A DNA stretch of 64,000 nt. It comes from Arenicellales bacterium (GTDB lineage: Bacteria > Pseudomonadota > Gammaproteobacteria > Arenicellales > JAJDZL01). A program made the translations under genes and the position numbers. Numbering within the stretch: position 1 is the first letter of the stretch; each line of letters starts with the position of its first letter. Positions 1-64,000 of this stretch are shown here, one piece after another. Where the stretch lies: NCBI GenBank assembly GCA_963664525.1, contig OY761535.1, positions 1,295,314 through 1,359,313 on the forward strand, given 5' to 3'. The notes beneath the pieces are model-generated. The model saw only the letters and a program-made list of their open reading frames with translations. It was not told the origin of the DNA and did not search any database.

Positions 1-741
1 ATTGGCGATCGGAGTATAGGGAAACGCCTGTCCAATCACAGCGATATCGAATCCGCCCAAAGATTTCATGGTGTAAGGTGCAAAGGCATGCCCGGTAAAT
101 TCATCATAGGCAGGCTTTTCGTCAAATTGCGCCTCTTCGGTCAAAAAGACATTTTGCGCAATAAAATCGCCATCAAATGCTTGCAGATTCTGCTGAAAGA
201 CTTCCGGTGTGTAGGTAAACTCCCAATGACCGGTGGCGATGTCAACGCCAAGAAGATTATTCGCCTGCACCATTTCCATGCCATTCGTCCATAGTGCAGT
301 ACCCGTTCCTTGCCAGCTGTCACCGCCATCAAGCAACAGCGTCCGGTCAGAACCATAGTCTTGACGTAACTGGTTGACCAGGGTTTTCAGGTTGGCATAT
401 CCCCCGACCTTGCCGAATTGATCGGCGAGTCTTGGAAAATCGGTGTAGGTGAACGCGTAAGCTTGTGCTGATCCCGGTGCGACACCAAAATGTTTTAGAT
501 ATGCCTCTCCAACAATATGCGGGGGTTGTCCCCAACTGTTACCAATTCCGATATTGATGTGAGGCTCGCGAAAATAGACCGGGTTTAGCTGCGCGTGGGT
601 GTCGGTAATATGCAGCAGCCGGACATGCCCAAAGGAAGGGACACTGTAAAGATCATTGCCGGCAGTGAGCCCTGCCGGCAACATCCCCGAAACACCAGCA
701 ACCGCCAGCGTCTGGATAAATTCTCGGCGATTAATGTGCAT
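1..741 (-). CDS. soxB: SoxB thiosulfohydrolase, N-terminal part (runs off window)
   Basis: Not in the ORF track because it is open at position 1. My minus-strand translation from the ATG at 741..739 gives MHINRREFIQTLAVAGVSGMLPAG (twin-arginine signal). It is followed by HITDTHAQL and LLLDGGDSWQGTG metallophosphoesterase motifs typical of SoxB. No stop occurs before position 1. It lies downstream of soxXYZA. Confidence 0.85.
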   Translation of the reverse strand, partial: MHINRREFIQTLAVAGVSGMLPAGLTAGNDLYSVPSFGHVRLLHITDTHAQLNPVYFREPHINIGIGNSWGQPPHIVGEAYLKHFGVAPGSAQAYAFTYTDFPRLADQFGKVGGYANLKTLVNQLRQDYGSDRTLLLDGGDSWQGTGTALWTNGMEMVQANNLLGVDIATGHWEFTYTPEVFQQNLQAFDGDFIAQNVFLTEEAQFDEKPAYDEFTGHAFAPYTMKSLGGFDIAVIGQAFPYTPIAN

Positions 742-862
742 GCAAGTTAATCCATCTGATCGAAAGTTAACTCAAATTACTCAAATTTATCAACTTCAAC
801 CGAGGAAATATGCATGTCATCCCACCGATATTGGTAACGCGACTGTGCGTTGTTGCGCGCAA

Positions 863-1177
863 CTACCGAATCACGCGCCCTTCCCAAAGGGAACTCTCGC
901 GCTGACCTTGTACGATTCCCGCTTCCCCTTGAAGTTTCGCTTGCGCAACCAGTTCCATTGCTTTTTTCAGGTCCCCGCTCTGGGCGGTTTCTTGAGCTTT
1001 CTTTAATATTTTAGCGGTATCTCGCCACTCATGACCCAGTTCGCCCGCCATTTTCCTAGCTTCATTTGCTTCGGTAAATGCCTGGTTGAAATCTTCAACA
1101 GTTGGTTCTGATGCACCCACCACGCCTGCTACAGCAAACACAGCGCACGCCAACAAAGTTTGAAATAGTGCTTTCAT
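863..1177 (-). CDS. small secreted protein between soxA and soxB, possible SoxK (SoxAX-binding subunit)
   Basis: 104 aa with a signal peptide (MKALFQTLLACAVFAVAGVVGA). It sits exactly where soxK lies in the soxXYZAKB order I recall from Chlorobiaceae. The adjacent SoxA is monohaem, the type that partners with SoxK. The call rests on synteny only. Confidence 0.45.
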   Translation of the reverse strand: MKALFQTLLACAVFAVAGVVGASEPTVEDFNQAFTEANEARKMAGELGHEWRDTAKILKKAQETAQSGDLKKAMELVAQAKLQGEAGIVQGQRESSLWEGRVIR

Positions 1178-1192
1178 TTTTGTCTCCTTCGA

Positions 1193-2029
1193 TTACCTGC
1201 GAACGCCTGGTCCGTTGTAAATCAACCCATTGCTCATGTAAGTGAGGAAGTATTCAAGATTCCGGTACTGTTCGCTCTGTGCTGGAAAAGGTTTTGCGCG
1301 AACCTGGCTGTTACAGCCACCAAAACGGCGATGCAGCGTGCCAATTGCACCCCACTTCAAACGATATACCGGCCAATGGCTGATGTGGCCGAGTGCTGGA
1401 CTGAGCATTTCAGTTCGAATGGATCCGCCTGAACCGCCCACGTGACAATCTGCACAGGCAAAATTCAATTGACCGCGCTTGGTGTAGTAAAACTGCTTGC
1501 CCATTTCGTAGGCTTGCAGTGCGCGAGGATCATCCGGAATGACCACGTCAATTGTCTGACCTCGGGAAGTGTACGCCATATAGGAGGACAATTCTGCGAT
1601 TGAACCCCTTTTCCACTTGAACGGTTTTTCCCCGTTGGCTTCTCGGCACTGATTAATCGCCAGTTCCAATGTAACCACCTTTCCTTGATCAGCATCGAAA
1701 TAGGGGTAATTTTGTCTTATACCCATACCACCGTTTTCAAAGCAATCGGCGTAGGTTTTGCCATTGGCAAAAGGTGTATTAAAAATTTCTTCCCCGCGCT
1801 CTAACGCCAGTTCGTAAGGCGGAAATTCCTCCAACACTTCCCACTGTTCTCGAGAAACCCGATCAATCGAGTAGATGCCATTGATGAATTCATCTTTCGG
1901 AACATCAGGAAATTTGGTCAGATAATAGTTCTGGAATGCGATTCGGTCTTCTTCCGGGCCTGACGACGCAATGGTCGACACACCGGCGAAAAAACAGCCC
2001 AACACTACAGATACAAGAATTTTCTTCAT
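1193..2029 (-). CDS. soxA: SoxA cytochrome c (monohaem type)
   Basis: 278 aa with a signal peptide and a single CxxCH (FACADCHVGG). The GGCNSQVRA segment carries the Cys haem ligand typical of SoxA. Located in the soxXYZA block. Confidence 0.9.
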   Translation of the reverse strand: MKKILVSVVLGCFFAGVSTIASSGPEEDRIAFQNYYLTKFPDVPKDEFINGIYSIDRVSREQWEVLEEFPPYELALERGEEIFNTPFANGKTYADCFENGGMGIRQNYPYFDADQGKVVTLELAINQCREANGEKPFKWKRGSIAELSSYMAYTSRGQTIDVVIPDDPRALQAYEMGKQFYYTKRGQLNFACADCHVGGSGGSIRTEMLSPALGHISHWPVYRLKWGAIGTLHRRFGGCNSQVRAKPFPAQSEQYRNLEYFLTYMSNGLIYNGPGVRR

Positions 2030-2066
2030 CGATTTTCTCCGTTTCGTTGTTTACACGTTGGACGAG

Positions 2067-2378
2067 CTATCCAATCGTGTATTCTTTTTCGCCTGTTTTG
2101 CCCATGTTGTCATGCCAGGCCAAAACCAGGGTATCTCCGGATTTTGGACCACTGATCAAAAACGAAAGATACGGATTCTTGGAAATTGCAGGCCCCCAAT
2201 GAGCTCGCAACATTTCCTGCCCCTGCCAGTGGCAGGTTACCACATCGACAAAATGAGCTGGAATCAACTCACCGGTTTTGCTGTCTTTGCGCTGCCCGGT
2301 TTCCATCGGATGCTTGATGAGCATTTTGACCTGGACGTTATTGTCACTGGTCATCTTAGCTTTTGCTTTAATTGCCAT
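2067..2378 (-). CDS. soxZ: SoxZ sulfur-carrier partner
   Basis: 103 aa with a typical SoxZ sequence (VKMLIKHPMETGQRKD...HFV). Lies immediately downstream of soxY. Confidence 0.9.
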   Translation of the reverse strand: MAIKAKAKMTSDNNVQVKMLIKHPMETGQRKDSKTGELIPAHFVDVVTCHWQGQEMLRAHWGPAISKNPYLSFLISGPKSGDTLVLAWHDNMGKTGEKEYTIG

Positions 2379-2402
2379 TATTCTTTACCTCGTCAAATGA
2401 GC

Positions 2403-2882
2403 TTATCCACCGCAACCGCCGATGGTAACTTTAACTTCACTTGCGCCTCTGAATACTTGCCCGTTTGATTTAACCAGTGCAATAACATCAGAGGTTTTTC
2501 CCATCTTGATCCGGACCGACACTTCCGGCACAATACCAGGCTGCAAGTCAAATGCAGCAACCATTGGCGCCGGGTTTTTCGGGACAAGGATAGCGATGGA
2601 TTCGACATTGTCCAGATTCGCTGTGACCTTAATCGGTACAACCGCACCGTTTTCAGCAATTTCCGGACCTTTAACCGTAATTGCATCACTGTCTTGAATG
2701 CCATTTTCTCCGAACAACGCTTTAAGCGTTGCATCAAGATCGTCTGCATCGAAAGCCATTTGAGGACGGTTTGCTGCGTGCGACAGATTACCGAGAAGTC
2801 CCCAAGATGCGGCCAGCCCAACCAAACCGGTTGCTGCTGCACCTTTTAACAACTTGCGTCGCTGTAGATTATTGTTTTTCAT
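2403..2882 (-). CDS. soxY: SoxY sulfur-carrier protein
   Basis: Has a Tat signal (RRKLLKGAAATG) and the hallmark C-terminus VTIGGCGG. The track start at 2891 is a GTG. The ATG at 2882 has AAGAGG about 8 nt upstream, so I prefer 2882. Confidence 0.9.
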   Translation of the reverse strand: MKNNNLQRRKLLKGAAATGLVGLAASWGLLGNLSHAANRPQMAFDADDLDATLKALFGENGIQDSDAITVKGPEIAENGAVVPIKVTANLDNVESIAILVPKNPAPMVAAFDLQPGIVPEVSVRIKMGKTSDVIALVKSNGQVFRGASEVKVTIGGCGG

Positions 2883-2894
2883 CAATATCACCTC

Positions 2895-3254
2895 TTACAG
2901 AGTGTAGATATACTCAGTTATTTTATCAATTTCATCATCGGTCAGAATTCCATGGCGACCAAACGGCGGCATCATCGTATTGGGATTTGCAGCCGTAGCA
3001 TCCCAAATCCGGGCACGCAGTTTCGCCTTTTCTGGAAATCGTTGCTTCATAAAAATCAGTGGTGGGCCATGGGTGCCAGGGAATTGCCCGTCGCCAATAA
3101 TATGGCAGGAAAGACAATTTCCACGCTTGCGATCAAAAGCAACGTTCTTCCCTTCCGCAATGAGTTCAGCGTCAGCAAAACTGACATCGGTCGATAACGC
3201 TGAGACAGAAATCATCGCTATAAATGAAATGATACCAATTGTTGTTTTCATCAT
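2895..3254 (-). CDS. soxX: SoxX monohaem cytochrome c
   Basis: Contains haem motif CLSCH and a signal peptide beginning MMKTTIGIISFIAMISVSALS. First gene of the sox block. The start could be 3254, 3251 or 3311. Confidence 0.8.
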   Translation of the reverse strand: MMKTTIGIISFIAMISVSALSTDVSFADAELIAEGKNVAFDRKRGNCLSCHIIGDGQFPGTHGPPLIFMKQRFPEKAKLRARIWDATAANPNTMMPPFGRHGILTDDEIDKITEYIYTL

Positions 3255-3512
3255 AGTACTGTTTATGACTCCTCGAAAAGAAGTTTGTTTTACTAAAACC
3301 AAGCCCGCCATTGAACAAATTTAAACCTGCAAGAAACTCGACTGGACCAAACATTGTGTTGGGCTCAATTTAAAATGCAGTATTGTATTGTATAAAAGTA
3401 TTTCATTGAATCTGCCAATTTTAGTACCGATGAGTAATGGGGTATTTGACGAAGCGCCATCGTACGCCGAAATGAAAACTACACCCGTTGCATTAATCCT
3501 GTTTTTGACACT

Positions 3513-3878
3513 ATGAACCTGACTTCGGACGAACTCAAAATAATTGCTGCTCAGGCCAGTGACTTTCTTAAACAGTTGGCGAATGAGCAACGATTGATGA
3601 TTTTATGCCATTTGGCCGATGGTGAAAAATCTGTCAGTGAACTGCAGTGCCTGGTAGGACTGGAACAGTCTTCAATATCCCAGCACCTTGCCCGATTGCG
3701 CAAACAAGGGATTATCACTGCGCGGCGAAACTCACAATCAAAGTACTATTCGATTGCTGATGAAAATGTCCTTCAAGTGATTGAATTGTTGCACGCCCTG
3801 TACTGCCAGCCTATTCCATCGCCTTCCATTGACGACGATGATTTTGTGGACCTGGAAACTGAAAATCCGATCAGTTAA
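3513..3878 (+). CDS. ArsR/SmtB-family transcriptional regulator (SoxR/sHdrR-like)
   Basis: 121 aa with the ArsR winged-HTH core (LANEQRLMILCHLADGEKSVSELQCLVGLEQSSISQHLARLRKQGII). Divergent from soxX. No ELCVCDL metal site is present. Confidence 0.85.
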   Translation: MNLTSDELKIIAAQASDFLKQLANEQRLMILCHLADGEKSVSELQCLVGLEQSSISQHLARLRKQGIITARRNSQSKYYSIADENVLQVIELLHALYCQPIPSPSIDDDDFVDLETENPIS

Positions 3879-3899
3879 CTGTCAATTAGTCAATCAAAA

Positions 3900-6800
3900 A
3901 TGAAACCCATTCAAGCGGTGCCAATCGCAGTGATCGGGATGGCTTGTCGGTTTCCAAATCATGCTGCCGATATCCAGTCATTCTGGGAGGTAATCGAAAG
4001 CAAAACCGACTGTATAGGGCCAATTCCTTCCAATCGATGGGACAGTTCGCTACTCGATGGGTTGAATCTTACTTTAGAGACACAATTTGCCAAAGTTGGC
4101 GGGTTTATTGAGTCTGTTTTTGATTTTGATAGTGAGTTTTTCGGGACCTCGTCAACTGAAGCACTACAAATCGACCCTCAACAGCGAATGTTGCTGGAAC
4201 TGGCGTGGCGTTGCATGGAAGATGCCGCATTGTCGCCAAAAATGCTCGAACGCTGTTCCACCGGCGTCTACGTCGGTGTCATCAACCACGATTACGAAAG
4301 ACTGGTGCTCGCAGATCGCAGCGGAATCAATGCTTATTCCGGACTCGGACGATCGACCAGTATTGCCGCCAATCGAATATCATACTTTTTCAACTTGTCA
4401 GGTCCCAGCATCGCGATCGACACAGCCTGCTCATCGTCACTAACGGCTGTTGATGCGGCCTGTAATGCACTATCCAGTGGAAGCGCTAATCTTGCATTTG
4501 CGGGTGGTGCCAACGCAATTCTAGCTCCAGAAAGCTACATCGAATTTTCCAAGGCTGCAATGCTGTCAAAGTCCGGTCGCTGTCAAGCATTTGATGCCAA
4601 TGCAGATGGTTTTGTCCGAGCCGAAGGCGGTGGGCTGATACTGTTGAAGCGCTTAAGCGATGCGCTGATTAACAAAGATCGGATTTACGCGACGATCATC
4701 GCAAGCAGCGTTAACCAGGATGGAAAAACAGCAGGCATCATGGCCCCAGACCCGGCTGCACAACAGGCAATGATGCGCGACGCACTATCGAAATGCGGTC
4801 TAGACCGTAAAGATATCGGTTACGTTGAAGCACATGGCACCGGGACACAGGTGGGCGACACGATTGAAGCCAAATCACTCGGGGCGGTGTACGGACATCC
4901 GAACCTTTTTGTTGGTTCGGTTAAATCGAACATTGGTCACACCGAGGCTGCAGCGGGCATCGCTGGCTTAATCAAAGCAATTCAGGCTGTCTATTTCGGC
5001 AAGATTCCACCGAATCTGCATTTTGCGACCCCAAATCCGAAAATTGACTTTGAATCTTGGGGCATCCGCGTTCCAACTGAATTGCAATCGTGGTGTCCTC
5101 CTCATGGAGGTGCGAGAATCGCTGCGGTCAATTCCTTTGGATTTGGTGGAGCGAATGCCCATGTGATTGTTTGCCAGGCACCGAATCACCATCTTCGTCA
5201 GCGGCAAAAGGATGCATCTGACGTTTGGATTCCAGTGAGTGCCCGAAATAGCAACGCACTTGATGAACTGCGTTCAAGTCTCGAAAATGAAATCTCCGGA
5301 CCCGCGGTACAACTGGAATATCTAGCCTATAGCGCAAATCGCATGCCACGCTTTCAATTTCGTAGTGTGATGAAAATAAGTGCCGACAGCAAAAAGGGCT
5401 CGGCTAAATTACTTGAATCGATCAACCAGGCAAACTCAGGACTGGATCAATCCTGTACAGACGAGAACCCGATTGCCTTTGTTTTTTCAGGGATCGGAAA
5501 GAAATGGGACGGTGAAGGCTCAAAGCTTTATGCAAAATATCCGGTCTTCAAAGCGACAGTTGATCTTTGTGATGAACTGTTTAGTCCAGTCTTGAAGATT
5601 CGACAGACTTTTGTTTCAGGCGATCCATTCGAAGCAGACAATTTAGTCAAAGCGCACGCCATCCACTTTACACTGCAAATTTCACTGTATGAACTGTGGA
5701 AGTCTTGGGCCGTTCAAGCCAAGGCGGTCATCGGACATAGTATGGGGGAAGTTGCCGCAGCCTGTAGCGCTGGATATATCACGTTGCCTGAAGCAGTCGA
5801 ACTTGTCATCGATCGTGCTTCGCGTATTGAGCATTTTTGCAATCAAGGACTGATGCTGGCTGCTTCGCTTCACCCAAAATCCGCACGCGAAATCATTGGT
5901 GCTCATCAACTGAACATTTCATTGGCTGCAATCAATAGCCAAAATTCTGTAACTGTGGCAGGCCCTGGCAACCAAATTCAAAAATTCGCCAATGTGCTGG
6001 ATCAAGCTAACACATTCTACCGGGTATTGGAAGTTCCAGTACCGTTTCACAGTTCGATCATTGAAAGTGCCAGGACAAAATCCTGCACCTTGAGCGGTGC
6101 GATTGACGCAAGTCTGGAAAAACCAACCTGGTATTCGTCCGTCACAGGAACAAAAATCAAGCAGGAGTTTCAAGAAACAGAATTTTGGTGGAATAATTTT
6201 TTAGACCCCGTCAAATTCCATGATGCCGTAACTGATGCAATTCAGTCAGGTCATCGCGTATTTGTAGAAATTGGACCCCATGCAAGCCTTCACTACAACC
6301 TACATGAGTGTTTCGACACACAGAATGTGACAGGTCAAAGCTTCGCTCTTTTCTCGATGCACAAAGACCGAGCCGAAGATAGCACCATGAAAGCCAGCGC
6401 GGCTGCACTATTTAATTTGGGTGTTGACGTCGACTTTCACCAATTCAATCATAGCGGCGCAGTGTGTCAGTTTCCGACAACGCCATTTGCAAGACAATCT
6501 TATCGCAAAGCAGCACCCCGAGTGCAAGACCACTTCGAATATCCAAACAAACCATGTGCTCTTTTGACAAACCAACGCACATCGAGGCAGCACCTGTCCT
6601 GGGAAATTCCGCTCAAAGTTGCCGAATGGCCCTGGCTTGAAAATCATCAACTGCAGGGCAAATTAATTTTTCCAGCGGCCGGTTACATTGAAGCAGCCCT
6701 GCAAGCGGCAAGCCTTAAATATCAGAACTCATCCATTGAACTTCGATCATTGCAATTTTCTAATCTGCTTGAAGTTCAGCCAGACAACGAAACGAGCTTA

Positions 6801-9800
6801 ACGTTCAATCTTCAAAACTGTGCTTTTGTCCAAGATTTTCAGATTTTCAGTAATGCCAGTAGTACCCATGCGCAGACGACGCATTGCCACGGTCAAATCG
6901 AAGCGGGACAACAGGCACGCCCCCAACTTCCAGTCCAAGAAATTCTAAGTACACTCACCACTCATTTGTCCTTCGAGCAAATTGATGAGCGATTCAAAAC
7001 TTGGAACTTTATGGGAGACACCAGCAACTGGGGGCTATCTGATGTCCGAATCGATGGGCACAAAAGATTGATGGCGAAACTTGAACAAAAAAATCCCGCC
7101 AATTCAATTGCACAAGCATGGCTTTTGCATCCATCACTTTTAGATCTTTGTTTTCGTTGTGTTGTTGGAATTGCAGATCCACTCGAACCCGTTGTCCCTT
7201 ACGAAATTGAGTCTTTGAAATATTGGCATGACAAGCCAGACTCAGTTTTTTGTTATATCCAAGTCCTTGACTCAGAAACAGGCACATTGGTAATCGACAT
7301 TGATATTGCAAGCGCTGAAGGGACAGTCATTGCCAGCATTTCCAAACTTCACCTTCGTCAGTTCAGCGGGCACAAATCAGCAAATGTCGCAAATGCCCCC
7401 TCTTTGATCGCCTTCAAACGACAGTGGAAAATCGCTCAAACTGAACTTTCTATAGGATCGCAATTTGATTGCTCACCAACAGACTTTAGAGTGAAGATGG
7501 AAGAATACTCTTCAAATCTCACACAGTCCCAGCAACGATGGCGGCATTATGAAAAGATTAACCCAGCACTGACTGAGATTACAGTCGCCTACATTGGACA
7601 GGCACTACGCCAAGTAGGAATTAAAGTCAAGCCAGGACGAATATCCCTGGGCGATCTTTTCTTGCAGTGCAGGATTAGTCATAGTCAAAGTGACCAATTC
7701 AATGCCTTACTCAAGCTGCTGTCCGTCTGCGGCTACCTTGAATTTGAACAATCTGTCGATGGTTTGACACCTGAAACTGGAATCCATTGGTTAAAGGAAT
7801 TGAACGCTAAGCCTGCCGTCTCGATTGCAAAGTTCTTTACGATGTCAGACGCAGCGCAATATATGGCAGAACTTCAACTCATTTCCCGTTGCGGGAAACA
7901 ACTGCTGCCTGTCCTGACTGGCAAGCGCACCGGGATTGATGTTCTTTTCCCCGAAGGCGCATCTGATCAACTTGAGAATTTTTATTACGGCGCACCCACC
8001 TGTCGGATCTATAACCAAATTCTCAGCCACTCAGTTGAATTGCTGCTTAACTCCTGGCGACTTGCCAGACCTTGCCGAATACTTGAAGTCGGATCCGGTA
8101 CCGGCGCTCTGTTAAGTCTCTTGACTCCGATCCTCAGAAGATACGAGATTGAATATACCTTTACCGATGTCTCAAGCCTTTTTGTTCGGCGCGCGAAATC
8201 ACGTTTTGGCCATTTGAATTTTGTACGATTTGGACAACTCGACCTTAATGCTGATCCAAATACACAGGGATACGAACTTGAGTCGTTCGACATGATTCTG
8301 GCTGCTGATGCTTTGCACTTGACCAATTGCCCCAAACAAGTACTAGAGCACCTAACCAAATTACTGCATCCGGGTGGAAATCTGACATTTGTAGAACTCA
8401 CTGATGAACCCGCCTGGGCACCGATGGTGTTTGGCATGCTACGCGACTGGTGGCCAAGAAGCAAAACCCATCGATCGCCGTATAGCCCTTGCCTTTCCCA
8501 AAGAAGATGGCTAAAACTGATTGATCAGATTGGTATCGATCGTGTCGCTGTATTGAGCGATCGTCCTGGAAACAACGCCGGCATCCATAGCGTTTTTGTG
8601 GCCCGGAAAAAAGGCCAGCCAATCGTAGCAAACGTACCGGTTGAAACCATCGACTGCGATCGCTTGATCTTTTCCAATGGCGGTGAGTTTTCCTGTAACT
8701 TTATTGAACATTTTGATTCGGATAAGACTTTGCGAGTTGCGGCCGGTACGAAATATTGTTTTGACAATAATCGAATTGTCATCGATCCGAACACCGCACA
8801 GCATTTCGTGCAGTTGATTGACGACCTTCGCCAGATAAAAGCACTACCAGATGAAATCTTATTTCTTTGGAATTTTGCCGCTACTGAAGCAGATTCCCAC
8901 TCATTCGAACTAGCGCTTCGCTCATCTTCAGTGCTGGCAATTGCTTCATTATTGAAGGCCTTTGATTATCACGGCCTGACACCTAGTTCTCTGACACTGG
9001 TCAGTTCCAATGCGCACAGAGTAGAGAATCAGGCAAATTTGTCAAACTGTCTGGAAGCCGCGATTTGGGGCTTGGGCAGAACGCTTCGAAACGAATACCC
9101 TGGATTGGATGTGAGATTAATCGACATCGATCCATCAACGGATACGACCGGAAAGAATCTATTTCAATTTTTGCAATCGAACTCTGATTTGCCGGAAGTG
9201 TGTTTAAGAAATTCAATCCAGTTTGTCCCCTTTGACACAAAACTCAATCGCAACAATCTGACGATTGCTCCACCTCGATATGCTGCACTGTCGATTCAAC
9301 GTAGCGCAGGTCTCGATTCGCTGTCTTACAGCCTCAAAACCCTGCCCGGTGCGAAAGATACTGAAGTCGTCATTGAAGTCGCGGTTTGTGCACTTAATTT
9401 CCGTGATGTCATGATTGGACTTGATGCACTACCGGCTTCATCAGTTGAGTACGGATACATGCAGAGATCGATCGGCATTGAGTGCACAGGTACGATTGTA
9501 CGCGTCGGCAATCAGGTTAAAGACTTGGCCGTCGGTGAGCGCGTTGTTGCACTGGCTAAGAATTCACTGGCCAGCCACACCATTACCAATGAAAAGTTTG
9601 TCCACACACTGATAGATAATCAATCGCTTACATCCTATTGTGCATTGCCGACAGCGTACGTTACTGCACTTTATTGTCTGCAAACAATTATTGACCTCAA
9701 GGCGACTGATCGTGTTCTGATTCACTGTGGATCAGGCGGTGTTGGCCTCGCCCTGATCAATCTGGCTAAAAAGTCAGGGTGTGAGGTTTATGCGACAGCC

Positions 9801-11345
9801 GGAACCGTTGACAAGATCGCTTTTCTGAATCTTTTTGGAATTGATCGGGTTGCAGATTCACGAAGTGATTCCTTTGTAAAGGACATTGACACGTGGTCAA
9901 ACGGCAATGGCTGTGATGTGATTGTCAACATGCTCGGTGGGGAATTAGCAGCGGCAAACAAACAGGTTCTGGCAAATGACGGTACTTTCATTGAACTTGG
10001 AAAATATGAAGATCGAGAACAAGTCCACAATGAAATTCAACAGTTCAAACCCAACGCGAAAATTGCTACGGTCGATATCGATCGCCTATGGCTAGAAAAC
10101 CCCGATCAAATTGAAGTTCTTTTCAAAAATGCAATCAAAAAAGTATCAAGTGGTGACCTCCCTGCGCTTCCCTACCAGGTCTTTTCAACAGCCAATGCGA
10201 AAGAAGCGTTCCGACAAATGGCAGCGGCCAAACATATTGGCAAAATCGTACTTACGAGTGATAGGCGACATTCGCACGCGGAATCTCTAGACCAAGAAAC
10301 AATCATTCGAAACAACAGCACATACATCGTAACTGGTGGCACCCGTGGATTTGGACTTGCGACAGCCAATTGGTTGGCTGAACAAGGTGCGCAGCATGTT
10401 GTTGTTATCGGTCGCACACCTTCGAATTCGAATAAACTGGACAGTGTACGAATTAAAGCGTCAGCGCTCGGATGCCAAATCGTTGCGATTGCAGTGGACG
10501 TTTGTGATCTTGAACAGTTTCAATCAAAACTGGAGGCAACATGCCAAGAATTACCGCCTGTTCGCGGTGTTTTTCACTGTGCAATGGAACTTGAAGACAG
10601 CGCAGTCATTAATTTAGATCAGGAACGATTCTATACGTCAACTCGGGCGAAGGTTGTTGGCGCTTGGAACCTATACCAGTTGACAAAACACTTAAGCCTG
10701 GATTTCTTTGTGCTTTATTCGTCTGCAACTTCGGTGTTGGCACCTGCGGGACAAGCGGCATATGCGGCAGCCAACGCCATCATTGATTCTTTTGCAGCTT
10801 ATCTAAAAGAATCTGGCGTACCAGCTCTGGCAGTGAATTGGGGCGCAGTTTCAGATTATGGACGAGTTGCTGATCTTCCGATAGAATCAACGGCTGTTGG
10901 CAAACAGTTCGGTATTGATGCTCTTCCTGCTGATGAAATGCTCGCCACCTTAAATGGCTTGCTAAAGAATCGTGATATAGCGCAAGCCATTGTTGTAGGC
11001 AGCTGCAGCTCAACTGATGACGGTCACAGCGCTATGCATGGTTTTGGCAGTATACCCAAGGGCAAACAACCGATCTCAAGCGCAAAAGACAGGGCTGGGT
11101 TAAAAGTTGATTCAGATTCGGTTTTGGATTGCATTTCACGAATTTTGGATATTCCAAAAAACGAAATCAATATCGACGATTCCATTGCCAATCTGGGCAT
11201 TGACAGCCTGCTTGCAGTTGAATTGTCGCATCATCTTCGAGCTAGCTGTCAGATTGAAATCAGCGCTGCGTCGTTATTGGACAAAGTTACGACAAAAGAA
11301 GTGATCGAATTTGCCGGTTTACGCGATCCATTCAACTCGGGTTGA
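3900..11345 (+). CDS. single-module, fully reducing type I polyketide synthase (KS-AT-DH-cMT-ER-KR-ACP)
   Basis: Uninterrupted 2,481-aa ORF. Motifs:
- KS: DTACSSS (Cys177), EAHGTGT, NIGHTEAAAG.
- AT: GHSMGE, PFHS.
- DH: HQLQGKLIFP (HxxxGxxxxP), HPSLLD.
- cMT: ILEVGSGTG, ALHLT.
- ER: HCGSGGVGLA.
- KR: VTGGTRGFG, AAYAAAN.
- ACP: LGIDSLLAVEL.
The ORF ends about 45 aa after the ACP serine. Confidence 0.95.
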   Translation: MKPIQAVPIAVIGMACRFPNHAADIQSFWEVIESKTDCIGPIPSNRWDSSLLDGLNLTLETQFAKVGGFIESVFDFDSEFFGTSSTEALQIDPQQRMLLELAWRCMEDAALSPKMLERCSTGVYVGVINHDYERLVLADRSGINAYSGLGRSTSIAANRISYFFNLSGPSIAIDTACSSSLTAVDAACNALSSGSANLAFAGGANAILAPESYIEFSKAAMLSKSGRCQAFDANADGFVRAEGGGLILLKRLSDALINKDRIYATIIASSVNQDGKTAGIMAPDPAAQQAMMRDALSKCGLDRKDIGYVEAHGTGTQVGDTIEAKSLGAVYGHPNLFVGSVKSNIGHTEAAAGIAGLIKAIQAVYFGKIPPNLHFATPNPKIDFESWGIRVPTELQSWCPPHGGARIAAVNSFGFGGANAHVIVCQAPNHHLRQRQKDASDVWIPVSARNSNALDELRSSLENEISGPAVQLEYLAYSANRMPRFQFRSVMKISADSKKGSAKLLESINQANSGLDQSCTDENPIAFVFSGIGKKWDGEGSKLYAKYPVFKATVDLCDELFSPVLKIRQTFVSGDPFEADNLVKAHAIHFTLQISLYELWKSWAVQAKAVIGHSMGEVAAACSAGYITLPEAVELVIDRASRIEHFCNQGLMLAASLHPKSAREIIGAHQLNISLAAINSQNSVTVAGPGNQIQKFANVLDQANTFYRVLEVPVPFHSSIIESARTKSCTLSGAIDASLEKPTWYSSVTGTKIKQEFQETEFWWNNFLDPVKFHDAVTDAIQSGHRVFVEIGPHASLHYNLHECFDTQNVTGQSFALFSMHKDRAEDSTMKASAAALFNLGVDVDFHQFNHSGAVCQFPTTPFARQSYRKAAPRVQDHFEYPNKPCALLTNQRTSRQHLSWEIPLKVAEWPWLENHQLQGKLIFPAAGYIEAALQAASLKYQNSSIELRSLQFSNLLEVQPDNETSLTFNLQNCAFVQDFQIFSNASSTHAQTTHCHGQIEAGQQARPQLPVQEILSTLTTHLSFEQIDERFKTWNFMGDTSNWGLSDVRIDGHKRLMAKLEQKNPANSIAQAWLLHPSLLDLCFRCVVGIADPLEPVVPYEIESLKYWHDKPDSVFCYIQVLDSETGTLVIDIDIASAEGTVIASISKLHLRQFSGHKSANVANAPSLIAFKRQWKIAQTELSIGSQFDCSPTDFRVKMEEYSSNLTQSQQRWRHYEKINPALTEITVAYIGQALRQVGIKVKPGRISLGDLFLQCRISHSQSDQFNALLKLLSVCGYLEFEQSVDGLTPETGIHWLKELNAKPAVSIAKFFTMSDAAQYMAELQLISRCGKQLLPVLTGKRTGIDVLFPEGASDQLENFYYGAPTCRIYNQILSHSVELLLNSWRLARPCRILEVGSGTGALLSLLTPILRRYEIEYTFTDVSSLFVRRAKSRFGHLNFVRFGQLDLNADPNTQGYELESFDMILAADALHLTNCPKQVLEHLTKLLHPGGNLTFVELTDEPAWAPMVFGMLRDWWPRSKTHRSPYSPCLSQRRWLKLIDQIGIDRVAVLSDRPGNNAGIHSVFVARKKGQPIVANVPVETIDCDRLIFSNGGEFSCNFIEHFDSDKTLRVAAGTKYCFDNNRIVIDPNTAQHFVQLIDDLRQIKALPDEILFLWNFAATEADSHSFELALRSSSVLAIASLLKAFDYHGLTPSSLTLVSSNAHRVENQANLSNCLEAAIWGLGRTLRNEYPGLDVRLIDIDPSTDTTGKNLFQFLQSNSDLPEVCLRNSIQFVPFDTKLNRNNLTIAPPRYAALSIQRSAGLDSLSYSLKTLPGAKDTEVVIEVAVCALNFRDVMIGLDALPASSVEYGYMQRSIGIECTGTIVRVGNQVKDLAVGERVVALAKNSLASHTITNEKFVHTLIDNQSLTSYCALPTAYVTALYCLQTIIDLKATDRVLIHCGSGGVGLALINLAKKSGCEVYATAGTVDKIAFLNLFGIDRVADSRSDSFVKDIDTWSNGNGCDVIVNMLGGELAAANKQVLANDGTFIELGKYEDREQVHNEIQQFKPNAKIATVDIDRLWLENPDQIEVLFKNAIKKVSSGDLPALPYQVFSTANAKEAFRQMAAAKHIGKIVLTSDRRHSHAESLDQETIIRNNSTYIVTGGTRGFGLATANWLAEQGAQHVVVIGRTPSNSNKLDSVRIKASALGCQIVAIAVDVCDLEQFQSKLEATCQELPPVRGVFHCAMELEDSAVINLDQERFYTSTRAKVVGAWNLYQLTKHLSLDFFVLYSSATSVLAPAGQAAYAAANAIIDSFAAYLKESGVPALAVNWGAVSDYGRVADLPIESTAVGKQFGIDALPADEMLATLNGLLKNRDIAQAIVVGSCSSTDDGHSAMHGFGSIPKGKQPISSAKDRAGLKVDSDSVLDCISRILDIPKNEINIDDSIANLGIDSLLAVELSHHLRASCQIEISAASLLDKVTTKEVIEFAGLRDPFNSG
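3912..5180 (+). other. PKS ketosynthase domain (approximate bounds)
   Basis: aa ~5-427. The Cys-His-His triad motifs are all present. Confidence 0.85.
5472..6389 (+). other. PKS acyltransferase domain (approximate bounds)
   Basis: aa ~525-830. GHSMGE active-site serine. The specificity motif reads VPFHS, closer to HAFH (malonyl) than YASH (methylmalonyl). Confidence 0.8.
6567..7379 (+). other. PKS dehydratase domain (approximate bounds)
   Basis: aa ~890-1160. Contains HxxxGxxxxP at His916 and a downstream HPSLLD. Confidence 0.75.
7887..8429 (+). other. PKS C-methyltransferase domain with intact SAM motif (approximate bounds)
   Basis: aa ~1330-1510. Sequence: RILEVGSGTGALL...YTFTDVS...LDLNADP...ILAADALHLT...LLHPGGNLTFVE. 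Confidence 0.75.
9297..10259 (+). other. PKS enoylreductase domain (approximate bounds)
   Basis: aa ~1800-2120. MDR-type fold with an LIHCGSGGVGLALINLA nucleotide motif. Confidence 0.8.
10317..10859 (+). other. PKS ketoreductase domain (approximate bounds)
   Basis: aa ~2140-2320. Contains YIVTGGTRGFGLA and catalytic-region YSSATSVLAPAGQAAYAAANA. Confidence 0.8.
11112..11324 (+). other. PKS acyl carrier protein domain (approximate bounds)
   Basis: aa ~2405-2475. LGIDSLLAVEL holds the phosphopantetheine serine. Confidence 0.8.
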
Positions 11346-11403
11346 TCAAAGTTCTTGAGGTTCTTTTTGAGCCACCTCTATGTCGAACCGATCACCTTTA
11401 CCA

Positions 11404-12489
11404 TCAATTCCAAATGTCAACATCAATACCCTTTTCGATCAGGTGTTCAGCGCGATTGGAAATATAACGCTGAAAATTTGGCTCATCTCGATACGCCTCG
11501 GTGTCGACATAATCAAATAGTGATAGGGTATGAAAACGCTTAAACCAAGCCTCTGAACGAATAATCTCTTTACCGCTCCTATCGAAAAGAACGATCGTTG
11601 GTGCGAAGCTGACATCAAGACTGTCAGCCCAGTCCCGTGCTGTGGTGTCTACACCATTGATGTCGGTCAGTTGGTCGTTTGACCACATATCCAACTGAAC
11701 CGCGTCAAATTTCTCGACGTACTGGCGTACATTCGGATCAACCAACACCTTATTGTGCAGTGTCTCGCAGTTTGGGCACTGGGATTGTTCGAAAAATACG
11801 GCCAATGGGCGAGCTTCTGACTTTCTTTGCAGGTCGTAAGGCGGCGGCTGAAAAAAGGGCTGAGATATCAGTTGCTCCATACTGGGACTACTGTCTGTAT
11901 GGGCGGCTCGAACGAATTCCCGATATGACACCTTGGATTCATGTCGGTCTGCAACGAAATCAATGGCTGTTAAGAAATCCTGAGGTGGAAGATAACCATT
12001 GAGTTTAAGAATCGCCTTGCCTTTTTCGTTAAAAAAGAGCAGCGTCGGCGTAAACTGCACTTTCAAGGCAGCAGAGAAATCCTTTTCGGAATAAGATTTT
12101 CCGCCAACAGTTACAACTTCCCGATCTCCCCAAATGTTGATCGCAATCACGTCGAATTTCGACTTTACCTTTTCCAGAATATTTTTTTGACTCAAATTTC
12201 GCTCGACCAGTAAATTGCAATAGGGGCAACCATCCTGGTGAAACAACAGCATCACTCTTTTTCCTTGCTCTGCAGCTTCGGCGATGTCGTCACTGAATTC
12301 AAGAAAACTTTCCTTAAACCAGTCTGGGTATTCGGTTGGTTTCGCTCCGGAAAACGTACCTTGGACAGTGCTACTACCTGCAGTGACAGTGTCGTCCTGC
12401 TGCGCATGGACTGGAATAAATGCCAAACCTGTCAATAAAAACAGCGCAATAACTAGATCTTTTAAGGTTGATTTGATTCGCTTGTTCAT
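11404..12489 (-). CDS. periplasmic protein with two thioredoxin-like folds (CPYC and CPNC)
   Basis: 361 aa with a signal peptide (LVIALFLLTGLAFIPVHA). Two CxxC sites, HQDGCPYCN and EQSQCPNCE, each sit in a Trx-like context. Confidence 0.7.
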   Translation of the reverse strand: MNKRIKSTLKDLVIALFLLTGLAFIPVHAQQDDTVTAGSSTVQGTFSGAKPTEYPDWFKESFLEFSDDIAEAAEQGKRVMLLFHQDGCPYCNLLVERNLSQKNILEKVKSKFDVIAINIWGDREVVTVGGKSYSEKDFSAALKVQFTPTLLFFNEKGKAILKLNGYLPPQDFLTAIDFVADRHESKVSYREFVRAAHTDSSPSMEQLISQPFFQPPPYDLQRKSEARPLAVFFEQSQCPNCETLHNKVLVDPNVRQYVEKFDAVQLDMWSNDQLTDINGVDTTARDWADSLDVSFAPTIVLFDRSGKEIIRSEAWFKRFHTLSLFDYVDTEAYRDEPNFQRYISNRAEHLIEKGIDVDIWN

Positions 12490-12659
12490 AATAAAAAAAC
12501 CAATAGACTGCTATACAAAACAACGATGGATACTTACATTATGCAATTTCAATTTTTTGTCTGAAAGCAAAAGTACACAACTCTTTGACAAACTCAGCAT
12601 CTCGATGTTTGTAAATTTGATTGAATATGGTCCATTTGATTACGATATCGACTGTCAAA

Positions 12660-13214
12660 TCATTGTGCTTTTGATTGAATTTTCGCATGTCGTTTCGCCA
12701 CAGCATGCCAAATATCGCTATCCCAATAACCCCGTGCTCGCGCTGATGTATTTGGAAGAACGCAGACTTCCGTCGCTCCAATTCTCAAAGACTCTTGACG
12801 ACCAAACGCAACCGCTGCAGACTTCGCTGTCTGATGAACTTCGTGCGAGTACAAACGAAAATTGTTTTTTCCATTAAATGCTAGGATGTACGGCTGATAC
12901 GTTTGAATTTTTTCATGTAGACTTCGGGGGTTATCACCACTTCCCGACAGTTCGTGATCGCTGCCGAATTCAGTTTTGTTGATGTCCGTCAGTCCAATGC
13001 CATAGCGCGACAGCAAGTGATACTCCTCAGGTTCCAGCAACCGATCCGTCAAACCGGTTTCAGCCAAAATTTTCCAGAACATATTGCTAAAGTGTGCGTA
13101 GTAGGCCTTGCGTCTGGCAGATTCCGGACTGGGTGCTCGCCCACAAAATACGGTCGTCAATCCGGATTCGAGCACATCCGAAACAATGTAGTCTTTGTTA
13201 CAATCAACTGGCAT
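12660..13214 (-). CDS. Mug/TDG-like (UDG superfamily family-2-like) protein with variant motifs
   Basis: Aligns by eye with E. coli Mug: TVFCGRAPSPESA..YAHFSNMFWKILAETGLTDRLLEPEE..VLPNTSA versus [46 protein letters not shown]. I place the start at the Met at 13214 (MPVDCNK). The longer track ORF would overlap the upstream gene. Confidence 0.7.
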   Translation of the reverse strand: MPVDCNKDYIVSDVLESGLTTVFCGRAPSPESARRKAYYAHFSNMFWKILAETGLTDRLLEPEEYHLLSRYGIGLTDINKTEFGSDHELSGSGDNPRSLHEKIQTYQPYILAFNGKNNFRLYSHEVHQTAKSAAVAFGRQESLRIGATEVCVLPNTSARARGYWDSDIWHAVAKRHAKIQSKAQ

Positions 13215-13254
13215 CGCGTTCAAAATCAATGTATGAGAATGCTTCAGATATGTT

Positions 13255-14268
13255 TTAAGAAAGTGAAAGCCTCGTACCAATGACCAGATCTTTGGATGGC
13301 AAACTCCTGATTCCGCGAAGTCTATCTCGCTCATTCCATTTTTCGTCCACATCATCTGCAATTTGTACATCTTCGATGACATCATCTTTGAACTGCACGA
13401 CACGAAAGCCTGACTCGTCTCGCTCGTTCGGGTGAATCTTGATTAACTCGATTGCCGTCGATCCGGAAATTTTCAATCGAATCAGAGGGCACGGTGGCAT
13501 GTCTTTTTGATATTCATTGAGAAACTCTTCAGAAATCATTCGCTTTACAAGTCTGGTCGCCGCTTCGCGTTCGATGTCTTTTAGCTCTCCAAAGTACACA
13601 GAATCGCCAAAATCTCGCTGGTATTCTTCAATCAGAATTTTCGACAAGTCTGGCCACTGGTCAGAACAATGCTCTTTACGAAAAGTCGTGATTCGCTCAG
13701 ACATCGCACTACGGGCCATTGCTTTAAATGTCCCACACGGCGATTTGATAATTGATGACATCACATCATCATCGAAATCGTTGAGCACATTGCCGACGAC
13801 AACGTTTGCCTGTCCAATCATACCGCCACCAATCCCGGCGATTCGACGGCCAGACACTTCAATTTCGTTGACGTAGCGAAGTTCTGCGCAAACTCCGATA
13901 CGATTTAGCATATTGATGGGCTGGCGTAAACGTAATTTGTAGTTTTGCGCAGGAGTCGCTGGACACCGTCGTTTGTGAAAGATGCACTGATAAAACAGTT
14001 GTTGCTTGTCGAGATAGGTGACTCCGCCGCCCAGTTGTCGACGAACGATCGGGTAGCCGAGACTGGAACGAGCTTCGTGATTGAGCACGTGACGAACACT
14101 TTGGTGATAGCCAATGCAAAAGTATGGGTCGCTTGGTATACAAAGTATGATCGTATCAGGTGACGACTCATCCATGCAGGCGGCAACGGCATGATAGATG
14201 GCCTGTGAATCCAAACTTGAAGTGATGCCGAGATTCAAAATTCTCAAGCGCGCACTCTCTTGCATCAT
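13255..14268 (-). CDS. biotin/lipoate A/B protein ligase family (LplA-like) protein
   Basis: 337 aa. Contains VRRQLGGGVTYLD (compare the LplA RRxSGGGAV motif) and VSGRRIAGIGGG at the position of the LplA catalytic-lysine segment (DRKVSGSA). Confidence 0.7.
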   Translation of the reverse strand: MMQESARLRILNLGITSSLDSQAIYHAVAACMDESSPDTIILCIPSDPYFCIGYHQSVRHVLNHEARSSLGYPIVRRQLGGGVTYLDKQQLFYQCIFHKRRCPATPAQNYKLRLRQPINMLNRIGVCAELRYVNEIEVSGRRIAGIGGGMIGQANVVVGNVLNDFDDDVMSSIIKSPCGTFKAMARSAMSERITTFRKEHCSDQWPDLSKILIEEYQRDFGDSVYFGELKDIEREAATRLVKRMISEEFLNEYQKDMPPCPLIRLKISGSTAIELIKIHPNERDESGFRVVQFKDDVIEDVQIADDVDEKWNERDRLRGIRSLPSKDLVIGTRLSLS

Positions 14269-14317
14269 CGTTTACCGATTACCTTAGGCCTGAACTACCA
14301 GACATTCAGAAACCATT

Positions 14318-14366
14318 TTGAATTGGGACCAGGCGCGGTTTCTCGTCGACCTGGTCCCAAATTCAA
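14318..14366 (-). terminator. stem-loop between the SDR gene and the LplA-like gene
   Basis: TTGAATTGGGACCAGG (14318-14333) pairs with CCTGGTCCCAAATTCAA (14350-14366), with one bulged base. It starts about 4 nt after the SDR stop. Confidence 0.4.
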
Positions 14367-14369
14367 CGC

Positions 14370-15149
14370 CTAGGCCTCTTCCAGGGCTTCAACTGATTCG
14401 GGTATGGTTTGCCCGCCATCAACAACGATGGTTTGTCCAGTAATGTATGCGGCTTCGTCCGATGCGAAAAACAGTGCCGCATTGCCGATGTCTTCAACCG
14501 ACCCCAGTCGCTTCAATGGAATAGATGCAGCCATGGTCTGCAGATAGTCTCCACCTAAACCTTCAAGACCTTCAGTAACAATATTACCAGGCATCACTGC
14601 GTTGACTGTAATGCCGTATTTGGCGAACTCCATGCAAGCGGTTTTCATAAATCCCAGCTGGCCGGATTTGCTCGCACCGTAGTGAGTCCAACCTGGATAG
14701 CCGGTGATTGGTCCGGTAATCGACGAAGTAATGATGATGCGACCGGAACTGCTTTGTTTTAACTTGGGAAGGCAGCTTTTAATTGACAAAAACGTGCCTT
14801 TAAGGTTTGTCCCTAGCACTAAATCCCACTCATCGCTAGACATATTCTCAAGATGATTTTGAGGGAAAATACCAGCGTTACAACAAAGAATATCAATTCC
14901 TCCGTGATGCTGCGTTGCAGCGTCAGCCATGGCATCCAAGTCTTCTGAACTGGTTACATCAGCAGAAAACGCTGCTGCAGTGCCACCTTCATTGCAGATT
15001 TCTTCTGCAGTTGCTTCGGCATCGGTCATACCACGCGCAACGATTAAAACTCGAGCACCATGTTTCGCAAAAACTTTGGCGATCCCCTTACCGATCCCTT
15101 TACTTGACCCGGTCACTACAACGGATCTACCCTCTACTGAAGTCAGCAT
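14370..15149 (-). CDS. short-chain dehydrogenase/reductase (FabG-like); candidate amino-alcohol dehydrogenase
   Basis: 259 aa with TGSSKGIGKGIA, NAG and YGASK (YxxxK) motifs. Divergent from the aminotransferase/kinase pair. Confidence 0.85.
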   Translation of the reverse strand: MLTSVEGRSVVVTGSSKGIGKGIAKVFAKHGARVLIVARGMTDAEATAEEICNEGGTAAAFSADVTSSEDLDAMADAATQHHGGIDILCCNAGIFPQNHLENMSSDEWDLVLGTNLKGTFLSIKSCLPKLKQSSSGRIIITSSITGPITGYPGWTHYGASKSGQLGFMKTACMEFAKYGITVNAVMPGNIVTEGLEGLGGDYLQTMAASIPLKRLGSVEDIGNAALFFASDEAAYITGQTIVVDGGQTIPESVEALEEA

Positions 15150-15363
15150 GTCACTTTTACCCCCTTCGATGTATTGATGAATAAATTGTTTATGCGTGAC
15201 TAATTTACAGATTTTTGAATCAAATTTGGCAACATTTGACCGAAGAATTTTTTGTTATCAAAAATTTGCTGCCTACTGTCAAGTTTTATCTTCGATTGTT
15301 CCGTAAATTATTACTATCAAAATTGGGGTTGCTCAATCGCAGCGAGTGCGAAAGGAGGTTGAA

Positions 15364-16683
15364 ATGCAAGAAACCAAGCAGGAGTTTCTCGAACGAACAA
15401 AGCAGTATTGGAATCCTGGCAAGACCAGCGACTGGCAAGACTTCGGTGTTGATCTGGTCATTGATCGACGTGAAGGCTACTATCTGTACGACATGGACGG
15501 GCGGCGATTGATTGATGTCCATCTAAATGGTGGCACATACAACCTTGGACATCGAAATCCTGAAGTTGTCGCAGCAGTCAAGGAAGGCATGAAATATTTC
15601 GACATCGGCAATCACCACTTCCCTTCCCTGATGCGCACACATGTTGCCCAAATGTTGGCTGAATGCACGCCGGAAGGCTTGCAATACACTATTTACGCTT
15701 CCGGTGGTGGCGAGGCGATAGATATTGCCCTAAAGTGTGCCCGTCATGCAACAAAAAGACGAAAAATTATCTGTATTGACCACTGTTATCATGGACATAC
15801 CGGACTCGCCGTTCAAGTTGGTGATGAACGTTTTTCGAAGTTGTTTTTGAGCGATGCGCCTCAGCAGGAAGTGGTCAAGGTTCCTTTCAATGACTTAGAA
15901 GCAATCGAGCGTGAAATTCGTATCGGTGATGCCGCTTGCGTCATCATGGAAACCATCCCTGCCACATACGGTTTTCCAATGCCTGCGGAAGGTTACCTCA
16001 GTGCAATCAAGGCAGCTTGTGAAAAAGTCGATACGCTTTACATTGCGGATGAAGTTCAGACTGGCTTGATGCGTTGTGGTGAGATTTGGGGGATTGACAC
16101 CTATGGTGTCACACCGGATATCCTGGTTACTGGAAAAGGTCTGTCAGGTGGAATCTATCCAATTGGAGCCGTTGTCGTGAACGAACGGGCCGGTGCCTGG
16201 CTAAAGGAAGACGGCTGGGGGCACATGTCGACATTCGGCGGTGCAGAACTTGGCTGTATTGCCGCTGCTAAAGTACTGGAAATTTCAAACCGCCCTGAGG
16301 TCCGCTCTATGGTGCACTATATCGCACGTTATATGCGAAATGGACTGGAGCAACTTCGCCGAAACTATCCAGATTTCTTTGTTGCTATACGCCAGCGAGG
16401 GGTGGTCATCGGACTTGAGTTCAATCACCCGGAAGGTGCAGTTCACGTCATGAAAGCATTGTTTAAAAATGGCGTTTGGGCTATATTTTCTTCTCTTGAT
16501 CGCAAAATACTGCAGTTCAAGCCTGGAATTCTGGTGGACAAAGAATTGTGCGACGAAATTTTGAACCGACTTGACACAGCTCTGGTTCAAGCCCAGGCGT
16601 CCGCCAACAAGAGCAACGCAAACGGCACAAAGTCCTCGCAAACGAAACGAGCCGATGATGAGCCGCTTGCTGATGCTGCATAA
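15364..16683 (+). CDS. class-III aminotransferase-fold PLP enzyme (transaminase or O-phospho-amino-alcohol phospho-lyase)
   Basis: Contains DEVQTGLMRCGEIWG and the TGKGLSGG PLP-lysine segment. AGGAGG lies 5 nt upstream of the ATG at 15364. The track start at 15346 is less likely. Confidence 0.85.
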   Translation: MQETKQEFLERTKQYWNPGKTSDWQDFGVDLVIDRREGYYLYDMDGRRLIDVHLNGGTYNLGHRNPEVVAAVKEGMKYFDIGNHHFPSLMRTHVAQMLAECTPEGLQYTIYASGGGEAIDIALKCARHATKRRKIICIDHCYHGHTGLAVQVGDERFSKLFLSDAPQQEVVKVPFNDLEAIEREIRIGDAACVIMETIPATYGFPMPAEGYLSAIKAACEKVDTLYIADEVQTGLMRCGEIWGIDTYGVTPDILVTGKGLSGGIYPIGAVVVNERAGAWLKEDGWGHMSTFGGAELGCIAAAKVLEISNRPEVRSMVHYIARYMRNGLEQLRRNYPDFFVAIRQRGVVIGLEFNHPEGAVHVMKALFKNGVWAIFSSLDRKILQFKPGILVDKELCDEILNRLDTALVQAQASANKSNANGTKSSQTKRADDEPLADAA

Positions 16684-16704
16684 CCCGGTTGACGGAGAAA
16701 AAGC

Positions 16705-17709
16705 ATGACAAAATTTGAACAATTACCGCATGAAGAACAATTGGTGCTACTCGAACGAGTTGCGAAAAATGCTGTCGCTCATTATGATTTTCCAACCGAT
16801 TCAACGGTCCAGTTAATCAACCTTTCAGAAAATGCAACCTACCGCGTGGATGATCACCTAGGCGGTAGAAAATGGGCTTTGCGCGTGCATCGAGAAGGTT
16901 ACCACTCCTATCACGCGATCAAGTCAGAACACGCCTGGACGGATGCCTTGCGTGAACAGGCCGGAGTCATCACTCCTGTCATCGTACCTGGCACAGATGG
17001 AGAGAACATTCAGTCTGTTGATGCTGAGGGTATGCCTGGCGGCCCAAGACATGTGGTTACTTTTGATTGGGAATCTGGCGTTGAACCGCCTGAAGACAAT
17101 CTGATCGCCCCGTTTGAACTGCTCGGCAGCGTTTCAGCGCAAATGCACCATCATTCCAAGAGTTGGCAGCGACCGCAATGGTTTGAACGCTACACCTGGG
17201 ATTTCGAAACGAGTATCGGCGACACACCTCACTGGGGCAGATGGCAAGATGGGATGGGCGTTGATGCTTCCCGTCAGCAGTTATTCGGACAAACAGCTGC
17301 TCTAATCAACGACCGACTGAATAGATACGGAAAGAATCCGGACCGCTGGGGGCTTGTCCATTGTGATATTCGTCTGGCAAACTTACTGATCGAAAACGAA
17401 GTCACCAAAGTCATCGACTTTGACGACTGTGGATTCAGTTGGTTTATGTATGACTGTGCGACGGCACTGAGTTTTATTGAAGCTCGCGAAGACGTGCCTG
17501 AATTGATCAAAGCATGGGTAAAAGGCTACCGTTCTGTGATGGAACTTTCTGAAGAGGACGAGGCAGAAATTCCAACTTTTGTCATGCTGCGCCGCTTGTT
17601 GCTGGTCGCCTGGATTGGCTCTCATTCAGAAACTGAACTTGCGCAATCAATGGGCCTGGACTTCACAAAAGAAACGGTAGAACTTTGCGAGCGTTACCTT
17701 TCGAAATGA
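16705..17709 (+). CDS. APH/choline-kinase-fold small-molecule kinase
   Basis: 334 aa with Brenner motif HCDIRLANLL and IDFDDCG. Lies 21 nt downstream of the aminotransferase-fold gene. Confidence 0.8.
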   Translation: MTKFEQLPHEEQLVLLERVAKNAVAHYDFPTDSTVQLINLSENATYRVDDHLGGRKWALRVHREGYHSYHAIKSEHAWTDALREQAGVITPVIVPGTDGENIQSVDAEGMPGGPRHVVTFDWESGVEPPEDNLIAPFELLGSVSAQMHHHSKSWQRPQWFERYTWDFETSIGDTPHWGRWQDGMGVDASRQQLFGQTAALINDRLNRYGKNPDRWGLVHCDIRLANLLIENEVTKVIDFDDCGFSWFMYDCATALSFIEAREDVPELIKAWVKGYRSVMELSEEDEAEIPTFVMLRRLLLVAWIGSHSETELAQSMGLDFTKETVELCERYLSK

Positions 17710-18090
17710 GTTATCGCTAAAAGTGGTGCTACCGGACCAGGTAGACCAGGTCTGTGCCACAGATTCAACTGGGGCATAAGCAGTACTCAACCAGATTAAT
17801 AGTAAAAGTATTTTTCTGCGCATGATATTTTGTAAAACAATCGATTCGAAAGAAAGCCTGATGACGCTATTCGGCTGACTCTTACTTAAACCACCTGAGC
17901 GGTTTGTTAATACAGTGTTCGGACATTGATAATCACTTGGTGAAGCGGGGTTCACAACAGTACGTTTCAGGCAGGCAATGCCCAAGAGTGTTCCAAAAAC
18001 TGGATGCCATTGCGCAACAAATGGCCTACTCCTGATGGAACGAAGAATCGATGCGAATCAGTAATCTGGAGAGTCAGAAATTCCAGTTAT

Positions 18091-19401
18091 TCAAAGGACT
18101 TGCGGTGGTTCCACCGGCAGTGAGCGCAGAAAGTCTCCGAAAGAAGGAATCGGAATCTTGTAGTGATCCAGCATTCCTCGCGCCGGGGCCAGCAATCCAG
18201 CATGCAATGCATTGGTTAAAAACTCGTCAATACTTTCCTCTTTCCTCTTTCGCGCAGTTTCCGTCAGCAGGTCGACCTCATCATACGACAAGGTATCAAC
18301 AAACTCTCCTTCCTTTTTACCTGCCGCCAAGGCTAACCGCTTATACACCCAAGCCCGGTTGGAACCGGCTTCAATTCGTCCCACATAGTAGTCGTTTTTC
18401 CGTTCGGTGCCCTTATCCAGCGCCTGTGCGAGCAGAAGTCTTTCCAATCGACCTTCATTTGTACGTGCTACCCGACCTGCTGCTACACCGATTCGGTTGA
18501 TATGTTGTGGCCACCCCTGAGACAGCTCCGCCAGGGCATTCACCCAGAGTACCTTTTCTTCCTCTGTGCCAGTATAGTAAGTATCTAGCAAGCACCGAAA
18601 GGAACCTGACGCATCGTCCATCGAAAGAGGTTCCAGGTTCACCAACCGCTCATCCGCAAATCGCGACAAACCACACTCACGCAACACCTGCTGGGTGTCG
18701 CTCAAACCGAAAAAGGCTGTCACCAAAGAAATGTTCGAGGGCGGGTTGTGCAGACAGCCTATCACACCTTGAGTGGTGCCCGCTACCGGAGTGTTCTGGG
18801 CTTCATCCACAAATACCACTAGGTGAAACTTTTCAAGCAATGGTGCGCAGTCAGTGAACACCGACTGTGATAGCAGGTTCGAATCCAGGACATTTATAGC
18901 CTCCGGTTTGCCACCCACCGAAATACCCGCTGCTGCAACTCCTCGTTCCGATAATTCCTGACAAAGCTTTCGTCCAAGTTTCAAATACTCTTCCAGCTTT
19001 CCGGCGATTGTGCTTGGCGCTGTCTTTGCAAGTCGTTCACTTTCCGTATTGGCCGCTTGCACGATTATTCTAATGGTCTGTACGGCAGAAATCAGGGTTT
19101 CAGGCCAAATGGAGACAGCGACCCAGGGATCGTCCGGTGTCGAATGACGTTTGACCGCCTCCATACACTCCAGCATCAGCGCAGACTTTCCGGCACCCGG
19201 CGCTCCCTGGAAAATCATTGTGCCGCCACCTACATACCCTGAACGTAGGCTATCTGCCGCATTGCGAAAGACCTCGTACTCGGCATCTCGACCGCAAAAA
19301 AATGGCTCGCGACCCACTTCGGAACGATCGGTTCGCTTCAGCCACGCCTCCTCTGGTGGAGGTTCGGCTGGCGGCGGCTTGGGAAACGGTCTTTGATTCA
19401 T
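18091..19401 (-). CDS. orphan P-loop NTPase (AAA_16/ORC-Cdc6-like ATP-binding protein)
   Basis: 436 aa with a Pro-rich N-terminus, Walker A FQGAPGAGKSAL and Walker B VVFVDEAQN. Monocistronic, next to IS debris. Confidence 0.7.
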   Translation of the reverse strand: MNQRPFPKPPPAEPPPEEAWLKRTDRSEVGREPFFCGRDAEYEVFRNAADSLRSGYVGGGTMIFQGAPGAGKSALMLECMEAVKRHSTPDDPWVAVSIWPETLISAVQTIRIIVQAANTESERLAKTAPSTIAGKLEEYLKLGRKLCQELSERGVAAAGISVGGKPEAINVLDSNLLSQSVFTDCAPLLEKFHLVVFVDEAQNTPVAGTTQGVIGCLHNPPSNISLVTAFFGLSDTQQVLRECGLSRFADERLVNLEPLSMDDASGSFRCLLDTYYTGTEEEKVLWVNALAELSQGWPQHINRIGVAAGRVARTNEGRLERLLLAQALDKGTERKNDYYVGRIEAGSNRAWVYKRLALAAGKKEGEFVDTLSYDEVDLLTETARKRKEESIDEFLTNALHAGLLAPARGMLDHYKIPIPSFGDFLRSLPVEPPQVL

Positions 19402-19623
19402 GTAGATAAATTTAGTCCAAATAATGTTACCAGTCTTCTGCTACCTTTACGCCGATTCCTAAAGTCCCCTGATCTTAATCAATATTGCGCATATGGACAG
19501 CCTATCTGATTGCTATTATATTTTTGGCTATTGCATATTCTTTCCTAATTACCATGAATTATGAGCATGTTTAGTGGCATAATATATCCAATACAAGTGA
19601 TTGATAAATAAAGGTTATATACT

Positions 19624-20231
19624 ATGAAACGAAACCCTGTTCGGTTCCAGGAAAGCCAAGGCCTCAAGGCGTTCCTGGAGCATTACGGTGACGAAGACAA
19701 ATGCTTCGAATCACTGTTCAAATAGCGCTGGCCAAACGGCTTTATCTGCCCCAACTGCAGACACCACAAAAGCTGCCACCTCAACACCCGCAAACTGCGT
19801 CAGTGCTACCGCTGCCATCGCCAGATCTCGCTCGTCGCCGGCACGATCTTTGAATCGAGCAAACTGCCTTTGACCATCTGGTTTCAAGCCATTTACCTTT
19901 TGACCCAGACCAAAAAGGGCATCTCCGCCATGCAGTTGCACCGGCAACTGGGCATTTCCTACAACGCCCGCCTGGCGCATGAAGCGCAAACTGATGCAAG
20001 GTGATGCGAACGCGCAGCAGTGGAAAAACGAAGTTTTATTGGGTCAATACGGTGCTGAGCAATCTCAAGACAGCCTTGCGCAGCAGCGATCACTCCTTTA
20101 ATGCGAAATATGCCCCGCGCGACCTGTCCGAATTCGAGTATCGCTTCAATCGGCGGTACCGCTTGCCGGATTTGATTCCAAAACTGGCTTACGTCGCTTT
20201 GACAACGCCGCCTATGTCTGAAAACTCTTGA
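19624..20231 (+). pseudogene. IS1595-family transposase pseudogene (in-frame stop, frameshift, internal deletion)
   Basis: The N-terminal zinc-ribbon part MKRNPVRFQESQGLKAFLEHYGDEDKCFESLFK*RWPNGFICPNCRHHK..QCYRCHRQ has a TAG after K33. The frame is lost at ..GISYNA. A C-terminal piece (..EFEYRFNRRYRLPDLIPKL) resumes at about 20001 with the DDE core missing. Confidence 0.75.
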
Positions 20232-20385
20232 AACATGGCTTACGATAAATGGTAATAAAGAAATAATTTTCAATGACACTGTTGGCAGTAGGCATTCGTT
20301 CAGTTAACCTTGGTTTAGAAATCATAATCTCGACGATCTCTTAGGCCATCAAACTTGTTGCTTATTTGCTGTAAGATTAGGCTAC

Positions 20386-20682
20386 TTAGTCAAAATCAAT
20401 TCTCTTCAACGCGCTCGTGTCTATCGTCTGTCTCACTTTATACAAGTCGAAACCTTCTTGTAGCGCTAGCCAGCTTTCAGCTGAACTGCCAAGTACTTTA
20501 GAAAGGCGAACCGCCAATTCCGGCGAAATTCCGGACTTGCCGTTCAATAATCGGTTGAATGTACTTCGAGCCACTCCCAACTGATTTGCTACTCCATTCG
20601 AGGTAATTCCCTCAAAAGGTTCGATATACGTACGTAGAATCAATTCTCCAGGATGAGGAGGGTTATTTTGTCGATAACTCAT
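20386..20682 (-). CDS. higA: HigA-type antitoxin (XRE HTH), orphaned
   Basis: 98 aa. Contains HPGELILRTYIEP...GVANQLGVARSTFNRLLNGKSGISPELAVRLSKVLG. Confidence 0.8.
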   Translation of the reverse strand: MSYRQNNPPHPGELILRTYIEPFEGITSNGVANQLGVARSTFNRLLNGKSGISPELAVRLSKVLGSSAESWLALQEGFDLYKVRQTIDTSALKRIDFD

Positions 20683-20754
20683 CAGTGATAGTCCTTATAG
20701 TTCACAGAGTGGGCATCACAACCATCAAACGTAATGAGTAAGTATTCACTTGCC
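20682..20754 (-). pseudogene. 3' fragment of a HigB toxin gene (last ~24 codons only)
   Basis: My minus-strand translation gives KASEYLLITFDGCDAHSVNYKDYH*, with the TGA overlapping the downstream higA ATG (TGATG). Compare the intact HigB C-terminus RICFRFRDGDAFDVEIVDYHK. The frame is closed by a TAG just upstream, at the stop of the neighbouring higA. Confidence 0.55.
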
Positions 20755-21048
20755 TTAAGCCACTATACGCGGACGAATTGCATTTAGAGCATCAACCTCC
20801 TTTGATTTTGCAATCTCAAGTTCATAAAGAGACTGAAGATTGATCCAACTCCTTGCATCGGTATTGAAATATCGCGCTAAACGCAGTGCTGTACTCGCTG
20901 TGATTCCTCGACGACCGAGGACAATATCGTTGATTCGCGTTGGTGTTACTCCAAGCGCATTGGCCAATGCTGTGGCTGAAAGACCAAAAGGTTCCATGAA
21001 CTCGTACTTCAAAATCTCGCCAGGATGAACAGGTTGTAGTTTATTCAT
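20755..21048 (-). CDS. higA: HigA-type antitoxin (XRE HTH)
   Basis: 97 aa. Contains HPGEILKYEFMEPFGLSATALANALGVTPTRINDIVLGRRGITASTALRLARYF. Confidence 0.85.
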   Translation of the reverse strand: MNKLQPVHPGEILKYEFMEPFGLSATALANALGVTPTRINDIVLGRRGITASTALRLARYFNTDARSWINLQSLYELEIAKSKEVDALNAIRPRIVA

Positions 21049-21159
21049 ATTGTCCCTCCATTTTTTTAAGGAACTTGAATATTAAGTCATTGATATAGTT
21101 GTATTAGAAAATATTTATTCTTTGATATAGGCGTTGCCACCATCAATAGCACTGGGGAC

Positions 21160-21441
21160 TTATTTGTGATAATCTACTATTTCCACGTCAAAGGCATCTC
21201 CGTCACGAAAACGAAAACAAATCCTCCATTGATCATTTATCCGAATGCTGTATGAACCCGATCGTTTACCACGTAAAACCTCTAATCGGTTTCCGGGTGG
21301 AATTCGCAAGAATTCAATCGATGTAGCGGCATTCAATAGTGCGAGCTTCCGCTGAGCGACTCGCTCGAAGTTTCGAAAACGCCGTACCCGAATCTGGTTA
21401 GCGAGTCTCTCGGTATCCTTACTACGATAACTCCGAATCAT
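21160..21441 (-). CDS. higB: HigB toxin (RelE/ParE superfamily, 'killer protein')
   Basis: 93 aa. MIRSYRSKDTERL...LRIPPGNRLEVLRGKRSGSYSIRINDQWRICFRFRDGDAFDVEIVDYHK. Confidence 0.85.
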   Translation of the reverse strand: MIRSYRSKDTERLANQIRVRRFRNFERVAQRKLALLNAATSIEFLRIPPGNRLEVLRGKRSGSYSIRINDQWRICFRFRDGDAFDVEIVDYHK

Positions 21442-21450
21442 ATGAAAATT

Positions 21451-21483
21451 ATATCGTATATCGATATTCGATATTCGATATAA
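21451..21483. promoter_or_regulatory. candidate higBA operator (ATATCGATAT-type repeats)
   Basis: ATATCGTATATCGATATTCGATATTCGATATAA lies directly upstream of the higB ATG and contains overlapping palindromic TCGATAT units. Confidence 0.35.
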
Positions 21484-21585
21484 TAATTTGATGCATTTAA
21501 TTTTGTGTATGCTGGTCTACTAAATGGAGAGGAGCGAATACCAAATTGCGTTCCGGGCAGGCGTTGCGAAAAGCGCAAACTAGTG

Positions 21586-21830
21586 TTATGTCTCATTAAT
21601 TCGTTTACAGTAGGTCTTCAACGAATCCAAAATGTCGTCGGCACTTTTTGTCCACACAAAAGGCTTTGGATCCTCATTGTAGATCTCCATATACTGTTTG
21701 ATCGCACTATCCAAATCCCTTGTGTTGTGTCATACGACCCGCGCCGAATTTGTTACCGGGTGATCTCAGCAAACCACCACTCAACCAGATTTAACCAGGA
21801 CGAACTAGCCCGAATATTGCACCAAAAATA
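21586..21830 (-). mobile_element. IS630-family transposase C-terminal remnant (stop plus frameshift)
   Basis: My minus-strand translation gives ..SSSWLNLVEWWFAEITR*QIRRGS.. and then, in another frame, ..RDLDSAIKQYMEIYNEDPKPFVWTKSADDILDSLKTYCKRINET*. This matches the conserved IS630 tail (SWLNxVExWF...NxxPKPFxWT). The 108-aa plus-strand track ORF here is its antisense shadow. Confidence 0.65.
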
Positions 21831-22056
21831 GAAAATGGGTTTAAATTTGGTAAATTGGGTTTAATCCCCCCATTTGCTGAATTAGAATCATCATTCGATG
21901 ATCCAGAAGGACTATAGTCCAACTATTACGGAACTGCCTATCCAGGTTGACTGTTACTATTTCGTGAAGTTACCTGGAAGGTCGACTTTAAATGCGACAG
22001 GAATCCTGATAAACTATTTGAGCACAATTAACCGTCATGAATTTAGAAGGTTTTCA

Positions 22057-22521
22057 ATGTTCCGTATCGATCAAATCAAAAGCGCTGTAATCGTTGTTTT
22101 TTGCCTGCTGACTTTAGTTGCAACACCTTTATATGCTGCAGAAAATCCTGTGTTCACCGGAGGTGGGGAATTTGCCATAAAAGGATATGACAGCGTCGCC
22201 TACCATCTAGAAATGAAGCCGGTCAAGGGGCAAAGCGAATTCACTACTGAATGGAACGGTGCAGTCTGGCGATTCAAAACGGCCGAAAATCGTGACCTGT
22301 TTCAATCAGACCCGGAACGATGGGCTCCAAAATACGGCGGTTACTGCGCTTGGGCAGTTTCAAATAATTACACCGCAAAAACCGACCCCGATGCCTGGTC
22401 AATCGTGGACGATAAACTCTACCTGAACTATAGCCGCAGTGTACGCAGAAAGTGGAGCAAAGACATACCAGGCAACATTGAGCGCGCAGATGCCAACTGG
22501 CCAGAGGTTCTGCAAAAGTAA
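22057..22521 (+). CDS. secreted YHS-domain family protein
   Basis: MFRIDQIKSAVIVVFCLLTLVATPLYA signal peptide, then AIKGYDSVAY...WRF...F..DPERWAPKYGGYCAW. AGAAGG lies 6 nt upstream of the ATG at 22057. The longer track ORF from 21898 is unlikely. Confidence 0.7.
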   Translation: MFRIDQIKSAVIVVFCLLTLVATPLYAAENPVFTGGGEFAIKGYDSVAYHLEMKPVKGQSEFTTEWNGAVWRFKTAENRDLFQSDPERWAPKYGGYCAWAVSNNYTAKTDPDAWSIVDDKLYLNYSRSVRRKWSKDIPGNIERADANWPEVLQK

Positions 22522-22584
22522 ATCAATGCAGAATCGATGAACTGTAGACCGATCGCCGCGTACGGGTTACGGTTTGAGCGATTA

Positions 22585-23214
22585 TTACCAGTCGCGACCT
22601 GAGGTACTCTCGATCATTTGTAAAACGTGATCGAGCGCTATTTGAGTATTTTGCTCAGTCCCGGCGATAAATACACGACCTGATACGCCGAACATTTGGC
22701 AATCTACCAGAACATTTTCTGCGACCGCAGATTCGGCTGCGTTCGCCGCAGCGGCGGCAAAAAGAGCCGGTGCGGTTTCCAGCAGCAGCATTGATTCACC
22801 TGGTAGGATCATTGACGCGTCTCTTTGCCGATTGATAATGACCGAATGCTGATCGCCAACATCAGTCACCAGGTCGGAGTAAAGTACTCTCGGTTTCAAT
22901 TGCGATGCGGCTTCCAATTTGAATCCAGACAATATCGCTTCACCTGCAGCATGCAAATCATCCAATTCAGGGCTGTGTAATTCCAGGATCCCAAACTGTC
23001 TTTCCACATACAAAATACCCGGCTCTATGGTTGGAACCGATTTCAGCGCAAGGTCAATGACGCGGTGAATCGCAAGTGCCGGTGCAATCTCAATAATCAG
23101 TGAGTGCATGCCTTGCAAGGGTACGTAACCGCGCGCTCGAAGTGCAGTCGCCATATAAGCTGCAAACTGCGTCTGCAAATTTTCAATTTGCAGATATACC
23201 CTTAATTCAACCAT
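22585..23214 (-). CDS. tandem BMC-domain shell protein (BMC-T-like)
   Basis: 209 aa, made of two halves with BMC-like patterns: LIIEIAPALAIHRVIDLALKS...ERQFGILELH..AAGEAIL and LLLETAPALFAAAAANAAESA...GVSGRVFIAGTEQNTQIAL. Paralogous to the 202-aa protein at 24435. Last gene of the BMC operon. Confidence 0.7.
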   Translation of the reverse strand: MVELRVYLQIENLQTQFAAYMATALRARGYVPLQGMHSLIIEIAPALAIHRVIDLALKSVPTIEPGILYVERQFGILELHSPELDDLHAAGEAILSGFKLEAASQLKPRVLYSDLVTDVGDQHSVIINRQRDASMILPGESMLLLETAPALFAAAAANAAESAVAENVLVDCQMFGVSGRVFIAGTEQNTQIALDHVLQMIESTSGRDW

Positions 23215-23298
23215 GAAAATCGATCCATCATTAGCGCGAATCGCCCTGGCAAACTATGATTTTGTTTGCCAGCAACGAATAGTCCAGGTAATGGTTGG

Positions 23299-23580
23299 CT
23301 ACTTGCCAGAAGCAACGTCAAATTTCTTGACAACGTCCGCATGTGGTCGCGGGATGACATGAACTGAAACCACTTCACCAACCGAGCCGGCCGCTTCTGC
23401 GCCTGCCTCTGTAGCGGCCTTTACCGCACCGACATCTCCGCGAACCAGTACAGAGACAAGCCCCGCACCTACCTGTTCTTTGGTGACGATTTCTACGTTC
23501 GCGGCTTTTACCATAGCATCGGCAGCAGTGAATGCTCCGACGTAGCCACGAGTTTCAATAAATCCAATTGCGTTTGACAT
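23299..23580 (-). CDS. BMC-H hexameric shell protein (PduA/CcmK-like)
   Basis: 93 aa with the canonical sequence [29 protein letters not shown]...[27 protein letters not shown]...VHVIPRPH. Confidence 0.9.
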
Positions 23581-23621
23581 GACTATTCTCCAGTTACAAA
23601 CAATTGTTTTAAAAATTAACC

Positions 23622-23888
23622 CTAGTTTTTGCTGTTCGTATTTTCATCGACGATACCGATCACCAATGCGTCAACTACAGCGTTTCCTGACTTGAACCAA
23701 CCTTTGGCAACCGAACCTTGAGAAACAATGACTTGCTCCCCAGCGCCTGCGCCCAGTGGGTCGTAAGCCAAAATTCGTTCGGCGACTTTCCCGTCTTCGA
23801 TCAAATCGATTTCCAAAAGTGCGCCTCTTGGTAACTCATCCAGTCTGCGGGTCGCCCAAATTTTTCCAATTACAGTGCCTACTTTCAT
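23622..23888 (-). CDS. BMC-P pentameric vertex protein (EutN/CcmL family)
   Basis: 88 aa. [29 protein letters not shown]...[16 protein letters not shown]...[10 protein letters not shown]. Confidence 0.9.
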
Positions 23889-23890
23889 GG

Positions 23891-24430
23891 TTACTGCCTC
23901 ACTATTTCAATTTTCAACTGACGCGCCCGATCCTTTGCGAGTGGCGTCAGAATCACGCCTTTTGCGATTTCAATTCGCTGATGGGTTTTTGATAACGCCA
24001 GTACCTTAGATTCAACCAATACACCAGATTCAATGCGACCGTTGCATGGTGCAGTATCTGCTGACTTTTTTGAGTCAATCGTTATCGATTGACTTGTTTT
24101 TCTATCAGGTACTCGTTTTGAGTTTGCCGAGCCCGGCTGCGTCAAGGCTTTGAATTTCAGCCGGCCTGCCCCAATGAGCCCAGCGACGTGCTGGTCCTTG
24201 AGACACTTGGTAAGGTCTTGGACAAATTCGTTCACTTTCTTGTCAGAACTTAAATCTACCGCTACTGCAGTTTTGCCGTTTGACTGCGCTGACTCTAATA
24301 GTTGTTTCATCAATCTGCAGTTTGTTGGTGGCGCAGTATTGACTTGGCTTTGCGGACTAGGCAGCGCCTCAAGCAGCGCTTCACGAACCGCTCGACGAAT
24401 CTCTTCTCTTGAATAGGCCAGTTCACTCAC
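23891..24430 (-). CDS. BMC-operon protein of unknown function with an N-terminal amphipathic (encapsulation-peptide-like) helix
   Basis: I place the start at the GTG at 24430, 4 nt after the upstream stop, with GAGGA about 9 nt upstream. The N-terminus is SELAYSREEIRRAVREALLEAL followed by a Pro/Ser/Gln linker. The C-terminus is GVILTPLAKDRARQLKIEIVRQ. The stop lies 2 nt before the BMC-P ATG. Confidence 0.6.
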   Translation of the reverse strand: MSELAYSREEIRRAVREALLEALPSPQSQVNTAPPTNCRLMKQLLESAQSNGKTAVAVDLSSDKKVNEFVQDLTKCLKDQHVAGLIGAGRLKFKALTQPGSANSKRVPDRKTSQSITIDSKKSADTAPCNGRIESGVLVESKVLALSKTHQRIEIAKGVILTPLAKDRARQLKIEIVRQ

Positions 24431-24434
24431 CGCT

Positions 24435-25043
24435 TTACATCCTCGCTTCCAGCGCCTCTTCTGCAGCTCGAGCGGCCGAGCGTACATCGCTTTCAGGACC
24501 GCTAAGATAAACGCGCCCTGTCGCCCCAATCATCCGGTAATCCACGACCTTGATGTCGGCTGCTTTTTCAGCTTCATTAACAGCCAAAATGCTGTAAGAT
24601 GCCGGCTGCATTTCAAACACGAACAGCGATTCACCTGGCAAAACCATAGATCCTAATTTGTTGCGATTAATGAGAAACGCATGGTAATCATCGACTCGTT
24701 TGACAATCGTGGATGCCAGAATTTCAGGAGCAAGCGCATCAGATGGACTCGCATTCAACGTTTCCATCACCGCTTCACCCCCTGCAACCACATCTGCAGT
24801 GTGCTCCGAATGAAACTCAAGATAGCCAAACTGGCGCTCAACAACGAGAATCCCTGGCTTGACATTGACATTCTTCAATGCGATGTCGGTGATTCTTTCA
24901 ATGTGAAGACCTGGCACGACTTCAATGACCATAGCCGCCATATTCGATTTGGGTAAGTAGCCGCGAATCCAACTGCCCAAATAACACATCGTTTTGGGCT
25001 GAAGTTGGTCAATAAAGATGTAGGAACGAATTTCAGCCATCAC
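24435..25043 (-). CDS. tandem BMC-domain shell protein (BMC-T-like)
   Basis: 202 aa. VIEVVPGLHIERITDIALKNVNVKPGILVVERQFGYLEFHS..VVAGGEAVM, then a second half FVFEMQPASYSILAVNEAEKAADIKVV..GATGRVYLSGPESDVRSAARAA. The ATG overlaps the AldDH stop (TGATG). Confidence 0.7.
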   Translation of the reverse strand: MMAEIRSYIFIDQLQPKTMCYLGSWIRGYLPKSNMAAMVIEVVPGLHIERITDIALKNVNVKPGILVVERQFGYLEFHSEHTADVVAGGEAVMETLNASPSDALAPEILASTIVKRVDDYHAFLINRNKLGSMVLPGESLFVFEMQPASYSILAVNEAEKAADIKVVDYRMIGATGRVYLSGPESDVRSAARAAEEALEARM

Positions 25044-26605
25044 AAACGCGTTCGTCTAACGAGTTGAAGCGAGCGAATTTCTTCGAGAATAATCTGGTGA
25101 ATTTCAGCCCTTAAATCACCGCTCGACCATGCACCTGTAACTGATCCCGAATGACTGGTTTCAAAGCCATCCGCGAAAGAATAATCGATCTTTTGATCGC
25201 GCGGCCGCGGCTGAGAAGCATTTTGCAATTCCAAGTTCTCAAATTGATCTGTGTCGATCATCGCTTCTTTGTTGTAAGCGATTTTTGACCACTGCACCAA
25301 GTGCTGTGGACCGACATTGTCACCCACCGAACTTCTACCAAAAAATCCTGTGCCAACCGTCATGGTTGGTGCAAGATTGGTATTAAACCCCGATGCACCA
25401 GTGCTACACGGAGCGTTGACCGGAGTTCGCAATACGCTTAACTCAGATCCAAAACGCAACACCATTTGGGGATCCTGGCAGTGTATCGCAGCAGAGTGCC
25501 CACTACCCATTCGCCGCGTCATCGCATTACAAGCCTTCATTGCAGCGTCGCGGCTCGCAACGACATAGAATCCGAGTACAGGACAAAGTTTTTCCCGACT
25601 TAATACGTAATCATCACCGATACGTTCAAGGTCGACAACGAGTACCCGGGTATTTTGAGGGACCCGAATTCTGGCACGTTCAGCGATCCACTCAGCTGGC
25701 TGACCAATGACCGATGGGTCGAATGCGCCTTCTGGATATAGCAGTTCAGTTATACGATCCCGTTCTTCATCACTACAGTGATAACAACCCTCTTTTTTCA
25801 GCGCAACAATTAAATCGCTGCTGATTGCCTTATGTGCGACCACCGCCGATTCATTGGTGCAAAGAATGCTGTTATCAAACGACTTACTATCGGCAATGCA
25901 TTTTGCGGCATGTTCAACGTCAGCAGTTTTATCAACATAGGCTGGACAGTTGCCAGGACCGACGCCCAGTGCAGGGTTACCAGAACTGTAAGCAGCCCTG
26001 ACCATAGGTGAACCGCCTGTTGCGAGAATCACATCGATACCATCGGAACGCATGACGCCTTCAATCACCTCTAACGTGGGATTCTCGATTACCTGAATAA
26101 TGCCATCCGGCGCACCCGCATCTTCTGCAGCCTGTGCGATTTTAGCGACCGCATCCGAACAGCATTCTTTCGCCGAGGGATGTGGACTGATGACAATTGC
26201 ATTTCGCGTCATTAATGCGAGTAGTGCTTTGAAAAATACCGAGCAGACTGGGTTGGTGGACGGTGTCAGTGCAAAGACGACACCAGCAGGCCGTGGAATT
26301 TCAATGACTTTGCGTTCGTGATCGATGCGGTGGCGGGTGAAATCATGATCCTTATAGTATTCATAAATACCCTCGCTGCACATCCGGTTCTTGATCTCTT
26401 TGTGGTCTGCATTACCAAACCCCGTTTCAGCAACGGCCCAGTCAGCATACTGGCGTGCAGTTTCATTACCAATGTCTGCGACCGCTTTGGTAATACGAAG
26501 CACATCATCGCGCCGGTAGCCGGCATACACGCTGCCGGCCCAACGTGCCCGGTTGACAACTCTCATCGCCTGAAAAATCGGCGTTGGCTGTGAATGTATC
26601 GGCAT
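25040..26605 (-). CDS. CoA-acylating aldehyde dehydrogenase (EutE/PduP-type) with a C-terminal extension
   Basis: AldDH core with catalytic Cys in FDNSILCTNESAVV, plus ALTPSTNP and ATGGSPMVRAAYSSG. The C-terminal tail is a low-complexity linker followed by DLRAEIHQIILEEIRSLQLV. The start is uncertain: 26605 (MPIHSQ), 26662 or 26566. Confidence 0.85.
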   Translation of the reverse strand: MPIHSQPTPIFQAMRVVNRARWAGSVYAGYRRDDVLRITKAVADIGNETARQYADWAVAETGFGNADHKEIKNRMCSEGIYEYYKDHDFTRHRIDHERKVIEIPRPAGVVFALTPSTNPVCSVFFKALLALMTRNAIVISPHPSAKECCSDAVAKIAQAAEDAGAPDGIIQVIENPTLEVIEGVMRSDGIDVILATGGSPMVRAAYSSGNPALGVGPGNCPAYVDKTADVEHAAKCIADSKSFDNSILCTNESAVVAHKAISSDLIVALKKEGCYHCSDEERDRITELLYPEGAFDPSVIGQPAEWIAERARIRVPQNTRVLVVDLERIGDDYVLSREKLCPVLGFYVVASRDAAMKACNAMTRRMGSGHSAAIHCQDPQMVLRFGSELSVLRTPVNAPCSTGASGFNTNLAPTMTVGTGFFGRSSVGDNVGPQHLVQWSKIAYNKEAMIDTDQFENLELQNASQPRPRDQKIDYSFADGFETSHSGSVTGAWSSGDLRAEIHQIILEEIRSLQLVRRTRL

Positions 26606-26833
26606 CCTTACAAATTGAATGAACAGAATTTCGTCTTGTAGCGAAAATTCTATGTCACGCAAAATGTTTTAGTCTTGACAGTTCAAACCAATTAGTTGAC
26701 TTCAGAGCGCGTGAATCATGCCAGTCTGTGTTGGCCAACGCATGACGGTCGAAAACAAAAGACCGGCACCACCGATCAATATCCTAACCGATACAGCGTT
26801 TGTCTGCTGCGTCGACAGCCACGCAGTTTGTTC

Positions 26834-29800
26834 TTATGAGGACATTGACTCCGAACTTCGGCCTAGTAAATGCACTTCGCTGATCGCAACAGTCAATGTA
26901 GCAAAATCGATTTTGCTGATTGACTTCATATCCTTGATGATGCTGGCCAACATTCGACAGCTAACCCGATTGGATTCCATCCAAACATCAACAGCATGTT
27001 GTGGGCTGTCTGTCGAGGCATGTTGAACAACGTCGCTTGCAATGGCTGACTGATGGGTGTGAATATCGTCGCTCAATCTTGATTTGGCGAGTCCGTGCCA
27101 TCGGTTTTCAACCGGTAGATTAGCAACCTGCTGGCGAATCCAAACCAATTCCAGTCTGGCACCGATATCGAAATATACCTGTGAGACAAATTCAGCGGTT
27201 TTTTCTGATTGCTTGATGATTTCAACGATGTCCAGGGCTGTTGATAGCGGTATGCATTCAACAACTTGCCGGGCAAGTTTTTGCGGCACCTTGTTATCGA
27301 CCAAATCGTCGATGTAGTGTTTGATTTGACTGGTATATTCTCTGCTGAGCGATTTCGAAAGCCCGCTGGAAAGTTTTTGAACATCGCCTTTGAAATAATC
27401 GACCACCTCGGCAATATTGAGTGGATGGTTCCGATGACGAAGCAGCCAAAGTGTGGTCCGTTCCAGTAATCCTTCAGCCAATTTCAGCATTTTCAACTGA
27501 CTGGAGGCTGGCACCTTGTTATCCATGTTTTCAACTGCCGACCAGATATCTTGCATGTCAAAAATATCTCTAGCGGCACAGTACGATCTTGCGATATCAG
27601 CATAAGCAGCACCCGACAAACCACGCATTCGGTAGGCAAATGTTGGACCGACCCGATTAATCATGTTGTTCGTCACGAAGGTCGCAACGATCTCCCTTTT
27701 TAATCGATGTTCATACATCTCTTTACTGAATTGCTTTGACAGACGGTCAGGGAAGTACTCAGACAGGTCTCTGTCCAGGTAATCATCCTCAGGCATATTC
27801 GAATCGAGCAATGCATCGTACAAAGTCATCTTCGAATAAGCAAGCAACACGGAAAGCTCCGGCAGTTTGAGTCCAATGCCGATCGATTCGCGCCTTTTGA
27901 TTTCTTCCCAATCCGGTAAAAATTCAATTTCCCGATCGAGCTGGTCCGATCTTTCCAGTGCCTGAATATACTGACTGTGTTCATTGAGCAACTCAGGTGA
28001 ATGAACATTGAGGGAACTGAGTGCCTGGCTTTGTTGGTAGTTGTTTTCCAATACCAGTTCAGCGACCTCTTCTGTCATTTCCCTGAGGATCTTTTCGCGC
28101 TGCTTAACGGTCATTTCACCGTGATTAACAACTTGGTTGAGCAATATCTTGATATTCACTTCGTGGTCTGAACAATCCACACCACCTGAATTGTCAATCG
28201 AGTCGGTATAACAGCGACCGCCATGCATGCAATACTCGACGCGACCGAGTTGAGTCATACCAAGATTTCCACCTTCACCGACGACCTTGGCACCAAGTTC
28301 CGAACCATCAACTCGAATCGCATCGTTGGAACGATTTTCTGTATCAGCATGCGATTGTGTCGAGGCTTTAACGTAAGTACCAATTCCGCCATTCCACATT
28401 AAATCAACCGGCGCCTTGAGCATGGCATGCATCAATTCGTTGGGTGTAAGCTTGGACTGTGTTATGTTCAATCGTTTTTGCACGGCCGGTGAAATATCGA
28501 TCGCCTTAGCAGTGCGATCGAATACCCCACCGCCTTCGGAAATCAACTTTTTGTCATAGTCTTTCCAACTCAGCCCTGGTGAATTAAAGAGCCTTTCCCG
28601 TTCCTGGTAGCTAATCTCGGCATCGGGGTTGGGGTCTAAAAATATTTCGATGTGATTAAAGGCACCAACCAATTGGATGTGCCGGGACAGCAGCATGCCA
28701 TTTCCGAAAACATCTCCGCCCATGTCACCGATGCCAATGGCTGTAAAATCCGTCGTCTGAATATCAACACCCAGTTCGCGAAAGTGCCGTTTCACCGACT
28801 CCCAGGCACCCCGGGCTGTAATACCCATCGCTTTGTGGTCATATCCAACTGAACCACCGGAAGCAAACGCATCTCCCATCCAAAAGCCATACTCTTCAGA
28901 AATTTTGTTGGCAATATCCGAAAAAGTCGCAGTCCCCTTGTCCGCTGCGACAACAAGATAGGGGTCATCATCATCGTAACGCTTTACATTTGCAGGATGG
29001 ACAATTTTGTCATCGACAATGTTGTCCGTGATGTCGAGCATACCGCGGATAAAGGTTGAATAACAAAATATCGCCTCATCCAACATGCTTGTGCCCGGTG
29101 CCGGTGGCTGTTTAATCACGAATCCACCTTTTGAGCCGACCGGTACGATGACTGCATTTTTGACCATCTGCGCTTTCACCAGGCCCAGCACCTCGGTCCT
29201 GAAGTCTTCTCGCCGATCTGACCACCTCAATCCACCACGCGCAACTTTACCGCCGCGCAGGTGTACCGCCTCAGTGCGCGGTGAATATACGAATATTTCA
29301 TATTTTGGTCGTGGGTCCGGCATCCGAATGATTCGCATGCAATCAATTTTGAAAGAAATGTAGTCATGTGGATGACCCGATGAATCTATACAAAAATAGT
29401 TGGTGCGTATCGTCGAAGTCATCGCATTTTTATAGCTTCGAAGTATCACGTCTTCATCCAGACTGGACACCGCATCAAGATGCGCATCCATCACTTTCCT
29501 GATTCGATTGACTTCCTGGTCGGACGAACCCGCAGTCGGATCAAATTTGACCTCGAAATATCGGATCAAGCTGGCAGTCATGTCGATATTTCGAATCAGT
29601 GTGTCGGTTACATAGGCACTGCTGAAAGTGTGACCAATTTGTTTCAAATACTTGCTGTAAGCGCGCAAAACCGAAACCTGTCTCCAGGTTAAATTCGCCA
29701 TCAATACGAGGCGGTTAAACACATCGTTCTCCGCAGCACCGCGCCAGATATTAATAAAGGCCTGCTCAAAACTTTGGCGCTGCTGGTCAGCGTCATATTC

Positions 29801-31651
29801 CTGGGAATGTATCAGTGAGTAATCATGAACCCAGATAGAGCCGTCATTTGGCAATGAGATCTCGTACGGTCGTTCCTCCTTCACACGTAATCCCATGTTT
29901 TCCAGGACTGGCAATACATCTGACGGCGACACCTGGTTTTGAAAGCTGAACAATTTCAAACGCACCTGTTTTTGGTCAGTTTCCTGAAGTGGCCGGAAAA
30001 ATGAAACGATAAGATCATTGTCGGCATTCAATGCGCTTAGTCTTTCGAGATCCGCAGCAACAACCCAAGGTGAATAGTCTTCCTGGTAACTCGCCCCGAA
30101 CGCATTCTCAAAGGTGCGACAATACTGCGCACCGACATCTTCCCCATAACGTTCAACAGCAGCCTGGCGAAGTGCATCTTGCCAGGTTGTTGCCGCATCC
30201 TGCACTTGACGCTGAATGTCTTCCAGGCTAAGTTCGGGTTGACTGTCAGTATCAACGTAGATTGTGTACTCGATACGGGCGAGTACCGAACCGGAAAAGG
30301 TTGCAAAAAATTCAGATGACTTCCCCTTGAGCGATTTCATCAAGATGCTTTCGATCTTGACGCGTAGTGGTCGACCAAACAGTTCATGCGGAATGTAAAC
30401 CAGTGCTGAGTAGAACCGGTCGAACTGTTCTCGGCGCAAAAAGAGTTTCACGCGGTTGCGTTCCTGCAACTCCAGTGTGCCAGCTACGTCTTCAAACAAT
30501 TCGTCTGAATTGGCTCGAAACAACATGTCGCGAGGATAATTGTCAACAATATTGGTCAACACGCGAATACTGTGTGTTGTTTCTGAAAATCGACTGCGCT
30601 GCAGCACCCTTTTGATCTTGGTTCGAAGCAACGGAATGAGACTTGCGCTTCCGTTATAGGCAGTCGAACTAAAAAGCCCAACGACAGCTCGCAAACCTGA
30701 ACAAGCACCCGCAGCGGTGTATTTCGGAATAAGAATGAAGTCGAGGTATGACGAGCGGTGTATGGGCGAGTGAATATTTGCTTTTGATACGATCAACGAC
30801 TGACAATCGGTTTTAGTATCGATGGTTAACGCACTGATCGGTAATATTTTGCCAAGATCTTCATATTCTCGCAAAATTCCAAGTTTGGATTTGTCATTCT
30901 GAATTAACGTCCCATTTTTCTTCAGTTGTAATTCACAGTACCCGAGCAGAGTAAAATTTCCAGTGGCCAACCAGCTGCAAAACTCTGCATAATCTTCCAT
31001 GAATTCGTTTTTGGAACGATCCATCTCCTTTTCCAGATTCTTCGCTGCAGCCTTGATCTGTCGGCGCATCGGCCGCCAATCTTCAACTGCAATATCAAGT
31101 GTCTTTAAGGCTTCCCTGAGGCAGGCTTCGACAGTCTCAAACTCGGTTGTTTCAAATCGCCTTTCAAATTCAAAATGTATGAATGATTCAAATACACCGT
31201 CTAGAAAATCTGCATTCAAAGGTGCCGCGATCTTCCGCAGCCGCCCGGACTCATCGCGCTGAACTGCGAGTACAGGATGAACAGTCAAGTGCACCTTACA
31301 TCCTAAATTGTTCAATACCATTGACATGGTGTCGACCAGGAACGGCCGGTCGGGGATGACCATTTCCAGAACTGCGAATTTCGATCGCCAGCCATCGCGC
31401 TCGACATCGGGGTAATAAAGCCTGATCTTGGTTTCATCAGCTTGCCTTACCCTGCACAGTTCCCAGTGCGCCAGCGCTGCTCCGCGCAAATCGAAGACAT
31501 CCCTTTGACTTAATTCTTCGTAGGGAACGCCATAGTAGTAGGCTCGGACAAACTGCTCAAATTCGTCGTCATCTGTGTGCAGTAGACTTCCCTGGTCGCC
31601 GACAATCCGGTTTATCAGGGTTTCAGTTTGATGTGAATGAAGAATAGACAC
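26834..31651 (-). CDS. large NAD-specific glutamate dehydrogenase (~180 kDa Bac_GDH type)
   Basis: 1,605-aa uninterrupted ORF. The architecture and motifs are typical of this family (..VPVGSKGGFV.., ..LVVAADKGTATFSD.., ..GGDMGGDVFGNGML..). Confidence 0.9.
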   Translation of the reverse strand: MSILHSHQTETLINRIVGDQGSLLHTDDDEFEQFVRAYYYGVPYEELSQRDVFDLRGAALAHWELCRVRQADETKIRLYYPDVERDGWRSKFAVLEMVIPDRPFLVDTMSMVLNNLGCKVHLTVHPVLAVQRDESGRLRKIAAPLNADFLDGVFESFIHFEFERRFETTEFETVEACLREALKTLDIAVEDWRPMRRQIKAAAKNLEKEMDRSKNEFMEDYAEFCSWLATGNFTLLGYCELQLKKNGTLIQNDKSKLGILREYEDLGKILPISALTIDTKTDCQSLIVSKANIHSPIHRSSYLDFILIPKYTAAGACSGLRAVVGLFSSTAYNGSASLIPLLRTKIKRVLQRSRFSETTHSIRVLTNIVDNYPRDMLFRANSDELFEDVAGTLELQERNRVKLFLRREQFDRFYSALVYIPHELFGRPLRVKIESILMKSLKGKSSEFFATFSGSVLARIEYTIYVDTDSQPELSLEDIQRQVQDAATTWQDALRQAAVERYGEDVGAQYCRTFENAFGASYQEDYSPWVVAADLERLSALNADNDLIVSFFRPLQETDQKQVRLKLFSFQNQVSPSDVLPVLENMGLRVKEERPYEISLPNDGSIWVHDYSLIHSQEYDADQQRQSFEQAFINIWRGAAENDVFNRLVLMANLTWRQVSVLRAYSKYLKQIGHTFSSAYVTDTLIRNIDMTASLIRYFEVKFDPTAGSSDQEVNRIRKVMDAHLDAVSSLDEDVILRSYKNAMTSTIRTNYFCIDSSGHPHDYISFKIDCMRIIRMPDPRPKYEIFVYSPRTEAVHLRGGKVARGGLRWSDRREDFRTEVLGLVKAQMVKNAVIVPVGSKGGFVIKQPPAPGTSMLDEAIFCYSTFIRGMLDITDNIVDDKIVHPANVKRYDDDDPYLVVAADKGTATFSDIANKISEEYGFWMGDAFASGGSVGYDHKAMGITARGAWESVKRHFRELGVDIQTTDFTAIGIGDMGGDVFGNGMLLSRHIQLVGAFNHIEIFLDPNPDAEISYQERERLFNSPGLSWKDYDKKLISEGGGVFDRTAKAIDISPAVQKRLNITQSKLTPNELMHAMLKAPVDLMWNGGIGTYVKASTQSHADTENRSNDAIRVDGSELGAKVVGEGGNLGMTQLGRVEYCMHGGRCYTDSIDNSGGVDCSDHEVNIKILLNQVVNHGEMTVKQREKILREMTEEVAELVLENNYQQSQALSSLNVHSPELLNEHSQYIQALERSDQLDREIEFLPDWEEIKRRESIGIGLKLPELSVLLAYSKMTLYDALLDSNMPEDDYLDRDLSEYFPDRLSKQFSKEMYEHRLKREIVATFVTNNMINRVGPTFAYRMRGLSGAAYADIARSYCAARDIFDMQDIWSAVENMDNKVPASSQLKMLKLAEGLLERTTLWLLRHRNHPLNIAEVVDYFKGDVQKLSSGLSKSLSREYTSQIKHYIDDLVDNKVPQKLARQVVECIPLSTALDIVEIIKQSEKTAEFVSQVYFDIGARLELVWIRQQVANLPVENRWHGLAKSRLSDDIHTHQSAIASDVVQHASTDSPQHAVDVWMESNRVSCRMLASIIKDMKSISKIDFATLTVAISEVHLLGRSSESMSS

Positions 31652-31791
31652 GGGTAGATCTCTTTGGGTTGTAATTTCAACTTTTGGTTAATTTAGCTTT
31701 TTTAATTCTTTTACTCGCAACCATCAATTGGGATTGCGTCATTGGTTTAATTTCGAAATCTGATACTTGTACCAAACATGACCACAGTCAA

Positions 31792-33227
31792 TTATCGCCT
31801 ATGCTTAATCCGCACAACTAAATTATCAGGGTACATCGTGAATGATAAGCGCTCTTGAACAGGTTCCTTTACACTGAGCAGTTCGACTTCAAAGTTCTTC
31901 AGAAACATGGCCAATACGACCCGCATTTGCAAAAATGCGAGGCTGCGACCAGGACAGAACCGAGGACCACCACCAAATGGCATAAACGCACGTGGATCAT
32001 GCGTCATCAAATCTGTTCCTGATTCTCTGAGCCATCGATCAGGTCTAAATTCACCTGCGTCGCTGAAATTTTCCTCTCGAGTCGCAACGCGCCTTGTAAG
32101 CAATATCAATTGCGTTCTTTTGGGTATCGACACTCCCAGGATGTCTTGTGTTTGCTTGGTTTCCATGACCATGATTGGCGCAACAGGCTTCAGGCGCATG
32201 ACCTCGTCTCGAAATGCATCAAGAAAAGGAAGCTTTTCTGTCTGTGAGATGTTTCGCAACATTGAATCTTCTGCAATCAATCGGTCTACTTCATCTCTTG
32301 CCTGTGTAAAGTGTACTGGATACGTGGAAAAAAGTGTATCGTCCAAGCCATCGTATTGGCAGTCGTATCCTCCCCAGCAAGTAAAATTGTCCCGATATTT
32401 GCAAATATTTCGGCATCGGTAAATCCCGAATCTTCGTCTTCGATGGCAAGCAATAGTGCTTCGAGAAAGTTTTCCGGTGACTTTCTAAGTTCAGGATTGG
32501 ATTGCAATCGCTCTCGCGTCGCTTCAATAATAGTGTCTGCTTCCCGCCTGATCTGCACTAGCGACTGATCGAGGCTTCTGTCTGATGGTAGTTTGAAGTA
32601 TCGCCAGTATGCAAAAGGTAAATTTGCACGCTGATGTACTTTCGGGAATATTTTGTCGAGATGCTGTTGAATGACTGGGCCCGAAGCCTCAACTGTGTTG
32701 GCATCAAAACCAAAAGCAATTTGCATGGTTACATCAACCGTAAATCGATAGAGATCTTCACATAGATTGACTGGTTCTCCGGTATCTGCTGCTCGGTCCC
32801 AGCGACGTTTTAATCGATCGACGGTGCTTACAAGTTGAGGAAAGAAATTGGCAAGTTTGGCTCGACCCAACGCAGCTACAACCAGTTTTCTCTGCCTGCG
32901 CCAGGATTGTCCTTCTGCAGTAAAGACGCCATTAAGCTGCAATTCGTTTGCGACTCCCTCCAGACGGCTGTCGCGACGATATAGACCGGGGCGGTCAACT
33001 AGAATCTGCTGCACAGCGTGTTTGTCCGAGATGACAGCAATCGAAGATGAGCCAAACTTGATTTTGTAAATCGAGCCATATTGATTGGCCCAATTTTCAA
33101 GATCAAGATGCAGGGTTTTGAAATCAACCTGCATATAGTTGCCGACGAAGGGAAAGCCGCGCGGACCAGCAAGTTCCGCAAACGATTTCACTTGCTTTTC
33201 GCGCAAACCTGACGGATTATCATTCAA
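31792..33227 (-). pseudogene. cytochrome P450 interrupted by a -1 frameshift in a homopolymer
   Basis: The N-terminal ORF (313 aa) ends just after the I-helix AGEDTTANTMAWTIHFF. The C-terminal ORF (184 aa) carries EVMRLKP (ExxR) and the haem loop FGGGPRFCPGRSLA. The frames join as ..IHFFSTYPVHF.. if the A6 run at 32328-32333 (T-run on the coding strand) were 7 nt long. Confidence 0.8.
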
Positions 33228-33462
33228 TTGACTCAGACCGAACTTCTTATGTTCAAATTCCGCACACAGTCCAGATTTTATAAAGTCTTAACATCGATGA
33301 TGTGCCATATTGGATTGCATCCATGAATGGCAAACGAAAAAATTACAGTTGGGGTTTACACTTAGATGTCCGAATGTTTCCTCCTTTTTTATTCCGCCAT
33401 CCTCTCCTCCTGAAAAACGTGAAATTTCATTGAATTCAAATACTCATCTCGAGGATAAGGTA

Positions 33463-33545
33463 TTATCACCGCATAATGTGCGACAATTATTTTTAATTTT
33501 GCGGTGATTAAACCTTACATTCACCTTGTTTTGTGCGGTGATTAA
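33463..33545. promoter_or_regulatory. repeated TGCGGTGAT(T)AA boxes upstream of the Fic gene
   Basis: TTATCACCGCA sits at 33463-33473 in inverted orientation. TGCGGTGATTAA occurs at 33500-33511 and again at 33534-33545, the latter abutting the start codon. Confidence 0.3.
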
Positions 33546-34659
33546 TGATGTGGATTCACGAGCATCCAAACTGGCCAAACTTTACCTGGAATGATGAAGT
33601 GATTTCCACCCAGTTGGCTGATACTCGATATCGCCAAGGTCGATTGCTTGGTCGAATGGAAGGCCTAGAATTCAATCTCAAGCAGGAGGCTAGCCTCAAC
33701 ACTCTGACCTATGATGTCGTCAAGTCTTCGGCCATTGAGGGAGAAAAACTCAATCCAAAGGAAGTGCGTTCATCCATCGCACGAAGGCTTGGGATTGATT
33801 TTACGGGGCTTGTGCCAAGTGGCGGTGATATAGAGGGTATTGTTGCAATGATGCTTGATGCAACTCAGCAATTTTCGAAACCTCTGACAAAATCTCGATT
33901 ATTTGACTGGCACGCAACGCTTTTTCCGACCGGACGTAGTGGTATGCACCGAATCGTGGTTGGAGGTTGGCGTACCATGGATACAGAACCAATGCGGGTC
34001 GTCTCCGGTCCTATAGGTCGCGAAAAAGTTCACTTTGAAGCACCAAATGCAAATCGACTGGATAAAGAAATGCAGGAGTTTCTGGGCTGGTTTGACGGTC
34101 GCCATGACATAGACCCGGTGCTAAAAGCAGGCATTGCTCATTTTTGGTTTGTAAGCATCCATCCATTTGAGGACACGGGAATGGACGTATCGCTAGAGCG
34201 ATCTGTGATATGGCGTTGGCACGCACTGATGGCATCCCTGAACGTTTTTACAGCTTATCTACGCAGATTGCATCCGAGCGCAAAGACTATTACAGTCAGT
34301 TAGAAAAACAGCAACGTAAGACACCAGAAATTACCCGCTGGTTGCAATGGTTTTTGGGTTGTTTGGGACGAGCGATTTCCAATGCTGAAACGACGCTCGG
34401 TAATGTGCTATTCAAAGCAGAATTTTGGGATAAGTTCAGTCTTGTTCTCGTGAATGAACGTCAGCGCCTGATCATCGACCGCATGCTAGAGGACGATAAT
34501 GAAGGGTTTATTAACACTTCCAAATATGCCAAGCTTGCAAAATGCTCGAAGGACACTGCTTTGCGGGATATACAGAACTTAAAGGACCATGGCATCTTGA
34601 TTCAGAATCCCGGCGCAGGACGCAGTACGAGTTACAGATTAATACGACAGCTTGACTAA
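33545..34659 (+). pseudogene. Fic-family protein (DUF4172-type N-terminus) disrupted inside the Fic motif
   Basis: ORF1 reads ..SIHPFEDTGMDVS.. and terminates at 34303. In the +1 frame the DNA reads GNGRIARAICDMALARTDG and continues into ORF2 (34210-34659). An extra AC at 34175-34176 (GAC AC GGG AAT GGA CGT) splits HPFED|GNGR. Confidence 0.8.
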
Positions 34660-35053
34660 ACCTGATTCCAATGAAACTCTAAGCAAGGGTAATTTAGCCG
34701 TCAACGCCATTATTGATGATGTTCCACTTTCACAAATGGAATATAACGCGCACAATGACCACTCACTAATGGGGCCGATTCAACGAGGCAATGGCGTCTT
34801 ATCACCAAGAATATGCCGATACCTGTGTGAACCGATTTGAAATTTGGCTGGAGATAAATCATTCTGGCGCTTGGAAAAACACAGAATACGAGTCGGTGTT
34901 CATTTGTCCAGAATTAACATCAATCCATTCATTAAAACAAAAAGTTACGTAAAATGTGCTTGAGCAATGTAATTTGAGTTCCTTGAATAAGCTCAGCAAA
35001 TGTTAAAAAAGCAAAAAGAGATTAACTTCTTGAAGAAATTTGACTGAATTCAC

Positions 35054-35608
35054 ATGGACAAACGATTCAAAATGATTTTTAAAAGATTAATCTTGATCAG
35101 CGTGATCTGCATGAGCCTGTCGGCTTATACAGAACGTGGCTATGCACAACTTAGATTAGGCAATGAAATTTTGCATCAATCGACCAATTGTGACATTCGC
35201 AAATCTGGGCTGACAGCATTACGATGTGCAGGTAGCAGCCATCGACGCGGTCAATTCAATACAGAACAAATGGCAACGTTGATCTTTACCTGCAACAAAG
35301 GCTATCTTTCGGTTTCACTCGGGCATGCTATGGTTGAAGATGAAGTCAAAAAGTATCGCTTTGAAAATGACAAAGGACAATCGAAAGGCAATGATGATCA
35401 CATTAGAGTCTCGAAAGTGCGCACCACTTTTGCGGAGCCAAGAAATACAGCGCCACGTTGGATTTATCAAAATGTGACAGACCAAGAGCAAATGACTCGG
35501 CTGTATTTCTGGCTAAATGATAGCGAAATAAATGGTGAGTTCCAATTTGACTCACACGACAGCGTCTTGTTCTCAAAATTCAGTCAATTGTGTTCTAACA
35601 GACTTTGA
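35054..35608 (+). CDS. hypothetical secreted protein
   Basis: 184 aa with an N-terminal hydrophobic signal (FKRLILISVICMSLSAYT). It sits in AT-rich DNA with long non-coding flanks. I recognised no motif. Confidence 0.4.
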   Translation: MDKRFKMIFKRLILISVICMSLSAYTERGYAQLRLGNEILHQSTNCDIRKSGLTALRCAGSSHRRGQFNTEQMATLIFTCNKGYLSVSLGHAMVEDEVKKYRFENDKGQSKGNDDHIRVSKVRTTFAEPRNTAPRWIYQNVTDQEQMTRLYFWLNDSEINGEFQFDSHDSVLFSKFSQLCSNRL

Positions 35609-35923
35609 AACAGGATTTTTTCACTTGAGTTCAGCAATGACGATCTTGTTCTGGAATTGCAGCGCCGTCGAACCGATTCGCCTCAGAGGCTGACGGGGCC
35701 ATTCAATTTTTACTCTTACTCCCTTTCCTGTCTTAGCCACGACGTCGCCTAATCAATCTTGCAAACCAATGTCAAAATTACAAAAATTTCATTCTTTCAC
35801 CCCAAAATACCTCCGTTTTGGACTAAAGCCCGTGCAAACAGACAGGCGGACTTGAAAATTCTTTTGATTTAGTGCATTCTTTACGTTGCCTTTATTCTAA
35901 TCCCAAGAATTTGACGGACAAAA

Positions 35924-36997
35924 ATGAGCATTACCGTTGATTCAGTTCACCAGGAATTCATATCGAATTCTGTACATGCCCGTGGTGCTGAACCGGTGCC
36001 TCACGTCCTGGCGCCGGCGGCGACCGGGGTGAGTCAATTTATTTACGATCACGGCGGCGATGCCGATCGCGTCTTTGGAGAAGCAGGTGTCGATCCTGAC
36101 TGTATCGGCAACCCGACGATCGGAATGTGTTTGAAATCGTTTTGTGGGCTATTCGAATCCGCATCAGGCAATACACAAAACGACAATTTCGGTCTGTGGT
36201 TTGGAAATCAGTTTCAACCTGATGACCTTGGGCTTTGGGGTTATGCAGCGATTTCTTCACCTACACTCGGTAATGCACTAAACAACCTGATTGATTTGTT
36301 TCGTTACCACCAACAATGCTCAATGTTAAGACTGACAGCCGCAAACAAGCGCTTTTGTCAACTCGAGTATCAAGTTCGAGATCCGCATATTGTCGAACGC
36401 CGACAGGACGCTGAATTATCGCTTGGAATGTTTTTCAACTTAATCCGCGAGTGCATGGGACGCGACTGGCACCCGGAGGAGGTGTATTTCGAACACCCGA
36501 AACCCGAGGACAGCAAAGAACACGAACGAGCGTTTAATGCGCCTGTATTTTTCAGTCAGAAGTTCAATGCCATCGTCTTTGATCCATCGATTTTGGAAAA
36601 ATCGATGCCAAATTCGGATTTGAAACTGATGGCAGTCACACGCGCTTGCCTTGAGTCTTTGCACACCAACATGCCAATGAATCAGAATCTGACCGATAAA
36701 ATCAGGAACCTGATTCGCATCAAACTGGCCGACGGCTATCCCTCGTTGGAACTGATTGCTGAGAGTCTGTATATGAGTACGAGTGCAATACAGCGTAGTT
36801 TGGCGTGGGAAGGGCTTTCCTATACCGATCTTGTCGAAGAAGTTCGAAAGAGCCTCGCCGAGATGTACTTCAAGCAACGCAATCTTTCCTTATCGGAAAT
36901 CGCCTATCTGCTTGGCTACTCTGAGCTTAGTGCCTTTAGCCGCGCATTTCGTCGCTGGACTGGACATTCACCGCGTGAATATCGAGGAAAAGCCTGA
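35924..36997 (+). CDS. AraC-family transcriptional regulator with N-terminal ligand-binding domain
   Basis: 357 aa. The C-terminal AraC HTH is LSLSEIAYLLGYSELSAFSRAFRRWTGHSPREYR. Confidence 0.85.
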   Translation: MSITVDSVHQEFISNSVHARGAEPVPHVLAPAATGVSQFIYDHGGDADRVFGEAGVDPDCIGNPTIGMCLKSFCGLFESASGNTQNDNFGLWFGNQFQPDDLGLWGYAAISSPTLGNALNNLIDLFRYHQQCSMLRLTAANKRFCQLEYQVRDPHIVERRQDAELSLGMFFNLIRECMGRDWHPEEVYFEHPKPEDSKEHERAFNAPVFFSQKFNAIVFDPSILEKSMPNSDLKLMAVTRACLESLHTNMPMNQNLTDKIRNLIRIKLADGYPSLELIAESLYMSTSAIQRSLAWEGLSYTDLVEEVRKSLAEMYFKQRNLSLSEIAYLLGYSELSAFSRAFRRWTGHSPREYRGKA

Positions 36998-37147
36998 TTA
37001 CCGCGCAAGCACACCGGAAAATATCTGGTATCGACGTTCCTGCGTTTCCAGCATGGATACTGCAGCACCAACAGTACAGAGATTCACAAGAACACTTTTA
37101 GCAACATAGTCAAACGCATTGCGCGACTTTTTTCCCAAGTGTTTTTC

Positions 37148-37963
37148 TCAATCGGCTCGTCCGAATTTCAATCGCCGAACTACATACATCACCACGAAGG
37201 CAATCAACAGTAACCCTGCAGCACCACCGATCGTCAAAGAACCCAATGTTGGCACCATTGGTGTGTAGCCAGAAACCATCTTTGAATACAACCACTCTGG
37301 AATGGTCTGATCAGCGCCGGTTGTAAAAAGCGAAAGTGGGAAATTTCCCCAAGACAGCAAGAACGCGAAAATCGCTCCAGATATGATGCCAGGTGAGAGG
37401 ATTGGCAATGTAATTTCCCGTAACACTTGCAGTCGAGAAGCACCTAAATCATAAGCCGCCTCTTCCCAGACCGGATCAAAGCTATAAACCTGAATGGACA
37501 TGATCAGCGTAACGATTGGCAAAATCCAAATCAGGTGTGCGAATACGGCCGTGTGCCAGCTGGTCGTGATCCCCAAAGCGGAAAACCACAAAAGCAGTGC
37601 GAGACCCAACACCGCTTGAGGAAAGAAAATCGGCAGCAATATCAGTCGCTGGTACAGTTTTCGCCCTTTCCAATCATAGCGAGCAAATGCAAGTGCGCCA
37701 AAGAAAGCCAGTAGAACCGAAATGAGCGTAACCAGCAAAGCAACACTAAACGACGTCCAGAATAAATCACGCACCGACAATGATTCAAACGCTTTTTCAT
37801 ACCATCGGGTATCCCAGGCTTTGACAGGAAAGCGAAAATACCGCTGCTTGGTGAACGATGCCAAAATAACCGACAGCATTGGCATGTAGAGAAACAATAT
37901 GACGGCTCCCGTCCAAACAATGATTAAGGCGTGAGCGATTTTGCGCTGTCGTGTAGATTTCAC
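37148..37963 (-). CDS. ABC transporter permease (PotC-like)
   Basis: 271 aa, polytopic, with EAA loop EEAAYDLGASRLQVLREITLP. Confidence 0.85.
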   Translation of the reverse strand: MKSTRQRKIAHALIIVWTGAVILFLYMPMLSVILASFTKQRYFRFPVKAWDTRWYEKAFESLSVRDLFWTSFSVALLVTLISVLLAFFGALAFARYDWKGRKLYQRLILLPIFFPQAVLGLALLLWFSALGITTSWHTAVFAHLIWILPIVTLIMSIQVYSFDPVWEEAAYDLGASRLQVLREITLPILSPGIISGAIFAFLLSWGNFPLSLFTTGADQTIPEWLYSKMVSGYTPMVPTLGSLTIGGAAGLLLIAFVVMYVVRRLKFGRAD

Positions 37964-37965
37964 AG

Positions 37966-38826
37966 CTAACGTCGCCCCACCAGTCGATCGAGATCAATTT
38001 TACGGAAAAGAAAAAATATGATGATCAGCGAAAGAGTGATCAACAACACGGATAGCACCGACCCTTTAGGCCAGTTTTGCGCAAAGGTAAATGCGGATTC
38101 AATATCGTCAGCGATCATTACGATGACCTGTCCACCTAATATCTTGGATTCAGCTAGCGATCCGAGGGCCAGGATAAAAACCAAAAGACTGCCAATTAGT
38201 ATGCCGGGCATCGAAAGAGGAAGTTCAACCTCCCAAAATATCTGCAGCCTTGACGCGCCGAGATCTGAGGCAGCCTCTTTAAGCGAGTCAGGTACCATTG
38301 ACATGCCAATGACAAGCGGAAAAAGCATGAATGGCAAGTAGACATAGACTAGCCCAAGCACGACAGCAGGTACGGAATAAAGTAATCCTGATAGCGAAAT
38401 GCCAAACAAAAACTGCAAAGAGCCATCAATAATGCCATTCTTGAGCAATAGCAACACCCAGCCAAATAAGCGAATGTTCTCTGAAATCAAAAGCGGTAGC
38501 GCAACCAGGATCGTAACCAGCGTAGCCCACTTACCAAACAATTTGGCCATTCCGTAAGCGATCGGATAAGTGATGATCAAAAGCAAAATAACGGTTACAA
38601 CAGCAAGCACCAAAGACCAGCCAAAAGAGATGTAATAACTTTGCGTTACAACTGAAAGGTAATTTTCGAGCGTAGGCGCCTGGTTGAGTGTGAACGTCTT
38701 TGACGGCATGAAGCTGTACAGAAGTACCAACACCAGCGGGCCGGCAAATCCGATCAGCAAAAACACGCCAACCGGCAAGGCGTTCAAAAAACCAGGTTGA
38801 CGTAACCAGTGAGTGAGCGCTTTCAT
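37966..38826 (-). CDS. ABC transporter permease (PotB-like)
   Basis: 286 aa, polytopic, with EAA loop KEAASDLGASRLQIFWEVELP. Confidence 0.85.
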   Translation of the reverse strand: MKALTHWLRQPGFLNALPVGVFLLIGFAGPLVLVLLYSFMPSKTFTLNQAPTLENYLSVVTQSYYISFGWSLVLAVVTVILLLIITYPIAYGMAKLFGKWATLVTILVALPLLISENIRLFGWVLLLLKNGIIDGSLQFLFGISLSGLLYSVPAVVLGLVYVYLPFMLFPLVIGMSMVPDSLKEAASDLGASRLQIFWEVELPLSMPGILIGSLLVFILALGSLAESKILGGQVIVMIADDIESAFTFAQNWPKGSVLSVLLITLSLIIIFFLFRKIDLDRLVGRR

Positions 38827-38869
38827 AGCTTGGCAGTAATTTCAGGTGCCAGATCCTAAAAGGTGCGAC

Positions 38870-39946
38870 TTACGACTGCACCAAAATCGAATCTTCAGCC
38901 CGCCAACCGATCATTACCGCTTGACCGGCTTCGCCCGAATAAGGGTCATCCTGCAACCTTTCGACAAGCCAATGATGTTCGCCATCAACGCTACGCACCT
39001 GGTATTGGATTCGTGACCCCAAGGCATAATCATTGAACAATACACCTTCAATCTGATTGGGCAAAGACTCCGCCGCCCTGCCAATCTTCATGACTTCGGG
39101 TCGAATGATTAAAAATCCGGATTCAATTCCCTGAGCGTCCTCGGCAATCTCGTATAGACCGCCAGAGTCACTGTCCTTGACTTTGCCGTTTCCAGCATTG
39201 TCGACAGACAAAGTATTGACCTCGCCCATGAACTGGGCAACAAACTTGTTCCGAGGCCGGTTGTAGATATCGTCGGGACTGCCGATTTGAATGAGTTCAC
39301 CGTGATTCAGTATCCCAATTCGATCGCTCATCACCATGGCTTCTTCAAGCGAATGCGTGATGTACACGAAAGTCTTACCAGTTTCGCGGTGAATGTCCTT
39401 GAGTTCCTTTTCGAGCGTCTTGCGCAATCGAAAATCGAGCGCTGATAAGGGTTCGTCGAAAAACAGAATTTCAGGATCAAACGCCAAAGCCCGCGCCAGT
39501 GCGATCCTTTGACGCTCACCACCAGAACACTGGTTGATTCGCTTGCCATAAAAGTCGCTCGGCAGACGTAATAGTTCCAATAACTCAAGTGCGCGCTGAC
39601 GTCGAGTCTCGGGCGCAATGCCGGCGATTTTCATCGCAAATTCGACATTTTGCCCCACCGTCTTGTGAGGAAACAGCGCCAGATTCTGGAACACCATACA
39701 AGTCGGACGCCGATTGGCAGGGACATCATTGATAACATCCCCTTTGAGGGCGATATCGCCTCTGGTGGGGCTGTCCATCCCCACCAGTATGCGAATCAGG
39801 GTTGTTTTTCCGCTGCCGGAAGGCCCGACCAGCGTAAAAAATTCTCCTTCAGAAATACTGAGGTTTACATCGGCAAGTGCTGTAAATTCACCAAATTGCT
39901 TCGTTACACCTCTTAACTCGAGAAAAGCAGACTGTCCTGTTTTCAT
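38870..39946 (-). CDS. ABC transporter ATP-binding protein (PotA-like)
   Basis: Walker A GPSGSGKTT, signature CSGGERQR and Walker B ILFFDEPLSALD, with a C-terminal TOBE-like tail. Confidence 0.9.
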   Translation of the reverse strand: MKTGQSAFLELRGVTKQFGEFTALADVNLSISEGEFFTLVGPSGSGKTTLIRILVGMDSPTRGDIALKGDVINDVPANRRPTCMVFQNLALFPHKTVGQNVEFAMKIAGIAPETRRQRALELLELLRLPSDFYGKRINQCSGGERQRIALARALAFDPEILFFDEPLSALDFRLRKTLEKELKDIHRETGKTFVYITHSLEEAMVMSDRIGILNHGELIQIGSPDDIYNRPRNKFVAQFMGEVNTLSVDNAGNGKVKDSDSGGLYEIAEDAQGIESGFLIIRPEVMKIGRAAESLPNQIEGVLFNDYALGSRIQYQVRSVDGEHHWLVERLQDDPYSGEAGQAVMIGWRAEDSILVQS

Positions 39947-39999
39947 CTACCATGGGCTCCATCGGAAGTTCCCATCATTGATCCATCAAAAAACTGTGT

Positions 40000-41151
40000 C
40001 TATCCTTCTCTCTCCCGCTTAGCTGCTGAATAATGATCGTACATCTCAGCATAGTCGGGGTTAATGTCGTAGTCCTGTGAACGGGCCATCTCCTCTTCGA
40101 GAGAATCCCACTGAATGGCATCCAATTCGTCAGAATCAAATGCGCTTAGCACCTCCGGTGAACCCATCTGGGTAACCGGGTTATATGTACCTTCTGCAAA
40201 TGCAACGTTCTTGCTCACATCCGGGCGTTGAATATAGGCAAGAAACTCCTCTGCAAGTGGGGACACCTGAGGATTGTTCACGACCGATGTCAGTTCAATC
40301 CAGACTATGCCGCCTTTACCATCCATCGGACCGGAATTTGGTGTAATGCCGCGCACATTGTTGTAACCATCATAACGCGCTGGTGACGCAGTATAGGTAC
40401 CGCCGGTAAAATACGCATCAATCTCACCGTTGATCAGCGCCAGATTCATGGCAACGAGATCATCAGTCAGAATCTTTGCACCGTTGAACACCTGACGGGC
40501 AATATCACTAAATGCAGAGATTTCATCAGCTGAATGTGATTTGAACGGATCAATGTCGCCTGCGACACACATGTGATAAATGTTCCAGTTGTCGTAGGTC
40601 AGGACGCCATATCGATCTTTCATGGCTGGGTCCAGGAAAAGTTTAAAGCCTTGATCTTCGGCCATGGCTCGAGATATTTTGTCAGTATTGACGACGAAAT
40701 TAAATGGCCCGAATCGCTGTGTCACGCCAAGTAAGTGTTCGCCCGTCTTATCCATCGCCCAAGAATAGGGTGGATGAAATGCTGGCATCATTTGTTCGAA
40801 AAATGGTTCGAATCGATCTCTTGGCAGATCAAGAATCAAATTCTCTGGCCACATCATTTCACGGGCCCAGGGATTGTTAACATTGATCAAATCCCAAATT
40901 TTTGTTTCCCCTGCACGAAGTTTGTTGACTGCATCAGGATCTGATGTCAATCCTTCGGCTCGAACCGTTGCGTCAAACTCCCTTCGAAATGGATCCAATA
41001 CATCATCGGAGTTGTATCCTTCCCAACAATAAATGTTGAGTTCTTTTTCACGAGCCGCATGCGCCAATGATGGAATAGTTCCCATGGCATAGGCTGCTGC
41101 GAAGGCCCCAGTGGTTTGAAGGAAATTTCGTCTCGACTTATGGACTGTCAT
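40000..41151 (-). CDS. periplasmic substrate-binding protein (PotD/PotF-like) with a twin-arginine signal
   Basis: 383 aa. The N-terminus MTVHKSRRNFLQTTGAFAAAYAMGTIPSLAHA has an SRRxFL Tat motif. The mature part begins with a polyamine-type SBP pattern (ELNIYCWEGYNSDDVLDPF). Confidence 0.75.
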   Translation of the reverse strand: MTVHKSRRNFLQTTGAFAAAYAMGTIPSLAHAAREKELNIYCWEGYNSDDVLDPFRREFDATVRAEGLTSDPDAVNKLRAGETKIWDLINVNNPWAREMMWPENLILDLPRDRFEPFFEQMMPAFHPPYSWAMDKTGEHLLGVTQRFGPFNFVVNTDKISRAMAEDQGFKLFLDPAMKDRYGVLTYDNWNIYHMCVAGDIDPFKSHSADEISAFSDIARQVFNGAKILTDDLVAMNLALINGEIDAYFTGGTYTASPARYDGYNNVRGITPNSGPMDGKGGIVWIELTSVVNNPQVSPLAEEFLAYIQRPDVSKNVAFAEGTYNPVTQMGSPEVLSAFDSDELDAIQWDSLEEEMARSQDYDINPDYAEMYDHYSAAKREREG

Positions 41152-41292
41152 ATTTTGCCTCCTTATTTTTCAATGCAAATGAAGTGAAAACATTTTTTTA
41201 TCACAATAATCCTGTAATTGCAATAGTGCAATCCAGTTCAGTATAGGTTAATTGCGCGAGCCAGTACTACGATTCTAAACTCGCCATTGGCA

Positions 41293-42399
41293 TCAAATCA
41301 GACTGTCTGCAGCGTCCCAGACTTGGGACAGTTTAGCCTGATCAGATATCACCTTGCGCTCTTCGCTGTCGGGTAAAAATGGGTAGTCCCTGAATTCTTC
41401 GCCCGGCCGATAGGAACCATAGGGACGATTGCATGCCATCACACCTTGTCGGTCGGGACAGCCATTAGTCATAAAGGCCAAGCCACTGTCAAAGGCGAGC
41501 TTCGCTGCTTTTTCCGGTGGGGTTAACCGGACAAGTTCACCCGAATCTCCATATTCGAGTGCACTTTGTGGCAAATCATAATTTTCAATCAGATGCTTGA
41601 CATACTGTATGCGACGCCAGCGTTCAAGTGGTGCCCGCGGTACGTCCTGCATTTCCGTCCCCGGTTCTGGGTTGAAAGAAAACAGGTAGCCTGCAATCTG
41701 TTCAGATTTCAATTGGAAAATCATGTCAAACATTTCCTTGTCTGTTTCACCCAAACCAACAATCAAGTGACAATTGACCTTCATCGGACCGTAGATGCGG
41801 CGTGCTGCCCGCACGATCTCCCAATGCTGGTCCCATCGATGCGGCCCTTTGGCCAGTTTTCCACGGGTTCGAACAAACAAATCTTCAGAGACTGCGTCCA
41901 AACCGACACCAATAATGTCGACACCCGCCTGCTTAATCTCGTGTAAATCATCTTCATCCAGCAAGGTTGCAGTGACCAATGCGGATATTGGCACCTCAGG
42001 TGCCGCGCGGTGAACCCGGTCGGCCATATCCACCAAATCTTGAGTTGCACGATGGTCCTGAACCTGCGCAATACAGACGCGACCGACGGTGTCGGCTGAT
42101 TCTTTTTCGGCAATCTTTTGCGCAACCAAGTCGGTTTCAAAAAGTGGCCAATCCACGCGTATGAAACTGTTTTCTTCGGCAAGGCCCGGGCGTTCTCGCG
42201 CCAAGCCACAATAAGAACAATTTGCAGCGCAGCCTTGCGGATAGTTCTGCAACAGATTGATGCAGTTGCAACTGCATCCATTGATTCGCCCAGGCGCCAG
42301 GCCAAGTTCAATGGCCGCCGCAACGCTGATGCGAACATACTCTGGACTGATTTGATAGTGCTGCTCTTGCAGCTTGCTTGGAATTCCAGTCGTTGCCAA
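41293..42399 (-). CDS. radical SAM protein of the sHdr-associated lipoate-assembly set (LipS1/LipS2-type)
   Basis: 368 aa with the CxxxCxxC motif CAANCSYCG. Adjacent to a second radical SAM gene, a lipoate ligase and lbpA. Confidence 0.8.
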   Translation of the reverse strand: MATTGIPSKLQEQHYQISPEYVRISVAAAIELGLAPGRINGCSCNCINLLQNYPQGCAANCSYCGLARERPGLAEENSFIRVDWPLFETDLVAQKIAEKESADTVGRVCIAQVQDHRATQDLVDMADRVHRAAPEVPISALVTATLLDEDDLHEIKQAGVDIIGVGLDAVSEDLFVRTRGKLAKGPHRWDQHWEIVRAARRIYGPMKVNCHLIVGLGETDKEMFDMIFQLKSEQIAGYLFSFNPEPGTEMQDVPRAPLERWRRIQYVKHLIENYDLPQSALEYGDSGELVRLTPPEKAAKLAFDSGLAFMTNGCPDRQGVMACNRPYGSYRPGEEFRDYPFLPDSEERKVISDQAKLSQVWDAADSLI

Positions 42400-42429
42400 T
42401 TTTTCGTCCTTAATTTGAAATAATGAGTT

Positions 42430-43392
42430 TTACCATGAGACGCCACAGCAGGCGTTGACGAAATGCGGTTTTAGCCCCCTGCTCCTGGCATATTCAACCA
42501 TCCCTTCAGCAGGATAGGCAATGCCGTTAAATCCCGCATCAATTGCGGCTCGATCAATTTTCTCTTTGTACTGACCCAGCGGTCGAGCACAGCCGAGCAT
42601 GATTGGTTTTTTCGGCAATGTACGACGCGCAAGTGTGAAAAATTTTGCAATCTCCCCAGTGGGTGGCGGAATGACCGCCGCCATCGGGGTTCCTGACAAA
42701 GGCATCAGAATGACCAGTACCAGTAGTTTTAACTGGTGGCGGGCGATCATTGCCAGCGCATTTTCCTCACCGAGAAGTTTACCATAATGCAACCCCATGA
42801 TAATATGCGGCACGCAGGGCACTCCATGGCGATCCAGCCTTTCCAAGACCGCCTCGTACTCATCAACATCGGTGTCCAAATGGTAAACATCCCGTATGGT
42901 TCTGTCGTCTCCGATGATGTCAACCATCGCTCCATCAATATCTGCATCGGCCAGAGCACTGCAAGTTTGTTCATCGGGCAACCCAGGGTGCACTCGAATG
43001 ACCATCCCCAGTTTGTGGCGAACCTTAATCAGGTCGGGGATATGTTTGCGTAGCGGTACCCGACCGCGTCGATCACTGCCTCCTGAGATCAACACACCCT
43101 TGGCGCCTTGATCATGCAACCTTGCACAGAGCTCGTAAAGTGACTCACTCCCACCGGGTAAAGATCGCATGCCTTTTAAAACACCCGTCTTGCAGTGTTC
43201 ACAGTTCAGAGCACAGGCTTCACCCGTTACACTGATGGCTACAAACTCTGCTTCATTATGTTGATCATATTCTGAAGTCTGGTAACGCTTAAGGCCCGGT
43301 GCGTGAAACACGATACGACTGTCTGCGCTGTCCAGTCCAGGCACAGGCATCGTATCGCCTTGGACTGAATACTCTATACCGTCGTTTAACAT
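42430..43392 (-). CDS. radical SAM protein of the sHdr-associated lipoate-assembly set (LipS1/LipS2-type)
   Basis: Has the CxxxCxxC motif CALNCEHCK. I place the start at the ATG at 43392 (MLNDGIEY), with AGGAG 8 nt upstream. The longer track ORF would overlap the ligase gene by 83 nt. Confidence 0.8.
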   Translation of the reverse strand: MLNDGIEYSVQGDTMPVPGLDSADSRIVFHAPGLKRYQTSEYDQHNEAEFVAISVTGEACALNCEHCKTGVLKGMRSLPGGSESLYELCARLHDQGAKGVLISGGSDRRGRVPLRKHIPDLIKVRHKLGMVIRVHPGLPDEQTCSALADADIDGAMVDIIGDDRTIRDVYHLDTDVDEYEAVLERLDRHGVPCVPHIIMGLHYGKLLGEENALAMIARHQLKLLVLVILMPLSGTPMAAVIPPPTGEIAKFFTLARRTLPKKPIMLGCARPLGQYKEKIDRAAIDAGFNGIAYPAEGMVEYARSRGLKPHFVNACCGVSW

Positions 43393-43405
43393 TGACTGAC
43401 TCCTG

Positions 43406-44524
43406 TCAGGTAAGTTGTGCTGGCTCACGGGCAAAGCATGCACCCGCAGTCGCCTCATTGGGCAAAGTCTCGGATAGCTTGAGCGCATGCAGCAGTGTTT
43501 CGGTAATTTCTTTCACTGAAATCCGATCCCATCCTTGAATATTTCTTGCCACCGATTGGGCGATCGTGTTTTTAATTGCAACTGGTTCTCGCACATGCCA
43601 TCGTAGACTGCTCTCCAGATCATAGACAGCGCTGTCGGATGCAATGAAATTGCCGCCCAAAAATACCGACTTGACTGTTTCACCCGCGACAATGGCCTTG
43701 ATTTCGAGCCTGCCGGCTTCCGTGCGAATCGAACTTTGCCCAAGCCGGTCGCGAAGCGATATCGTGTTTCCATAGACCCATTCGCTTTTGGAATATTGAT
43801 CGGCATATAACTTTTCCGCAAGATTGACTTCTTCTGTCCAAAGAGGCGACGGCTCGATGCAGACATTGAAGGCTTGTTCGAAACCCGACTGCAGCCGCCA
43901 TGCAAGCTCGTCCATAGAAAAATCCTGATCCAATTCTCTGCGAACCGTCGTCATGCGCTGTTCAATCGCCTTTCGGTTTTCCTCTTCATCATCGCAGTGA
44001 AAAGGCAATCGCAACAGTCTTAGCATATTCGCAATATCGAGGTCCAGCAACAGTGAAGCATGAAACAGGTGTGCGCCACCAGGCGGTTTATAGATTCCCA
44101 AGCCTGCTATTTTTCTTCGCCGTGTAACCAGATCGTTTTTTCCGGTAAACCGGGACTCAATTCCCAAGCTCTCAAGCGCCTTGATCAACCCGCGGGCACA
44201 TTGAACCATCAAATCAGAAGAACGCGACGAAAATCCACTTGCTTTTACTGGAATGATTAAAGCAATCCCCAACTGTTCAGGCCCCATGATGATCGCACCG
44301 CCACCACTTGGGCGCCGATTGACTGGCACCTTGAATGTCTCGCAATGATTCAGTCTGACTTCATTGGAAACGTTTTGAAAGCGACCAACCAGTACGCACG
44401 ATTCGTAAGTGTATAGCCTCAGAGTCGGAGTTTGTACATCTGCTGCACATCGGGTCAGTGCATCATCAAGTGCAAGTCCCCGGTCGTGTGAGACCGCGCG
44501 CTCTGTCAGCAAACGCCAACTCAC
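43406..44524 (-). CDS. lipoate-protein ligase, sLpl(AB)-type
   Basis: 372 aa. Contains NRRPSGGGAIIMGPEQL and RRKIAGLG with the catalytic Lys retained. GTG start. Sits between lbpA and the radical SAM genes. Confidence 0.8.
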   Translation of the reverse strand: MSWRLLTERAVSHDRGLALDDALTRCAADVQTPTLRLYTYESCVLVGRFQNVSNEVRLNHCETFKVPVNRRPSGGGAIIMGPEQLGIALIIPVKASGFSSRSSDLMVQCARGLIKALESLGIESRFTGKNDLVTRRRKIAGLGIYKPPGGAHLFHASLLLDLDIANMLRLLRLPFHCDDEEENRKAIEQRMTTVRRELDQDFSMDELAWRLQSGFEQAFNVCIEPSPLWTEEVNLAEKLYADQYSKSEWVYGNTISLRDRLGQSSIRTEAGRLEIKAIVAGETVKSVFLGGNFIASDSAVYDLESSLRWHVREPVAIKNTIAQSVARNIQGWDRISVKEITETLLHALKLSETLPNEATAGACFAREPAQLT

Positions 44525-44533
44525 GAATCACAC

Positions 44534-44968
44534 TCATGCATTCGTGTATTGACCTCGCAGTTCAACTGGCAACAAGTCTATGAGACTGTCTGAATCATGT
44601 AACTCATTGATTTCTAATTCCCAAGATGCTGGAGCAATGGCCACCAACCAACCGCTACCATACGGGTCGGAACTGACCATGCGCGGATTTTCAAGCGCAG
44701 GTTCATTCCGTTCAACAATCGTACCGCTGACAGGACTGACGATATCGCTGGTCATTTTTGCCGCCTCCATTGAACCAATCGACTGTCCTCGTACAACATG
44801 GGTGCCAGGCTCAGCAAGTGTCAGATACGCGAGCTCACCTAGCGATTCGATGGCTGGCGATCCTATACCGACGTGCAAATTTTCGTTTTCCGTAACTGGT
44901 TTGACCCACAAATACGACTCACCATCGTAGATTCGGTCACAAGGTAGGCCGGAATTTTGATCAGGCAT
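44534..44968 (-). CDS. lbpA: lipoate-binding protein LbpA (GcvH-like)
   Basis: 144 aa with the lipoyl-lysine motif GSMEAAKMTSDIVSPVSG. Confidence 0.8.
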   Translation of the reverse strand: MPDQNSGLPCDRIYDGESYLWVKPVTENENLHVGIGSPAIESLGELAYLTLAEPGTHVVRGQSIGSMEAAKMTSDIVSPVSGTIVERNEPALENPRMVSSDPYGSGWLVAIAPASWELEINELHDSDSLIDLLPVELRGQYTNA

Positions 44969-44993
44969 TTCTAATCTCCTTGATATTCGTGCG

Positions 44994-46202
44994 CTAAAGC
45001 GCTTCTAGTTTGCGCAAAGATTCAGGTAGCATTTTCAAGTCAACCATGCCACTGAGCAGCGAATCGACGATGCTGGCATCTTCGTAGATGAGCTTGTAGT
45101 ATTGCGTCTTCAACGTGACAGCACTTGCAAGTATGATCGCAATGACCGTAATCACTGAACCCATAGCCAAGGTAGCCATGCCCGTAACCCCCTGACCCAC
45201 GGTACAACCCAGTGCCAACACGCCGCCGACACCCATCAGTAAACCGCCAATTGCATTGGCAACAAAGTCGCCGAAGGAGGCGAACCAGGTCAGTTTGAAA
45301 CTTCGCGAAGCAACCGCATCAACCAACGCTCCGATGACCAATCCAAGTGCAGCCAGCATACCAACGGTGATCAGCACAGCAGCGTTATCAGGTTCAAGCG
45401 ACAAGCTGATGTATTCACCCAGCGGATTAACAAAAGTAAATGACTGTGCGCCAACACCGACTGGCGGACTGTCCGCCCATTCAGCCGCTTCAACCCAAGC
45501 CATACCGGTTGAACCTGCACTCAGGTACCAGCCAGCCACCACCGCCAATCCAATGACAAGGCCTGCAACCACATTCGCCTTGTTGTTGCGAAATCCGCGG
45601 GTCCGCTGAATGAATCGCCAAACAAAATAGACGGCCAGCACAACCAAAATCAGCCGAATCAATTCCGGGCTGCCAATTGGAATAAAGTGGTAAATGAATG
45701 ACCCGAAATCCTGAGACGTCAGTCCGAATGAACTAAATTCAATTGAAATTGGATGCAGCCAGTTATAGAACACGACCTCAAAAAAACGGGTTTTCGTCAT
45801 CAGGTACGCGAAGTACGCAGCAATCATTAAAGTGACCAGGCTTTTCAGGTTGCCACCACCGAAACGCACCAGGTTTCTGCTGACACAACCGCCGGCCAGC
45901 GTCATTCCGACACCGAACATGACACCTCCGAGCAAATAGCGAAGCCATGCGAAGGTTGGGGAGCGATAAGGTGGGCGATGCTGACTGATATCAATCACCG
46001 ATGCGATTTCCAAAATGACGATTAAAACACCAGCAACGACCATGGCAAGGAACCACGCACCCAAGCGGCCAAAATCATTGAGGTTAATCCAGTCAGACAC
46101 CCCGCCCATGGTGCAAAAATTAGTCCGACTGATCACGATTCCCATGACCAATGCGACCGCAAAGAATCCGACCAGTACAGGTAAACCGATTATTTCATCC
46201 AT
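44994..46202 (-). CDS. YeeE/YedE-family sulfur-compound (thiosulfate) transporter
   Basis: 402 aa, polytopic. The conserved Cys-containing segments are NFCTMGG, TLAGGCVSRN and LALGCTVGQG. Confidence 0.85.
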   Translation of the reverse strand: MDEIIGLPVLVGFFAVALVMGIVISRTNFCTMGGVSDWINLNDFGRLGAWFLAMVVAGVLIVILEIASVIDISQHRPPYRSPTFAWLRYLLGGVMFGVGMTLAGGCVSRNLVRFGGGNLKSLVTLMIAAYFAYLMTKTRFFEVVFYNWLHPISIEFSSFGLTSQDFGSFIYHFIPIGSPELIRLILVVLAVYFVWRFIQRTRGFRNNKANVVAGLVIGLAVVAGWYLSAGSTGMAWVEAAEWADSPPVGVGAQSFTFVNPLGEYISLSLEPDNAAVLITVGMLAALGLVIGALVDAVASRSFKLTWFASFGDFVANAIGGLLMGVGGVLALGCTVGQGVTGMATLAMGSVITVIAIILASAVTLKTQYYKLIYEDASIVDSLLSGMVDLKMLPESLRKLEAL

Positions 46203-46450
46203 AACTCGTTGGTCAAAAAAGTTGTTATTTTGCGCTTAGTATATTCGTACGCAACAAACGTTCGAATATTTAACTGCCATAATAGCAAACACCATATATC
46301 GATTTTTCACGGTTTTTGAGGCTTAGTTATTCGTTGTGCCAGGCAAAGTAATAGTGGATTACCGGATTGAACCTCACATTGCAAAGCCATTGAAAATGAC
46401 ATTTTTCAATACAATTACCGCATCGGGACTCATCCAAGAAAGTCGAGTCA

Positions 46451-47515
46451 ATGAGTAATGTCAACGTCAGTTCGTTCAGATCGTCAGATCTGAAGTTTCA
46501 AAACCATGCACTGGACGGTGTTTCGCGTACTTTCGCGCTGACGATACCACAGCTTCCACCCGGGCTTCGTGAGGTGGTTGGCAACGCCTACCTGTTATGC
46601 AGAATTGCGGATACGATCGAAGACGAGCCTGCATTGTCTGTCGAACAGAAACGCCATTTTTCCGAACAGTTTATAAAGGTCGTCAGTGGTGAAGAAAAAT
46701 CAGATGAATTTGCCCGAGAACTCATCGCAAAACTCAGCACGTCAACAACCGCAGACGAAAGAGAATTGATCCAAAATGTCGAGCAGGTTATTCGAATTAC
46801 CCATGCCTGCAATGAAGTTCAACGTCGGGAAATCGAACGATGCATTCGAATTATGTCTCGCGGCATGGCCGAATTTCAATCGATCGCATCTTTGCATGGC
46901 CTTCGCGATCTGTCCCATCTGGATCGATATTGCTACGTTGTTGCGGGAGTTGTTGGAGAAATGTTGACGGGGTTATTTTGTGACTACTGCTCTGAAACTG
47001 CCAAACAGCACGAAAATCTTTTCGCACTCTCGGTGCCCTTTGGCCAAGCCCTGCAGATGACCAATATCATCAAAGATGTCTGGGATGACCAGGCTCGCGG
47101 CGTTTGCTGGTTTCCAAAAGATGTATTCGCAAAAGCTGGCTTTGATCTGAGCACCCTATCCGTAAATCATCGCGCCAGTGGCTATATCGAAGGATTGAAG
47201 GACCTGATTGAGATTACCCACAGCCACCAGAAAAACGCTTTGAAGTACATCCAACTCATTCCCTATCGACAAGCAGGAATTCGTCGCCACTGCCTTTGGG
47301 CACTGGGCATGTCGATACTGACTTTGGAAAAAATATATAAAAATCCAACTTTCGCAAGAGGTAAGGAAGTCAAGATATCTCGTCTCACTGTAAAATCTCT
47401 GATTTCACAAGCGCAGGCTGCGCTTCATTCAAACCACGCTCTAACTGATCTGTTTAACCGCCTTTCCACGGAGTTTCAAGCGTTTTCGACTCATCAGAAT
47501 ATCAGGGTCAATTGA
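46451..47515 (+). CDS. squalene/phytoene synthase family protein
   Basis: 354 aa. Contains RTFALTIPQLPPGLREVVGNAYLLCRIADTIEDE (first Asp-rich motif), YCYVVAGVVGEML, and NIIKDVWDDQARG (second Asp-rich motif). Confidence 0.8.
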   Translation: MSNVNVSSFRSSDLKFQNHALDGVSRTFALTIPQLPPGLREVVGNAYLLCRIADTIEDEPALSVEQKRHFSEQFIKVVSGEEKSDEFARELIAKLSTSTTADERELIQNVEQVIRITHACNEVQRREIERCIRIMSRGMAEFQSIASLHGLRDLSHLDRYCYVVAGVVGEMLTGLFCDYCSETAKQHENLFALSVPFGQALQMTNIIKDVWDDQARGVCWFPKDVFAKAGFDLSTLSVNHRASGYIEGLKDLIEITHSHQKNALKYIQLIPYRQAGIRRHCLWALGMSILTLEKIYKNPTFARGKEVKISRLTVKSLISQAQAALHSNHALTDLFNRLSTEFQAFSTHQNIRVN

Positions 47516-47540
47516 CATAACGACATCATTTGGTGATTTT

Positions 47541-48236
47541 GTGCAAACGATAGCTGTATTACAACAGACCGACGCGGAACATCTGGGTTTGGTCGAAGAC
47601 CACCTGGAGGGTCGCAATATTCGATTCCGATATGTGCGGCCCGAACACGATAGCGACTGGGTTCGCAAAGCAGAACTGCCAAAAGACGGATTGATTCTGC
47701 TCGGTGGCGCGCCTTATGGCACGGTTTCGACACCCAAGATTCCGTTGCTTGATCATAAGCTCAATCTTATTGATGCGTGTTTGCGAAAAAATCTGCCAAT
47801 CATCGGGTTCGGAACCGGTGCGCAATTGCTGAGTCTCGCTCTTAATGGCAGTGTTCATCCCATGGAACTGACGATTTGCGTCGAGCGCGCTTTTCGAACC
47901 ACAGATACGGCTCTTAATGGTTATCTTCCAGTCGAGTATCCAGTCGTTTCGTTTATGCGAGATGCACCACAAGTCCCTCCTGATGCTGAAGTCCTGGCGC
48001 AATCGAAAGACGGCAGGCCAATGCTGTTTCAGGCGCGGACCAACTGTCTTGGTTTTTACGGGCATCCAGGCATCAAAAGTGCAATCATTGAAGATGCAAT
48101 ATTGCACACTCCGGGCTACGATTTTGGTGATGCCAGCGAGCTTGAAAACATTCGACTGACGCAAAATGAAATGGAAAACGCACTGGTATCCATGATGACT
48201 GGCATTGTTCAAATCACAGGCTGGATGCGAGACTGA
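47541..48236 (+). CDS. class-I glutamine amidotransferase-like protein lacking the catalytic Cys and Glu
   Basis: 231 aa with a GTG start. Its GATase1 topology has LPIIGFGTGAQLL where the family has GxCxGxQ, and FYGHPG where the family has HPE. Confidence 0.65.
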   Translation: MQTIAVLQQTDAEHLGLVEDHLEGRNIRFRYVRPEHDSDWVRKAELPKDGLILLGGAPYGTVSTPKIPLLDHKLNLIDACLRKNLPIIGFGTGAQLLSLALNGSVHPMELTICVERAFRTTDTALNGYLPVEYPVVSFMRDAPQVPPDAEVLAQSKDGRPMLFQARTNCLGFYGHPGIKSAIIEDAILHTPGYDFGDASELENIRLTQNEMENALVSMMTGIVQITGWMRD

Positions 48237-48288
48237 ATTCCTGCGAAAGCCACAGGTCCATACCCACCTTGCTTGCGTAATCAGCTGA

Positions 48289-49803
48289 TCAGGAACTCAT
48301 CCAGTCACAGTTTTCTTCGAAGGCTGCAGCGACAGTCAATATCTTAGCTTCTTGCCAGTGACCTGCGACAAGCATCATGCCAACTGGCAAACCATCGCTT
48401 AATCCACATGGTACCGACATGGCAGGATGCCCGGTCAGGTTGGTTGGTTCGACGTTTGCACCCATTTCGTAGGCCCTTTGACAGTAAAGAGAAAGCGAAG
48501 CGTCAACTGGCGGAATCGGCTTTGCTGTCGTTGGTGTCGTCGGCATCAACAGCACGTCGAACTGTTTTAATGCTTCATCGTAGTCTGCACGCAGTTTTCG
48601 AGCGAGGTTCTGAGCCTTGCCATAGAAAAGTCCGCCGTAGCAGCGGCGAAAGTATTCACCGACAAGCATGGATAAAATCGCGGTGTCGTCAACATAAGCC
48701 GCCTTCGTGGGCCATTTTGCATGATGCTCGGTCAAAGAGTTCACATACAGTCCTTTCCAACCAAGCCCGAACGGATTTCTACTTTGCATCTGGGCGGCAA
48801 ATCCCTCGTGGGCAATCGGTCCCCAAATGGCATCGCCAAATCGATGCGAGGGGATTGAAACGGATTGAACTTTCATACCCATCTTTTGCAGCCGCGCAGC
48901 AGCATTTCGAACCTTAAGATCAACGTCCGGATCTGAATTCGACCAACCAAAACCGTCTTCCAGCACCCCGATTCGAAGTTGCAAAGGATCGCGTCCAATC
49001 GCTGCCACATAATCGTCGAGTTGTACATTGTTCTGGCGAGGGTCTAATCCGTCTTCGCCTGCGATCACCTGTAAAGTTCTTGCACTGTCATAAACAGTCT
49101 GTGTCATCGGACCAATATGATCGATCGAAGCGTCGATCGGAAAAACGCCAGTATAAGGCACGAGCCCATGGGTTGGTTTGAGTCCATAGCATCCAGAATA
49201 CGCAGCCGGTATGCGAATGGACCCGCCCTGGTCGCCGCCAATCGCCAAGTCAACCACCTTAGCCGCAACAAGCGCACCGCAACCCGAAGATGATCCTCCA
49301 GCCGAGTATCCGCTACGATGCACATTGTCCACCCAGCCATCCGAACTGGTATGACTGCCACCCGACGCGCAGTAGGCTTCACACCTAGCCTTACCGACAA
49401 TGAGCGCACCGGCCTTAAGCAATCGCGTCGCTACCGTTGCATCGAGGTCTGGAATATAACCTTCCAATGTACGAGTCCCATAAGTCATGGGCACACCTGC
49501 GAGACAAATGCTATCCTTGAGTGCGACAGTCAAGCCGCTTAATGGCCCCTTGCAATCCAGACTGACATCGGTTTTTACGTACCATGCATTGAAAGGATTG
49601 TCATTCCCATCTGGAAAGGTCCAATTCGATTTCGGTCGATTCACCGGTGGGAGAAAATCTTCCATGGCATCGACTTGTTCATAGGCTTTTAGAACTGGGA
49701 CCATGATTTCGGCGAATTCCCGCACCTTTTGCTGCGACAGCTTCAATCCAAAGTCTTCGGCAATTTCAACTAACTGCGAATGCGTGGGTCTTTGAAATGG
49801 CAT
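48289..49803 (-). CDS. amidase-signature family amidase
   Basis: 504 aa with the GGSSSGCGALVAA signature and upstream KDSICLAGVPMTYGT. Divergent from the dsrE3-hdr operon. Confidence 0.9.
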   Translation of the reverse strand: MPFQRPTHSQLVEIAEDFGLKLSQQKVREFAEIMVPVLKAYEQVDAMEDFLPPVNRPKSNWTFPDGNDNPFNAWYVKTDVSLDCKGPLSGLTVALKDSICLAGVPMTYGTRTLEGYIPDLDATVATRLLKAGALIVGKARCEAYCASGGSHTSSDGWVDNVHRSGYSAGGSSSGCGALVAAKVVDLAIGGDQGGSIRIPAAYSGCYGLKPTHGLVPYTGVFPIDASIDHIGPMTQTVYDSARTLQVIAGEDGLDPRQNNVQLDDYVAAIGRDPLQLRIGVLEDGFGWSNSDPDVDLKVRNAAARLQKMGMKVQSVSIPSHRFGDAIWGPIAHEGFAAQMQSRNPFGLGWKGLYVNSLTEHHAKWPTKAAYVDDTAILSMLVGEYFRRCYGGLFYGKAQNLARKLRADYDEALKQFDVLLMPTTPTTAKPIPPVDASLSLYCQRAYEMGANVEPTNLTGHPAMSVPCGLSDGLPVGMMLVAGHWQEAKILTVAAAFEENCDWMSS

Positions 49804-49988
49804 TTTCTTAAAGCTCCTGATTTGGTTGGTGGTTTATCATTGAGACTCGTCGGCAGCTTAAACAGGCAACATTTGCTGAAAGATCGTCTCTCAATGCTTC
49901 AATGTCCACCGATTCTCAAATTGAACAAATCAATTATTCGCCAACAATAAATATAAAATGACAATTGATTATTAGGGTAATTATTTAA

Positions 49989-50029
49989 TATATTGTCTTT
50001 ATTTATCATTTAGTTATTAGTATATTGTC
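49989..50029. promoter_or_regulatory. direct repeats TATATTGTC in the dsrE3-hdr promoter region
   Basis: TATATTGTC occurs at 49989-49997 and 50021-50029, with a 32-bp period, inside a very AT-rich 350-bp divergent intergenic region. An inverted GACAAT half-site lies about 30 bp upstream. Confidence 0.25.
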
Positions 50030-50152
50030 AGGTTATACATCTTCATATCGTTCCTGCATTTGAGGCTTATATTAGAAGTTGCTAATATATATAATTTGCT
50101 AAAATGTACAGCCACGTGTGATTGATTCTGAACTGTAAAGAGGCTTTCGGAG

Positions 50153-50533
50153 ATGGCAGAAAAATTGGTAATCATGATGGTCAACACCGACCCTGCCAAC
50201 GGCGAAGAAATGGGTGCGCCTATCTTCCAGGCTAGTGTGGCTGCCGCAATGGAATATGAAGTTGAAGTCATTTGTACTGCAACCTCAGGCAAACTTCTCA
50301 AAAAGGGGGTTGCGGAAAATCTTTATGTGAAACCAGGGTCCGGTAAATCAGTCTATGACTTTATCAAGGACGCACACGAAGCCGGTGTTAAGTTTTTCTG
50401 CTGTTCACCTAACCTGGATCTTTTCGACATGACCGAAGAAGATCTGATACCGGAGTGCGAAGGCATTGTCGGTGGCGCTTACGTGATCGAGCGCTTAATG
50501 GAAGATGATGACACAAAGATGTTGACATACTAA
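50153..50533 (+). CDS. dsrE3: DsrE3-type sulfurtransferase (DsrE/DsrF family)
   Basis: 126 aa. Contains KLVIMMVNTDPANGEE...VKFFCCSPNLD with the conserved Cys. First gene of the hdr operon. Confidence 0.8.
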   Translation: MAEKLVIMMVNTDPANGEEMGAPIFQASVAAAMEYEVEVICTATSGKLLKKGVAENLYVKPGSGKSVYDFIKDAHEAGVKFFCCSPNLDLFDMTEEDLIPECEGIVGGAYVIERLMEDDDTKMLTY

Positions 50534-50541
50534 TTGGTGCA

Positions 50542-51288
50542 ATGGCTGCAATGGAACACACAATCGGCGATCCGCTTTCAGAAGGTCCACAGGTCAGCCG
50601 AGATAAGCTTGAAGAAATTTTCTCGGATATCTGCGAGCACCCACTGTACGATCACGAACTGAACGGCTGTCTTAACTGCGGCATCTGTACTGCAACCTGC
50701 CCTTCTGCACACTATTTCGACTACTCCCCGCGAGAAATCGTCCAATTGCTCTGGACAGAAAATCTGGAAGGCATCTACGATGCAATGCAGGAAAAAATCT
50801 GGGCCTGTGCTCAATGCTATACCTGCGCAGCACGATGCCCATTTGGAAATTCACCGGGTGGTCTCGTGAGCATCATGCGGGAAACATCAATCAAACACGG
50901 TCTGCAGTCAGCCAAAGACGTACTGCGGCCTTTTTCCCGGGTGATGCTGAAACTGATTTCGACCGGGAATCAACTGGCGCCCAATATGATTACTCCAGAT
51001 CACTTTGCGGATTGGGGACCCAACATCAGTAAAATTGATGCGCCGTTAGATATTCTGAGAAAAGCGATTCCGATGCCAACCATGCACACAACAAACACAG
51101 CATGGGAGGTCAATTTGAAAACTTCCATTGAGTTGTACACTATTTGGGAAGACTCTGGAGTTTTGGATCAACTCGAAACAATCGATGAGAATCTTTTTGA
51201 TGTCATCGTCGATATCATGGATGAAAAGCGTGAAGAGTATGAAGACTGGCTGGATGAAATAGAGGATGAGTCATCCAGCATTCACTGA
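50542..51288 (+). CDS. hdrC1: sHdrC1 (heterodisulfide-reductase-like, 2x[4Fe-4S])
   Basis: Contains CLNCGICTATCP and CAQCYTCAARCP. Confidence 0.85.
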   Translation: MAAMEHTIGDPLSEGPQVSRDKLEEIFSDICEHPLYDHELNGCLNCGICTATCPSAHYFDYSPREIVQLLWTENLEGIYDAMQEKIWACAQCYTCAARCPFGNSPGGLVSIMRETSIKHGLQSAKDVLRPFSRVMLKLISTGNQLAPNMITPDHFADWGPNISKIDAPLDILRKAIPMPTMHTTNTAWEVNLKTSIELYTIWEDSGVLDQLETIDENLFDVIVDIMDEKREEYEDWLDEIEDESSSIH

Positions 51289-51306
51289 CTGACTTGAGGT
51301 TTTGAT

Positions 51307-52668
51307 ATGAGTATACAGGTCCCGTTTGGAAATCAATTCGCAGACCAGCGCTTCACGGGCCACGGCACCGAGTGGCAAGATTCAAACCTGAATCCACAGG
51401 AGGCCGAAACCGCCACACAATGGGTTGAAGCGAAAATCGACAAGCGTTCGATGCTGACGAACCGCGATCGGGTCGAAGATGTCCGCGACATCATGTGGCA
51501 ACTCGAAAAGGATGGAGAAATTATTGTCCATCGCATTAATGATGGACACAAGCCAGTGATGACAAAAACTCTTTATGGCTGGGATAAGAAAATTCCGACC
51601 GATCGGCTGTGGCATCACAAATCCTGTGGGCAGTGCGGAAATATACCAGGTTATCCGACATCCCTGCTTTGGTTAATGAATGAACTGGGGACCACCTACC
51701 TTGACGAAACCGATCAGACTTCCTGCACCGCCTGGAACTATCACGGTTCCGGCATCGGCAATGTTGTTAGTCTGGCAGCAGTATTTCTGCGCAATTTTCA
51801 CCAAGCCTATGTCTGCTCCAAGGCGGAGGGTCTAGACCCTGCCTATTATTATCCGTTGGTTCACTGTGGAACTTCGTTTGGCAATTACAAGGAAATGCGT
51901 CAGTTTTTGCTACACTCTGCCGAACTGAGAGAACAGGTGAAGAAAATTCTTGCCAAGATTGGCCGCCTGGTCGATGGAAAAATTCTCATCCCAGAAGAAA
52001 TCGTTCACTATTCTGAGTGGCTGCACGTCATGCGCCATGACATTCAACAGCGCCAGACGATTGATGCATCTGGAATCCGAGCAGTCATTCACCCTGCTTG
52101 TCATGTCTACAAAATGGTGCCAGAAGATGTCATCTACGATGACGATGTACTTGACGGTAACCGGGTTGCCGTATCTACCGGAATCGTACAGACACTGGGT
52201 GCCAATGTGATTGACTATTCGACCTGGTATGATTGCTGTGGTTTCGGCTTTCGACACATTATTTCGGAAAGAGAGTTTACGCGTTCGTTCGCCATCGATC
52301 GAAAAATCAAGGTTGCAGTCGAAGAAGCGCGCGCCGACGTAATGATCGGACACGACACCGGTTGCATCACGACATTGGACAAGAACCAATGGATCGGCAA
52401 AGCTGTTGACAAAAACTACCAAATGCCGATTCTGGCAGACTGTCAACTGGCGGCGGTCCTGTTGGGTGCTCATCCTTACAAGATTGCCCAGCTGCACTGG
52501 CATGCATCGGCGTTTGAACCCCTGCTGGAAAAACTGAATATTGACTGGCGAGAAGCAAAGTTCGAATTTGAAAATTACCTGACACAAGTTGAAGCCGGTC
52601 AGCATGAAACGCTTTACGATCCGCGACGTTCAATTACCTCCGGTCCTGGCTTTGAGGCACGCGCGTGA
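51307..52668 (+). CDS. hdrB1: sHdrB1 (CCG-domain subunit)
   Basis: 453 aa with CCG motif YDCCGFGFRH, plus additional Cys-rich segments (HKSCGQCG, TSCTAWNYHG). Confidence 0.85.
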   Translation: MSIQVPFGNQFADQRFTGHGTEWQDSNLNPQEAETATQWVEAKIDKRSMLTNRDRVEDVRDIMWQLEKDGEIIVHRINDGHKPVMTKTLYGWDKKIPTDRLWHHKSCGQCGNIPGYPTSLLWLMNELGTTYLDETDQTSCTAWNYHGSGIGNVVSLAAVFLRNFHQAYVCSKAEGLDPAYYYPLVHCGTSFGNYKEMRQFLLHSAELREQVKKILAKIGRLVDGKILIPEEIVHYSEWLHVMRHDIQQRQTIDASGIRAVIHPACHVYKMVPEDVIYDDDVLDGNRVAVSTGIVQTLGANVIDYSTWYDCCGFGFRHIISEREFTRSFAIDRKIKVAVEEARADVMIGHDTGCITTLDKNQWIGKAVDKNYQMPILADCQLAAVLLGAHPYKIAQLHWHASAFEPLLEKLNIDWREAKFEFENYLTQVEAGQHETLYDPRRSITSGPGFEARA

Positions 52669-53702
52669 GTCAAAATACGATCGTTGTCGGCGGCGGCCCG
52701 GCCGGCTTGTCCGCCGCCCAGTCTCTTGCATCTATCGGCCAAAACGTTACGCTAATTGAAAAGGAAGAAATTCTCGGCGGCGCTCCAATCCTTTCCGGCT
52801 ATGCCAAACTGGTGCCATCGGGCGAATGGGCCAGCGAAGCAATTGGACGCATGGTCAAACGCGTCGAAAGCTCTGAGTATATTAACACCCGCACTTCCAC
52901 GACCGTTACGTCAATCGAGGGTGAAGCTGGCAACTTCACGGCAACCTTGTCTGACGATTCTAAAGTGAACGCATCTGCAATTATCCTTGCGACCGGATTT
53001 ACCCATTTCGATTCTGTCAACAAACCCGAGTGGGGTTTCGGCTCGCATCCCGATGTCGTCACCACCACGCAGGTCGAACAGATGATCTCCTCCGGTAAGG
53101 GAGTGCACTGTCCTTCTGATGGACGCAAACCCAAGCGAGTTGCGATTTTGCTTTGCGTGGGTTCCCGAGACCGTCAGATTGGGCGCGAGTGGTGCTCAAA
53201 GATTTGTTGCACTGTCTCCGCCAACCTGGCAATGGAGATTCGAGAGGAATTGCCCGACTGCAGTGTCTACATCTACTACATGGACATTCGAACATTCGGA
53301 CTTTACGAAGGTCAGTTTTACTGGAGAAGTCAGGAAGAGTTCAAAGTCAAGTACATCAAAGCGCGTATTGCCGAAGTTACTTTCGATGGTAACCGTGTAT
53401 TGCTCAAGGGTGAAGATACTTTGGTCAAACGTCCTATTTCGATACCATTTGACTTGGTCGTTCATGCCATCGGTATGGACCCCAATATCGAAAATCCGAG
53501 CATCGCCGAAATTTTTGGCGTTGAACTTGAGCAGCACGGACACATTCTTCGTGGGACAACTTATGATGCCATCGCTGCCACCTCTCGCGCTGGAATCTAT
53601 GTTGCAGGCGCAGCCATTGGTCCCGAAACGATCGATGATTCCATTGCTCAAGGTCAGGCTGCAGCAATGGCAGCGCTTGGAATGACCGCAAGCGCGGCGT
53701 GA
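52665..53702 (+). CDS. hdrA: sHdrA (FAD and [4Fe-4S] flavoprotein)
   Basis: IVVGGGPAGLSAA dinucleotide motif and LLCVGSRDRQIGREWCSKICC cluster motif. The GTG start overlaps the hdrB1 stop (GTGA). Confidence 0.85.
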   Translation: MSQNTIVVGGGPAGLSAAQSLASIGQNVTLIEKEEILGGAPILSGYAKLVPSGEWASEAIGRMVKRVESSEYINTRTSTTVTSIEGEAGNFTATLSDDSKVNASAIILATGFTHFDSVNKPEWGFGSHPDVVTTTQVEQMISSGKGVHCPSDGRKPKRVAILLCVGSRDRQIGREWCSKICCTVSANLAMEIREELPDCSVYIYYMDIRTFGLYEGQFYWRSQEEFKVKYIKARIAEVTFDGNRVLLKGEDTLVKRPISIPFDLVVHAIGMDPNIENPSIAEIFGVELEQHGHILRGTTYDAIAATSRAGIYVAGAAIGPETIDDSIAQGQAAAMAALGMTASAA

Positions 53703-53738
53703 TTTCAATTCGCGCATCACTCCATTTTTGAAACGATC

Positions 53739-54590
53739 ATGGCCACGTCGTTCGATTATCCGGTTCAAACTAGCAGCAATCCTGTTTTGCACCTTGATGG
53801 GCGACGGTTGCGAATGGCGTTTGATTCCATGATCGATTGTGCAGAAAAATTCGGCGGTATTGAAATTATCGTGGATGGACTCAATGGCAAGTCGCTTCTG
53901 TTTCAGCGTACATTTGACGATGAAGCGCAAACTTTGATAGAGTCAGAATTTTTCGACGCCTGTGCATTTATGCCGACCGTCAGACGGCGAATGAAAGGCA
54001 TCCTGGAAAAACGAAATTTTATTCAACTGAGCCAATCTGTCCGGACACTACGCAATGAAGTCACAATTGAAAACATTGATCAAAAAATTGAAACATTTGA
54101 ATCAGAGTTGGCAAGTACGGCAAGGGACCGTTGGGTTCGAGACCTGGCGGCCGAAATTTTGCATTTCAGTGACCCGGAAACCTTTCCGCTGATGACGCGA
54201 TGGATTTGGGACTATAGTTCAAACTCTGGAGTCCTAAGAGAAATCTGGTATTCCGAGTCCGAAACCGAGTATTTGAAAATTCCAAACGGGATACGTACTC
54301 ATCTTGAACTTCGCCGGGAACTTAGTGAATTTCTCGATAGTCTAGGTGTGTTCAACAACATGCACTTTATGATGGATGTGCTGTTCGCCTGGATTTACAG
54401 TCAGTACATCGGTAATCAGGGCGGTAGCTTTCTAAAAACCGACTTCAGTTTTACCGGCACCCCATTTGGCTACGTGTTCCGTATGTTGGGGCTAGATGCA
54501 GCGATATCGGCCAGTGGCAAATCCAGGCTACTGCTGGCGAACGGCAAACGATACAGTTTGGCGGGTACGATTGACGCGTTATCCCACTAA
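53739..54590 (+). CDS. conserved hypothetical protein at the 'hyp' position of hdrC1B1A-hyp-hdrC2B2
   Basis: 283 aa with no motif I recognise. Its position matches the conserved hyp gene of sHdr clusters. Confidence 0.6.
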   Translation: MATSFDYPVQTSSNPVLHLDGRRLRMAFDSMIDCAEKFGGIEIIVDGLNGKSLLFQRTFDDEAQTLIESEFFDACAFMPTVRRRMKGILEKRNFIQLSQSVRTLRNEVTIENIDQKIETFESELASTARDRWVRDLAAEILHFSDPETFPLMTRWIWDYSSNSGVLREIWYSESETEYLKIPNGIRTHLELRRELSEFLDSLGVFNNMHFMMDVLFAWIYSQYIGNQGGSFLKTDFSFTGTPFGYVFRMLGLDAAISASGKSRLLLANGKRYSLAGTIDALSH

Positions 54591-54614
54591 AACAGTTACA
54601 CGAGAAATTAAGCA

Positions 54615-55355
54615 ATGCCAATTCATGAAGAATCGCTGATTCGACCTGAAAATCTCAAACAGCATGATCAATTGAATATCGACAATGTCGATGTTTCAGG
54701 ACATTGGAGCACCTTTATTGAGTCCCGTGTTGTCAATGATTACAACGAGAACTTAGAAAACGAAGTCGCTGCGTTTCCAGGCGGTGCCTACATCCATCGT
54801 TGCTGGCAATGTGGTGCCTGCACCAATTCATGTACTGTGAATGCGCTCAACCCAGATTTTAATCCCCGATACTGGATCTATCTTGCGCGACTGGGTATGG
54901 AGCAGGAACTTTTGCGAGACAAGGACATCATCTGGCAATGTGTTTCCTGTCATCGCTGTACGCATGTTTGTCCCAGGGATGTGGAACCGGAAGGAGTGAT
55001 GAAAGCACTGTCACACTGGCTGGAAGCCAAAGGGCACACGCCGAAATCTCAATCGCATCACTTTGACGAAGAATTTTACGAGCAGGTTTTGGAGACTGGA
55101 AAAATTGAAGAAGGTCGAATCATTCGAAACTACTTTGCCCGAACCGGTCAACCGTTGCGTCAAAACTGGCTGATACGCATCGTCATAAATCTGGTCCGAG
55201 GACTGCCTTTGACACTACTGACTCGAATGGGTCTGGCAACGATTTTAAGACCCAGGACAAAAAACTGGAAAAAAGACAGGGAAGCGATTGCAGAATTAAT
55301 TGAATCCAAAAAAGCCGAAAGAAAACAAATTCTTGAAGGAAACCAATCATCATGA
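54615..55355 (+). CDS. hdrC2: sHdrC2
   Basis: Contains CWQCGACTNSCT and CVSCHRCTHVCP. Confidence 0.85.
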   Translation: MPIHEESLIRPENLKQHDQLNIDNVDVSGHWSTFIESRVVNDYNENLENEVAAFPGGAYIHRCWQCGACTNSCTVNALNPDFNPRYWIYLARLGMEQELLRDKDIIWQCVSCHRCTHVCPRDVEPEGVMKALSHWLEAKGHTPKSQSHHFDEEFYEQVLETGKIEEGRIIRNYFARTGQPLRQNWLIRIVINLVRGLPLTLLTRMGLATILRPRTKNWKKDREAIAELIESKKAERKQILEGNQSS

Positions 55356-56296
55356 GTAGCAATAACACGTTGCGAGACGATCTGAAAACGGTTGCATATT
55401 ATCCGGGCTGCGCCCTAGAAGGTAGCGGCCACGCTTACAATCGATCGACAAAACGAATCGCAAAAAGTTTGGGATTGAAGTTGGTTGAGGTCGAAAACTG
55501 GAATTGCTGTGGTGCAATGGAAGTGAAAAACATCGACCCGGAAGTGCAAAATTATCTTTCTGTGCGCAATATGTCAATCGCCAAGCACAAAATGGGGTTG
55601 GACGTTGTGATGGCACCGTGCAATGGCTGCTACCACAATTTGAAAAAAGCAGAACACGACGTAACGCACAAAGAACAAACACGCCAAACTCTAAAGAAAA
55701 TGTCTGAGAAAACCGGGCAAACGGAATATCAGCCAGGCGATGTTGAAACCATTCACGCGCTTGATTGGATAAAGCACAGCATTGGAGAAGAAAATATTGC
55801 TCGTAAAGTCAAAAGGTCTCTGTCTGGCCTGAAAATTGCCAACTATTACGGTTGCATGTACACCAGGCCACGTCACATCTTTCCGGAAAAAGATCAAGGG
55901 GAAGGCAGTGAGTCAACATCCAACCCGCATTTTATGGATGACCTGCTCAGAGCAGCAGGTGCGCAGATCGTTGATTTTCCGCTCAAAACCGCTTGTTGTG
56001 GTGGAGCGCATACTTTGTCTGACTGCGACACATCGACAAAACTCGTGCTCAATATTCTCCAGGCAGCCGAAGCTTGTGGCGCGAATGTCATCGCAACTGA
56101 GTGTCCAACCTGTCATAGCGGGCTGGAAATGCATCAGGTCAGAGCGCAAGAGACATTAGGCATCAAGACTCAGGCAGTCATGCTTTATTTCACACAGCTT
56201 TTGGGACTTGCATTTGGAATTTCGCCACGCCAGCTTGGCGTTCATGAGAATATCTCTGAGTCTTTGGGCCTGCTGAAACAAAAAGGTCTTGTATGA
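55352..56296 (+). CDS. hdrB2: sHdrB2 (two CCG domains)
   Basis: Contains NWNCCGAMEV and KTACCGGAHT. The start overlaps the hdrC2 stop (ATGA). Confidence 0.85.
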   Translation: MSSNNTLRDDLKTVAYYPGCALEGSGHAYNRSTKRIAKSLGLKLVEVENWNCCGAMEVKNIDPEVQNYLSVRNMSIAKHKMGLDVVMAPCNGCYHNLKKAEHDVTHKEQTRQTLKKMSEKTGQTEYQPGDVETIHALDWIKHSIGEENIARKVKRSLSGLKIANYYGCMYTRPRHIFPEKDQGEGSESTSNPHFMDDLLRAAGAQIVDFPLKTACCGGAHTLSDCDTSTKLVLNILQAAEACGANVIATECPTCHSGLEMHQVRAQETLGIKTQAVMLYFTQLLGLAFGISPRQLGVHENISESLGLLKQKGLV

Positions 56297-56706
56297 ATAA
56301 TTTCGCCGACATTGAACGCGGCATTTTGTCAGCTAAGGATGATCCTCATGAAATTGCAGACCCTGGCGAACATCTACTGCGGATTGGAGAGGCAATTTTA
56401 GAAAATTGGCTGATCGCCCACGGTATCACACCGACCCAAGATAAACGTGAAGGATTTCGTCTGCTGGCACTGCATCGACAAGGTGCAAAGCACCAACCGT
56501 CTTTTCATGCCTGTCGAGAAACATGCAGGGAACTGATTTACCAGATTAATCTAATTCAAATGAAAAACGACCCACAGCAAATCACCCTGGCAGCACTGGT
56601 CGCAATGCACTTACTGCTATTTATTCGCGGTAAGATGGAAATCCAGGAATTGGGAGAATTTTGCTGCAATTCTACAACTGCAACCACTTCAGTAGGAGAT
56701 CGATGA
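56293..56706 (+). CDS. hypothetical 137-aa protein translationally coupled between hdrB2 and lbpA
   Basis: The ATG overlaps the hdrB2 stop (ATGA), and its stop lies 1 nt before the lbpA ATG. It has Cys pairs (HACRETCRE, EFCC) and no recognisable domain. Confidence 0.5.
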   Translation: MNNFADIERGILSAKDDPHEIADPGEHLLRIGEAILENWLIAHGITPTQDKREGFRLLALHRQGAKHQPSFHACRETCRELIYQINLIQMKNDPQQITLAALVAMHLLLFIRGKMEIQELGEFCCNSTTATTSVGDR

Positions 56707-56707
56707 A

Positions 56708-57151
56708 ATGGCTCACGTACGAGGGTGTGAACTACCGGATGAACTGCTATACGATGTTGACAACAACATTTGGTACCGCGAAAACGATGACGAAACGATT
56801 ACTGTTGGTATGACTGCAATCGCCGGTGCGATGGCTGGACAAATCGTTGCAATAACACCCAAACGGGCTGGACGTAAAGTGACACCAGGCAGAAGTTGTG
56901 CAACGGTCGAATCTGGGAAATGGGTGGGTCCCGCTAAATTACTGAGCGGTGGTGAAGTGGTTGAAGTGAACAAGGATATCGTCACGACACCAAGCCTTGC
57001 CAATTCTGAACCCTATGGCAATGGATGGCTGCTCAAAGTCAAGGTTGATGACTGGAGTTCAATCAAGGCACAGTTAACCACAGGCACAGACATTGCCGAG
57101 CCTTATGAAGCGAAAATGGCGGCGGATGGATTTGAAGGCTGCGATTCCTGA
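56708..57151 (+). CDS. lbpA: lipoate-binding protein LbpA (GcvH-like)
   Basis: 147 aa with lipoyl-lysine motif CATVESGKWVGPAKLLSGGEVVEVN. Confidence 0.85.
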   Translation: MAHVRGCELPDELLYDVDNNIWYRENDDETITVGMTAIAGAMAGQIVAITPKRAGRKVTPGRSCATVESGKWVGPAKLLSGGEVVEVNKDIVTTPSLANSEPYGNGWLLKVKVDDWSSIKAQLTTGTDIAEPYEAKMAADGFEGCDS

Positions 57152-57229
57152 CAGGGCTCCTGTACCTAAACATGTTATTTTTCTGAGTACTTAATTTCGA
57201 CCACCTTGATCCAACAGGAGAGACAACAC

Positions 57230-57454
57230 ATGCCGGATCAAACACTTGATACAAAAGGATTGAATTGTCCGCTGCCAATTTTGAAGGCCAAAAAGTCGCT
57301 TGCCCAAATGGAAGCTGGGCAAACCCTTGAAGTTCTGTCAACGGACCCGGGGTCAGTTCTGGATTTTGAAGCACTTTGCCGTCAAACCGGCCATGAATTG
57401 CTGGAATCGAGTAAAGAAGATGGAATTTATATTTTTTTGCTGAAGAAAGTTTGA
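57230..57454 (+). CDS. tusA: TusA-family sulfurtransferase
   Basis: MPDQTLDTKGLNCPLPILKAKKSL contains the CPxP motif. AGGAGA lies 8 nt upstream of the ATG at 57230. The track start at 57206 is a TTG. Confidence 0.85.
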   Translation: MPDQTLDTKGLNCPLPILKAKKSLAQMEAGQTLEVLSTDPGSVLDFEALCRQTGHELLESSKEDGIYIFLLKKV

Positions 57455-57520
57455 TTGATTCACTTCGCCTGTACAAAGATATAAGTTGATTCGCACCGAT
57501 CCTGTAGGACAAATTCCAAG

Positions 57521-57558
57521 AATTGCCTTTCTAACCGTCTAGGATTAGAAAGGCAATT
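57521..57558. terminator. perfect 14-bp stem-loop between convergent tusA and the OLD-like gene
   Basis: AATTGCCTTTCTAA (57521-57534), a 10-nt loop, then TTAGAAAGGCAATT (57545-57558). Confidence 0.5.
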
Positions 57559-57577
57559 AATATTTGGATCGGTTCTA

Positions 57578-59323
57578 TCAATAAGATGCACTTTCGGCAA
57601 CTTTAACAATTGCACCAATTTTTTCTTCTATTTCCGGAGCAATTTCGTTTTCAGGAACGCATTTGGCCAATCTGTGAAAATTGGACTTTTCCATCATATT
57701 TGGTAAGTCAAGCTTGCTGTAGAAATTTCGAAACAAAGGCTTTAGAAATTCATCACTGACCTTCAAGTCATCGCTCCATACATCCCCTTTTCCTAAGGCT
57801 TCCAAGGCCTGGGTTATTTCAGTAATAGATTGATCCATCACAAGCAGACGATTTTTTAGTGCTGCATCTCGCAAAAGCGGGTAATCCTCCCATTCTTGGT
57901 TAATTGATTCCTCAACGAATGCTTTCAGCGTTCCAGGGGAGCAAAGATAATTCTCAATTTCTCGTTTCTGCCACATCAATTGAACAAAGTTCGGGTTCTT
58001 TTCCCTATCCGATTCAATTCGGTCGAATAATGCTATACCTTTAAGGTTCGGAAATGCCTCTCTCAAACCATAAAAATGCGTCTCAGCAGCGCTTTGAGAA
58101 TTCCCTACATAGTGAACAAACGGCATGTCTAATATGCTCACGGCTTGCTCATTTCCGATTCTTTTCGCAAAAGCTCGTAAAATTTCCAAGTCTGTAGACC
58201 CTTCGAGGTAAAGCACCCATCCCATTTGTTCTGCCTGATAATATTCACCCCAACCGATTTGAGCTAGTGCCTTATAAACTTGGCTCCCTCGATCTCCAAT
58301 TCGATGAGGTTCTCCAACAAAGGCTACGACCACGTCTTTACCTGCAGCCTCGTTCAGAATAATTTCAGAATGACTCGCCACAATTATCTGGCTGCCTAAC
58401 TCTGAGGCGATCTCACTAATTTGTCGATAAATTCCTCTTTGACGAAGTATTTCAAGATGAGCATCTGGTTCGTCCAGAAGAATGACTGAATTTTGATTTA
58501 CTCGCATATAAGCCAACAATAGCAAGGTTTGCTGTAGTCCTCGTCCACTTGATGACAGATCGAATTCACAATCTCCTTCTTGGTAATTCATTGTGATTTC
58601 ACCGCGTTCAGGCACATATTTAGGTGCCTTAAGCTTCACCCCGAAGAGTTTGCGGATGTCATTCACCAATACTTTCCATTGATCTTCATTTGCCTCCCAA
58701 ACGCTCCAGCAAAGATTACGTAGAATTTCCGCAGTACGTCCTTCACCGATTCTGACATTCACTGTTCCCAATTCAAGCCTAGTTTCATTGGCTGCTAATC
58801 CTGACATTGGGGGAAGATAAGCAATCTTTATCGATGAAACACACTCCGGTACTGGCATGCGTTCGAGTTTTCCGTTTTGCTCAGTGCTAAGGGGACGGCA
58901 GTAAATTGATTCTGGATTAGCATAATCGAATTCAAATCCGCTTCGCCAATGCTCATTTCTTGTTATTCCTTCCAAGACAATTTCAATTCGAACATTTGCA
59001 GTCTTCTGAAGTCCATCAATTCTGGAAACTTCTCGTGTACGACAGTTTCTCCACAGCAAATTCGCACTCGGCTGTGGGATGGAAAGTAAGTCTCGACGAT
59101 TAATCGTGACGCCAGGACGTTTCTTGGGCGTTTTATTCTTAAGGGAGTGTTTTTCGTTCCATCGCTTCATCCCAATTTCCCACAAAGCCAGAGCCTGCAT
59201 TGCAGATGTTTTTCCAGAATTGTTGGGGCCAACAAAAACGACAGGGTCCGCCAAATCAATTGTCACTTGTTCGAAACGTTTAAAGTTTCGAATAGTCAGT
59301 TTAGTCAGCATATTTTCACTCAA
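57578..59323 (-). CDS. OLD-family-like ABC-type ATPase with a C-terminal Toprim/DUF4435-like domain
   Basis: 581 aa. It opens with LTIRNFKRFEQVTIDL. Walker A is FVGPNNSGKTS, the signature-like segment is SSSGRGLQQTL, Walker B is ILLDEPDAHLE, and ASHS follows. The C-terminal part contains VLYLEGSTDLEIL and ALFDRIESD. Monocistronic, with AT-rich flanks. Confidence 0.7.
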   Translation of the reverse strand: MSENMLTKLTIRNFKRFEQVTIDLADPVVFVGPNNSGKTSAMQALALWEIGMKRWNEKHSLKNKTPKKRPGVTINRRDLLSIPQPSANLLWRNCRTREVSRIDGLQKTANVRIEIVLEGITRNEHWRSGFEFDYANPESIYCRPLSTEQNGKLERMPVPECVSSIKIAYLPPMSGLAANETRLELGTVNVRIGEGRTAEILRNLCWSVWEANEDQWKVLVNDIRKLFGVKLKAPKYVPERGEITMNYQEGDCEFDLSSSGRGLQQTLLLLAYMRVNQNSVILLDEPDAHLEILRQRGIYRQISEIASELGSQIIVASHSEIILNEAAGKDVVVAFVGEPHRIGDRGSQVYKALAQIGWGEYYQAEQMGWVLYLEGSTDLEILRAFAKRIGNEQAVSILDMPFVHYVGNSQSAAETHFYGLREAFPNLKGIALFDRIESDREKNPNFVQLMWQKREIENYLCSPGTLKAFVEESINQEWEDYPLLRDAALKNRLLVMDQSITEITQALEALGKGDVWSDDLKVSDEFLKPLFRNFYSKLDLPNMMEKSNFHRLAKCVPENEIAPEIEEKIGAIVKVAESASY

Positions 59324-59821
59324 TTGATGGGTGGTCTATATGTTACTTGATGAACTTTGGACAGGTCAAACGTGATTACATGTCCACGAAATTTGACGAG
59401 GAAAGTTAAAGGGATTAATCCAGTCGTTACGCTTTGCAAAAATTTATAGATCCCTCAGGTAGGAACATTCATTTTATACAGCTCATGTGCTATCACATTA
59501 ATACAGTTATTTTGCCCTGTGCCAAGCGATTAATGTCTAGATTTATCAGCAGCCTTGAGTTTTCTAATGTTGTAATTTCAATGGCTTAAAGAATGGCTCA
59601 TCAGTTACTGTAAGATGACCTCGAACACATTGAGAAAATGCGAATAGGATTCAGTTCATATAGCATTGATAGAAACATGAATCGACCTGTTTAGTCAATC
59701 CAAAAAGACAGGGAGGGAAGTCGTATTTTTCGAACTCTGTCTAGCTCCAGATGCTTGATAGATTGTGTTACGCACTCGCTTGAGTTTCACACAAACTCAT
59801 TGATTGACTTTAATGAATTGT

Positions 59822-60514
59822 TCAGACTTTACGAGGACGCAAATGTTCGTGCCAGCGAAATTCAATCCGCTTGAAGATCCAGATGATGGTAAAAGTCAAA
59901 ATCAGGTAGAACACCCCGGCGGTGATGAATGATTCAAATGGTACAAAGTGCCGGGAATTAACAATTCTTGCTGCGCCAAACAGATCGATGATCGTGATCA
60001 CACCCGCTAATGCACTGCCGTGCAACATAAAGATCACCTCGTTACCGTAAGCGGGCAATGCTCGACGGAATGAACTGGGAAGTATGATCCGTCTCAAAAT
60101 GAGCCAGCCTGACATACCGCTGGCTCGCCCTGCCTCGATTTCCCCATACGGAGTCGCGATAATAGCCCCGCGCAGAATCTCCGCAGTGTAAGCAGCTGTA
60201 TTCAGTGAAAATGCAATCAATGCACAGGTGTATGCTTCCTTGAAAATCGGCCAAAAAATACTCTCGCGCAAAGGCTCAAACTGACCTGCGCCAAAATAGA
60301 TCATGTACATTTGAACGATGAGCGGTGTCCCTCGAAAAAAGTAAATGAACGCTTTTGGTAAAAAAGTCACCCAAACAACATTGCGACTCGACAGCAGGCC
60401 GATTGGAACCGCGAGCACTAGACCAACAACAAGTGAAATGACGACCAACTCAACTGTCGTCACCAAACCATCGAGGTAAAGCGGAAGATTACTTACAATC
60501 GCTTCAAAATCCAT
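59822..60514 (-). CDS. polar amino-acid ABC permease (HisM-like)
   Basis: 230 aa, polytopic, with EAA-type loop YGEIEAGRASGMSGWLILRRIILP. Confidence 0.85.
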   Translation of the reverse strand: MDFEAIVSNLPLYLDGLVTTVELVVISLVVGLVLAVPIGLLSSRNVVWVTFLPKAFIYFFRGTPLIVQMYMIYFGAGQFEPLRESIFWPIFKEAYTCALIAFSLNTAAYTAEILRGAIIATPYGEIEAGRASGMSGWLILRRIILPSSFRRALPAYGNEVIFMLHGSALAGVITIIDLFGAARIVNSRHFVPFESFITAGVFYLILTFTIIWIFKRIEFRWHEHLRPRKV

Positions 60515-60520
60515 GGCCGT

Positions 60521-61240
60521 CTATGCCCTTCTTACGCCGACACTGTAGCGTCTGTCCAGCCAGCGCAGCCCAACGTCTGATACTGCAGTAATGACTAGGT
60601 ACAGCGCCGCGACAACAAAATAAAAAGTAAACGGCTGCCTTAACGAGCCTCCAGCCTGGGTCGCCCGAAAAACCATGTCTTCCAAGCCAATGACCGAGAC
60701 CAACGCCGTCGTTTTCGCAAGAACCAGCCAATTGTTACCAAATCCAGGCAAGGCATGCCTCACACAAGCTGGAAACGTGACAAGAAGAAAGACTTGTATC
60801 GGAGTCATCCCGTATGCAAATCCAGCTTCAATCTCACCTCTAGGGACCGCCAGGATCGCACCGCGGAAAGTCTCCGCCATGTATGCTCCAAATATAAAGC
60901 CGATCGTGACTACGCCTGCTGTGAACTCGCTCACCTCAATGTAATCAAGTCCAAGTTGATCCCCGATTATGTTCACAAGCAACTGTCCACCAAAGAATAT
61001 GATGAACATCAAAACAATATCGGGTACACCCCTGATCAGGGTTGTATATGCGCCTGCAATAAATCTCGCCGTGCGATTGTTGGACAATTTTGCAACGGCA
61101 CCAAGCATTCCCAGAGCGAGTGCAAAAACTAAAGAAAGAACTGCCAATTCAACCGTCAACAGCATTCCTTCAAGAATAAACGGATACAAGTATCCGCCCA
61201 GAACGCCGCTTAACTTTTCAACCAGAAATTCGTGCATCAC
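60521..61240 (-). CDS. polar amino-acid ABC permease (HisQ-like)
   Basis: 239 aa, polytopic, with loop RGEIEAGFAYGMTPIQVFLLVTFP. Confidence 0.85.
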   Translation of the reverse strand: MMHEFLVEKLSGVLGGYLYPFILEGMLLTVELAVLSLVFALALGMLGAVAKLSNNRTARFIAGAYTTLIRGVPDIVLMFIIFFGGQLLVNIIGDQLGLDYIEVSEFTAGVVTIGFIFGAYMAETFRGAILAVPRGEIEAGFAYGMTPIQVFLLVTFPACVRHALPGFGNNWLVLAKTTALVSVIGLEDMVFRATQAGGSLRQPFTFYFVVAALYLVITAVSDVGLRWLDRRYSVGVRRA

Positions 61241-61324
61241 TTCATTGGTATTTGGAAAAATTGGCCGCCGACATTAAATCCGACGGCCTTAAATAACAGT
61301 TTCAATATTCAGATTCGTTGAATA

Positions 61325-62110
61325 TCAGTTTCCGAAAACGTCGAATTCAAAATATTTGTCGTTGATTTCCTGATATTTCCCATTGGCACGGATTGCATCA
61401 ATTGCAGCATTGAACTTATCCACCAAATCCTGGTTTTTTTTACGAATTGCAATGCCTGCACCTTCGCCAAAATACTCCGGGTCAGTATATCCAGGGCCTA
61501 CAAATTCCCATCCGGCGCCTTCATCCGTGTTCAAGAATCCATCGGCCATCGCAACCGAATCTGCCAACAGCAAATCCAATCGACCGGCAACAGCATCCAG
61601 ATACGCTTCATCTTGCGATCCATAGCGTCTTATATCCACCGCATCGCCAAACTTGTTAGTGACAAAATTGTCATGCGTGGTCGCCCGCTGAACGCCAACA
61701 GTCTTGCCATTGAGTCCTTCACTTGAAATCTCGTTCCCTGCACCTTTCGCCTGTGCAAATTTCGCTGGTGTACTGTAGTACTTTTTGGTAAACGCGACTT
61801 TCTTCTTTCGCTCCTCGGTGATGGACATCGAAGCAATAATGGCGTCATACTTACGCGCCAGTAGTGCAGGAATAATTCCATCCCAATCTTGCTGAATAAG
61901 CTCGCATTCTGCACCGATTTCGTCGCACAGTGCACGCGCAATTTCGATATCGAAACCTTGCAGTTCACCACTTGCAGTAACTGAACTAAAAGGTGGATAA
62001 GCCCCTTCAACTCCAATACGAATCTTGTTCCAATCGTCTGCAAAGGCGGATGAACCCAAAGCCATTGTGGCCAATAAGACGAGTGTAGTCATAGTTTTTT
62101 TCATCAACAA
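61325..62110 (-). CDS. periplasmic Lys/Arg/Orn/His-type substrate-binding protein
   Basis: 261 aa with a signal peptide (TTLVLLATMALGSSAFA). The family-3 SBP pattern is IRIGVEGAYPPFS...GFDIEIARALC...WDGIIPALLARKYDAIIASMSIT. Confidence 0.85.
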   Translation of the reverse strand: MLMKKTMTTLVLLATMALGSSAFADDWNKIRIGVEGAYPPFSSVTASGELQGFDIEIARALCDEIGAECELIQQDWDGIIPALLARKYDAIIASMSITEERKKKVAFTKKYYSTPAKFAQAKGAGNEISSEGLNGKTVGVQRATTHDNFVTNKFGDAVDIRRYGSQDEAYLDAVAGRLDLLLADSVAMADGFLNTDEGAGWEFVGPGYTDPEYFGEGAGIAIRKKNQDLVDKFNAAIDAIRANGKYQEINDKYFEFDVFGN

Positions 62111-62143
62111 TTTTCTCCTTAATGATTAGATTAGTCGTTTGAA

Positions 62144-62938
62144 TTACTTTAAACTCCCTGAAAGAAACTCCTTGAACCGGGCCGATTTTGGATGGTCAAA
62201 TACCTCGTGCGGAGAACCATCTTCTTCCACCCTACCCTGATGTAAAAACAGAACACGGTTTGACACTTCTCTCGCAAATCCCATCTCGTGAGTTACAACT
62301 AGCATTGTTGAACCGTCCTCCGCCAATGATCGCATCACCTGCAACACTTCTCCTACCAGCTCAGGATCAAGTGCTGATGTCGGTTCATCGAACAGCATCA
62401 GATCAGGGCTCATTGCCAAGGCTCGTGCAATTGCAACTCGCTGCTGCTGTCCTCCCGACAGATGGGCCGGATAGTAGTCTTTTCGATCAATCAAACCCAC
62501 TCTCTCCAGCACCGATTCGGCTTGTTCTTTTGCTTCCTTCTTCGGAATTTTGAGGACATGGACTGGCGCTTCGTAGACGTTCTGAAGCACCGTCATGTGC
62601 GACCATAAATTGAATTGCTGAAATACCATGGCCAAACGCGAACGAATTCGATCAACTTGTTTTCGGTCGGCAGCAACAACATCACCATTGCGCAGTTTTT
62701 TCATCTCGATCAGTTCACCATTGACGCGAACCGTCCCAGAGGTTGGTATTTCAAGCAGATTGATGCAGCGCAAGAAAGTACTTTTACCAGAACCGCTGCT
62801 GCCCAGTATGGAAATTACGTCTTGGTCGTTGGCGGAAAGTGAGATGCCTTTGAGAACTTCAATTGATCCAAAATTTTTGTGGATATCTTCGACATCTAAT
62901 GCGGGATTCGTTTGTTGAGCGGAAGGGCTTTCGGTCAT
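62144..62938 (-). CDS. polar amino-acid ABC transporter ATP-binding protein (HisP-like)
   Basis: Has [24 protein letters not shown] and [12 protein letters not shown]. Confidence 0.9.
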
Positions 62939-63348
62939 ATTCGCGACTCCGATGCGCAGGCCTTCAAAGTTTGTCTGTAATTAATGCCTTATACAACAAA
63001 TTTGAATTTTCTATTCAGCAAAATCAGACTTCAATTGTGAATTTCTGATTGGACACACAGAAATACCAGATTAAGAGCGTGAAAAGTAGATTGTGAACGT
63101 TGCAACATTGAAAAACTGTTGTAATCGCCACATCGTTAATTGACGAACTGGCTGATTTGCCACTCCAGAAATGAACGGACCTGACAATAACTGCCAAGTG
63201 GAGCATCCATGAGTATCATATTGATGCTAGTCTCTGCGAATGATTCTAGACCATGTTAAAATTCGCGATTTTCACTAAACTGATCCTCGACCCACTTTTG
63301 TGAACACTCAGCAAACGAAGTTACTCTGCCCAATTGCGAAACGAAATA

Positions 63349-64000
63349 ATGCGTAGCCCAAACGTTCTTGTAATTTGTTCTGACGAACACGCCCGTCGCT
63401 ACAGTACATGCTACGGAAATTCCAACGTCCATACCCCGACACTTAATCGTCTGGCAAAGCAATCAACAGTATTCGACAACGCTTATACGCCGTCTCCAAT
63501 ATGCATCCCGGCACGTGCAGCCTTGGCAACGGGTAACCAAGTTCACGAAATTGGATGCTGGTCATCAGCGCAGGCTTACGAAGGACAAACGGAAAGTTGG
63601 ATGCACCGAAGTCGCGAACACGGCAGCACAGTCATGTCATTTGGAAAACTTCATTTCCGTAGTGGTGATGACGATAACGGATTTACTGAGTCAATACTTC
63701 CGATGTACCTGGCGAACAGTGGAGCCGGGTGGCCACACTCATTACTGCGAGACCCATTGCCAGACTATCCTGCAACCCATGAACTCGCCAGCAGAATTGG
63801 AAGTGGGGAAAGCGAGTACACCGAGTATGACCGCAAAGTTACAGCAGCTGCCTGCGATTGGTTGAGCAAACACTCGACAAAGCATCGATCAAAACCCTGG
63901 GTCCTGTTTGTATCGTTTGTCAGCCCGCACTATCCACTGACTGCACCGGATAACTTTTATCAACTCTACCAGAGCAAGAAACTTTTGCCGAAAGTGAAAA
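63349..64000 (+). CDS. Cys-type sulfatase, N-terminal part (runs off window)
   Basis: Not in the ORF track because it is open at the window end. My translation from the ATG at 63349 gives MRSPNVLVICSDEH...HTPTLNRLAKQSTVFDNAYTPSPICIPARAALATG. The CxPxR formylglycine motif and metal-binding D are present. No stop occurs before 64000. Confidence 0.8.
   Translation, partial: MRSPNVLVICSDEHARRYSTCYGNSNVHTPTLNRLAKQSTVFDNAYTPSPICIPARAALATGNQVHEIGCWSSAQAYEGQTESWMHRSREHGSTVMSFGKLHFRSGDDDNGFTESILPMYLANSGAGWPHSLLRDPLPDYPATHELASRIGSGESEYTEYDRKVTAAACDWLSKHSTKHRSKPWVLFVSFVSPHYPLTAPDNFYQLYQSKKLLPKVK

Follow-up and report, generated by a model that had tools for sequence, protein, structure and literature searches.

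A stand-alone reducing polyketide synthase gene behind a predicted sulfane-sulfur-sensing repressor in Arenicellales

A single module that is used iteratively is the norm for fungal highly reducing polyketide synthases (HR-PKSs) and animal fatty acid synthases (FASs). Single-module, FAS-like PKSs with no surrounding assembly line are represented by the Sup enzymes of uncultured marine sponge-linked bacteria, for which Fieseler et al. in 2007 reportedly gave the SupA domain order KS-AT-DH-MT-ER-KR-ACP. Mid-chain-branched fatty acids are the proposed products of Sup enzymes, which are small monomodular PKSs (PMC4245539). Mycocerosic acid synthase (MAS) and Pks2, the phthioceranic acid synthase, hand a saturated methyl-branched acyl product to a separate acyltransferase. 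With regard to ArsR-family repressors of the persulfide-sensor type, H. denitrificans SoxR loses DNA binding when its Cys50 and Cys116 are linked by a tri- to pentasulfide bridge (PMC10451225). The Hyphomicrobium SoxR/sHdrR regulons contain a fatty-acid synthesis gene set, a precedent for the reading given below, and the term 'polyketide' is absent from the text of the paper describing them (PMC12423496).

The locus described here lies in a 64-kb stretch of Arenicellales DNA (the window, 64,000 nucleotides), in which a PKS gene follows an ArsR-family gene. Because the PKS lies directly behind this sulfur-sensing type of repressor in nearly all relatives, a methyl-branched lipid may be made by this marine sulfur oxidiser as part of its sulfur response, a proposal in which we infer both the product and the regulation.

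Domain content and affinity of the synthase

The PKS is encoded by one uninterrupted ORF of 2481 aa on the + strand (3900-11345) with the domains KS-AT-DH-cMT-psiKR-ER-KR-ACP. The original prediction had described a 7.4-kb gene for KS-AT-DH-cMT-ER-KR-ACP with all catalytic motifs intact; a Pfam profile search of the window ORFs, in which all PKS domains score far above the gathering scores, confirms that order and adds the psiKR, and an alignment of 30 family members (36-56% identity) shows the catalytic residues to be invariant or nearly so. The KS (3921-5024, aa 8-375; PF00109 and PF02801) has invariant C177, H312 and H347 and is joined to the AT by a linker recognised by Pfam (aa 378-489). 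The AT (5478-6425, aa 527-842) carries GHSMGE (S614), R639, H717 and VPFH. Family-wide, the serine motif is GHS[M/V/I/L]GE, Arg639 is invariant and [V/I/L]PFH aligns to YASH of DEBS AT3; xAFH in an AT has been taken as a malonyl indicator (PMC3908369). GHSMGE, R639 and VPFH indicate that the AT would be of the malonyl type. The N-terminal motif, which the original prediction had missed, reads G-I-G in this protein and follows G-[I/M/L]-G throughout the family in place of the canonical GQG, so that substrate use by the AT may be unusual.

In the DH (6579-7382, aa 894-1161; PF21089 and PF14765), H916xxxGxxxxP and D1082 are invariant. The cMT (7863-8573; Pfam methyltransferase aa 1387-1529) retains ILEVGSGTG, and its H1473/E1499 dyad aligns to the His and Glu of the CurJ cMT, its best PDB match (5thy, E 5e-46); it is not degenerate on this alignment, as had been foreseen when it was called apparently active, and the other domain motifs are likewise intact in the family alignment. 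A structural (pseudo) KR (8664-9173, aa 1589-1758; PF21394 Beta-ketacyl_N, E 3e-12) precedes the ER (9357-10253, aa 1820-2118; PF08240, PF00107 and PF13602), which has a conserved GSGGVG. The catalytic KR (10317-10853, aa 2140-2318; PF08659, E 2e-53) has GGTRGFG, K2251/S2274/Y2288/N2292 and a B-type-like xxD motif, AMELEDS, and the ACP (11118-11312, aa 2407-2471; PF00550) has GIDS2436L. Comparison of C-terminal tails finds no TE, reductase or docking domain, with only about 10 residues after the ACP, and Pfam finds no loading domain.

The window contains a single KS match, as does every related locus. All 17 full-length PKS ORFs are intact (2453-2493 aa), with dN/dS of 0.22-0.28 for close pairs and about 0.1 for distant pairs, and by these measures the enzyme is intact and under selection. 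As judged from its sequence, it is predicted to be a functional type I synthase, self-contained and descended from bacterial cis-AT enzymes, comprising one module with a full reducing loop and an active-looking cMT. As originally reported, PPTase, thioesterase, tailoring and export genes are absent nearby; the interval of 10 kb around the PKS contains no gene for a PPTase, thioesterase, FAAL, acyltransferase or exporter. With no linked PPTase, starter-activating enzyme or release enzyme, the product is not deducible from the locus.

The likeness to fungal HR-PKSs proposed at the outset holds for domain order and fails for sequence affinity. The KS scores 392 bits against CurL, about 350-370 against DEBS, Pik and Pks13, 345 against MAS, 319 against LovB and 267 against animal FAS, and the cMT scores 160 bits against CurJ, 99 against PksCT and 88 against LovB; on these scores both domains are of bacterial cis-AT types, and 'fungal-like' applies to domain order only. 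Horizontal transfer of a fungal HR-PKS, or eukaryotic contamination of the assembly, would account for a domain order identical to that of LovB and for a weak match to PF23297, the fungal sdgA ACP model. The KS and cMT nevertheless score higher against bacterial CurL, CurJ, DEBS and MAS than against LovB or PksCT, the ORF is uninterrupted, its GC content equals that of the flanks (0.45-0.49) and bacterial synteny is conserved at 20 loci. A fungal origin or contamination is thus wildly improbable, and is refuted for practical purposes.

The layout had also been thought unusual for a stand-alone gene in a gammaproteobacterium. Its rarity is not supported, as cyanobacteria, Chloroflexi and actinomycetes also have this layout in one ORF. 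Three such loci (L012, L013, L021) encode KS-AT-DH-cMT-ER-KR in one ORF (the ACP was not scored), with about 32% overall and about 50% KS identity. In the nearest outgroup, Microcoleus (L012), a docking-C-A-T-TE NRPS and an MFS exporter come after the PKS.

At full length the best PDB match is MAS (9d2z, 752 bits) and the best NCBIfam match is Pks2, although below its cut-off. These matches, and the absence of a TE and a loading domain as in MAS, would fit a primer-dependent elongase of the MAS/Pks2 kind that lengthens a fatty acyl primer, provided by FAS or by an unlinked FAAL, by one or a few C-methylated C2 units, with an unlinked acyltransferase passing the chain to a lipid head group. Such an elongase is possible but rather doubtful, given a malonyl-type VPFH motif in the AT versus the methylmalonyl-type YASH of MAS, a branch that would come from a cMT, which MAS is without, and a FAAL or PapA-like gene in none of the 20 loci. 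The G-I/M-G motif of the AT, which may resemble that of the self-priming animal FAS malonyl/acetyl transferase, would also speak against primer dependence.

The repressor gene and its genomic setting

The ArsR-family gene (3513-3878, +; HTH_5, E 2e-13) is separated by 21 nt from the PKS start at 3900 and is transcribed divergently from soxXYZA-(small ORF)-B, as originally predicted. The best PDB matches of its product are V. cholerae HlyU (4k2e) and R. capsulatus SqrR (6o8l; E about 1e-22), followed by Xylella BigR (3pqj), with 42% identity to SqrR and 47% to HlyU. Cys32 and Cys98 align to the sensing cysteines of SqrR, BigR, HlyU and SoxR, and neither varies among the orthologue sequences inspected. 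The original prediction had noted that Paracoccus SoxR and the sHdrR repressors are of the ArsR family; these matches support assignment of the regulator to the SoxR/SqrR persulfide-sensor branch.

The sox genes lie on the - strand. SoxX (2895-3311) scores 92 bits with TIGR04485 thiosulf_SoxX (cut-off 61), soxZ (2067-2378) matches PF08770 (E 8e-34) and soxA (1193-2029) matches PF21342 SoxA-TsdA_cyt-c (E 8e-25). SoxY (2393-2842) is assigned by position and orthology; the window protein itself has no Pfam match, and the ORFs flanked by soxX and soxZ in related loci share 41-53% identity with it and carry PF13501 SoxY. A 104-aa ORF between soxA and soxB (863-1177), the 'K' of the original prediction, has a signal-peptide-like N-terminus, no significant Pfam match, 64% identity to its L161 counterpart and an unchanged position in all sox-linked loci. 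The window start cuts soxB (1-657), leaving the N-terminal 219 aa (tblastn with L161 SoxB, 68% identity over 219 aa). Downstream of the PKS, and convergent with it, is trx2 (11404-12489, -), for a periplasmic double thioredoxin with a signal peptide, two Thioredoxin_2 domains and the motifs CPYC and CPNC.

Members of the PKS family occur only in MAGs of uncultured Arenicellales and related Gammaproteobacteria, from which 20 distinct loci were compared (PKS identity 35-92%). The orthologues are not dispersed over unrelated contexts, which favours the proposed pairing: of the 20 loci, 18 have the ArsR gene directly upstream of the PKS and in the same orientation, 16 have sox adjacent and 18 have a convergent trx2 after the PKS. 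The gap between the two genes is 21-116 nt in 17 loci, mostly 54-116 nt, and 949 nt in one (L167). A second, sox-free context holds the ArsR-PKS-Trx2 trio in the other four (L010, L011, L165, L169), and L162 and L164 retain an intact PKS beside soxX with neither ArsR nor Trx2, which makes the PKS independent of the regulator's presence. The ArsR orthologue group comprises 41 clusters at identities of at least 64%, followed by a drop to at most 59%, and is similar in size to the PKS family; none of 80 more distant ArsR relatives (44-57% identity) has a PKS beside it.

The spacer (3879-3899, +) has no promoter-like or terminator-like site in or around it, and no promoter-like site was detected on the + strand between 3200 and 4100. 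A Shine-Dalgarno-like sequence upstream of the PKS start is absent in every locus. The divergent soxX-arsR intergenic region (3312-3512), the presumed location of promoter and operator, contains a direct repeat (AGTATTGTATTGTAT / AGTATTTCATTGAAT; 3379-3411) and a palindrome (TTCATTGAA; 3402-3410). No operator motif common to the loci rises above shuffled controls; an ATTCAnTGAAT-like element seen in some loci is no more frequent than in shuffled sequence, and the operator is therefore a presumed one.

These data bear on whether the neighbourhood might be inherited with no regulatory coupling. ArsR would then be SoxR itself, Trx2 a SoxS/SoxW-like Sox accessory, and the PKS an insertion between them in an Arenicellales ancestor, with its own promoter and unrelated to sulfur. 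A single order supplied all 20 loci, so that vertical inheritance can account for much of the synteny, and the ArsR gene has the linkage to soxYZ that marks bona fide soxR genes (PMC10451225). Trx2, being periplasmic, cannot act on a cytoplasmic PKS, and the PKS persists without either neighbour in L162 and L164. The gaps of most loci leave room for a promoter, and that of L167 makes an independent PKS promoter possible. This account is nonetheless unlikely, since the window gap is just 21 nt with no + strand promoter-like site nearby, and in three separate assemblies the whole trio has shifted together to a site away from sox. Moreover, ArsR and PKS stay contiguous while outer neighbours vary or are rearranged, and a PKS lies downstream of every ArsR orthologue examined, including all three chosen as possibly PKS-less because their contigs were off the PKS list.

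The sulfur link might also be incidental to a proteobacterial Sup-family enzyme making methyl-branched fatty acids of a sponge holobiont, whose chemistry would overlap that of the preferred reading. Besides the proposed Sup product, SUP-like clusters occur in sponge Proteobacteria MAGs (PMC9426513), sponge-associated sulfur oxidisers occur among Arenicellales (family LS-SOB; PMC10356861, PMC12481749), and several related genomes reach 130-306x coverage in single samples, suggesting host-associated metagenomes. The window KS also contains DPQQR and HGTGT, the primer motifs used for supA amplification. However, accessory genes, among them one for a SupE-like permease, were not found nearby, and the sponge-specific KS clade mapped mostly to Gemmatimonadetes and Alphaproteobacteria (PMC10308959), leaving Sup membership a tentative option that we doubt.

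Proposed function and regulation

On balance it seems somewhat probable that the PKS is a stand-alone, probably iterative, malonyl-fed, C-methylating and fully reducing synthase whose gene shares a transcript with that of a sulfane-sulfur sensor and is derepressed by this sensor. The AT would select malonyl units, the cMT could methylate the alpha carbon after each condensation, and the B-type KR, DH and ER would fully reduce the beta-keto group, with the chain built iteratively or by extension of a fatty-acyl primer. From this combination we infer an ACP-bound product that is a saturated, methyl-branched acyl chain of the fatty-acid type, to be released or transferred by an enzyme encoded elsewhere. 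The arsR and PKS genes would form a two-gene unit under a dithiol ArsR-type repressor. Sulfane sulfur that builds up during thiosulfate or sulfide oxidation would form a polysulfide bridge between Cys32 and Cys98, and the bridged repressor would leave its operator in the soxX-arsR intergenic region, allowing transcription of arsR-PKS and, in most genomes, of the divergent sox operon.

Comparison with known systems

Fungal HR-PKSs (LovB 7cpx, PksCT cMT 5mpt) and animal FAS (2vz8) share the domain order, with the MT between DH and psiKR; KS and cMT similarity to them is lower than to bacterial PKSs, the context here is bacterial, and animal FAS differs further in having an inactive MT and a TE. 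Among solved structures the closest KS and cMT are those of CurL KS-AT (4mz0, 392 bits) and CurJ (5thy, 160 bits). The cyanobacterial PKS-NRPS pairs, as in Microcoleus, have the same KS-AT-DH-cMT-ER-KR layout in one ORF and differ in their docking-C-A-T-TE NRPS and MFS exporter, whereas the Arenicellales PKS is without partner, docking tail or release domain.

MAS and Pks2 resemble the Arenicellales PKS in their single TE-less module containing DH, ER and KR, in being its best full-length structural and family matches, and in the saturated methyl-branched acyl product predicted here. They use methylmalonyl-CoA and have no cMT, whereas the Arenicellales AT appears to be malonyl-type with the branch introduced by the cMT, and the PKS has no linked gene for a FAAL or PapA partner. 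Likened by description, the Sup enzymes share the single FAS-like module, the origin in uncultured marine bacteria and a methyl-branched fatty acid as hypothesised product; the Arenicellales PKS differs in having neither a SupE permease gene nor other sup accessory genes nearby, and no mention of sox or ArsR linkage was found in the sup literature examined.

The putative sulfur-sensing regulator shares with SoxR, SqrR, BigR and HlyU a winged-helix ArsR fold of about 100-120 aa, the 42-47% identity to SqrR and HlyU and both sensing cysteines at aligned positions, and, like bona fide soxR genes, its gene is divergent from and adjacent to soxXYZA; what differs is the 7.4-kb PKS directly downstream. 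The locus is a combination of known kinds, a Sup-like or MAS-like monomodular PKS with a SoxR-type repressor.

Domain organization and conservation of the PKS

The polyketide synthase (PKS) is an intact, conserved and selected stand-alone module with a malonyl-type AT and an active-looking C-methyltransferase (cMT). It is encoded by a single open reading frame of 2481 codons (window 3900-11345, +) in which Pfam models, all scoring far above their gathering thresholds, define a KS (residues 8-375), a KS-AT linker (378-489), an AT (527-842), a DH (894-1161), the cMT (1387-1529), a structural KR subdomain (psiKR, 1589-1758), an ER (1820-2118), a KR (2140-2318) and an ACP (2407-2471). Only about 10 residues follow the ACP and no N-terminal extension precedes the KS, and therefore the protein lacks loading, docking, thioesterase and reductase domains. 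Every catalytic motif listed in the original prediction is present in the translation, and conservation was judged by aligning 30 full-length homologues with 36-56% identity. The KS triad (Cys177/His312/His347) is invariant in this alignment, as are Ser614 of the AT (GHSxGE), its carboxylate-binding Arg639 and its catalytic His717. Residues that are invariant or nearly so among the 30 homologues include His916 (HxxxGxxxxP) and Asp1082 of the DH, the GGVG motif of the ER, Lys2251/Ser2274/Tyr2288/Asn2292 of the KR, the DSL serine of the ACP (Ser2436), and, in the cMT, the glycine-rich motif, His1473 and Glu1499.

Degeneration of the cMT would have undermined the predicted architecture. The domain is not degenerate, because its best match among solved structures is the CurJ cMT (5thy, E 5e-46), and in that alignment it keeps the SAM motif (ILEVGSGTG) and places His1473 and Glu1499 opposite the His and Glu that, reportedly from the work of Skiba et al. 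in 2016, form the catalytic dyad of CurJ. By established motifs, the AT sequence indicates a specificity for malonyl rather than methylmalonyl units, because VPFH is aligned to the YASH of DEBS AT3 and the family as a whole carries [V/I/L]PFH together with GHS[M/V/I/L]GE. One member has IAFH, a motif that has been read as malonyl-type by equal reasoning (PMC3908369). Near its N-terminus (window 5478-5510) the AT has G-I-G, and all family members have G-[I/M/L]-G; among 196 other PKS ATs compared, 159 have the canonical GQG there, and the difference may reflect unusual substrate handling. The malonyl/acetyl transferase of animal FAS presumably has GMG at this position, a likeness to the family motif. 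By its domains and residues the enzyme is a type I cis-AT, fully reducing module with a C-methyltransferase, and this enzymological description, taken alone, is held with high confidence.

All 17 full-length PKS ORFs compared are intact (2453-2493 aa). Their dN/dS is 0.22-0.28 in pairs that are ~90% identical, 0.22 in a paralogue pair, and ~0.1 in distant pairs with saturated dS; for neighbouring genes, the same pairs yield values of 0.04-0.36. Purifying selection acts on the PKS, yet the PKS evolves faster than its neighbours, with 35-56% identity to the window protein across genomes versus 63-89% for SoxA, 60-86% for ArsR and 84-92% for the SDR. Two alternative accounts of the gene are effectively excluded: pseudogenisation, which is ruled out by the intact ORFs and dN/dS of 0.1-0.28, and a fungal origin, which, like assembly contamination, is ruled out by similarity scores, GC content and synteny.

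With regard to distribution, a first protein search returned ~50 clusters (at 90% identity) of 2450-2500 aa with the same domain set and 36-56% identity, most of them on contigs of 2-4 Mb, and the family is present in complete chromosomes of uncultured Arenicellales. An alignment scan with the cMT region, using one genome per GTDB species, found 12 family loci, all in MAGs labelled "Arenicellales bacterium" or unclassified gammaproteobacterial, with next-best matches (<=41%) from other phyla. With DH-cMT-psiKR (residues 880-1800) as query, HMMER was run exhaustively against 1.84 billion representatives and gave 13 family representatives at 326-820 bits, followed by a drop to ~300 bits and 26-31% identity in proteins with uninformative names. 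One related locus, on a 112-kb contig of 4x coverage, has a Homeodomain (PF00046) ORF (2720-3364, -) ~6 kb upstream of ArsR-PKS, which could be a eukaryote-like symbiont protein or could reflect a chimeric assembly with host DNA.

A conserved ArsR-PKS-thioredoxin trio in two genomic contexts

The 3′-end of the ArsR gene (3513-3878, +, HTH_5) lies 21 nt ahead of the PKS start, and divergently upstream of it are soxX (TIGR04485), soxY (assigned by orthology), soxZ, soxA, an ORF of 104 aa and soxB, of which the window edge leaves only the start. Convergent with the 3′-end of the PKS is Trx2 (11404-12489, -), a periplasmic double thioredoxin of 361 aa with a signal peptide and two thioredoxin domains (CPYC and CPNC), beyond which follow a Mug-like glycosylase, an LplA-like ligase, the SDR, an aminotransferase and a kinase-like gene. 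Consistent with the original prediction that PPTase, thioesterase, tailoring and export genes are missing nearby, no PPTase, thioesterase, FAAL, acyltransferase or exporter was found within 10 kb of the PKS. The whole window contains one KS only, as does each of 15 related loci (a single KS match per locus), and it has no Rfam match. A promoter or terminator between ArsR and PKS would have spoken against their co-transcription; a simple consensus scan of 3200-4100 detected no promoter-like or terminator-like site on the + strand, and 21 nt would in any case be too short for a full promoter or terminator.

Neighbouring genes were checked in 20 distinct loci by tblastn and by gene calls of further contigs. 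ArsR is directly upstream of the PKS on the same strand in 18 of these, at a distance of 21-116 nt (949 nt in a single exception, L167), and a convergent Trx2 lies downstream of the PKS in 18 of 20; soxXYZA...B adjoins in 16. The predicted linkage of ArsR and sox to the PKS is thus borne out. In the remaining four loci, from three assemblies (L010 and L011 of one genome, L165 and L169), the trio occurs without sox nearby, and it stands instead behind glycine-cleavage-T-like and aconitase-family genes. Two loci (L162 and L164) have an intact PKS beside soxX without ArsR and without Trx2, and because both genes are missing together, they seem to have been gained or lost jointly. Trx2 itself is interrupted by an insertion of ~2 kb in one locus (L007, 13494-16570) and broken into three short ORFs in another (L080, 15976-16691).

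The association is also seen from the side of the regulator. At >=64% identity there are 41 clusters of ArsR homologues, after which identity falls to <=59%, and three orthologues picked for contig sizes absent from the PKS list all have a PKS directly downstream (3/3). Of the more distant ArsR relatives in JGI metagenomes, 80 were checked (44-57%) and none stands beside a PKS; this sample says nothing on Arenicellales lacking the PKS.

The main rival to a functional connection is that the adjacency was merely inherited, with no regulatory coupling between the genes. All of the evidence comes from one order, as such an account would have it; on the other side, the association of ArsR, PKS and Trx2 is tighter than general synteny, because the flanks outside the trio differ between loci, where BREX, toxin-antitoxin or purine genes are found. 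Inherited adjacency is considered unlikely, and, if it were correct, what remains would be a stand-alone cMT-PKS peculiar to one clade and of modest interest. The two trio copies of L010 and L011 (OY762925.1), which are ~177 kb apart across the record ends, might suggest that the trio duplicates as a unit. All of their genes are intact (78% identity for PKS, 95% for ArsR, 92% for Trx2), and the copies lie within a collinear segmental duplication of 15 kb with 87% nucleotide identity. The duplication carries other genes as well and so does not serve as an argument for the trio; the sox-free context that recurs in further genomes does.

Elsewhere in the window, positions 40000-56706 hold a further sulfur-oxidation module, which is of sHdr-LbpA type. 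It comprises, on the minus strand, a radical-SAM protein (41293-42399), an LplA-like ligase (43406-44524), a GCV_H/LbpA-like protein (44534-44968) and a Sulf_transp YeeE/SoxT-like transporter (44994-46202), and, on the plus strand, a DsrE-like protein (50153-50533) and a run of Fer4, CCG, FAD, hypothetical, Fer4 and CCG genes (50542-56296), whose order agrees with sHdrC1B1A-hyp-C2B2. No second ArsR gene was seen beside this module when ORFs of >=90 aa were considered. A squalene/phytoene synthase family gene (46451-47515, +) sits between the LbpA and sHdr blocks. The window further encodes a NAD-specific glutamate dehydrogenase of 1605 aa (26834-31651, -) and a cytochrome P450 (31792-33227, -) split into two overlapping ORFs, of which 32286-33227 matches profile positions 3-288 and 31792-32346 matches positions 291-457; the split reflects either a pseudogene with a frameshift or an error of the assembly. 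Genes of mobile or defence type are two HTH_3 proteins with a HigB-like toxin (20386-21441, -) and a DUF4172-Fic protein (33545-34303, +), and GC content drops to 0.425 at 20-22 kb and at 34-36 kb.

The regulator and a possible sulfur-responsive mechanism

The gene immediately upstream of the PKS encodes an ArsR of the persulfide-sensor type. Its winged-helix domain matches PF01022 (HTH_5) with E 2e-13, and it scores 78 bits against the BigR model NF040642, under the equivalog cut-off of 155 bits. The closest solved structures are HlyU of V. cholerae (4k2e, 47% identity), SqrR of R. capsulatus (6o8l, 42% identity) and BigR of Xylella (3pqj), with E values from 1e-22 to 1e-16. Cys32 (LMILCHL) and Cys98 (LYCQ) align with the cysteine pair of SqrR/HlyU and are invariant among the orthologue sequences inspected; Cys46 is not conserved. 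The corresponding pair in SoxR, Cys50/Cys116, has a sensing role, and linkage to soxYZ or to catalytic sox genes is the criterion for a bona fide soxR (PMC10451225). The window ArsR is divergent from soxXYZA, and 14 of the 18 ArsR-bearing loci are sox-adjacent. Judged by sequence and by linkage, it is probably a persulfide sensor of the SoxR/SqrR/BigR type. No shared operator could be defined in silico upstream of ArsR, where palindromes vary between loci and the best 9-mer, AATTCA[A/T]TG (7/14 loci), is equalled by shuffled controls.

In the proposed mechanism, arsR and the PKS gene would be co-transcribed from the divergent sox/arsR intergenic region, and sulfane sulfur would bridge Cys32 and Cys98 of ArsR and so lift repression. 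The PKS would then build a saturated, methyl-branched acyl chain on its ACP, working iteratively or extending a fatty acyl primer, and release of the chain would fall to an enzyme encoded elsewhere. A reducing, C-methylating PKS that is co-transcribed with, and derepressed by, a sulfane-sulfur sensor is somewhat favoured as a combined account; for the sulfur-responsive co-transcription taken by itself, the balance is even.

A further reading is that the ArsR is a sulfane-sulfur sensor dedicated to the PKS and not just a Sox regulator, such that methyl-branched lipid synthesis is switched on by reactive sulfur in sulfur oxidisers that are probably sponge-associated. This is offered tentatively and is on present evidence rather doubtful; if true, no polyketide or lipid pathway before it would have been under the direct control of a persulfide sensor. 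The Sup-type PKSs, long unassigned, might in addition gain a proteobacterial example that is regulated and resolved at genome level. Monomodular FAS-like PKSs dominate surveys of PKSs in sponge microbiomes, and their products, producers and regulation have been unresolved since 2007. A real coupling would mean that sensors of the SoxR/SqrR type, whose known outputs are sulfur oxidation and detoxification, also control specialised lipid synthesis. The unexpected pairing provides an orphan PKS class with a testable induction condition, since a fixed persulfide-sensor partner suggests exposure to thiosulfate, sulfide or polysulfide, and ArsR-PKS is a simple two-gene unit for heterologous work; product and regulation are at this stage predicted, in organisms that are uncultured.

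Relation to known polyketide synthases and sulfur regulons

The domain order KS-AT-DH-cMT-psiKR-ER-KR-ACP is also that of fungal highly reducing PKSs, and to this extent the original description of the enzyme as fungal-like stands as a statement on architecture. It does not stand as a statement on affinity, as compared here by bit scores against solved structures and not by phylogeny. The KS scores 392 bits against CurL, 350-370 against Pks13, Pik and DEBS (DEBS ~356) and 345 against MAS, and lower against Dictyostelium Pks16 (340), LovB (319) and animal FAS (267); the cMT scores 160 against CurJ, 113 against DisA, 99 against PksCT and 88 against LovB. The full-length protein reaches 752 bits with MAS, and the best NCBIfam model, Pks2, stays under its cut-off. 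Because of these KS, cMT and full-length scores, the PKS is assigned to the bacterial cis-AT lineage, with a layout that coincides with those of fungal highly reducing PKSs and animal FAS, and is not regarded as a fungal-type enzyme.

Among bacterial systems, MAS-like PKSs are likewise single, fully reducing modules without a thioesterase. They differ in that their branches come from a methylmalonyl AT (YASH), where the present AT has VPFH, and in their linked FAAL and PapA-type acyltransferase, neither of which is found in the window or in the related loci. Microcoleus, Rhizonema, Caldilinea and several actinomycetes encode this layout in one ORF as well, again with a single KS per locus, in proteins with ~32% overall and 41-52% KS identity to the window PKS. 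In the Microcoleus outgroup locus (L012) the PKS is followed by an NRPS (docking-C-A-T-TE) and an MFS exporter, so that release is solved in cis there, unlike in the Arenicellales loci.

The Sup PKSs are monomodular enzymes that dominate sponge KS amplicons, for which mid-chain-branched fatty acids have been proposed as products and whose source organisms were unresolved in 2014 (PMC3908369, PMC4245539); later binning assigned SUP-like clusters to Chloroflexota, Spirochaetota, Proteobacteria and Acidobacteriota (PMC9426513). Like them, the present PKS is a small monomodular enzyme outside an assembly line, with one KS per locus. The accompanying sup genes, as far as the table in PMC3908369 represents them (for example, the SupE permease), have no counterpart at the PKS loci, and no permease or other biosynthetic gene is beside the PKS in any locus examined. 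The relatives of the PKS are Arenicellales MAGs, from an order that includes sponge symbionts, and Arenicellales of the family LS-SOB include sponge-associated sulfur oxidisers (PMC10356861, PMC12481749). In the three papers that mention both Arenicellales and polyketide synthase, neither term appears in any title or abstract. The repressors SoxR and sHdrR affect a set of fatty-acid synthesis genes (PMC12423496), and the word "polyketide" is absent from that regulon paper. Overall, the system is a monomodular reducing PKS of a Sup-like or MAS-like kind that keeps a fixed partner, a putative sensor of the SoxR/SqrR type.

Follow-up and report, generated by a model that had tools for sequence, protein, structure and literature searches.

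The gene triad studied here, which encodes an SDR, a class-III aminotransferase-fold PLP enzyme and an APH-fold kinase, is likely to be the soluble-enzyme module of a microcompartment of the RMM/AAUM type (aminoacetone / 1-amino-2-propanol utilisation) in a marine Arenicellales bacterium, a gammaproteobacterium. We put the probability of this reading at about 0.8. It is based on the orthology of nine genes, their conserved linkage, the loss of transaminase residues in the PLP enzyme and an operator shared by the two operons concerned. The window, i.e. the whole stretch of 64,000 nucleotides that was analysed, contains the triad at the following positions:

14370-15149, minus strand: SDR (Pfam adh_short_C2, E 1e-62)
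15364-16683, plus strand: class-III aminotransferase-fold PLP enzyme, 439 residues (Pfam Aminotran_3, E 1e-72)
16705-17709, plus strand: APH-fold kinase (Pfam APH, E 1e-21)

The PLP-enzyme and kinase genes form a two-gene operon, with a 21-nt spacer between the stop codon of the first (16681-16683) and the ATG of the second (16705). The SDR gene is divergent from the PLP-enzyme gene across a 214-nt intergenic region. The PLP-enzyme ORF can also be read from a GTG at 15346. The ATG at 15364, assumed as the start by an earlier note on this DNA, is backed by the upstream ribosome-binding site GAAAGGAGG and by the resulting length of 439 residues, which is that of the closest homologues. The operon converges on the shell operon, the two being separate transcription units in the window, and the kinase stop codon lies 4,875 nt from the end of the nearest shell-operon gene (22585). 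The ORFs and Pfam domains agree with the triad described in that note, and the coordinates agree with its divergent SDR, its 21-nt spacer and its distance of 4.9 kb to the AldDH-BMC operon. The other components of the proposed system are:

22585-26605, minus strand: AldDH/shell operon (BMC-T, BMC-H, BMC-P, unknown protein, BMC-T, AldDH)
22585-23214, minus strand: BMC-T of the double-stacking CcmP/CsoS1D type, orthologue of MSM0271 (NCBIfam CcmP model, 177 bits)
23299-23580, minus strand: BMC-H hexamer shell protein (Pfam BMC, E 2.8e-27; 70% identity to the M. smegmatis BMC-H)
23622-23888, minus strand: BMC-P pentamer vertex protein (Pfam EutN_CcmL, E 1.3e-20; 43% identity to the M. smegmatis BMC-P)
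23891-24430, minus strand: conserved protein of unknown function, 179 residues from GTG 24430 (start codon and ribosome-binding site)
24435-25043, minus strand: second double-stacking BMC-T, orthologue of MSM0275 (69% identity to the 202-residue M. smegmatis BMC-T)
25040-26605, minus strand: CoA-acylating AldDH, 521 residues from ATG 26605 (Pfam Aldedh; EutE/AdhE-type NCBIfam models, 421-438 bits)
25058-25117, minus strand: predicted AldDH C-terminal encapsulation peptide (DLRAEIHQIILEEIRSLQLV), a conserved amphipathic helix
35924-36997, plus strand: AraC-family protein (Pfam Arabinose_bd and HTH_18), candidate regulator of both operons
37148-41151, minus strand: ABC transporter (two permeases, an ATPase with a TOBE domain and a probable binding protein; Pfam), candidate substrate importer

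The first BMC-T shares 55% identity with the 218-residue BMC-T of the Mycolicibacterium smegmatis RMM locus (L088 in our set), and its orthologues carry the CsoS1D_N domain. The second matches PDB 5L39, 'RMM microcompartment shell protein MSM0275', with 288 bits. The 179-residue protein has an encapsulation-peptide-like N-terminal helix (SREEIRRAVREALLEAL) and a conserved C-terminal motif of ~45 residues; its C-terminus weakly matches TIGR02536 eut_hyp. Its counterpart in M. smegmatis is 26% identical, and the R. jostii locus likewise has such a protein at this position. The AldDH is 45% identical to the M. smegmatis RMM AldDH, and its 521-residue form equals protein P0121 at 100%. The C-terminal helix follows a variable linker in all AldDH orthologues, including those of M. 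smegmatis and R. jostii. No encapsulation peptide is recognisable on the SDR, the kinase or the PLP enzyme, and the annotated ORFs around the locus include no PTAC (phosphotransacylase) or AlcDH (alcohol dehydrogenase) that could recycle cofactors.

The closest structural references of the SDR and the kinase point to the same mycobacterial locus. The SDR, with its TGxxxGIG and YxxxK motifs, matches PDB 6CI8/6CI9 with 315 bits (E 2.6e-93); 6CI8 is the SDR of locus L088 (E 1e-165), and protein-by-protein comparison gives 57% identity between that enzyme and ours. The kinase, in which the HxDxxxxN and DFDD motifs are conserved, matches PDB 6EF6 with 317 bits (E 7.6e-94), the next PDB match reaching just 61 bits. 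The kinase encoded in L088 shares 97% identity with the 6EF6 sequence and 47% with our kinase. Judged by sequence, both are orthologues of enzymes of the M. smegmatis RMM locus, the SDR of (S)-1-amino-2-propanol dehydrogenase (APDH) and the kinase of (S)-1-amino-2-propanol kinase (APK). The activities themselves are taken from the literature on the M. smegmatis enzymes. The PLP enzyme is 63% identical (568 bits) to the aminotransferase-fold protein of L088. Each triad member is thus an orthologue of an M. smegmatis RMM1/AAUM gene, which bears out the earlier reading of the triad as an RMM amino-alcohol module.

In the proposed pathway, the SDR would interconvert aminoacetone and (S)-1-amino-2-propanol, and the kinase would phosphorylate the hydroxyl group of the amino alcohol. 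The PLP enzyme would then eliminate the phosphate, and a following hydrolysis would free ammonia and leave propionaldehyde. Directed into the lumen by its C-terminal peptide, the AldDH would convert propionaldehyde to propionyl-CoA inside a shell presumably made up of one BMC-H, one BMC-P and two BMC-T proteins. The neighbouring AraC-family regulator probably binds a 26-bp operator at both operons, and the ABC transporter that adjoins it probably imports the substrate. The lyase reaction, the aldehyde produced, the presence of the enzymes within the shell and the roles of the regulator and the transporter are what we infer from the locus.

The same architecture could serve another substrate, with ethanolamine or another amino alcohol giving acetaldehyde or another aldehyde. 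With only 47% identity to the characterised enzyme, the kinase could differ in substrate preference; in R. jostii, a related locus encodes an ethanolamine permease together with an ETNPPL-type lyase, and the window has an ABC transporter instead of the actinobacterial permease. We nevertheless consider this unlikely. An SDR 57% identical to the aminopropanol dehydrogenase, which would be superfluous for ethanolamine, is kept here and diverges from the shared operator region, and the 63% identity of the PLP enzyme to its M. smegmatis counterpart also points to the 1-amino-2-propanol pathway.

In dozens of genomes these genes are again found together, and the clustering of the triad with BMC genes is far beyond chance. 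We counted loci that have an AT3-type gene and are flanked by at least 8 kb on either side; BMC genes lie no more than 10 kb away in 31 of these 47. In Kaustia mangrovi, the AT gene, the kinase gene, the shell block, the AraC gene and the SDR gene are clustered. L001, the closest relative whose locus is compact, has the triad abutting the shell operon across a gap of 184 nt, and the 4.9 kb found in the window therefore reflects an insertion. The region between the kinase gene and the shell operon contains:

17710-21897: variable insertion of ~4.2 kb, outside the pathway
18091-19401: AAA_16 ATPase within the insertion (Pfam)
20386-20682 and 20755-21048: two HTH_3 proteins within the insertion (Pfam)
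21160-21441: HigB toxin within the insertion (Pfam)
21898-22521, plus strand: YHS-domain (seleno)protein (NCBIfam NF041384, 168 bits)

The insertion is missing from L001, L012 and L024, where the kinase gene abuts the BMC-T gene, and other Arenicellales have 1-8 kb of differing content at the same spot. In Arenicellales, the shell operon has the gene for the YHS-domain protein as a conserved neighbour, which lies beside the BMC-T gene in 12 loci of this order.

The two operons also share a 26-bp operator-like motif, which has just two matches in the window, both at promoter positions:

15258-15283, plus strand: operator-like site 1 (TCAAAAATTTGCTGCCTACTGTCAAG), in the SDR/PLP-enzyme intergenic region, 81 nt upstream of the PLP-enzyme ATG
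26674-26699, minus strand: operator-like site 2 (TCAACTAATTGGTTTGAACTGTCAAG), 69 nt upstream of the AldDH ATG

In every Arenicellales locus examined, site 1 is kept, 69-86 nt ahead of the orthologue of the PLP-enzyme gene. Site 2 is kept 68-79 nt upstream of the AldDH gene in relatives, including the unlinked BMC operons L083-L086; in the window, a terminator-like hairpin (26777-26761) stands between this site and the GDH gene upstream of it. The motif is present at both operons even in genomes where these are 60-670 kb apart. We scanned 1.59 Mb (the fetched loci and the window) with up to 2 mismatches allowed. Of the 87 matches obtained, 63 are found in the 200 nt that precede AT, kinase or AldDH genes, as are all matches with no more than 1 mismatch. 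The shared motif indicates, at the level of sequence, co-regulation of the triad enzyme operon and the shell operon. An AraC gene of the same architecture adjoins the locus in L001, L002, L083/L084 and L086, with orthologues in L008, L012 and L023. In L001, L002 and L086, the AraC gene is flanked by BPD_transp_1 genes.

These observations bear on whether the triad is instead a free-standing cytosolic amino-alcohol pathway that merely lies beside the BMC genes, the microcompartment using another signature enzyme. Of the 23 Arenicellales loci whose flanks are both at least 8 kb long, 12 have the triad but no BMC gene within 10 kb, loci that combine the kinase and SDR genes with an ETNPPL-type enzyme occur without BMC genes, and no triad protein carries an encapsulation peptide. 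We regard this explanation as improbable, as one operator precedes both operons in linked and unlinked cases alike, and three of the Arenicellales genomes with a triad that has no BMC gene within 10 kb do contain a BMC operon, which in two cases lies on the triad's own chromosome at a distance of about 60 and 670 kb. The co-occurrence that the earlier note proposed to check thus holds even where the two are unlinked. Furthermore, in M. smegmatis and several Alphaproteobacteria the shell operon begins with the PLP-enzyme gene, followed directly by the AldDH gene, and none of the loci examined encodes another aldehyde-generating enzyme next to its shell genes. Of the two ties to the shell that the earlier note had named, an encapsulation signal on the triad proteins was not found and co-regulation with the shell genes is supported by the shared operator.

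Combining phylogeny and active-site residues provides insights into the chemistry of the PLP enzyme. In a neighbour-joining tree, it forms, with the M. smegmatis RMM protein, one tight clade of its own, a result that leaves the reading of the earlier note standing; this clade is sister to PatA and separate from ETNPPL/A1RDF1. The closest reference, and the best PDB match, is the E. coli transaminase PatA (29% identity, 178 bits). Human ETNPPL (6TOR) scores 106 bits at 22% identity and belongs to a separate clade, and these values and the tree exclude membership in the ETNPPL/AGXT2L clade. The AGXT2L phospho-lyases and their kinases, invoked earlier as a precedent, therefore fail as clade homologues and stand as an analogy, in the logic of the paired kinase and in the loss of the Glu/Arg pair. 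True class-III transaminases use a Glu (E211 in GabT) and an Arg (R398) for the dual recognition of the 2-oxo-acid and amino-acid co-substrates. The PLP enzyme retains the PLP residues Lys258, Asp229 and Gln232, and inspection of the active site, as that note had suggested, shows the transaminase signature replaced by T201 and Q384. T201 is present in 120 of 120 homologues and Q384 in 118 of 120. The A1RDF1/ETNPPL phospho-lyase clade likewise has no Glu/Arg pair. No NCBIfam model reaches its cut-off for the PLP enzyme; the best score is 231 bits (putrescine aminotransferase) against a cut-off of 612. The kinase family is found with partners of either the RMM PLP clade or the ETNPPL type, the latter in R. 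jostii pRHL2 and eight alphaproteobacterial loci, which suggests that the two kinds of enzyme are interchangeable beside the kinase. Based on the lost Glu/Arg pair and the kinase partnership, the PLP enzyme is a probable amino-alcohol-phosphate phospho-lyase of the RMM type. As of 2021, the documented class-III-fold lyases were only ETNPPL, its close relative and PbfA (PMC8154272).

A genuine aminotransferase, converting aminoacetone to methylglyoxal (Axen 2014, PMC4207490) or 1-amino-2-propanol to lactaldehyde (Ravcheev 2019) for the AldDH to turn into pyruvyl- or lactyl-CoA, is very improbable: both schemes are published, the top PDB and NCBIfam matches are transaminases (PatA, 178 bits; putrescine aminotransferase model, 231 bits) and the enzyme groups with PatA rather than ETNPPL, but the Glu/Arg pair is replaced by Thr/Gln in nearly all homologues, the NCBIfam scores all fall far under the cut-offs, ETNPPL-type phospho-lyases substitute for the enzyme beside the same kinase family, and no role would be left for the kinase 21 nt downstream, whose M. 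smegmatis orthologue is titled an aminopropanol kinase.

Taken together, the data allow a wider reading, to which we give even odds. The RMM PLP enzyme would represent a second, independently evolved lineage of putative phospho-lyases within the class-III aminotransferase fold, converged with ETNPPL on the loss of the Glu/Arg pair. The proteobacterial organelle would be a regulon, its enzyme and shell operons placed under one AraC-type operator and co-regulated even hundreds of kb apart. The lyase would enter the shell without a peptide of its own, for example through the 179-residue protein with its encapsulation-peptide-like helix or through its conserved C-terminal -ADAA tail.

Our analysis extends to Arenicellales a poorly understood microcompartment type with an incomplete cofactor-recycling core and a signature enzyme that is still uncharacterised. 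It also provides three handles on this type. T201 and Q384 set the candidate lyase apart from its transaminase relatives, the conserved operator ties the enzyme operon to the shell operon, and natural variants exist in which the operons are adjacent, split by an insertion or distant.

Among individual enzymes, PatA/YgjG (E. coli; PDB 4UOX) is the best structural and sequence reference for the PLP enzyme. The two have the PLP-binding Lys, Asp and Gln in common, whereas PatA retains E243 and R426 where our enzyme has T201 and Q384. ETNPPL/AGXT2L1 (human, PDB 6TOR; A1RDF1, PDB 5G4I) follows the same logic, in which an APH-fold kinase is followed by a class-III enzyme acting on an O-phospho amino alcohol, but ETNPPL-family lyases have a Lys where the window enzyme has Gln. 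The BMC locus of R. jostii pRHL2 has an ETNPPL-type enzyme in the place of ours, and that enzyme, unlike ours, carries an encapsulation peptide.

At the level of the whole locus, all nine genes of M. smegmatis RMM1/AAUM1 (Mallette & Kimber 2017, 2018; Axen 2014; Sutter 2021), the triad and the six genes of the BMC operon, have orthologues here, and the order AldDH / BMC-T / unknown / BMC-P / BMC-H / BMC-T is identical. Both loci have one BMC-H, one BMC-P and two different double-stacking BMC-T proteins, the shell set of the RMM/AAUM type (Sutter 2021, PMC8217296), and both have an AldDH with a C-terminal encapsulation peptide and no PTAC or AlcDH. The window thus contains the APDH-type SDR, the APK-type kinase, the RMM-clade PLP enzyme, the shell set and the peptide-bearing AldDH with an incomplete core, features of the RMM/AAUM type. 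Published accounts of the type are available (Axen 2014, PMC4207490; Sutter 2021 supplement, PMC8217296). In place of the GntR regulator and amino-acid permease of actinobacterial loci, it has an AraC regulator and an ABC transporter, an accessory rather than defining feature that is also seen in other proteobacterial loci. It differs from M. smegmatis, where the PLP-enzyme and kinase genes flank the shell operon, in giving these two genes an operon of their own, in the 4.2-kb insertion that splits the locus and in its gammaproteobacterial host. RMM/AAUM loci in Proteobacteria have already been catalogued (Sutter 2021, PMC8217296), and the Sutter 2021 supplementary files searched contain no occurrence in Arenicellales. 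RMM2/AAUM2, found in Proteobacteria and Ca. Marinimicrobia (Sutter 2021, Supplementary Data 2) and likened to our locus by description only, matches it in taxonomy and in its rearranged enzyme genes. The locus is an addition to an already catalogued system, not a new system, and it refines the accepted picture of RMM/AAUM rather than changing it.

The open reading frames of the window agree with the layout in the earlier note, which placed an SDR gene and a class-III aminotransferase-fold (PLP-enzyme)/APH-fold kinase pair with a 21-nt spacer at 4.9 kb from an operon of microcompartment shell (BMC) genes and a CoA-acylating aldehyde dehydrogenase (AldDH) gene. The spacer runs from the PLP-enzyme stop (16683) to the kinase ATG (16705), and 4,875 nt separate the kinase stop from the shell operon, which comprises six genes on the minus strand.

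Genes of the triad and of the shell operon (window positions)
14370-15149, minus strand: SDR
15364-16683, plus strand: class-III aminotransferase-fold PLP enzyme
16705-17709, plus strand: APH-fold kinase
22585-23214, minus strand: BMC-T
23299-23580, minus strand: BMC-H
23622-23888, minus strand: BMC-P
23891-24430, minus strand: protein without assigned function, most likely starting at GTG 24430, preceded by a GAGGA site
24435-25043, minus strand: second BMC-T
start ATG 26605, minus strand: AldDH

The PLP-enzyme frame could alternatively open at GTG 15346. Its start is likely ATG 15364, since this codon is preceded by the ribosome-binding site GAAAGGAGG and the nearest homologues have 433-439 residues. 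The AldDH start was set at ATG 26605 because the database copy (P0121, 100% identical) has 521 residues.

Comparison with the Mycolicibacterium smegmatis microcompartment locus (L088), of the RMM/AAUM type, provided insights into the function of these genes. Against solved structures, the kinase has a single strong match, 6EF6 (E 7.6e-94; the runner-up reaches only 61 bits), and the SDR matches 6CI8/6CI9 (E 2.6e-93). The sequence of 6EF6 shares 97% identity with the M. smegmatis protein P0241, encoded inside L088, and the L088 SDR is the same protein as 6CI8 (E 1e-165). The M. smegmatis kinase and SDR have reportedly been characterised, judging by paper titles in reference lists and by the PDB matches. 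We take 6EF6 and 6CI8/6CI9, near-identical to the products of the L088 kinase and SDR genes, to be structures from studies of the M. smegmatis enzymes. Identity to the M. smegmatis counterpart is 63% (568 bits) for the PLP enzyme, 57% for the SDR and 47% for the kinase; in the shell operon it is 70% for BMC-H, 69% and 55% for the BMC-T proteins of 202 and 209 residues, 45% for AldDH, 43% for BMC-P and 26% for the 23891-24430 protein. The order of genes in L088 is the same as in the window: AldDH, BMC-T, 23891-24430-type protein, BMC-P, BMC-H, BMC-T. The best solved relative of the 202-residue BMC-T is annotated as 'RMM microcompartment shell protein MSM0275' (288 bits). All the proteins thus have counterparts in the M. 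smegmatis locus, supporting the proposal that the triad is the amino-alcohol module of an RMM-type microcompartment. RMM1/AAUM1 loci, of which 140 are recorded in Actinobacteria and Proteobacteria, encode a single BMC-H, a single BMC-P and two distinct BMC-T proteins of the double-stacking kind; RMM2/AAUM2, with a different gene order, is recorded in 32 loci from Proteobacteria and Ca. Marinimicrobia (Sutter et al., 2021, supplement, PMC8217296). The locus in the window fits the RMM/AAUM type, as either RMM1 or RMM2.

The PLP enzyme requires closer consideration. The earlier note likened it to the animal AGXT2L phospho-lyases, and its sequence places it outside that AGXT2L/ETNPPL family: it is 22% identical to ETNPPL-type proteins and 29% to PatA, the E. 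coli putrescine aminotransferase, with scores of 106 bits against human ETNPPL (6TOR) and 178 bits against PatA. In a neighbour-joining tree of 20 sequences, whose inner bootstrap values are weak, the window, M. smegmatis and alphaproteobacterial enzymes form one tight clade beside PatA, and the clade of ETNPPL and A1RDF1 (PDB 5G4I) stands apart from it. This closeness to PatA favours a transaminase. The active site points the other way. Class-III transaminases handle the 2-oxo-acid/amino-acid co-substrate through a Glu/Arg pair (GabT E211/R398, PatA E243/R426). In the window enzyme the pair is replaced by T201/Q384, and the PLP-binding Lys258, Asp229 and Gln232 are kept. The T201 column holds Thr in all 120 homologues, and the Q384 column holds Gln in 118 of them. 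In the A1RDF1/ETNPPL clade these columns are occupied by Thr/Ser and Lys, and HemL, which uses no oxo-acid, likewise lacks the Glu/Arg pair. The enzyme falls short of every curated NCBIfam model; its top score is 231 bits, where the cut-off is 612.

The kinase family was found paired with either an RMM-type or an ETNPPL-type PLP enzyme. A tblastn search of plasmids with the 6EF6 sequence found a locus on the Rhodococcus jostii RHA1 plasmid pRHL2; M. smegmatis was not among the matches. In this microcompartment locus (L087, 4552-13035) the PLP enzyme is ETNPPL-type (320 bits to 5G4I, 298 bits to 6TOR), and its last ~30 residues are identical to the C-terminus of the locus AldDH. The block of BMC-T, 23891-24430-type protein, BMC-P and BMC-H is tandemly duplicated there, and an ethanolamine permease is present. 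The pRHL2 locus resembles an RMM design adapted to ethanolamine phosphate. In eight alphaproteobacterial loci (L048, L058, L066-L069, L071 and L079) the SDR gene directly follows the kinase gene, with an ETNPPL-type PLP gene ~7 kb downstream, and neither shell genes nor an RMM-type PLP gene were found; they appear to represent a form of the pathway without a microcompartment. A kinase that occurs with either PLP-enzyme type is the pattern expected from non-orthologous replacement of one function.

Two published schemes cast the RMM PLP protein as a transaminase, yielding methylglyoxal (Axen 2014, PMC4207490) or lactaldehyde (Ravcheev 2019). Both leave the aminopropanol kinase without a role and conflict with the absence of the Glu/Arg pair. 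Grouping with ordinary transaminases, which the earlier note regarded as evidence against its reading, is suggested by the position beside PatA; it is opposed by the missed NCBIfam cut-offs, the replaced Glu/Arg pair and the pairing of the kinase with either PLP type, which together argue against an ordinary transaminase. As of 2021, the documented lyases of the subgroup were ETNPPL and a close relative only, to which PbfA was then added (PMC8154272), and a literature search for a characterised aminopropanol-phosphate phospho-lyase found nothing relevant. We infer that the PLP enzyme is a candidate phospho-lyase.

To examine relatives, one genome per species was scanned with a kinase alignment; more than 490 relatives were found and 80 loci kept. 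The best 25 come from Arenicellales or unclassified Gammaproteobacteria genomes (75-84% kinase identity) and are syntenic with the window on the upstream side (thioredoxin-like, UDG and LplA-like genes), and the other 55 are mostly from Alphaproteobacteria. Linkage was counted, over 10-kb flanks, in the 54 kinase loci that extend 8 kb or more to each side. The co-occurrence of triad and BMC genes that the earlier note proposed to test was as follows: all 23 Arenicellales loci have the RMM-type PLP gene, 11 of them with BMC genes within 10 kb, and in other groups, mostly Alphaproteobacteria, the PLP gene is present in 24 of 31 loci, 20 of the 24 with BMC genes within 10 kb. For each of the three unlinked Arenicellales genomes that were checked, an orthologous shell operon is recorded at another site, in two cases on the triad's chromosome, ~60 kb and ~670 kb away. 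The triad and the shell operon are therefore separable yet both retained. Beside the shell operon 670 kb from its triad (L085), a second SDR gene (14141-14905, plus strand, 254 residues) directly follows the last shell gene. One Arenicellales chromosome (OY762925.1, 3.82 Mb; L016 and L019) carries two whole-triad copies, ~3.6 Mb apart by record coordinates, with identical upstream synteny and no shell genes within 10 kb of either.

Other features of the window (window positions)
3900-11345, plus strand: type I polyketide synthase, 2481 residues, KS-AT-DH-MT-ER-KR-ACP (full reducing set and methyltransferase)
13255-14268, minus strand: LplA/LipB-like lipoate-ligase-domain protein
17710-21897: insertion between kinase and shell operon, with AAA_16 ATPase, two HTH_3 proteins and HigB toxin
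21898-22521, plus strand: YHS-domain (seleno)protein (NF041384)
26834-31651, minus strand: NAD-specific glutamate dehydrogenase (Bac_GDH), 1605 residues
32286-33227, minus strand: cytochrome P450 frame, probably truncated, matching only roughly the first 290 of the 462 profile positions
33545-34303, plus strand: DUF4172-Fic protein
35924-36997, plus strand: AraC-family protein (Arabinose_bd and HTH_18), next to an ABC transporter
43406-44524, minus strand: second LplA/LipB-like lipoate-ligase-domain protein

In the closest compact relative (L001), the shell operon starts 184 nt after the kinase, and in Kaustia mangrovi (L002) the PLP enzyme, kinase, shell block, AraC-family gene and SDR lie in one cluster. 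Because the shell operon abuts the kinase in relatives, the 4.9-kb gap in the window is explained by an insertion of ~4.2 kb followed by the YHS-domain gene, which is regularly found beside the Arenicellales shell operon. The junction spans 0.2-8 kb in other Arenicellales, with content differing from the window's, and is an insertion hot spot. In L011 and L013, the YHS gene (at ~11334) adjoins the kinase and no shell genes follow within the next 10 kb, suggesting that the shell operon was rearranged or lost there. The P450 and DUF4172-Fic genes, between the GDH and AraC-family genes, suggest a second insertion zone within the extended locus. Partial polyketide synthase homologues occur at the matching upstream position in several Arenicellales loci. 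Genes for two radical-SAM proteins and one sulphur-transport protein (44994-46202) neighbour the second LplA/LipB-like gene, in a group that includes 41293-43488 (minus strand). Bac_GDH, directly upstream of the AldDH operon, is found at the matching position in L009 and L083-L086; it might handle released ammonia, or the adjacency might be coincidental.

The earlier note also looked to encapsulation signals or co-regulation to tie the triad to the shell, and the two fared differently. The C-terminus of AldDH is a conserved amphipathic helix that follows a variable linker (DLRAEIHQIILEEIRSLQLV in the window), and similar sequences are present in all AldDH orthologues, including those of M. smegmatis and R. 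jostii. The 23891-24430 protein has a similar helix at its N-terminus (SREEIRRAVREALLEAL), and its C-terminal motif, with a weak TIGR02536 match, is also present in its counterparts from M. smegmatis and R. jostii. Neither the SDR nor the kinase has a terminal extension, and the PLP enzyme has a low-complexity tail of ~30 residues ending in -ELADAA, with no helix. No encapsulation peptide was found among the RMM-type PLP enzymes examined; apparent peptides in L032 and L064 were rejected, as the ORF listing assigns them to the adjacent AldDH. The PLP-enzyme end (window 16590-16683; P0001-P0013, L003-L026) consists of a hypervariable linker of ~25 residues and a conserved -[EM][LMFY]A[DNE]AA, and a terminal -AA also occurs in many alphaproteobacterial orthologues (RQSAA, RREAA, LPKAA) and not in the M. 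smegmatis protein. This end resembles an ssrA-like C-terminal degron or a short docking motif.

Co-regulation is where the evidence stood, in the form of a shared motif. Comparing the SDR/PLP-enzyme intergenic region with the AldDH upstream region across genomes revealed TCAA-N4-TTG-N8-TGTCAAG, whose two TCAA half-sites are spaced 21 bp apart.

Operator-like sites (window positions)
15258-15283, plus strand: site 1, 81 nt before the PLP-enzyme ATG
26674-26699, minus strand: site 2, 69 nt before the AldDH ATG

These are the only two matches in the 64 kb, against 0.06 in shuffles, a figure that is partly circular because the motif was derived from those very regions; independent evidence comes from comparison across genomes. 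Among the 1.52 Mb of loci retrieved, each of the 22 exact matches lies just upstream of a PLP-enzyme, kinase or AldDH gene. In 1.59 Mb (loci and window), all matches with at most one mismatch, and 63 of 87 with at most two, fall within 200 nt upstream of these genes on the coding strand. The spacing in Arenicellales is narrowly confined, at 69-86 nt to the PLP-enzyme start and 68-79 nt to the AldDH start, and the motif also precedes the unlinked shell operons (L083-L086) and triads without nearby shell genes. An opposite-strand sigma-70 promoter (on the other strand, TGTCAA reads TTGACA) would be compatible with the SDR side and was rejected because upstream of AldDH the opposite strand points into the GDH 3' end; we prefer a putative regulator-binding site. 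A promoter and terminator scan gave nothing above shuffled expectation; a terminator-like hairpin (26777-26761) between GDH and the AldDH operator-like site is a weak hint. Since direct-repeat geometry is typical of the AraC family, the AraC-family protein is a candidate binder of the motif; genes of like architecture occur at the locus in L001, L002, L083/L084 and L086.

Taken together, our analysis supports an RMM/AAUM-type amino-alcohol module in Arenicellales. Small additions are a Thr/Gln signature that marks the candidate lyase clade, a kinase that pairs alternately with two unrelated PLP clades, the operator-like motif shared by the operons with its AraC-family candidate regulator, and the natural variation among relatives in the linkage of enzyme and shell operons. 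The RMM/AAUM system itself was already described and catalogued in Proteobacteria, to which the present locus adds an Arenicellales member.

Follow-up and report, generated by a model that had tools for sequence, protein, structure and literature searches.

The window, i.e. the whole analysed stretch of 64,000 nucleotides from an Arenicellales bacterium (Gammaproteobacteria), contains six co-directional minus-strand genes at 22585-26605 that encode an acylating aldehyde dehydrogenase (AldDH), a BMC-T(dp), a conserved hypothetical protein, a BMC-P, a BMC-H and a further BMC-T(dp). Three signature enzymes are encoded 5-8 kb from this shell block in the same window, outside the six-gene operon and in separate transcription units, with a kinase gap of 4.9 kb. 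The features are:

14370-15149, minus strand: SDR, orthologue of the RMM 1-amino-2-propanol/aminoacetone dehydrogenase (PF00106/PF13561; PDB 6ci8/6ci9, E = 2.6e-93)
15346-16683, plus strand: class-III aminotransferase-family PLP enzyme, RMM signature enzyme (PF00202, E = 1e-72)
16705-17709, plus strand: APH-family kinase, orthologue of the M. smegmatis (S)-1-amino-2-propanol kinase (PF01636; PDB 6ef6, E = 7.6e-94)
17710-21897, no strand assigned: strain-specific insertion, about 4.2 kb of mobile debris between the locus halves (Pfam, ORFs, composition)
18091-19401, in the insertion: AAA_16 ATPase gene
about 19688-20231, in the insertion: frame-shifted IS1595-family transposase remnants
20386-20682, in the insertion: HTH antitoxin-like gene
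20755-21441, in the insertion: HigA/HigB pair
21898-22521, plus strand: YHS-domain protein, convergent on the shell operon (PF04945, E = 9e-6, below cut-off)
22585-23214, minus strand: BMC-T(dp), tandem permuted, MSM0271-like ("rmmT2"), 209 aa (PDB 5suh, E = 5.5e-74)
23299-23580, minus strand: BMC-H hexamer (facet), MSM0272-like (PF00936, E = 2.8e-27)
23622-23888, minus strand: BMC-P pentamer (vertex), MSM0273-like (PF03319, E = 1.3e-20)
23891-24430, minus strand: conserved RMM-specific hypothetical protein, 179 aa (family alignment, AF2 model, hhalign)
24435-25040, minus strand: BMC-T(dp), tandem permuted, MSM0275-like ("rmmT1"), 201 aa (PDB 5l39, E = 4e-85, full length)
25040-26605, minus strand: CoA-acylating AldDH, type I, EutE/AdhE-N-like (PF00171, E = 7.3e-22)
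26834-31651, minus strand: large NAD-specific glutamate dehydrogenase (NAD-GDH), 1605 aa (PF05088, E = 2.9e-259, plus ACT/HM domains)

All six minus-strand ORFs of a preliminary description of this DNA were recovered in place, and Pfam (PF00936 for BMC-H, PF03319 for BMC-P, PF00171 for AldDH) and PDB matches uphold its reading of a metabolosome-type operon with an acylating AldDH, BMC-H, BMC-P, two tandem BMC-T and one unknown protein. The setting in a Sox/sHdr sulfur oxidiser is likewise confirmed. As sequence matches, the family and structure E-values of the block lie far outside the range of chance. Judged by homology and synteny, the predicted shell combines a single BMC-H for the facets and a single BMC-P for the vertices with two distinct double-stacking BMC-T(dp) trimers, and the operon additionally encodes a predicted type I CoA-acylating AldDH and the conserved RMM-specific protein. 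The best natural solved-structure match of each of the four shell proteins is its M. smegmatis RMM counterpart (MSM0271, 0272, 0273 and 0275), with 5l38 (MSM0272, E = 5.1e-34) on top for BMC-H and 5l37 (E = 1e-19; runner-up 1.9e-8) for BMC-P. Full-length phmmer searches against PDB place MSM0271/MSM0275 first for both tandem proteins, followed by CcmP, CsoS1D and HO BMC-T, and bear out their earlier assignment to tandem BMC (5l39, 5suh). The Pfam copy used is insufficient alone for this assignment: it matches the C-terminal domain only of the MSM0275-like protein (6e-7) and yields no match for the 209-aa protein. The former matches the NCBIfam CcmP-like family (E = 1.9e-65), and a homologue of the latter in a related locus (L001) possesses PF27545 CsoS1D_N. 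The overlap of the AldDH stop with the tandem ATG (TGATG) stands as described, but the accompanying length of 202 aa does not, as ATG 25040 gives 201 aa, like the 201-aa homologues. BMC-P indeed starts 2 nt past the stop of the preceding gene.

AldDH is of type I because its best families are TIGR02518 (E = 7.8e-126) and AdhE; in PDB it matches acylating AldDH/AdhE structures (3k9d, 5j78, AdhE) at about 1e-95. The catalytic Cys noted in "ILCTNE" aligns with the homologous "ICASE" Cys of 3k9d. The start previously placed at TTG 26662 is less likely, and ATG 26605 or 26566 is the most likely one. The C-terminus consists of a linker and a conserved helix "DLRAEIHQIILEEIRSL", a putative encapsulation peptide (EP). 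Of 78 related loci nearly all keep this tail motif, which is shared from Arenicellales to Actinomycetota; the preceding linker is variable. A C-terminal EP is carried by type I AldDh (Sutter et al. 2021, PMC8217296).

The gene of the hypothetical protein is real, as first proposed, and its length, given as 180 aa, amounts to 179-180 aa from the start GTG 24430. The protein possesses an N-terminal helix "EEIRRAVREALLEAL" (residues 8-22 in the AF2 model). A small alpha/beta domain makes up its middle, and a disordered linker leads to a C-terminal domain of 45 aa, "...VILTPLAKDRARQLKIEIVRQ", with a pLDDT of about 90. By hhalign it is homologous to the R. jostii pRHL2 counterpart WP_011600239.1 (probability 98.1%, E = 7e-14), and its family HMM finds an ORF in the same position of alphaproteobacterial and actinobacterial loci. 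All 22 of 22 family members show a weak match with the C-terminus of TIGR02536, and no relative was found in PDB or by Foldseek. The N-terminal helix resembles the AldDH tail; a hydrophobic-moment test of these two putative targeting helices gave no significant result.

A survey of related genomes comprises 80 loci, 27 from Arenicellales and 53 others. The order ALD-T-hyp-P-H-T is kept in all 73 loci that span the block and recurs in Rhodococcus jostii pRHL2; the proposed kinship with the mycobacterial RMM block in gene order and sequence is upheld by this comparison and by phmmer against PDB. All components are nearer to proteobacterial than to actinobacterial versions, e.g. AldDH with a median identity of 60% vs 46.5%.

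Homology and synteny predict the rest of the pathway in a convergent downstream unit (APH kinase and class-III aminotransferase-family enzyme) and a divergent SDR. The class-III enzyme shares 59-65% identity with the product of the gene that immediately precedes AldDH in actinobacterial RMM loci and 62-76% with proteobacterial RMM versions, and its gene is syntenic with AldDH and shell genes across phyla. The SDR gene is syntenic in related loci, and the kinase gene accompanies the shell genes in most loci outside Arenicellales. In 13 of the 27 Arenicellales loci, kinase, aminotransferase and SDR come next after the last shell gene, 201-5758 bp further on, and the SDR-LplA-UDG-Trx continuation of the window is also seen there. 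In the remaining 14, no kinase or aminotransferase was seen inside the 10 kb flank; some contigs are short, and in L001 the kinase lies 8.4 kb away. Together with the lack of an aldehyde-generating enzyme, PTAC and alcohol dehydrogenase within 22585-26662, these 14 loci would fit an orphan metabolosome with an incomplete core, i.e. a shell and AldDH with neither a signature enzyme nor an assigned substrate, its RMM-like shell genes being new outside Actinobacteria. This very improbable reading is rejected for the window, since 14370-17709 contains the RMM-pathway genes for kinase, PLP enzyme and SDR, which in sister genomes lie next to the shell genes, at distances down to 201 bp; the same genes contradict the earlier view that an aldehyde-generating enzyme is missing. 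PTAC and Fe-ADH were not found among the large ORFs of the window, and the lack of PTAC and alcohol dehydrogenase, with its problem for cofactor recycling, is to our knowledge common to all RMM loci.

The insertion separates the two halves, with a gap from T to APH of 4876 bp here vs 201-5758 bp in sister genomes, and GC is lower in this region (0.425 in 20-22 kb). Its transposase fragments and toxin-antitoxin genes, along with a frame-shifted P450 gene nearby, might suggest a decaying remnant whose halves were uncoupled and whose organelle was lost. We regard such decay as highly improbable: none of the nine ORFs for pathway and shell is disrupted or shortened compared with homologues, spacer length varies strongly among relatives with the genes intact in all, and the insertion breaks no operon, because the halves form convergent/divergent units even in genomes without it.

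Most full-length Arenicellales loci have the YHS gene in this place, whereas no locus of another lineage does; its product is probably not an organelle component. NAD-GDH is encoded directly upstream of AldDH and co-directional with it, and is present there in 16/27 Arenicellales loci and 0/53 others. A terminator-like hairpin (26777-26761) lies between both genes, in a scan that performed no better than chance.

The locus is very probably (about 85%) an RMM/AAUM-type BMC locus (aminoacetone/1-amino-2-propanol utilisation) of a gammaproteobacterium of the order Arenicellales, in proteobacterial gene order. With RMM1/AAUM1 (M. smegmatis MSMEG_0269-0277, R. jostii RHA1 pRHL2) it shares the ALD-T-hyp-P-H-T block, shell proteins related at 5.5e-74 to 1e-19 to the solved MSM0271/0272/0273/0275, a kinase and an SDR that are close orthologues of solved enzymes, and the homologous hypothetical protein. 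However, loci of Actinomycetota have the aminotransferase gene immediately upstream of AldDH and, beyond the last shell gene, the kinase and SDR genes in the same orientation, whereas here the kinase/aminotransferase pair runs convergently and the SDR gene divergently. The present locus yielded no GntR regulator, permease or hydrolases, and neither the GntR regulator nor the amino-acid permease typical of actinobacterial RMM1 was found among the ORFs of the window.

The preliminary description knew of no account of the RMM type outside Actinobacteria, a view contradicted by the catalogue of Sutter et al. 2021 (PMC8217296, Supplementary Data 2), where RMM1/AAUM1 is listed for various Actinobacteria and Proteobacteria and RMM2/AAUM2 for various Proteobacteria and Ca. 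Marinimicrobia, with Acidiferrobacter, Verminephrobacter, Rhodobacterales and gammaproteobacterial MAGs as members; Ravcheev et al. 2019 also found the cluster in Proteobacteria. The type is already catalogued, Proteobacteria included, an outcome that the preliminary description had named as grounds for refuting its view and that also argues against the orphan metabolosome, and the present locus is a further example in Arenicellales. Judged by component set, gene order, host phylum and T-protein lengths, its subtype is most likely RMM2/AAUM2. Like the latter it has one BMC-H, one BMC-P, two BMC-T(dp), AldDH, class-III aminotransferase, APH kinase and SDR, a proteobacterial host, a gene order unlike RMM1, and T-proteins of 201 and 209 aa vs 203 (rmmT1) and 209 aa (rmmT2, in a gammaproteobacterial MAG) in the catalogue. 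In contrast, Arenicellales is not among the names catalogued, its loci have their own conserved neighbours (giant NAD-GDH upstream, YHS downstream), and a mobile-element insertion splits the locus in the present strain.

Carboxysomes also use BMC-T(dp), and CcmP and CsoS1D are next-best for both tandem proteins (1e-34 to 1e-49), but the cargo here is AldDH, and RuBisCO, carbonic anhydrase, CsoS2 and CcmM/N were not found among the window's large ORFs, in agreement with the preliminary description, which noted no RuBisCO, carbonic anhydrase or CsoS2/CcmM at the locus. MIC (metabolosome with incomplete core), a provisional class that collects loci without recognised type or signature enzyme, likewise combines AldDH with a lack of PTAC or alcohol dehydrogenase; unlike MIC, the present locus has shell proteins of the RMM clade together with the RMM signature enzymes.

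The best characterised relatives of the class-III enzyme by sequence are putrescine aminotransferases (PDB 2.7e-51; NCBIfam 9.7e-69), and it also matches the PbfA ammonia-lyase (3.3e-57) and human ethanolamine-phosphate phospho-lyase 6tor (1.3e-29). A true aminotransferase in the same organelle would act on aminoacetone or aminopropanol, yielding methylglyoxal or lactaldehyde and, via AldDH, pyruvyl- or lactyl-CoA, as in the schemes proposed by Axen 2014 and Ravcheev 2019. This chemistry is unlikely here: it leaves a dedicated, conserved aminopropanol kinase orthologue without a role, and the fold family, as the PbfA and 6tor matches indicate, also includes lyases. A later M. smegmatis kinase study reportedly favoured the phospho-lyase route.

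We propose that the class-III enzyme is an aminopropanol-O-phosphate phospho-lyase releasing propionaldehyde, in a scheme of SDR, kinase, phospho-lyase and AldDH that is based on enzyme work in M. smegmatis. The SDR would interconvert aminoacetone and (S)-1-amino-2-propanol, the kinase would form 1-amino-2-propanol O-phosphate, and the PLP enzyme would release propionaldehyde, phosphate and ammonia within the shell, where AldDH, brought in by its C-terminal helix, would capture the aldehyde, forming propionyl-CoA. The pores of the BMC-T(dp) proteins may act as gates through which the phosphorylated substrate or cofactors pass, and the conserved hypothetical protein probably serves in cargo organising or tethering. 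Overall, aminoacetone or 1-amino-2-propanol would be converted inside the shell, via the O-phosphate and propionaldehyde, to propionyl-CoA.

The six-gene operon on the minus strand is part of a real and intact microcompartment locus of the RMM/AAUM type (aminoacetone / 1-amino-2-propanol), of the proteobacterial kind already catalogued by Sutter et al. (2021). The ORF listing places its co-directional genes at 22585-26662, where the preliminary description had reported BMC genes together with an acylating aldehyde dehydrogenase (AldDH, ALD in gene orders). All six ORFs are confirmed, with matches to PF00936, PF03319 and PF00171, but the AldDH end of the interval is doubtful, its start being probably 26605 or 26566. 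The stop of AldDH and the start of the adjoining BMC-T gene do overlap as TGATG, so that this BMC-T begins at ATG 25040 and comprises 201 aa rather than 202. The gene of a hypothetical protein (hyp) starts at GTG 24430, and 2 nt separate its stop from the start of BMC-P, as first described.

In Pfam, the 93-aa protein matches BMC (PF00936, 2.8e-27), the 88-aa protein EutN/CcmL (PF03319, 1.3e-20) and the large protein Aldedh (PF00171, 7.3e-22). The two presumed tandem-BMC proteins are covered partly or not at all: the 201-aa protein has a C-terminal BMC match only (6e-7), the 209-aa protein no match in the Pfam scan, PF00936 included. Compared with solved structures, both match Mycobacterium smegmatis RMM shell proteins over their full length, the 201-aa protein MSM0275 (5l39, 4e-85) and the 209-aa protein MSM0271 (5suh, 5.5e-74); next follow CcmP, CsoS1D and Haliangium BMC-T proteins. 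Judged by these full-length matches, the two are double-stacking tandem BMC-T(dp) proteins, as had been supposed. A newer Pfam family, CsoS1D_N (PF27545), is recorded for homologues of the tandem proteins and covers the homologue's N-terminal domain, which accounts for PF00936 missing this domain. The blank Pfam result does not count against a BMC fold of the 209-aa protein, in view of the decisive full-length PDB match and of PF27545 on the homologue. The best natural PDB relatives of BMC-H and BMC-P are MSM0272 (5l38, 5.1e-34) and MSM0273 (5l37, 1e-19), and direct comparison thus bears out the suspected mycobacterial likeness for all four shell proteins (MSM0271/0272/0273/0275). With a single BMC-H, a single BMC-P and two BMC-T(dp) that differ from each other, the locus has the shell set given for RMM/AAUM in Supplementary Data 2 of Sutter et al. 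(2021).

The AldDH resembles acylating aldehyde dehydrogenases and AdhE N-domains among solved structures (about 1e-95), and among NCBIfam families it scores best with AdhE and TIGR02518. It adjoins the shell genes, an RMM/AAUM feature kept in related loci. Phosphotransacylase (PTAC) and alcohol dehydrogenase, which the preliminary description had missed in the operon, were not found among the window ORFs scanned, and are to our knowledge lacking from all RMM loci. The absence of a signature enzyme, likewise stated there for the operon, does not hold for the locus, in which three such enzymes are encoded at 14370-17709:

14370-15149, minus strand, short-chain dehydrogenase (SDR; Pfam)
15346-16683, plus strand, class-III aminotransferase-family protein (PF00202, E = 1e-72)
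16705-17709, plus strand, APH-family phosphotransferase (kinase; Pfam)

The kinase matches PDB 6ef6 (7.6e-94), which we take to be the M. smegmatis (S)-1-amino-2-propanol kinase of the RMM/AAUM locus, and the SDR matches 6ci8/6ci9 (2.6e-93), presumably the (S)-1-amino-2-propanol dehydrogenase of the same locus; the APH-family aminopropanol kinase and the dehydrogenase for 1-amino-2-propanol of RMM/AAUM thus both have their counterpart in the window. The class-III enzyme, a homologue of MSMEG_0277, shares 59-76% identity with its syntenic counterpart in actinobacterial and proteobacterial RMM loci; here 6-7 kb separate it from the shell genes, and in sister genomes the two are contiguous. The table of Sutter et al. 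(2021) lists the msmeg_0269, msmeg_0277 and APH families as RMM components, exactly the Pfam families of the three window enzymes.

Homology provides the shell parts, an acylating AldDH, orthologues of the kinase and the dehydrogenase, and a PLP enzyme of class-III fold, from which a pathway can be inferred. The SDR is predicted to interconvert aminoacetone and (S)-1-amino-2-propanol, and the kinase to convert the latter to its O-phosphate; inside the shell, the PLP enzyme would act as a phospho-lyase yielding propionaldehyde, Pi and NH3, and AldDH is predicted to convert the propionaldehyde to propionyl-CoA. The details of this route from aminoacetone to propionyl-CoA reportedly stem from Mallette and Kimber. 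An older scheme regards the class-III enzyme as a true transaminase with methylglyoxal or lactaldehyde as product (Axen 2014; Ravcheev 2019), a reading with which the sequence is compatible but in which the conserved kinase has nothing to do.

Among the species-representative genomes scanned, at least 559 encode a relative of the 201-aa BMC-T. The best 27 relatives (83-96% identity) belong to Arenicellales or unclassified gammaproteobacterial MAGs, followed by Alphaproteobacteria, then by Solirubrobacterales, Gaiellales, other Actinomycetota and one Spirochaetaceae MAG. The window proteins were mapped onto 80 related loci; the order ALD-T-(hyp)-P-H-T is found in all 73 that span the ALD-to-T block, which substantiates the gene-order resemblance to the mycobacterial RMM block pointed out in the preliminary description. 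The surroundings are arranged as follows (GDH, NAD-glutamate dehydrogenase; YHS, YHS-domain protein):

Actinomycetota, single strand: aminotransferase, ALD, T, hyp, P, H, T, kinase, SDR
Arenicellales, one strand: GDH, ALD, T, hyp, P, H, T; then, other strand: (YHS), kinase, aminotransferase
Arenicellales, continuation: SDR, LplA, UDG, Trx; the whole Arenicellales order is that of the window

Convergent kinase and aminotransferase genes are common to several Alphaproteobacteria; the seven alphaproteobacterial loci that share the window order have this convergent pair. Every component is closer to proteobacterial than to actinobacterial versions, with median identities of 60% vs 46.5% for AldDH, 65.5% vs 48% for BMC-P and 60% vs 50% for the kinase. 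The locus on plasmid pRHL2 of Rhodococcus jostii RHA1 possesses at 9001-14490 an exact tandem duplication of T-hyp-P-H, identical accessions occurring twice, with an aminotransferase gene between the copies.

Last shell gene and kinase are 201-5758 bp apart in those 13 Arenicellales loci that show both, and 4876 bp apart in the window. Given the proximity of kinase and shell genes in sister genomes, the operon that seemed to lack a signature enzyme is one half of a bipartite locus, separated here by a strain-specific insertion. Between enzymes and shell operon, Pfam and the ORFs reveal a gene for an AAA_16 ATPase, fragments of an IS1595-family transposase in three frames, an HTH antitoxin-like orphan gene beside a HigA/HigB pair, and the YHS gene; GC is locally lower in the insertion region. 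The segment 17710-21897 is an insertion hotspot, the same site in a sister Arenicellales locus holding an AAA_21 ATPase, a DDE_Tnp_1 transposase and DUF3604 instead. An apparently signature-less "incomplete core" can therefore be an artefact, produced by an inserted mobile element and by the limited extent of the sequence read.

RMM was confined to Actinobacteria in Axen et al. (2014), and the preliminary description was aware of the type only from there. This restriction has to be abandoned, as Sutter et al. (2021) list 140 RMM1/AAUM1 loci in "various Actinobacteria and Proteobacteria", their tree entries include Acidiferrobacter, Verminephrobacter, Rhodobacterales, Vibrio and the gammaproteobacterial MAG TMED61 (209-aa rmmT2), and Ravcheev et al. 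(2019) found the RMM cluster in Proteobacteria too. By its RMM/AAUM fit the locus falls inside a catalogued proteobacterial BMC type, contrary to the novelty first suspected. In the actinobacterial order of RMM1, the aminotransferase is located directly upstream of AldDH, and kinase and SDR follow the last shell gene co-directionally, whereas in the window kinase and aminotransferase are convergent and the SDR divergent, which does not agree with this subtype; a GntR regulator and a permease, both RMM1 features, were not found among the window ORFs. RMM2 comprises the RMM1 genes in a different order in Proteobacteria, with the HMMs Tdp_cinnamon_aRMM2 and Tdp_sepia_bRMM2 (Sutter et al. 2021). 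The proteobacterial host, the gene order and the T-protein lengths all fit that catalogue description, and the locus is probably of the RMM2 subtype. The window ORFs of at least 150 aa contain no carboxysome component in Pfam (RuBisCO, carbonic anhydrase, CsoS2, CcmM/N), in agreement with the earlier account, and the window has no Pfam hits to the PDU/EUT/GRM set (diol dehydratase, ethanolamine ammonia-lyase, glycyl-radical enzyme, PTAC, alcohol dehydrogenase).

A further RMM/AAUM feature present here is the hypothetical gene that separates the AldDH-proximal BMC-T from BMC-P. The 31 relatives found of its product all occur in the same kind of locus. The AF2 model has a mean pLDDT of 71 and a pTM of 0.30, with confident sub-domains, and together with the family alignment delimits four parts:

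residues 8-22, conserved N-terminal helix EEIRRAVREALLEAL
residues 39-95, small alpha/beta domain
residues 98-129, variable disordered linker
C-terminal domain of 45 residues, confident, ending in ...VILTPLAKDRARQLKIEIVRQ

Foldseek finds no match in PDB at E <= 0.001, a PDB profile search is likewise without match, and Pfam gives noise only on the 22 family members aligned. All 22 show a weak match to the C-terminus of TIGR02536, hypothetical proteins of ethanolamine-utilisation loci (best E 2.1e-6, far below the family cut-off). The family HMM picks up the ORF in corresponding position in alphaproteobacterial loci and in most of the actinobacterial ones, and hhalign aligns the protein with the pRHL2 hypothetical protein over the whole length (probability 98.1%, E = 7e-14). 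By these matches in sequence and position, the protein is to be counted among the conserved RMM components and not as an addition of one lineage.

Encapsulation peptides are terminal amphipathic helices of ~15-20 aa, with a flexible linker between helix and cargo. The AldDH possesses a C-terminal extension of ~70 residues, the last part being DLRAEIHQIILEEIRSL, and the tail motif (D/E)LRxEI(H/R)xIILEE(I/L)R, preceded by a variable low-complexity linker, occurs in nearly all 78 related loci with an AldDH match, the few exceptions being mis-extracted or frame-shifted tails. The N-terminal helix of the hypothetical protein has a similar pattern. The hydrophobic moment of neither helix exceeds that of shuffles (p about 0.2-0.3); it is conservation and position that suggest an encapsulation role for these putative targeting helices. 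C-terminal encapsulation peptides are described on type I AldDh (IPR013357) by Sutter et al. (2021). With a helix like the AldDH tail at its N-terminus and a C-terminal domain common to TIGR02536, the hypothetical protein could, on a rather unlikely reading, be the dedicated cargo-organising scaffold of this BMC class.

The Sox/sHdr setting of the preliminary description is recovered in the window:

1.2-2.9 kb, SoxA and SoxY (Pfam)
41.3-44.5 kb, lipoate-ligase gene and two radical-SAM genes
45-46 kb, sulfur-transport protein
50.5-56.3 kb, HdrC/B/A-like cluster

Two LplA-like lipoate-protein ligases are encoded on the minus strand, one at 13255-14268 directly downstream of the SDR, a placement that Arenicellales loci retain, the other at 43406-44524 beside the two radical-SAM genes and the sHdr-like cluster. 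A 2481-aa type I polyketide/fatty-acid synthase (3900-11345, plus strand; KS-AT-DH-MT-ER-KR-ACP) separates the Sox genes from the enzymes of the microcompartment. A cytochrome P450 (31792-33227, minus strand) consists of two overlapping ORFs of 313 and 184 aa, its orthologue in the sister Arenicellales locus being a single 478-aa gene; the junction falls in a T6 run (~32328-32333), and either the gene is a frameshifted pseudogene or the assembly is wrong in the homopolymer. A DUF4172-Fic protein (33545-34303, plus strand) and a 581-aa AAA_15/AAA_21 ATPase with OLD/abortive-infection-like domains (57578-59323, minus strand) may be defence or toxin genes and are unrelated to the microcompartment.

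Two neighbours are particular to Arenicellales. A giant NAD-glutamate dehydrogenase (26834-31651, minus strand) lies directly upstream of AldDH in 16 of the 27 loci from Arenicellales, against 0 of 53 from other lineages; a terminator-like hairpin (26777-26761) between it and the shell operon is a weak hint, the promoter/terminator scan being no better than shuffles. Only in Arenicellales is the YHS-domain protein (21898-22521, plus strand) conserved in the interval that separates the kinase from the last shell gene, with two copies in some loci; homologues leave the N-terminal ~55 residues of the 207-aa ORF uncovered, and its real start codon therefore probably lies further downstream. That the Arenicellales version constitutes a functionally distinct variant of the AAUM organelle is improbable. 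Two features could speak for it: the tight, lineage-specific linkage to GDH and YHS, which could tie putative phospho-lyase ammonia to glutamate metabolism, and the scaffold role conceivable for the hypothetical protein.

BMC biology is little affected, because the type, the shell structures, two of the enzymes and the proteobacterial presence have already been published. Arenicellales are not named in the catalogue of Sutter et al. (2021), nor is the order linked with microcompartments in the literature searched; the RMM/AAUM organelle is now documented across at least 27 species-level Arenicellales genomes, a lineage not singled out before. The gene between BMC-T and BMC-P encodes an RMM component of three parts that is conserved from Actinomycetota through to Gammaproteobacteria, and hence a reasonable target for cargo-packaging work on the RMM organelle. 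If the variant reading were true, a Sox/sHdr mixotroph would harvest carbon and nitrogen from aminoacetone/aminopropanol (threonine or cobalamin breakdown).
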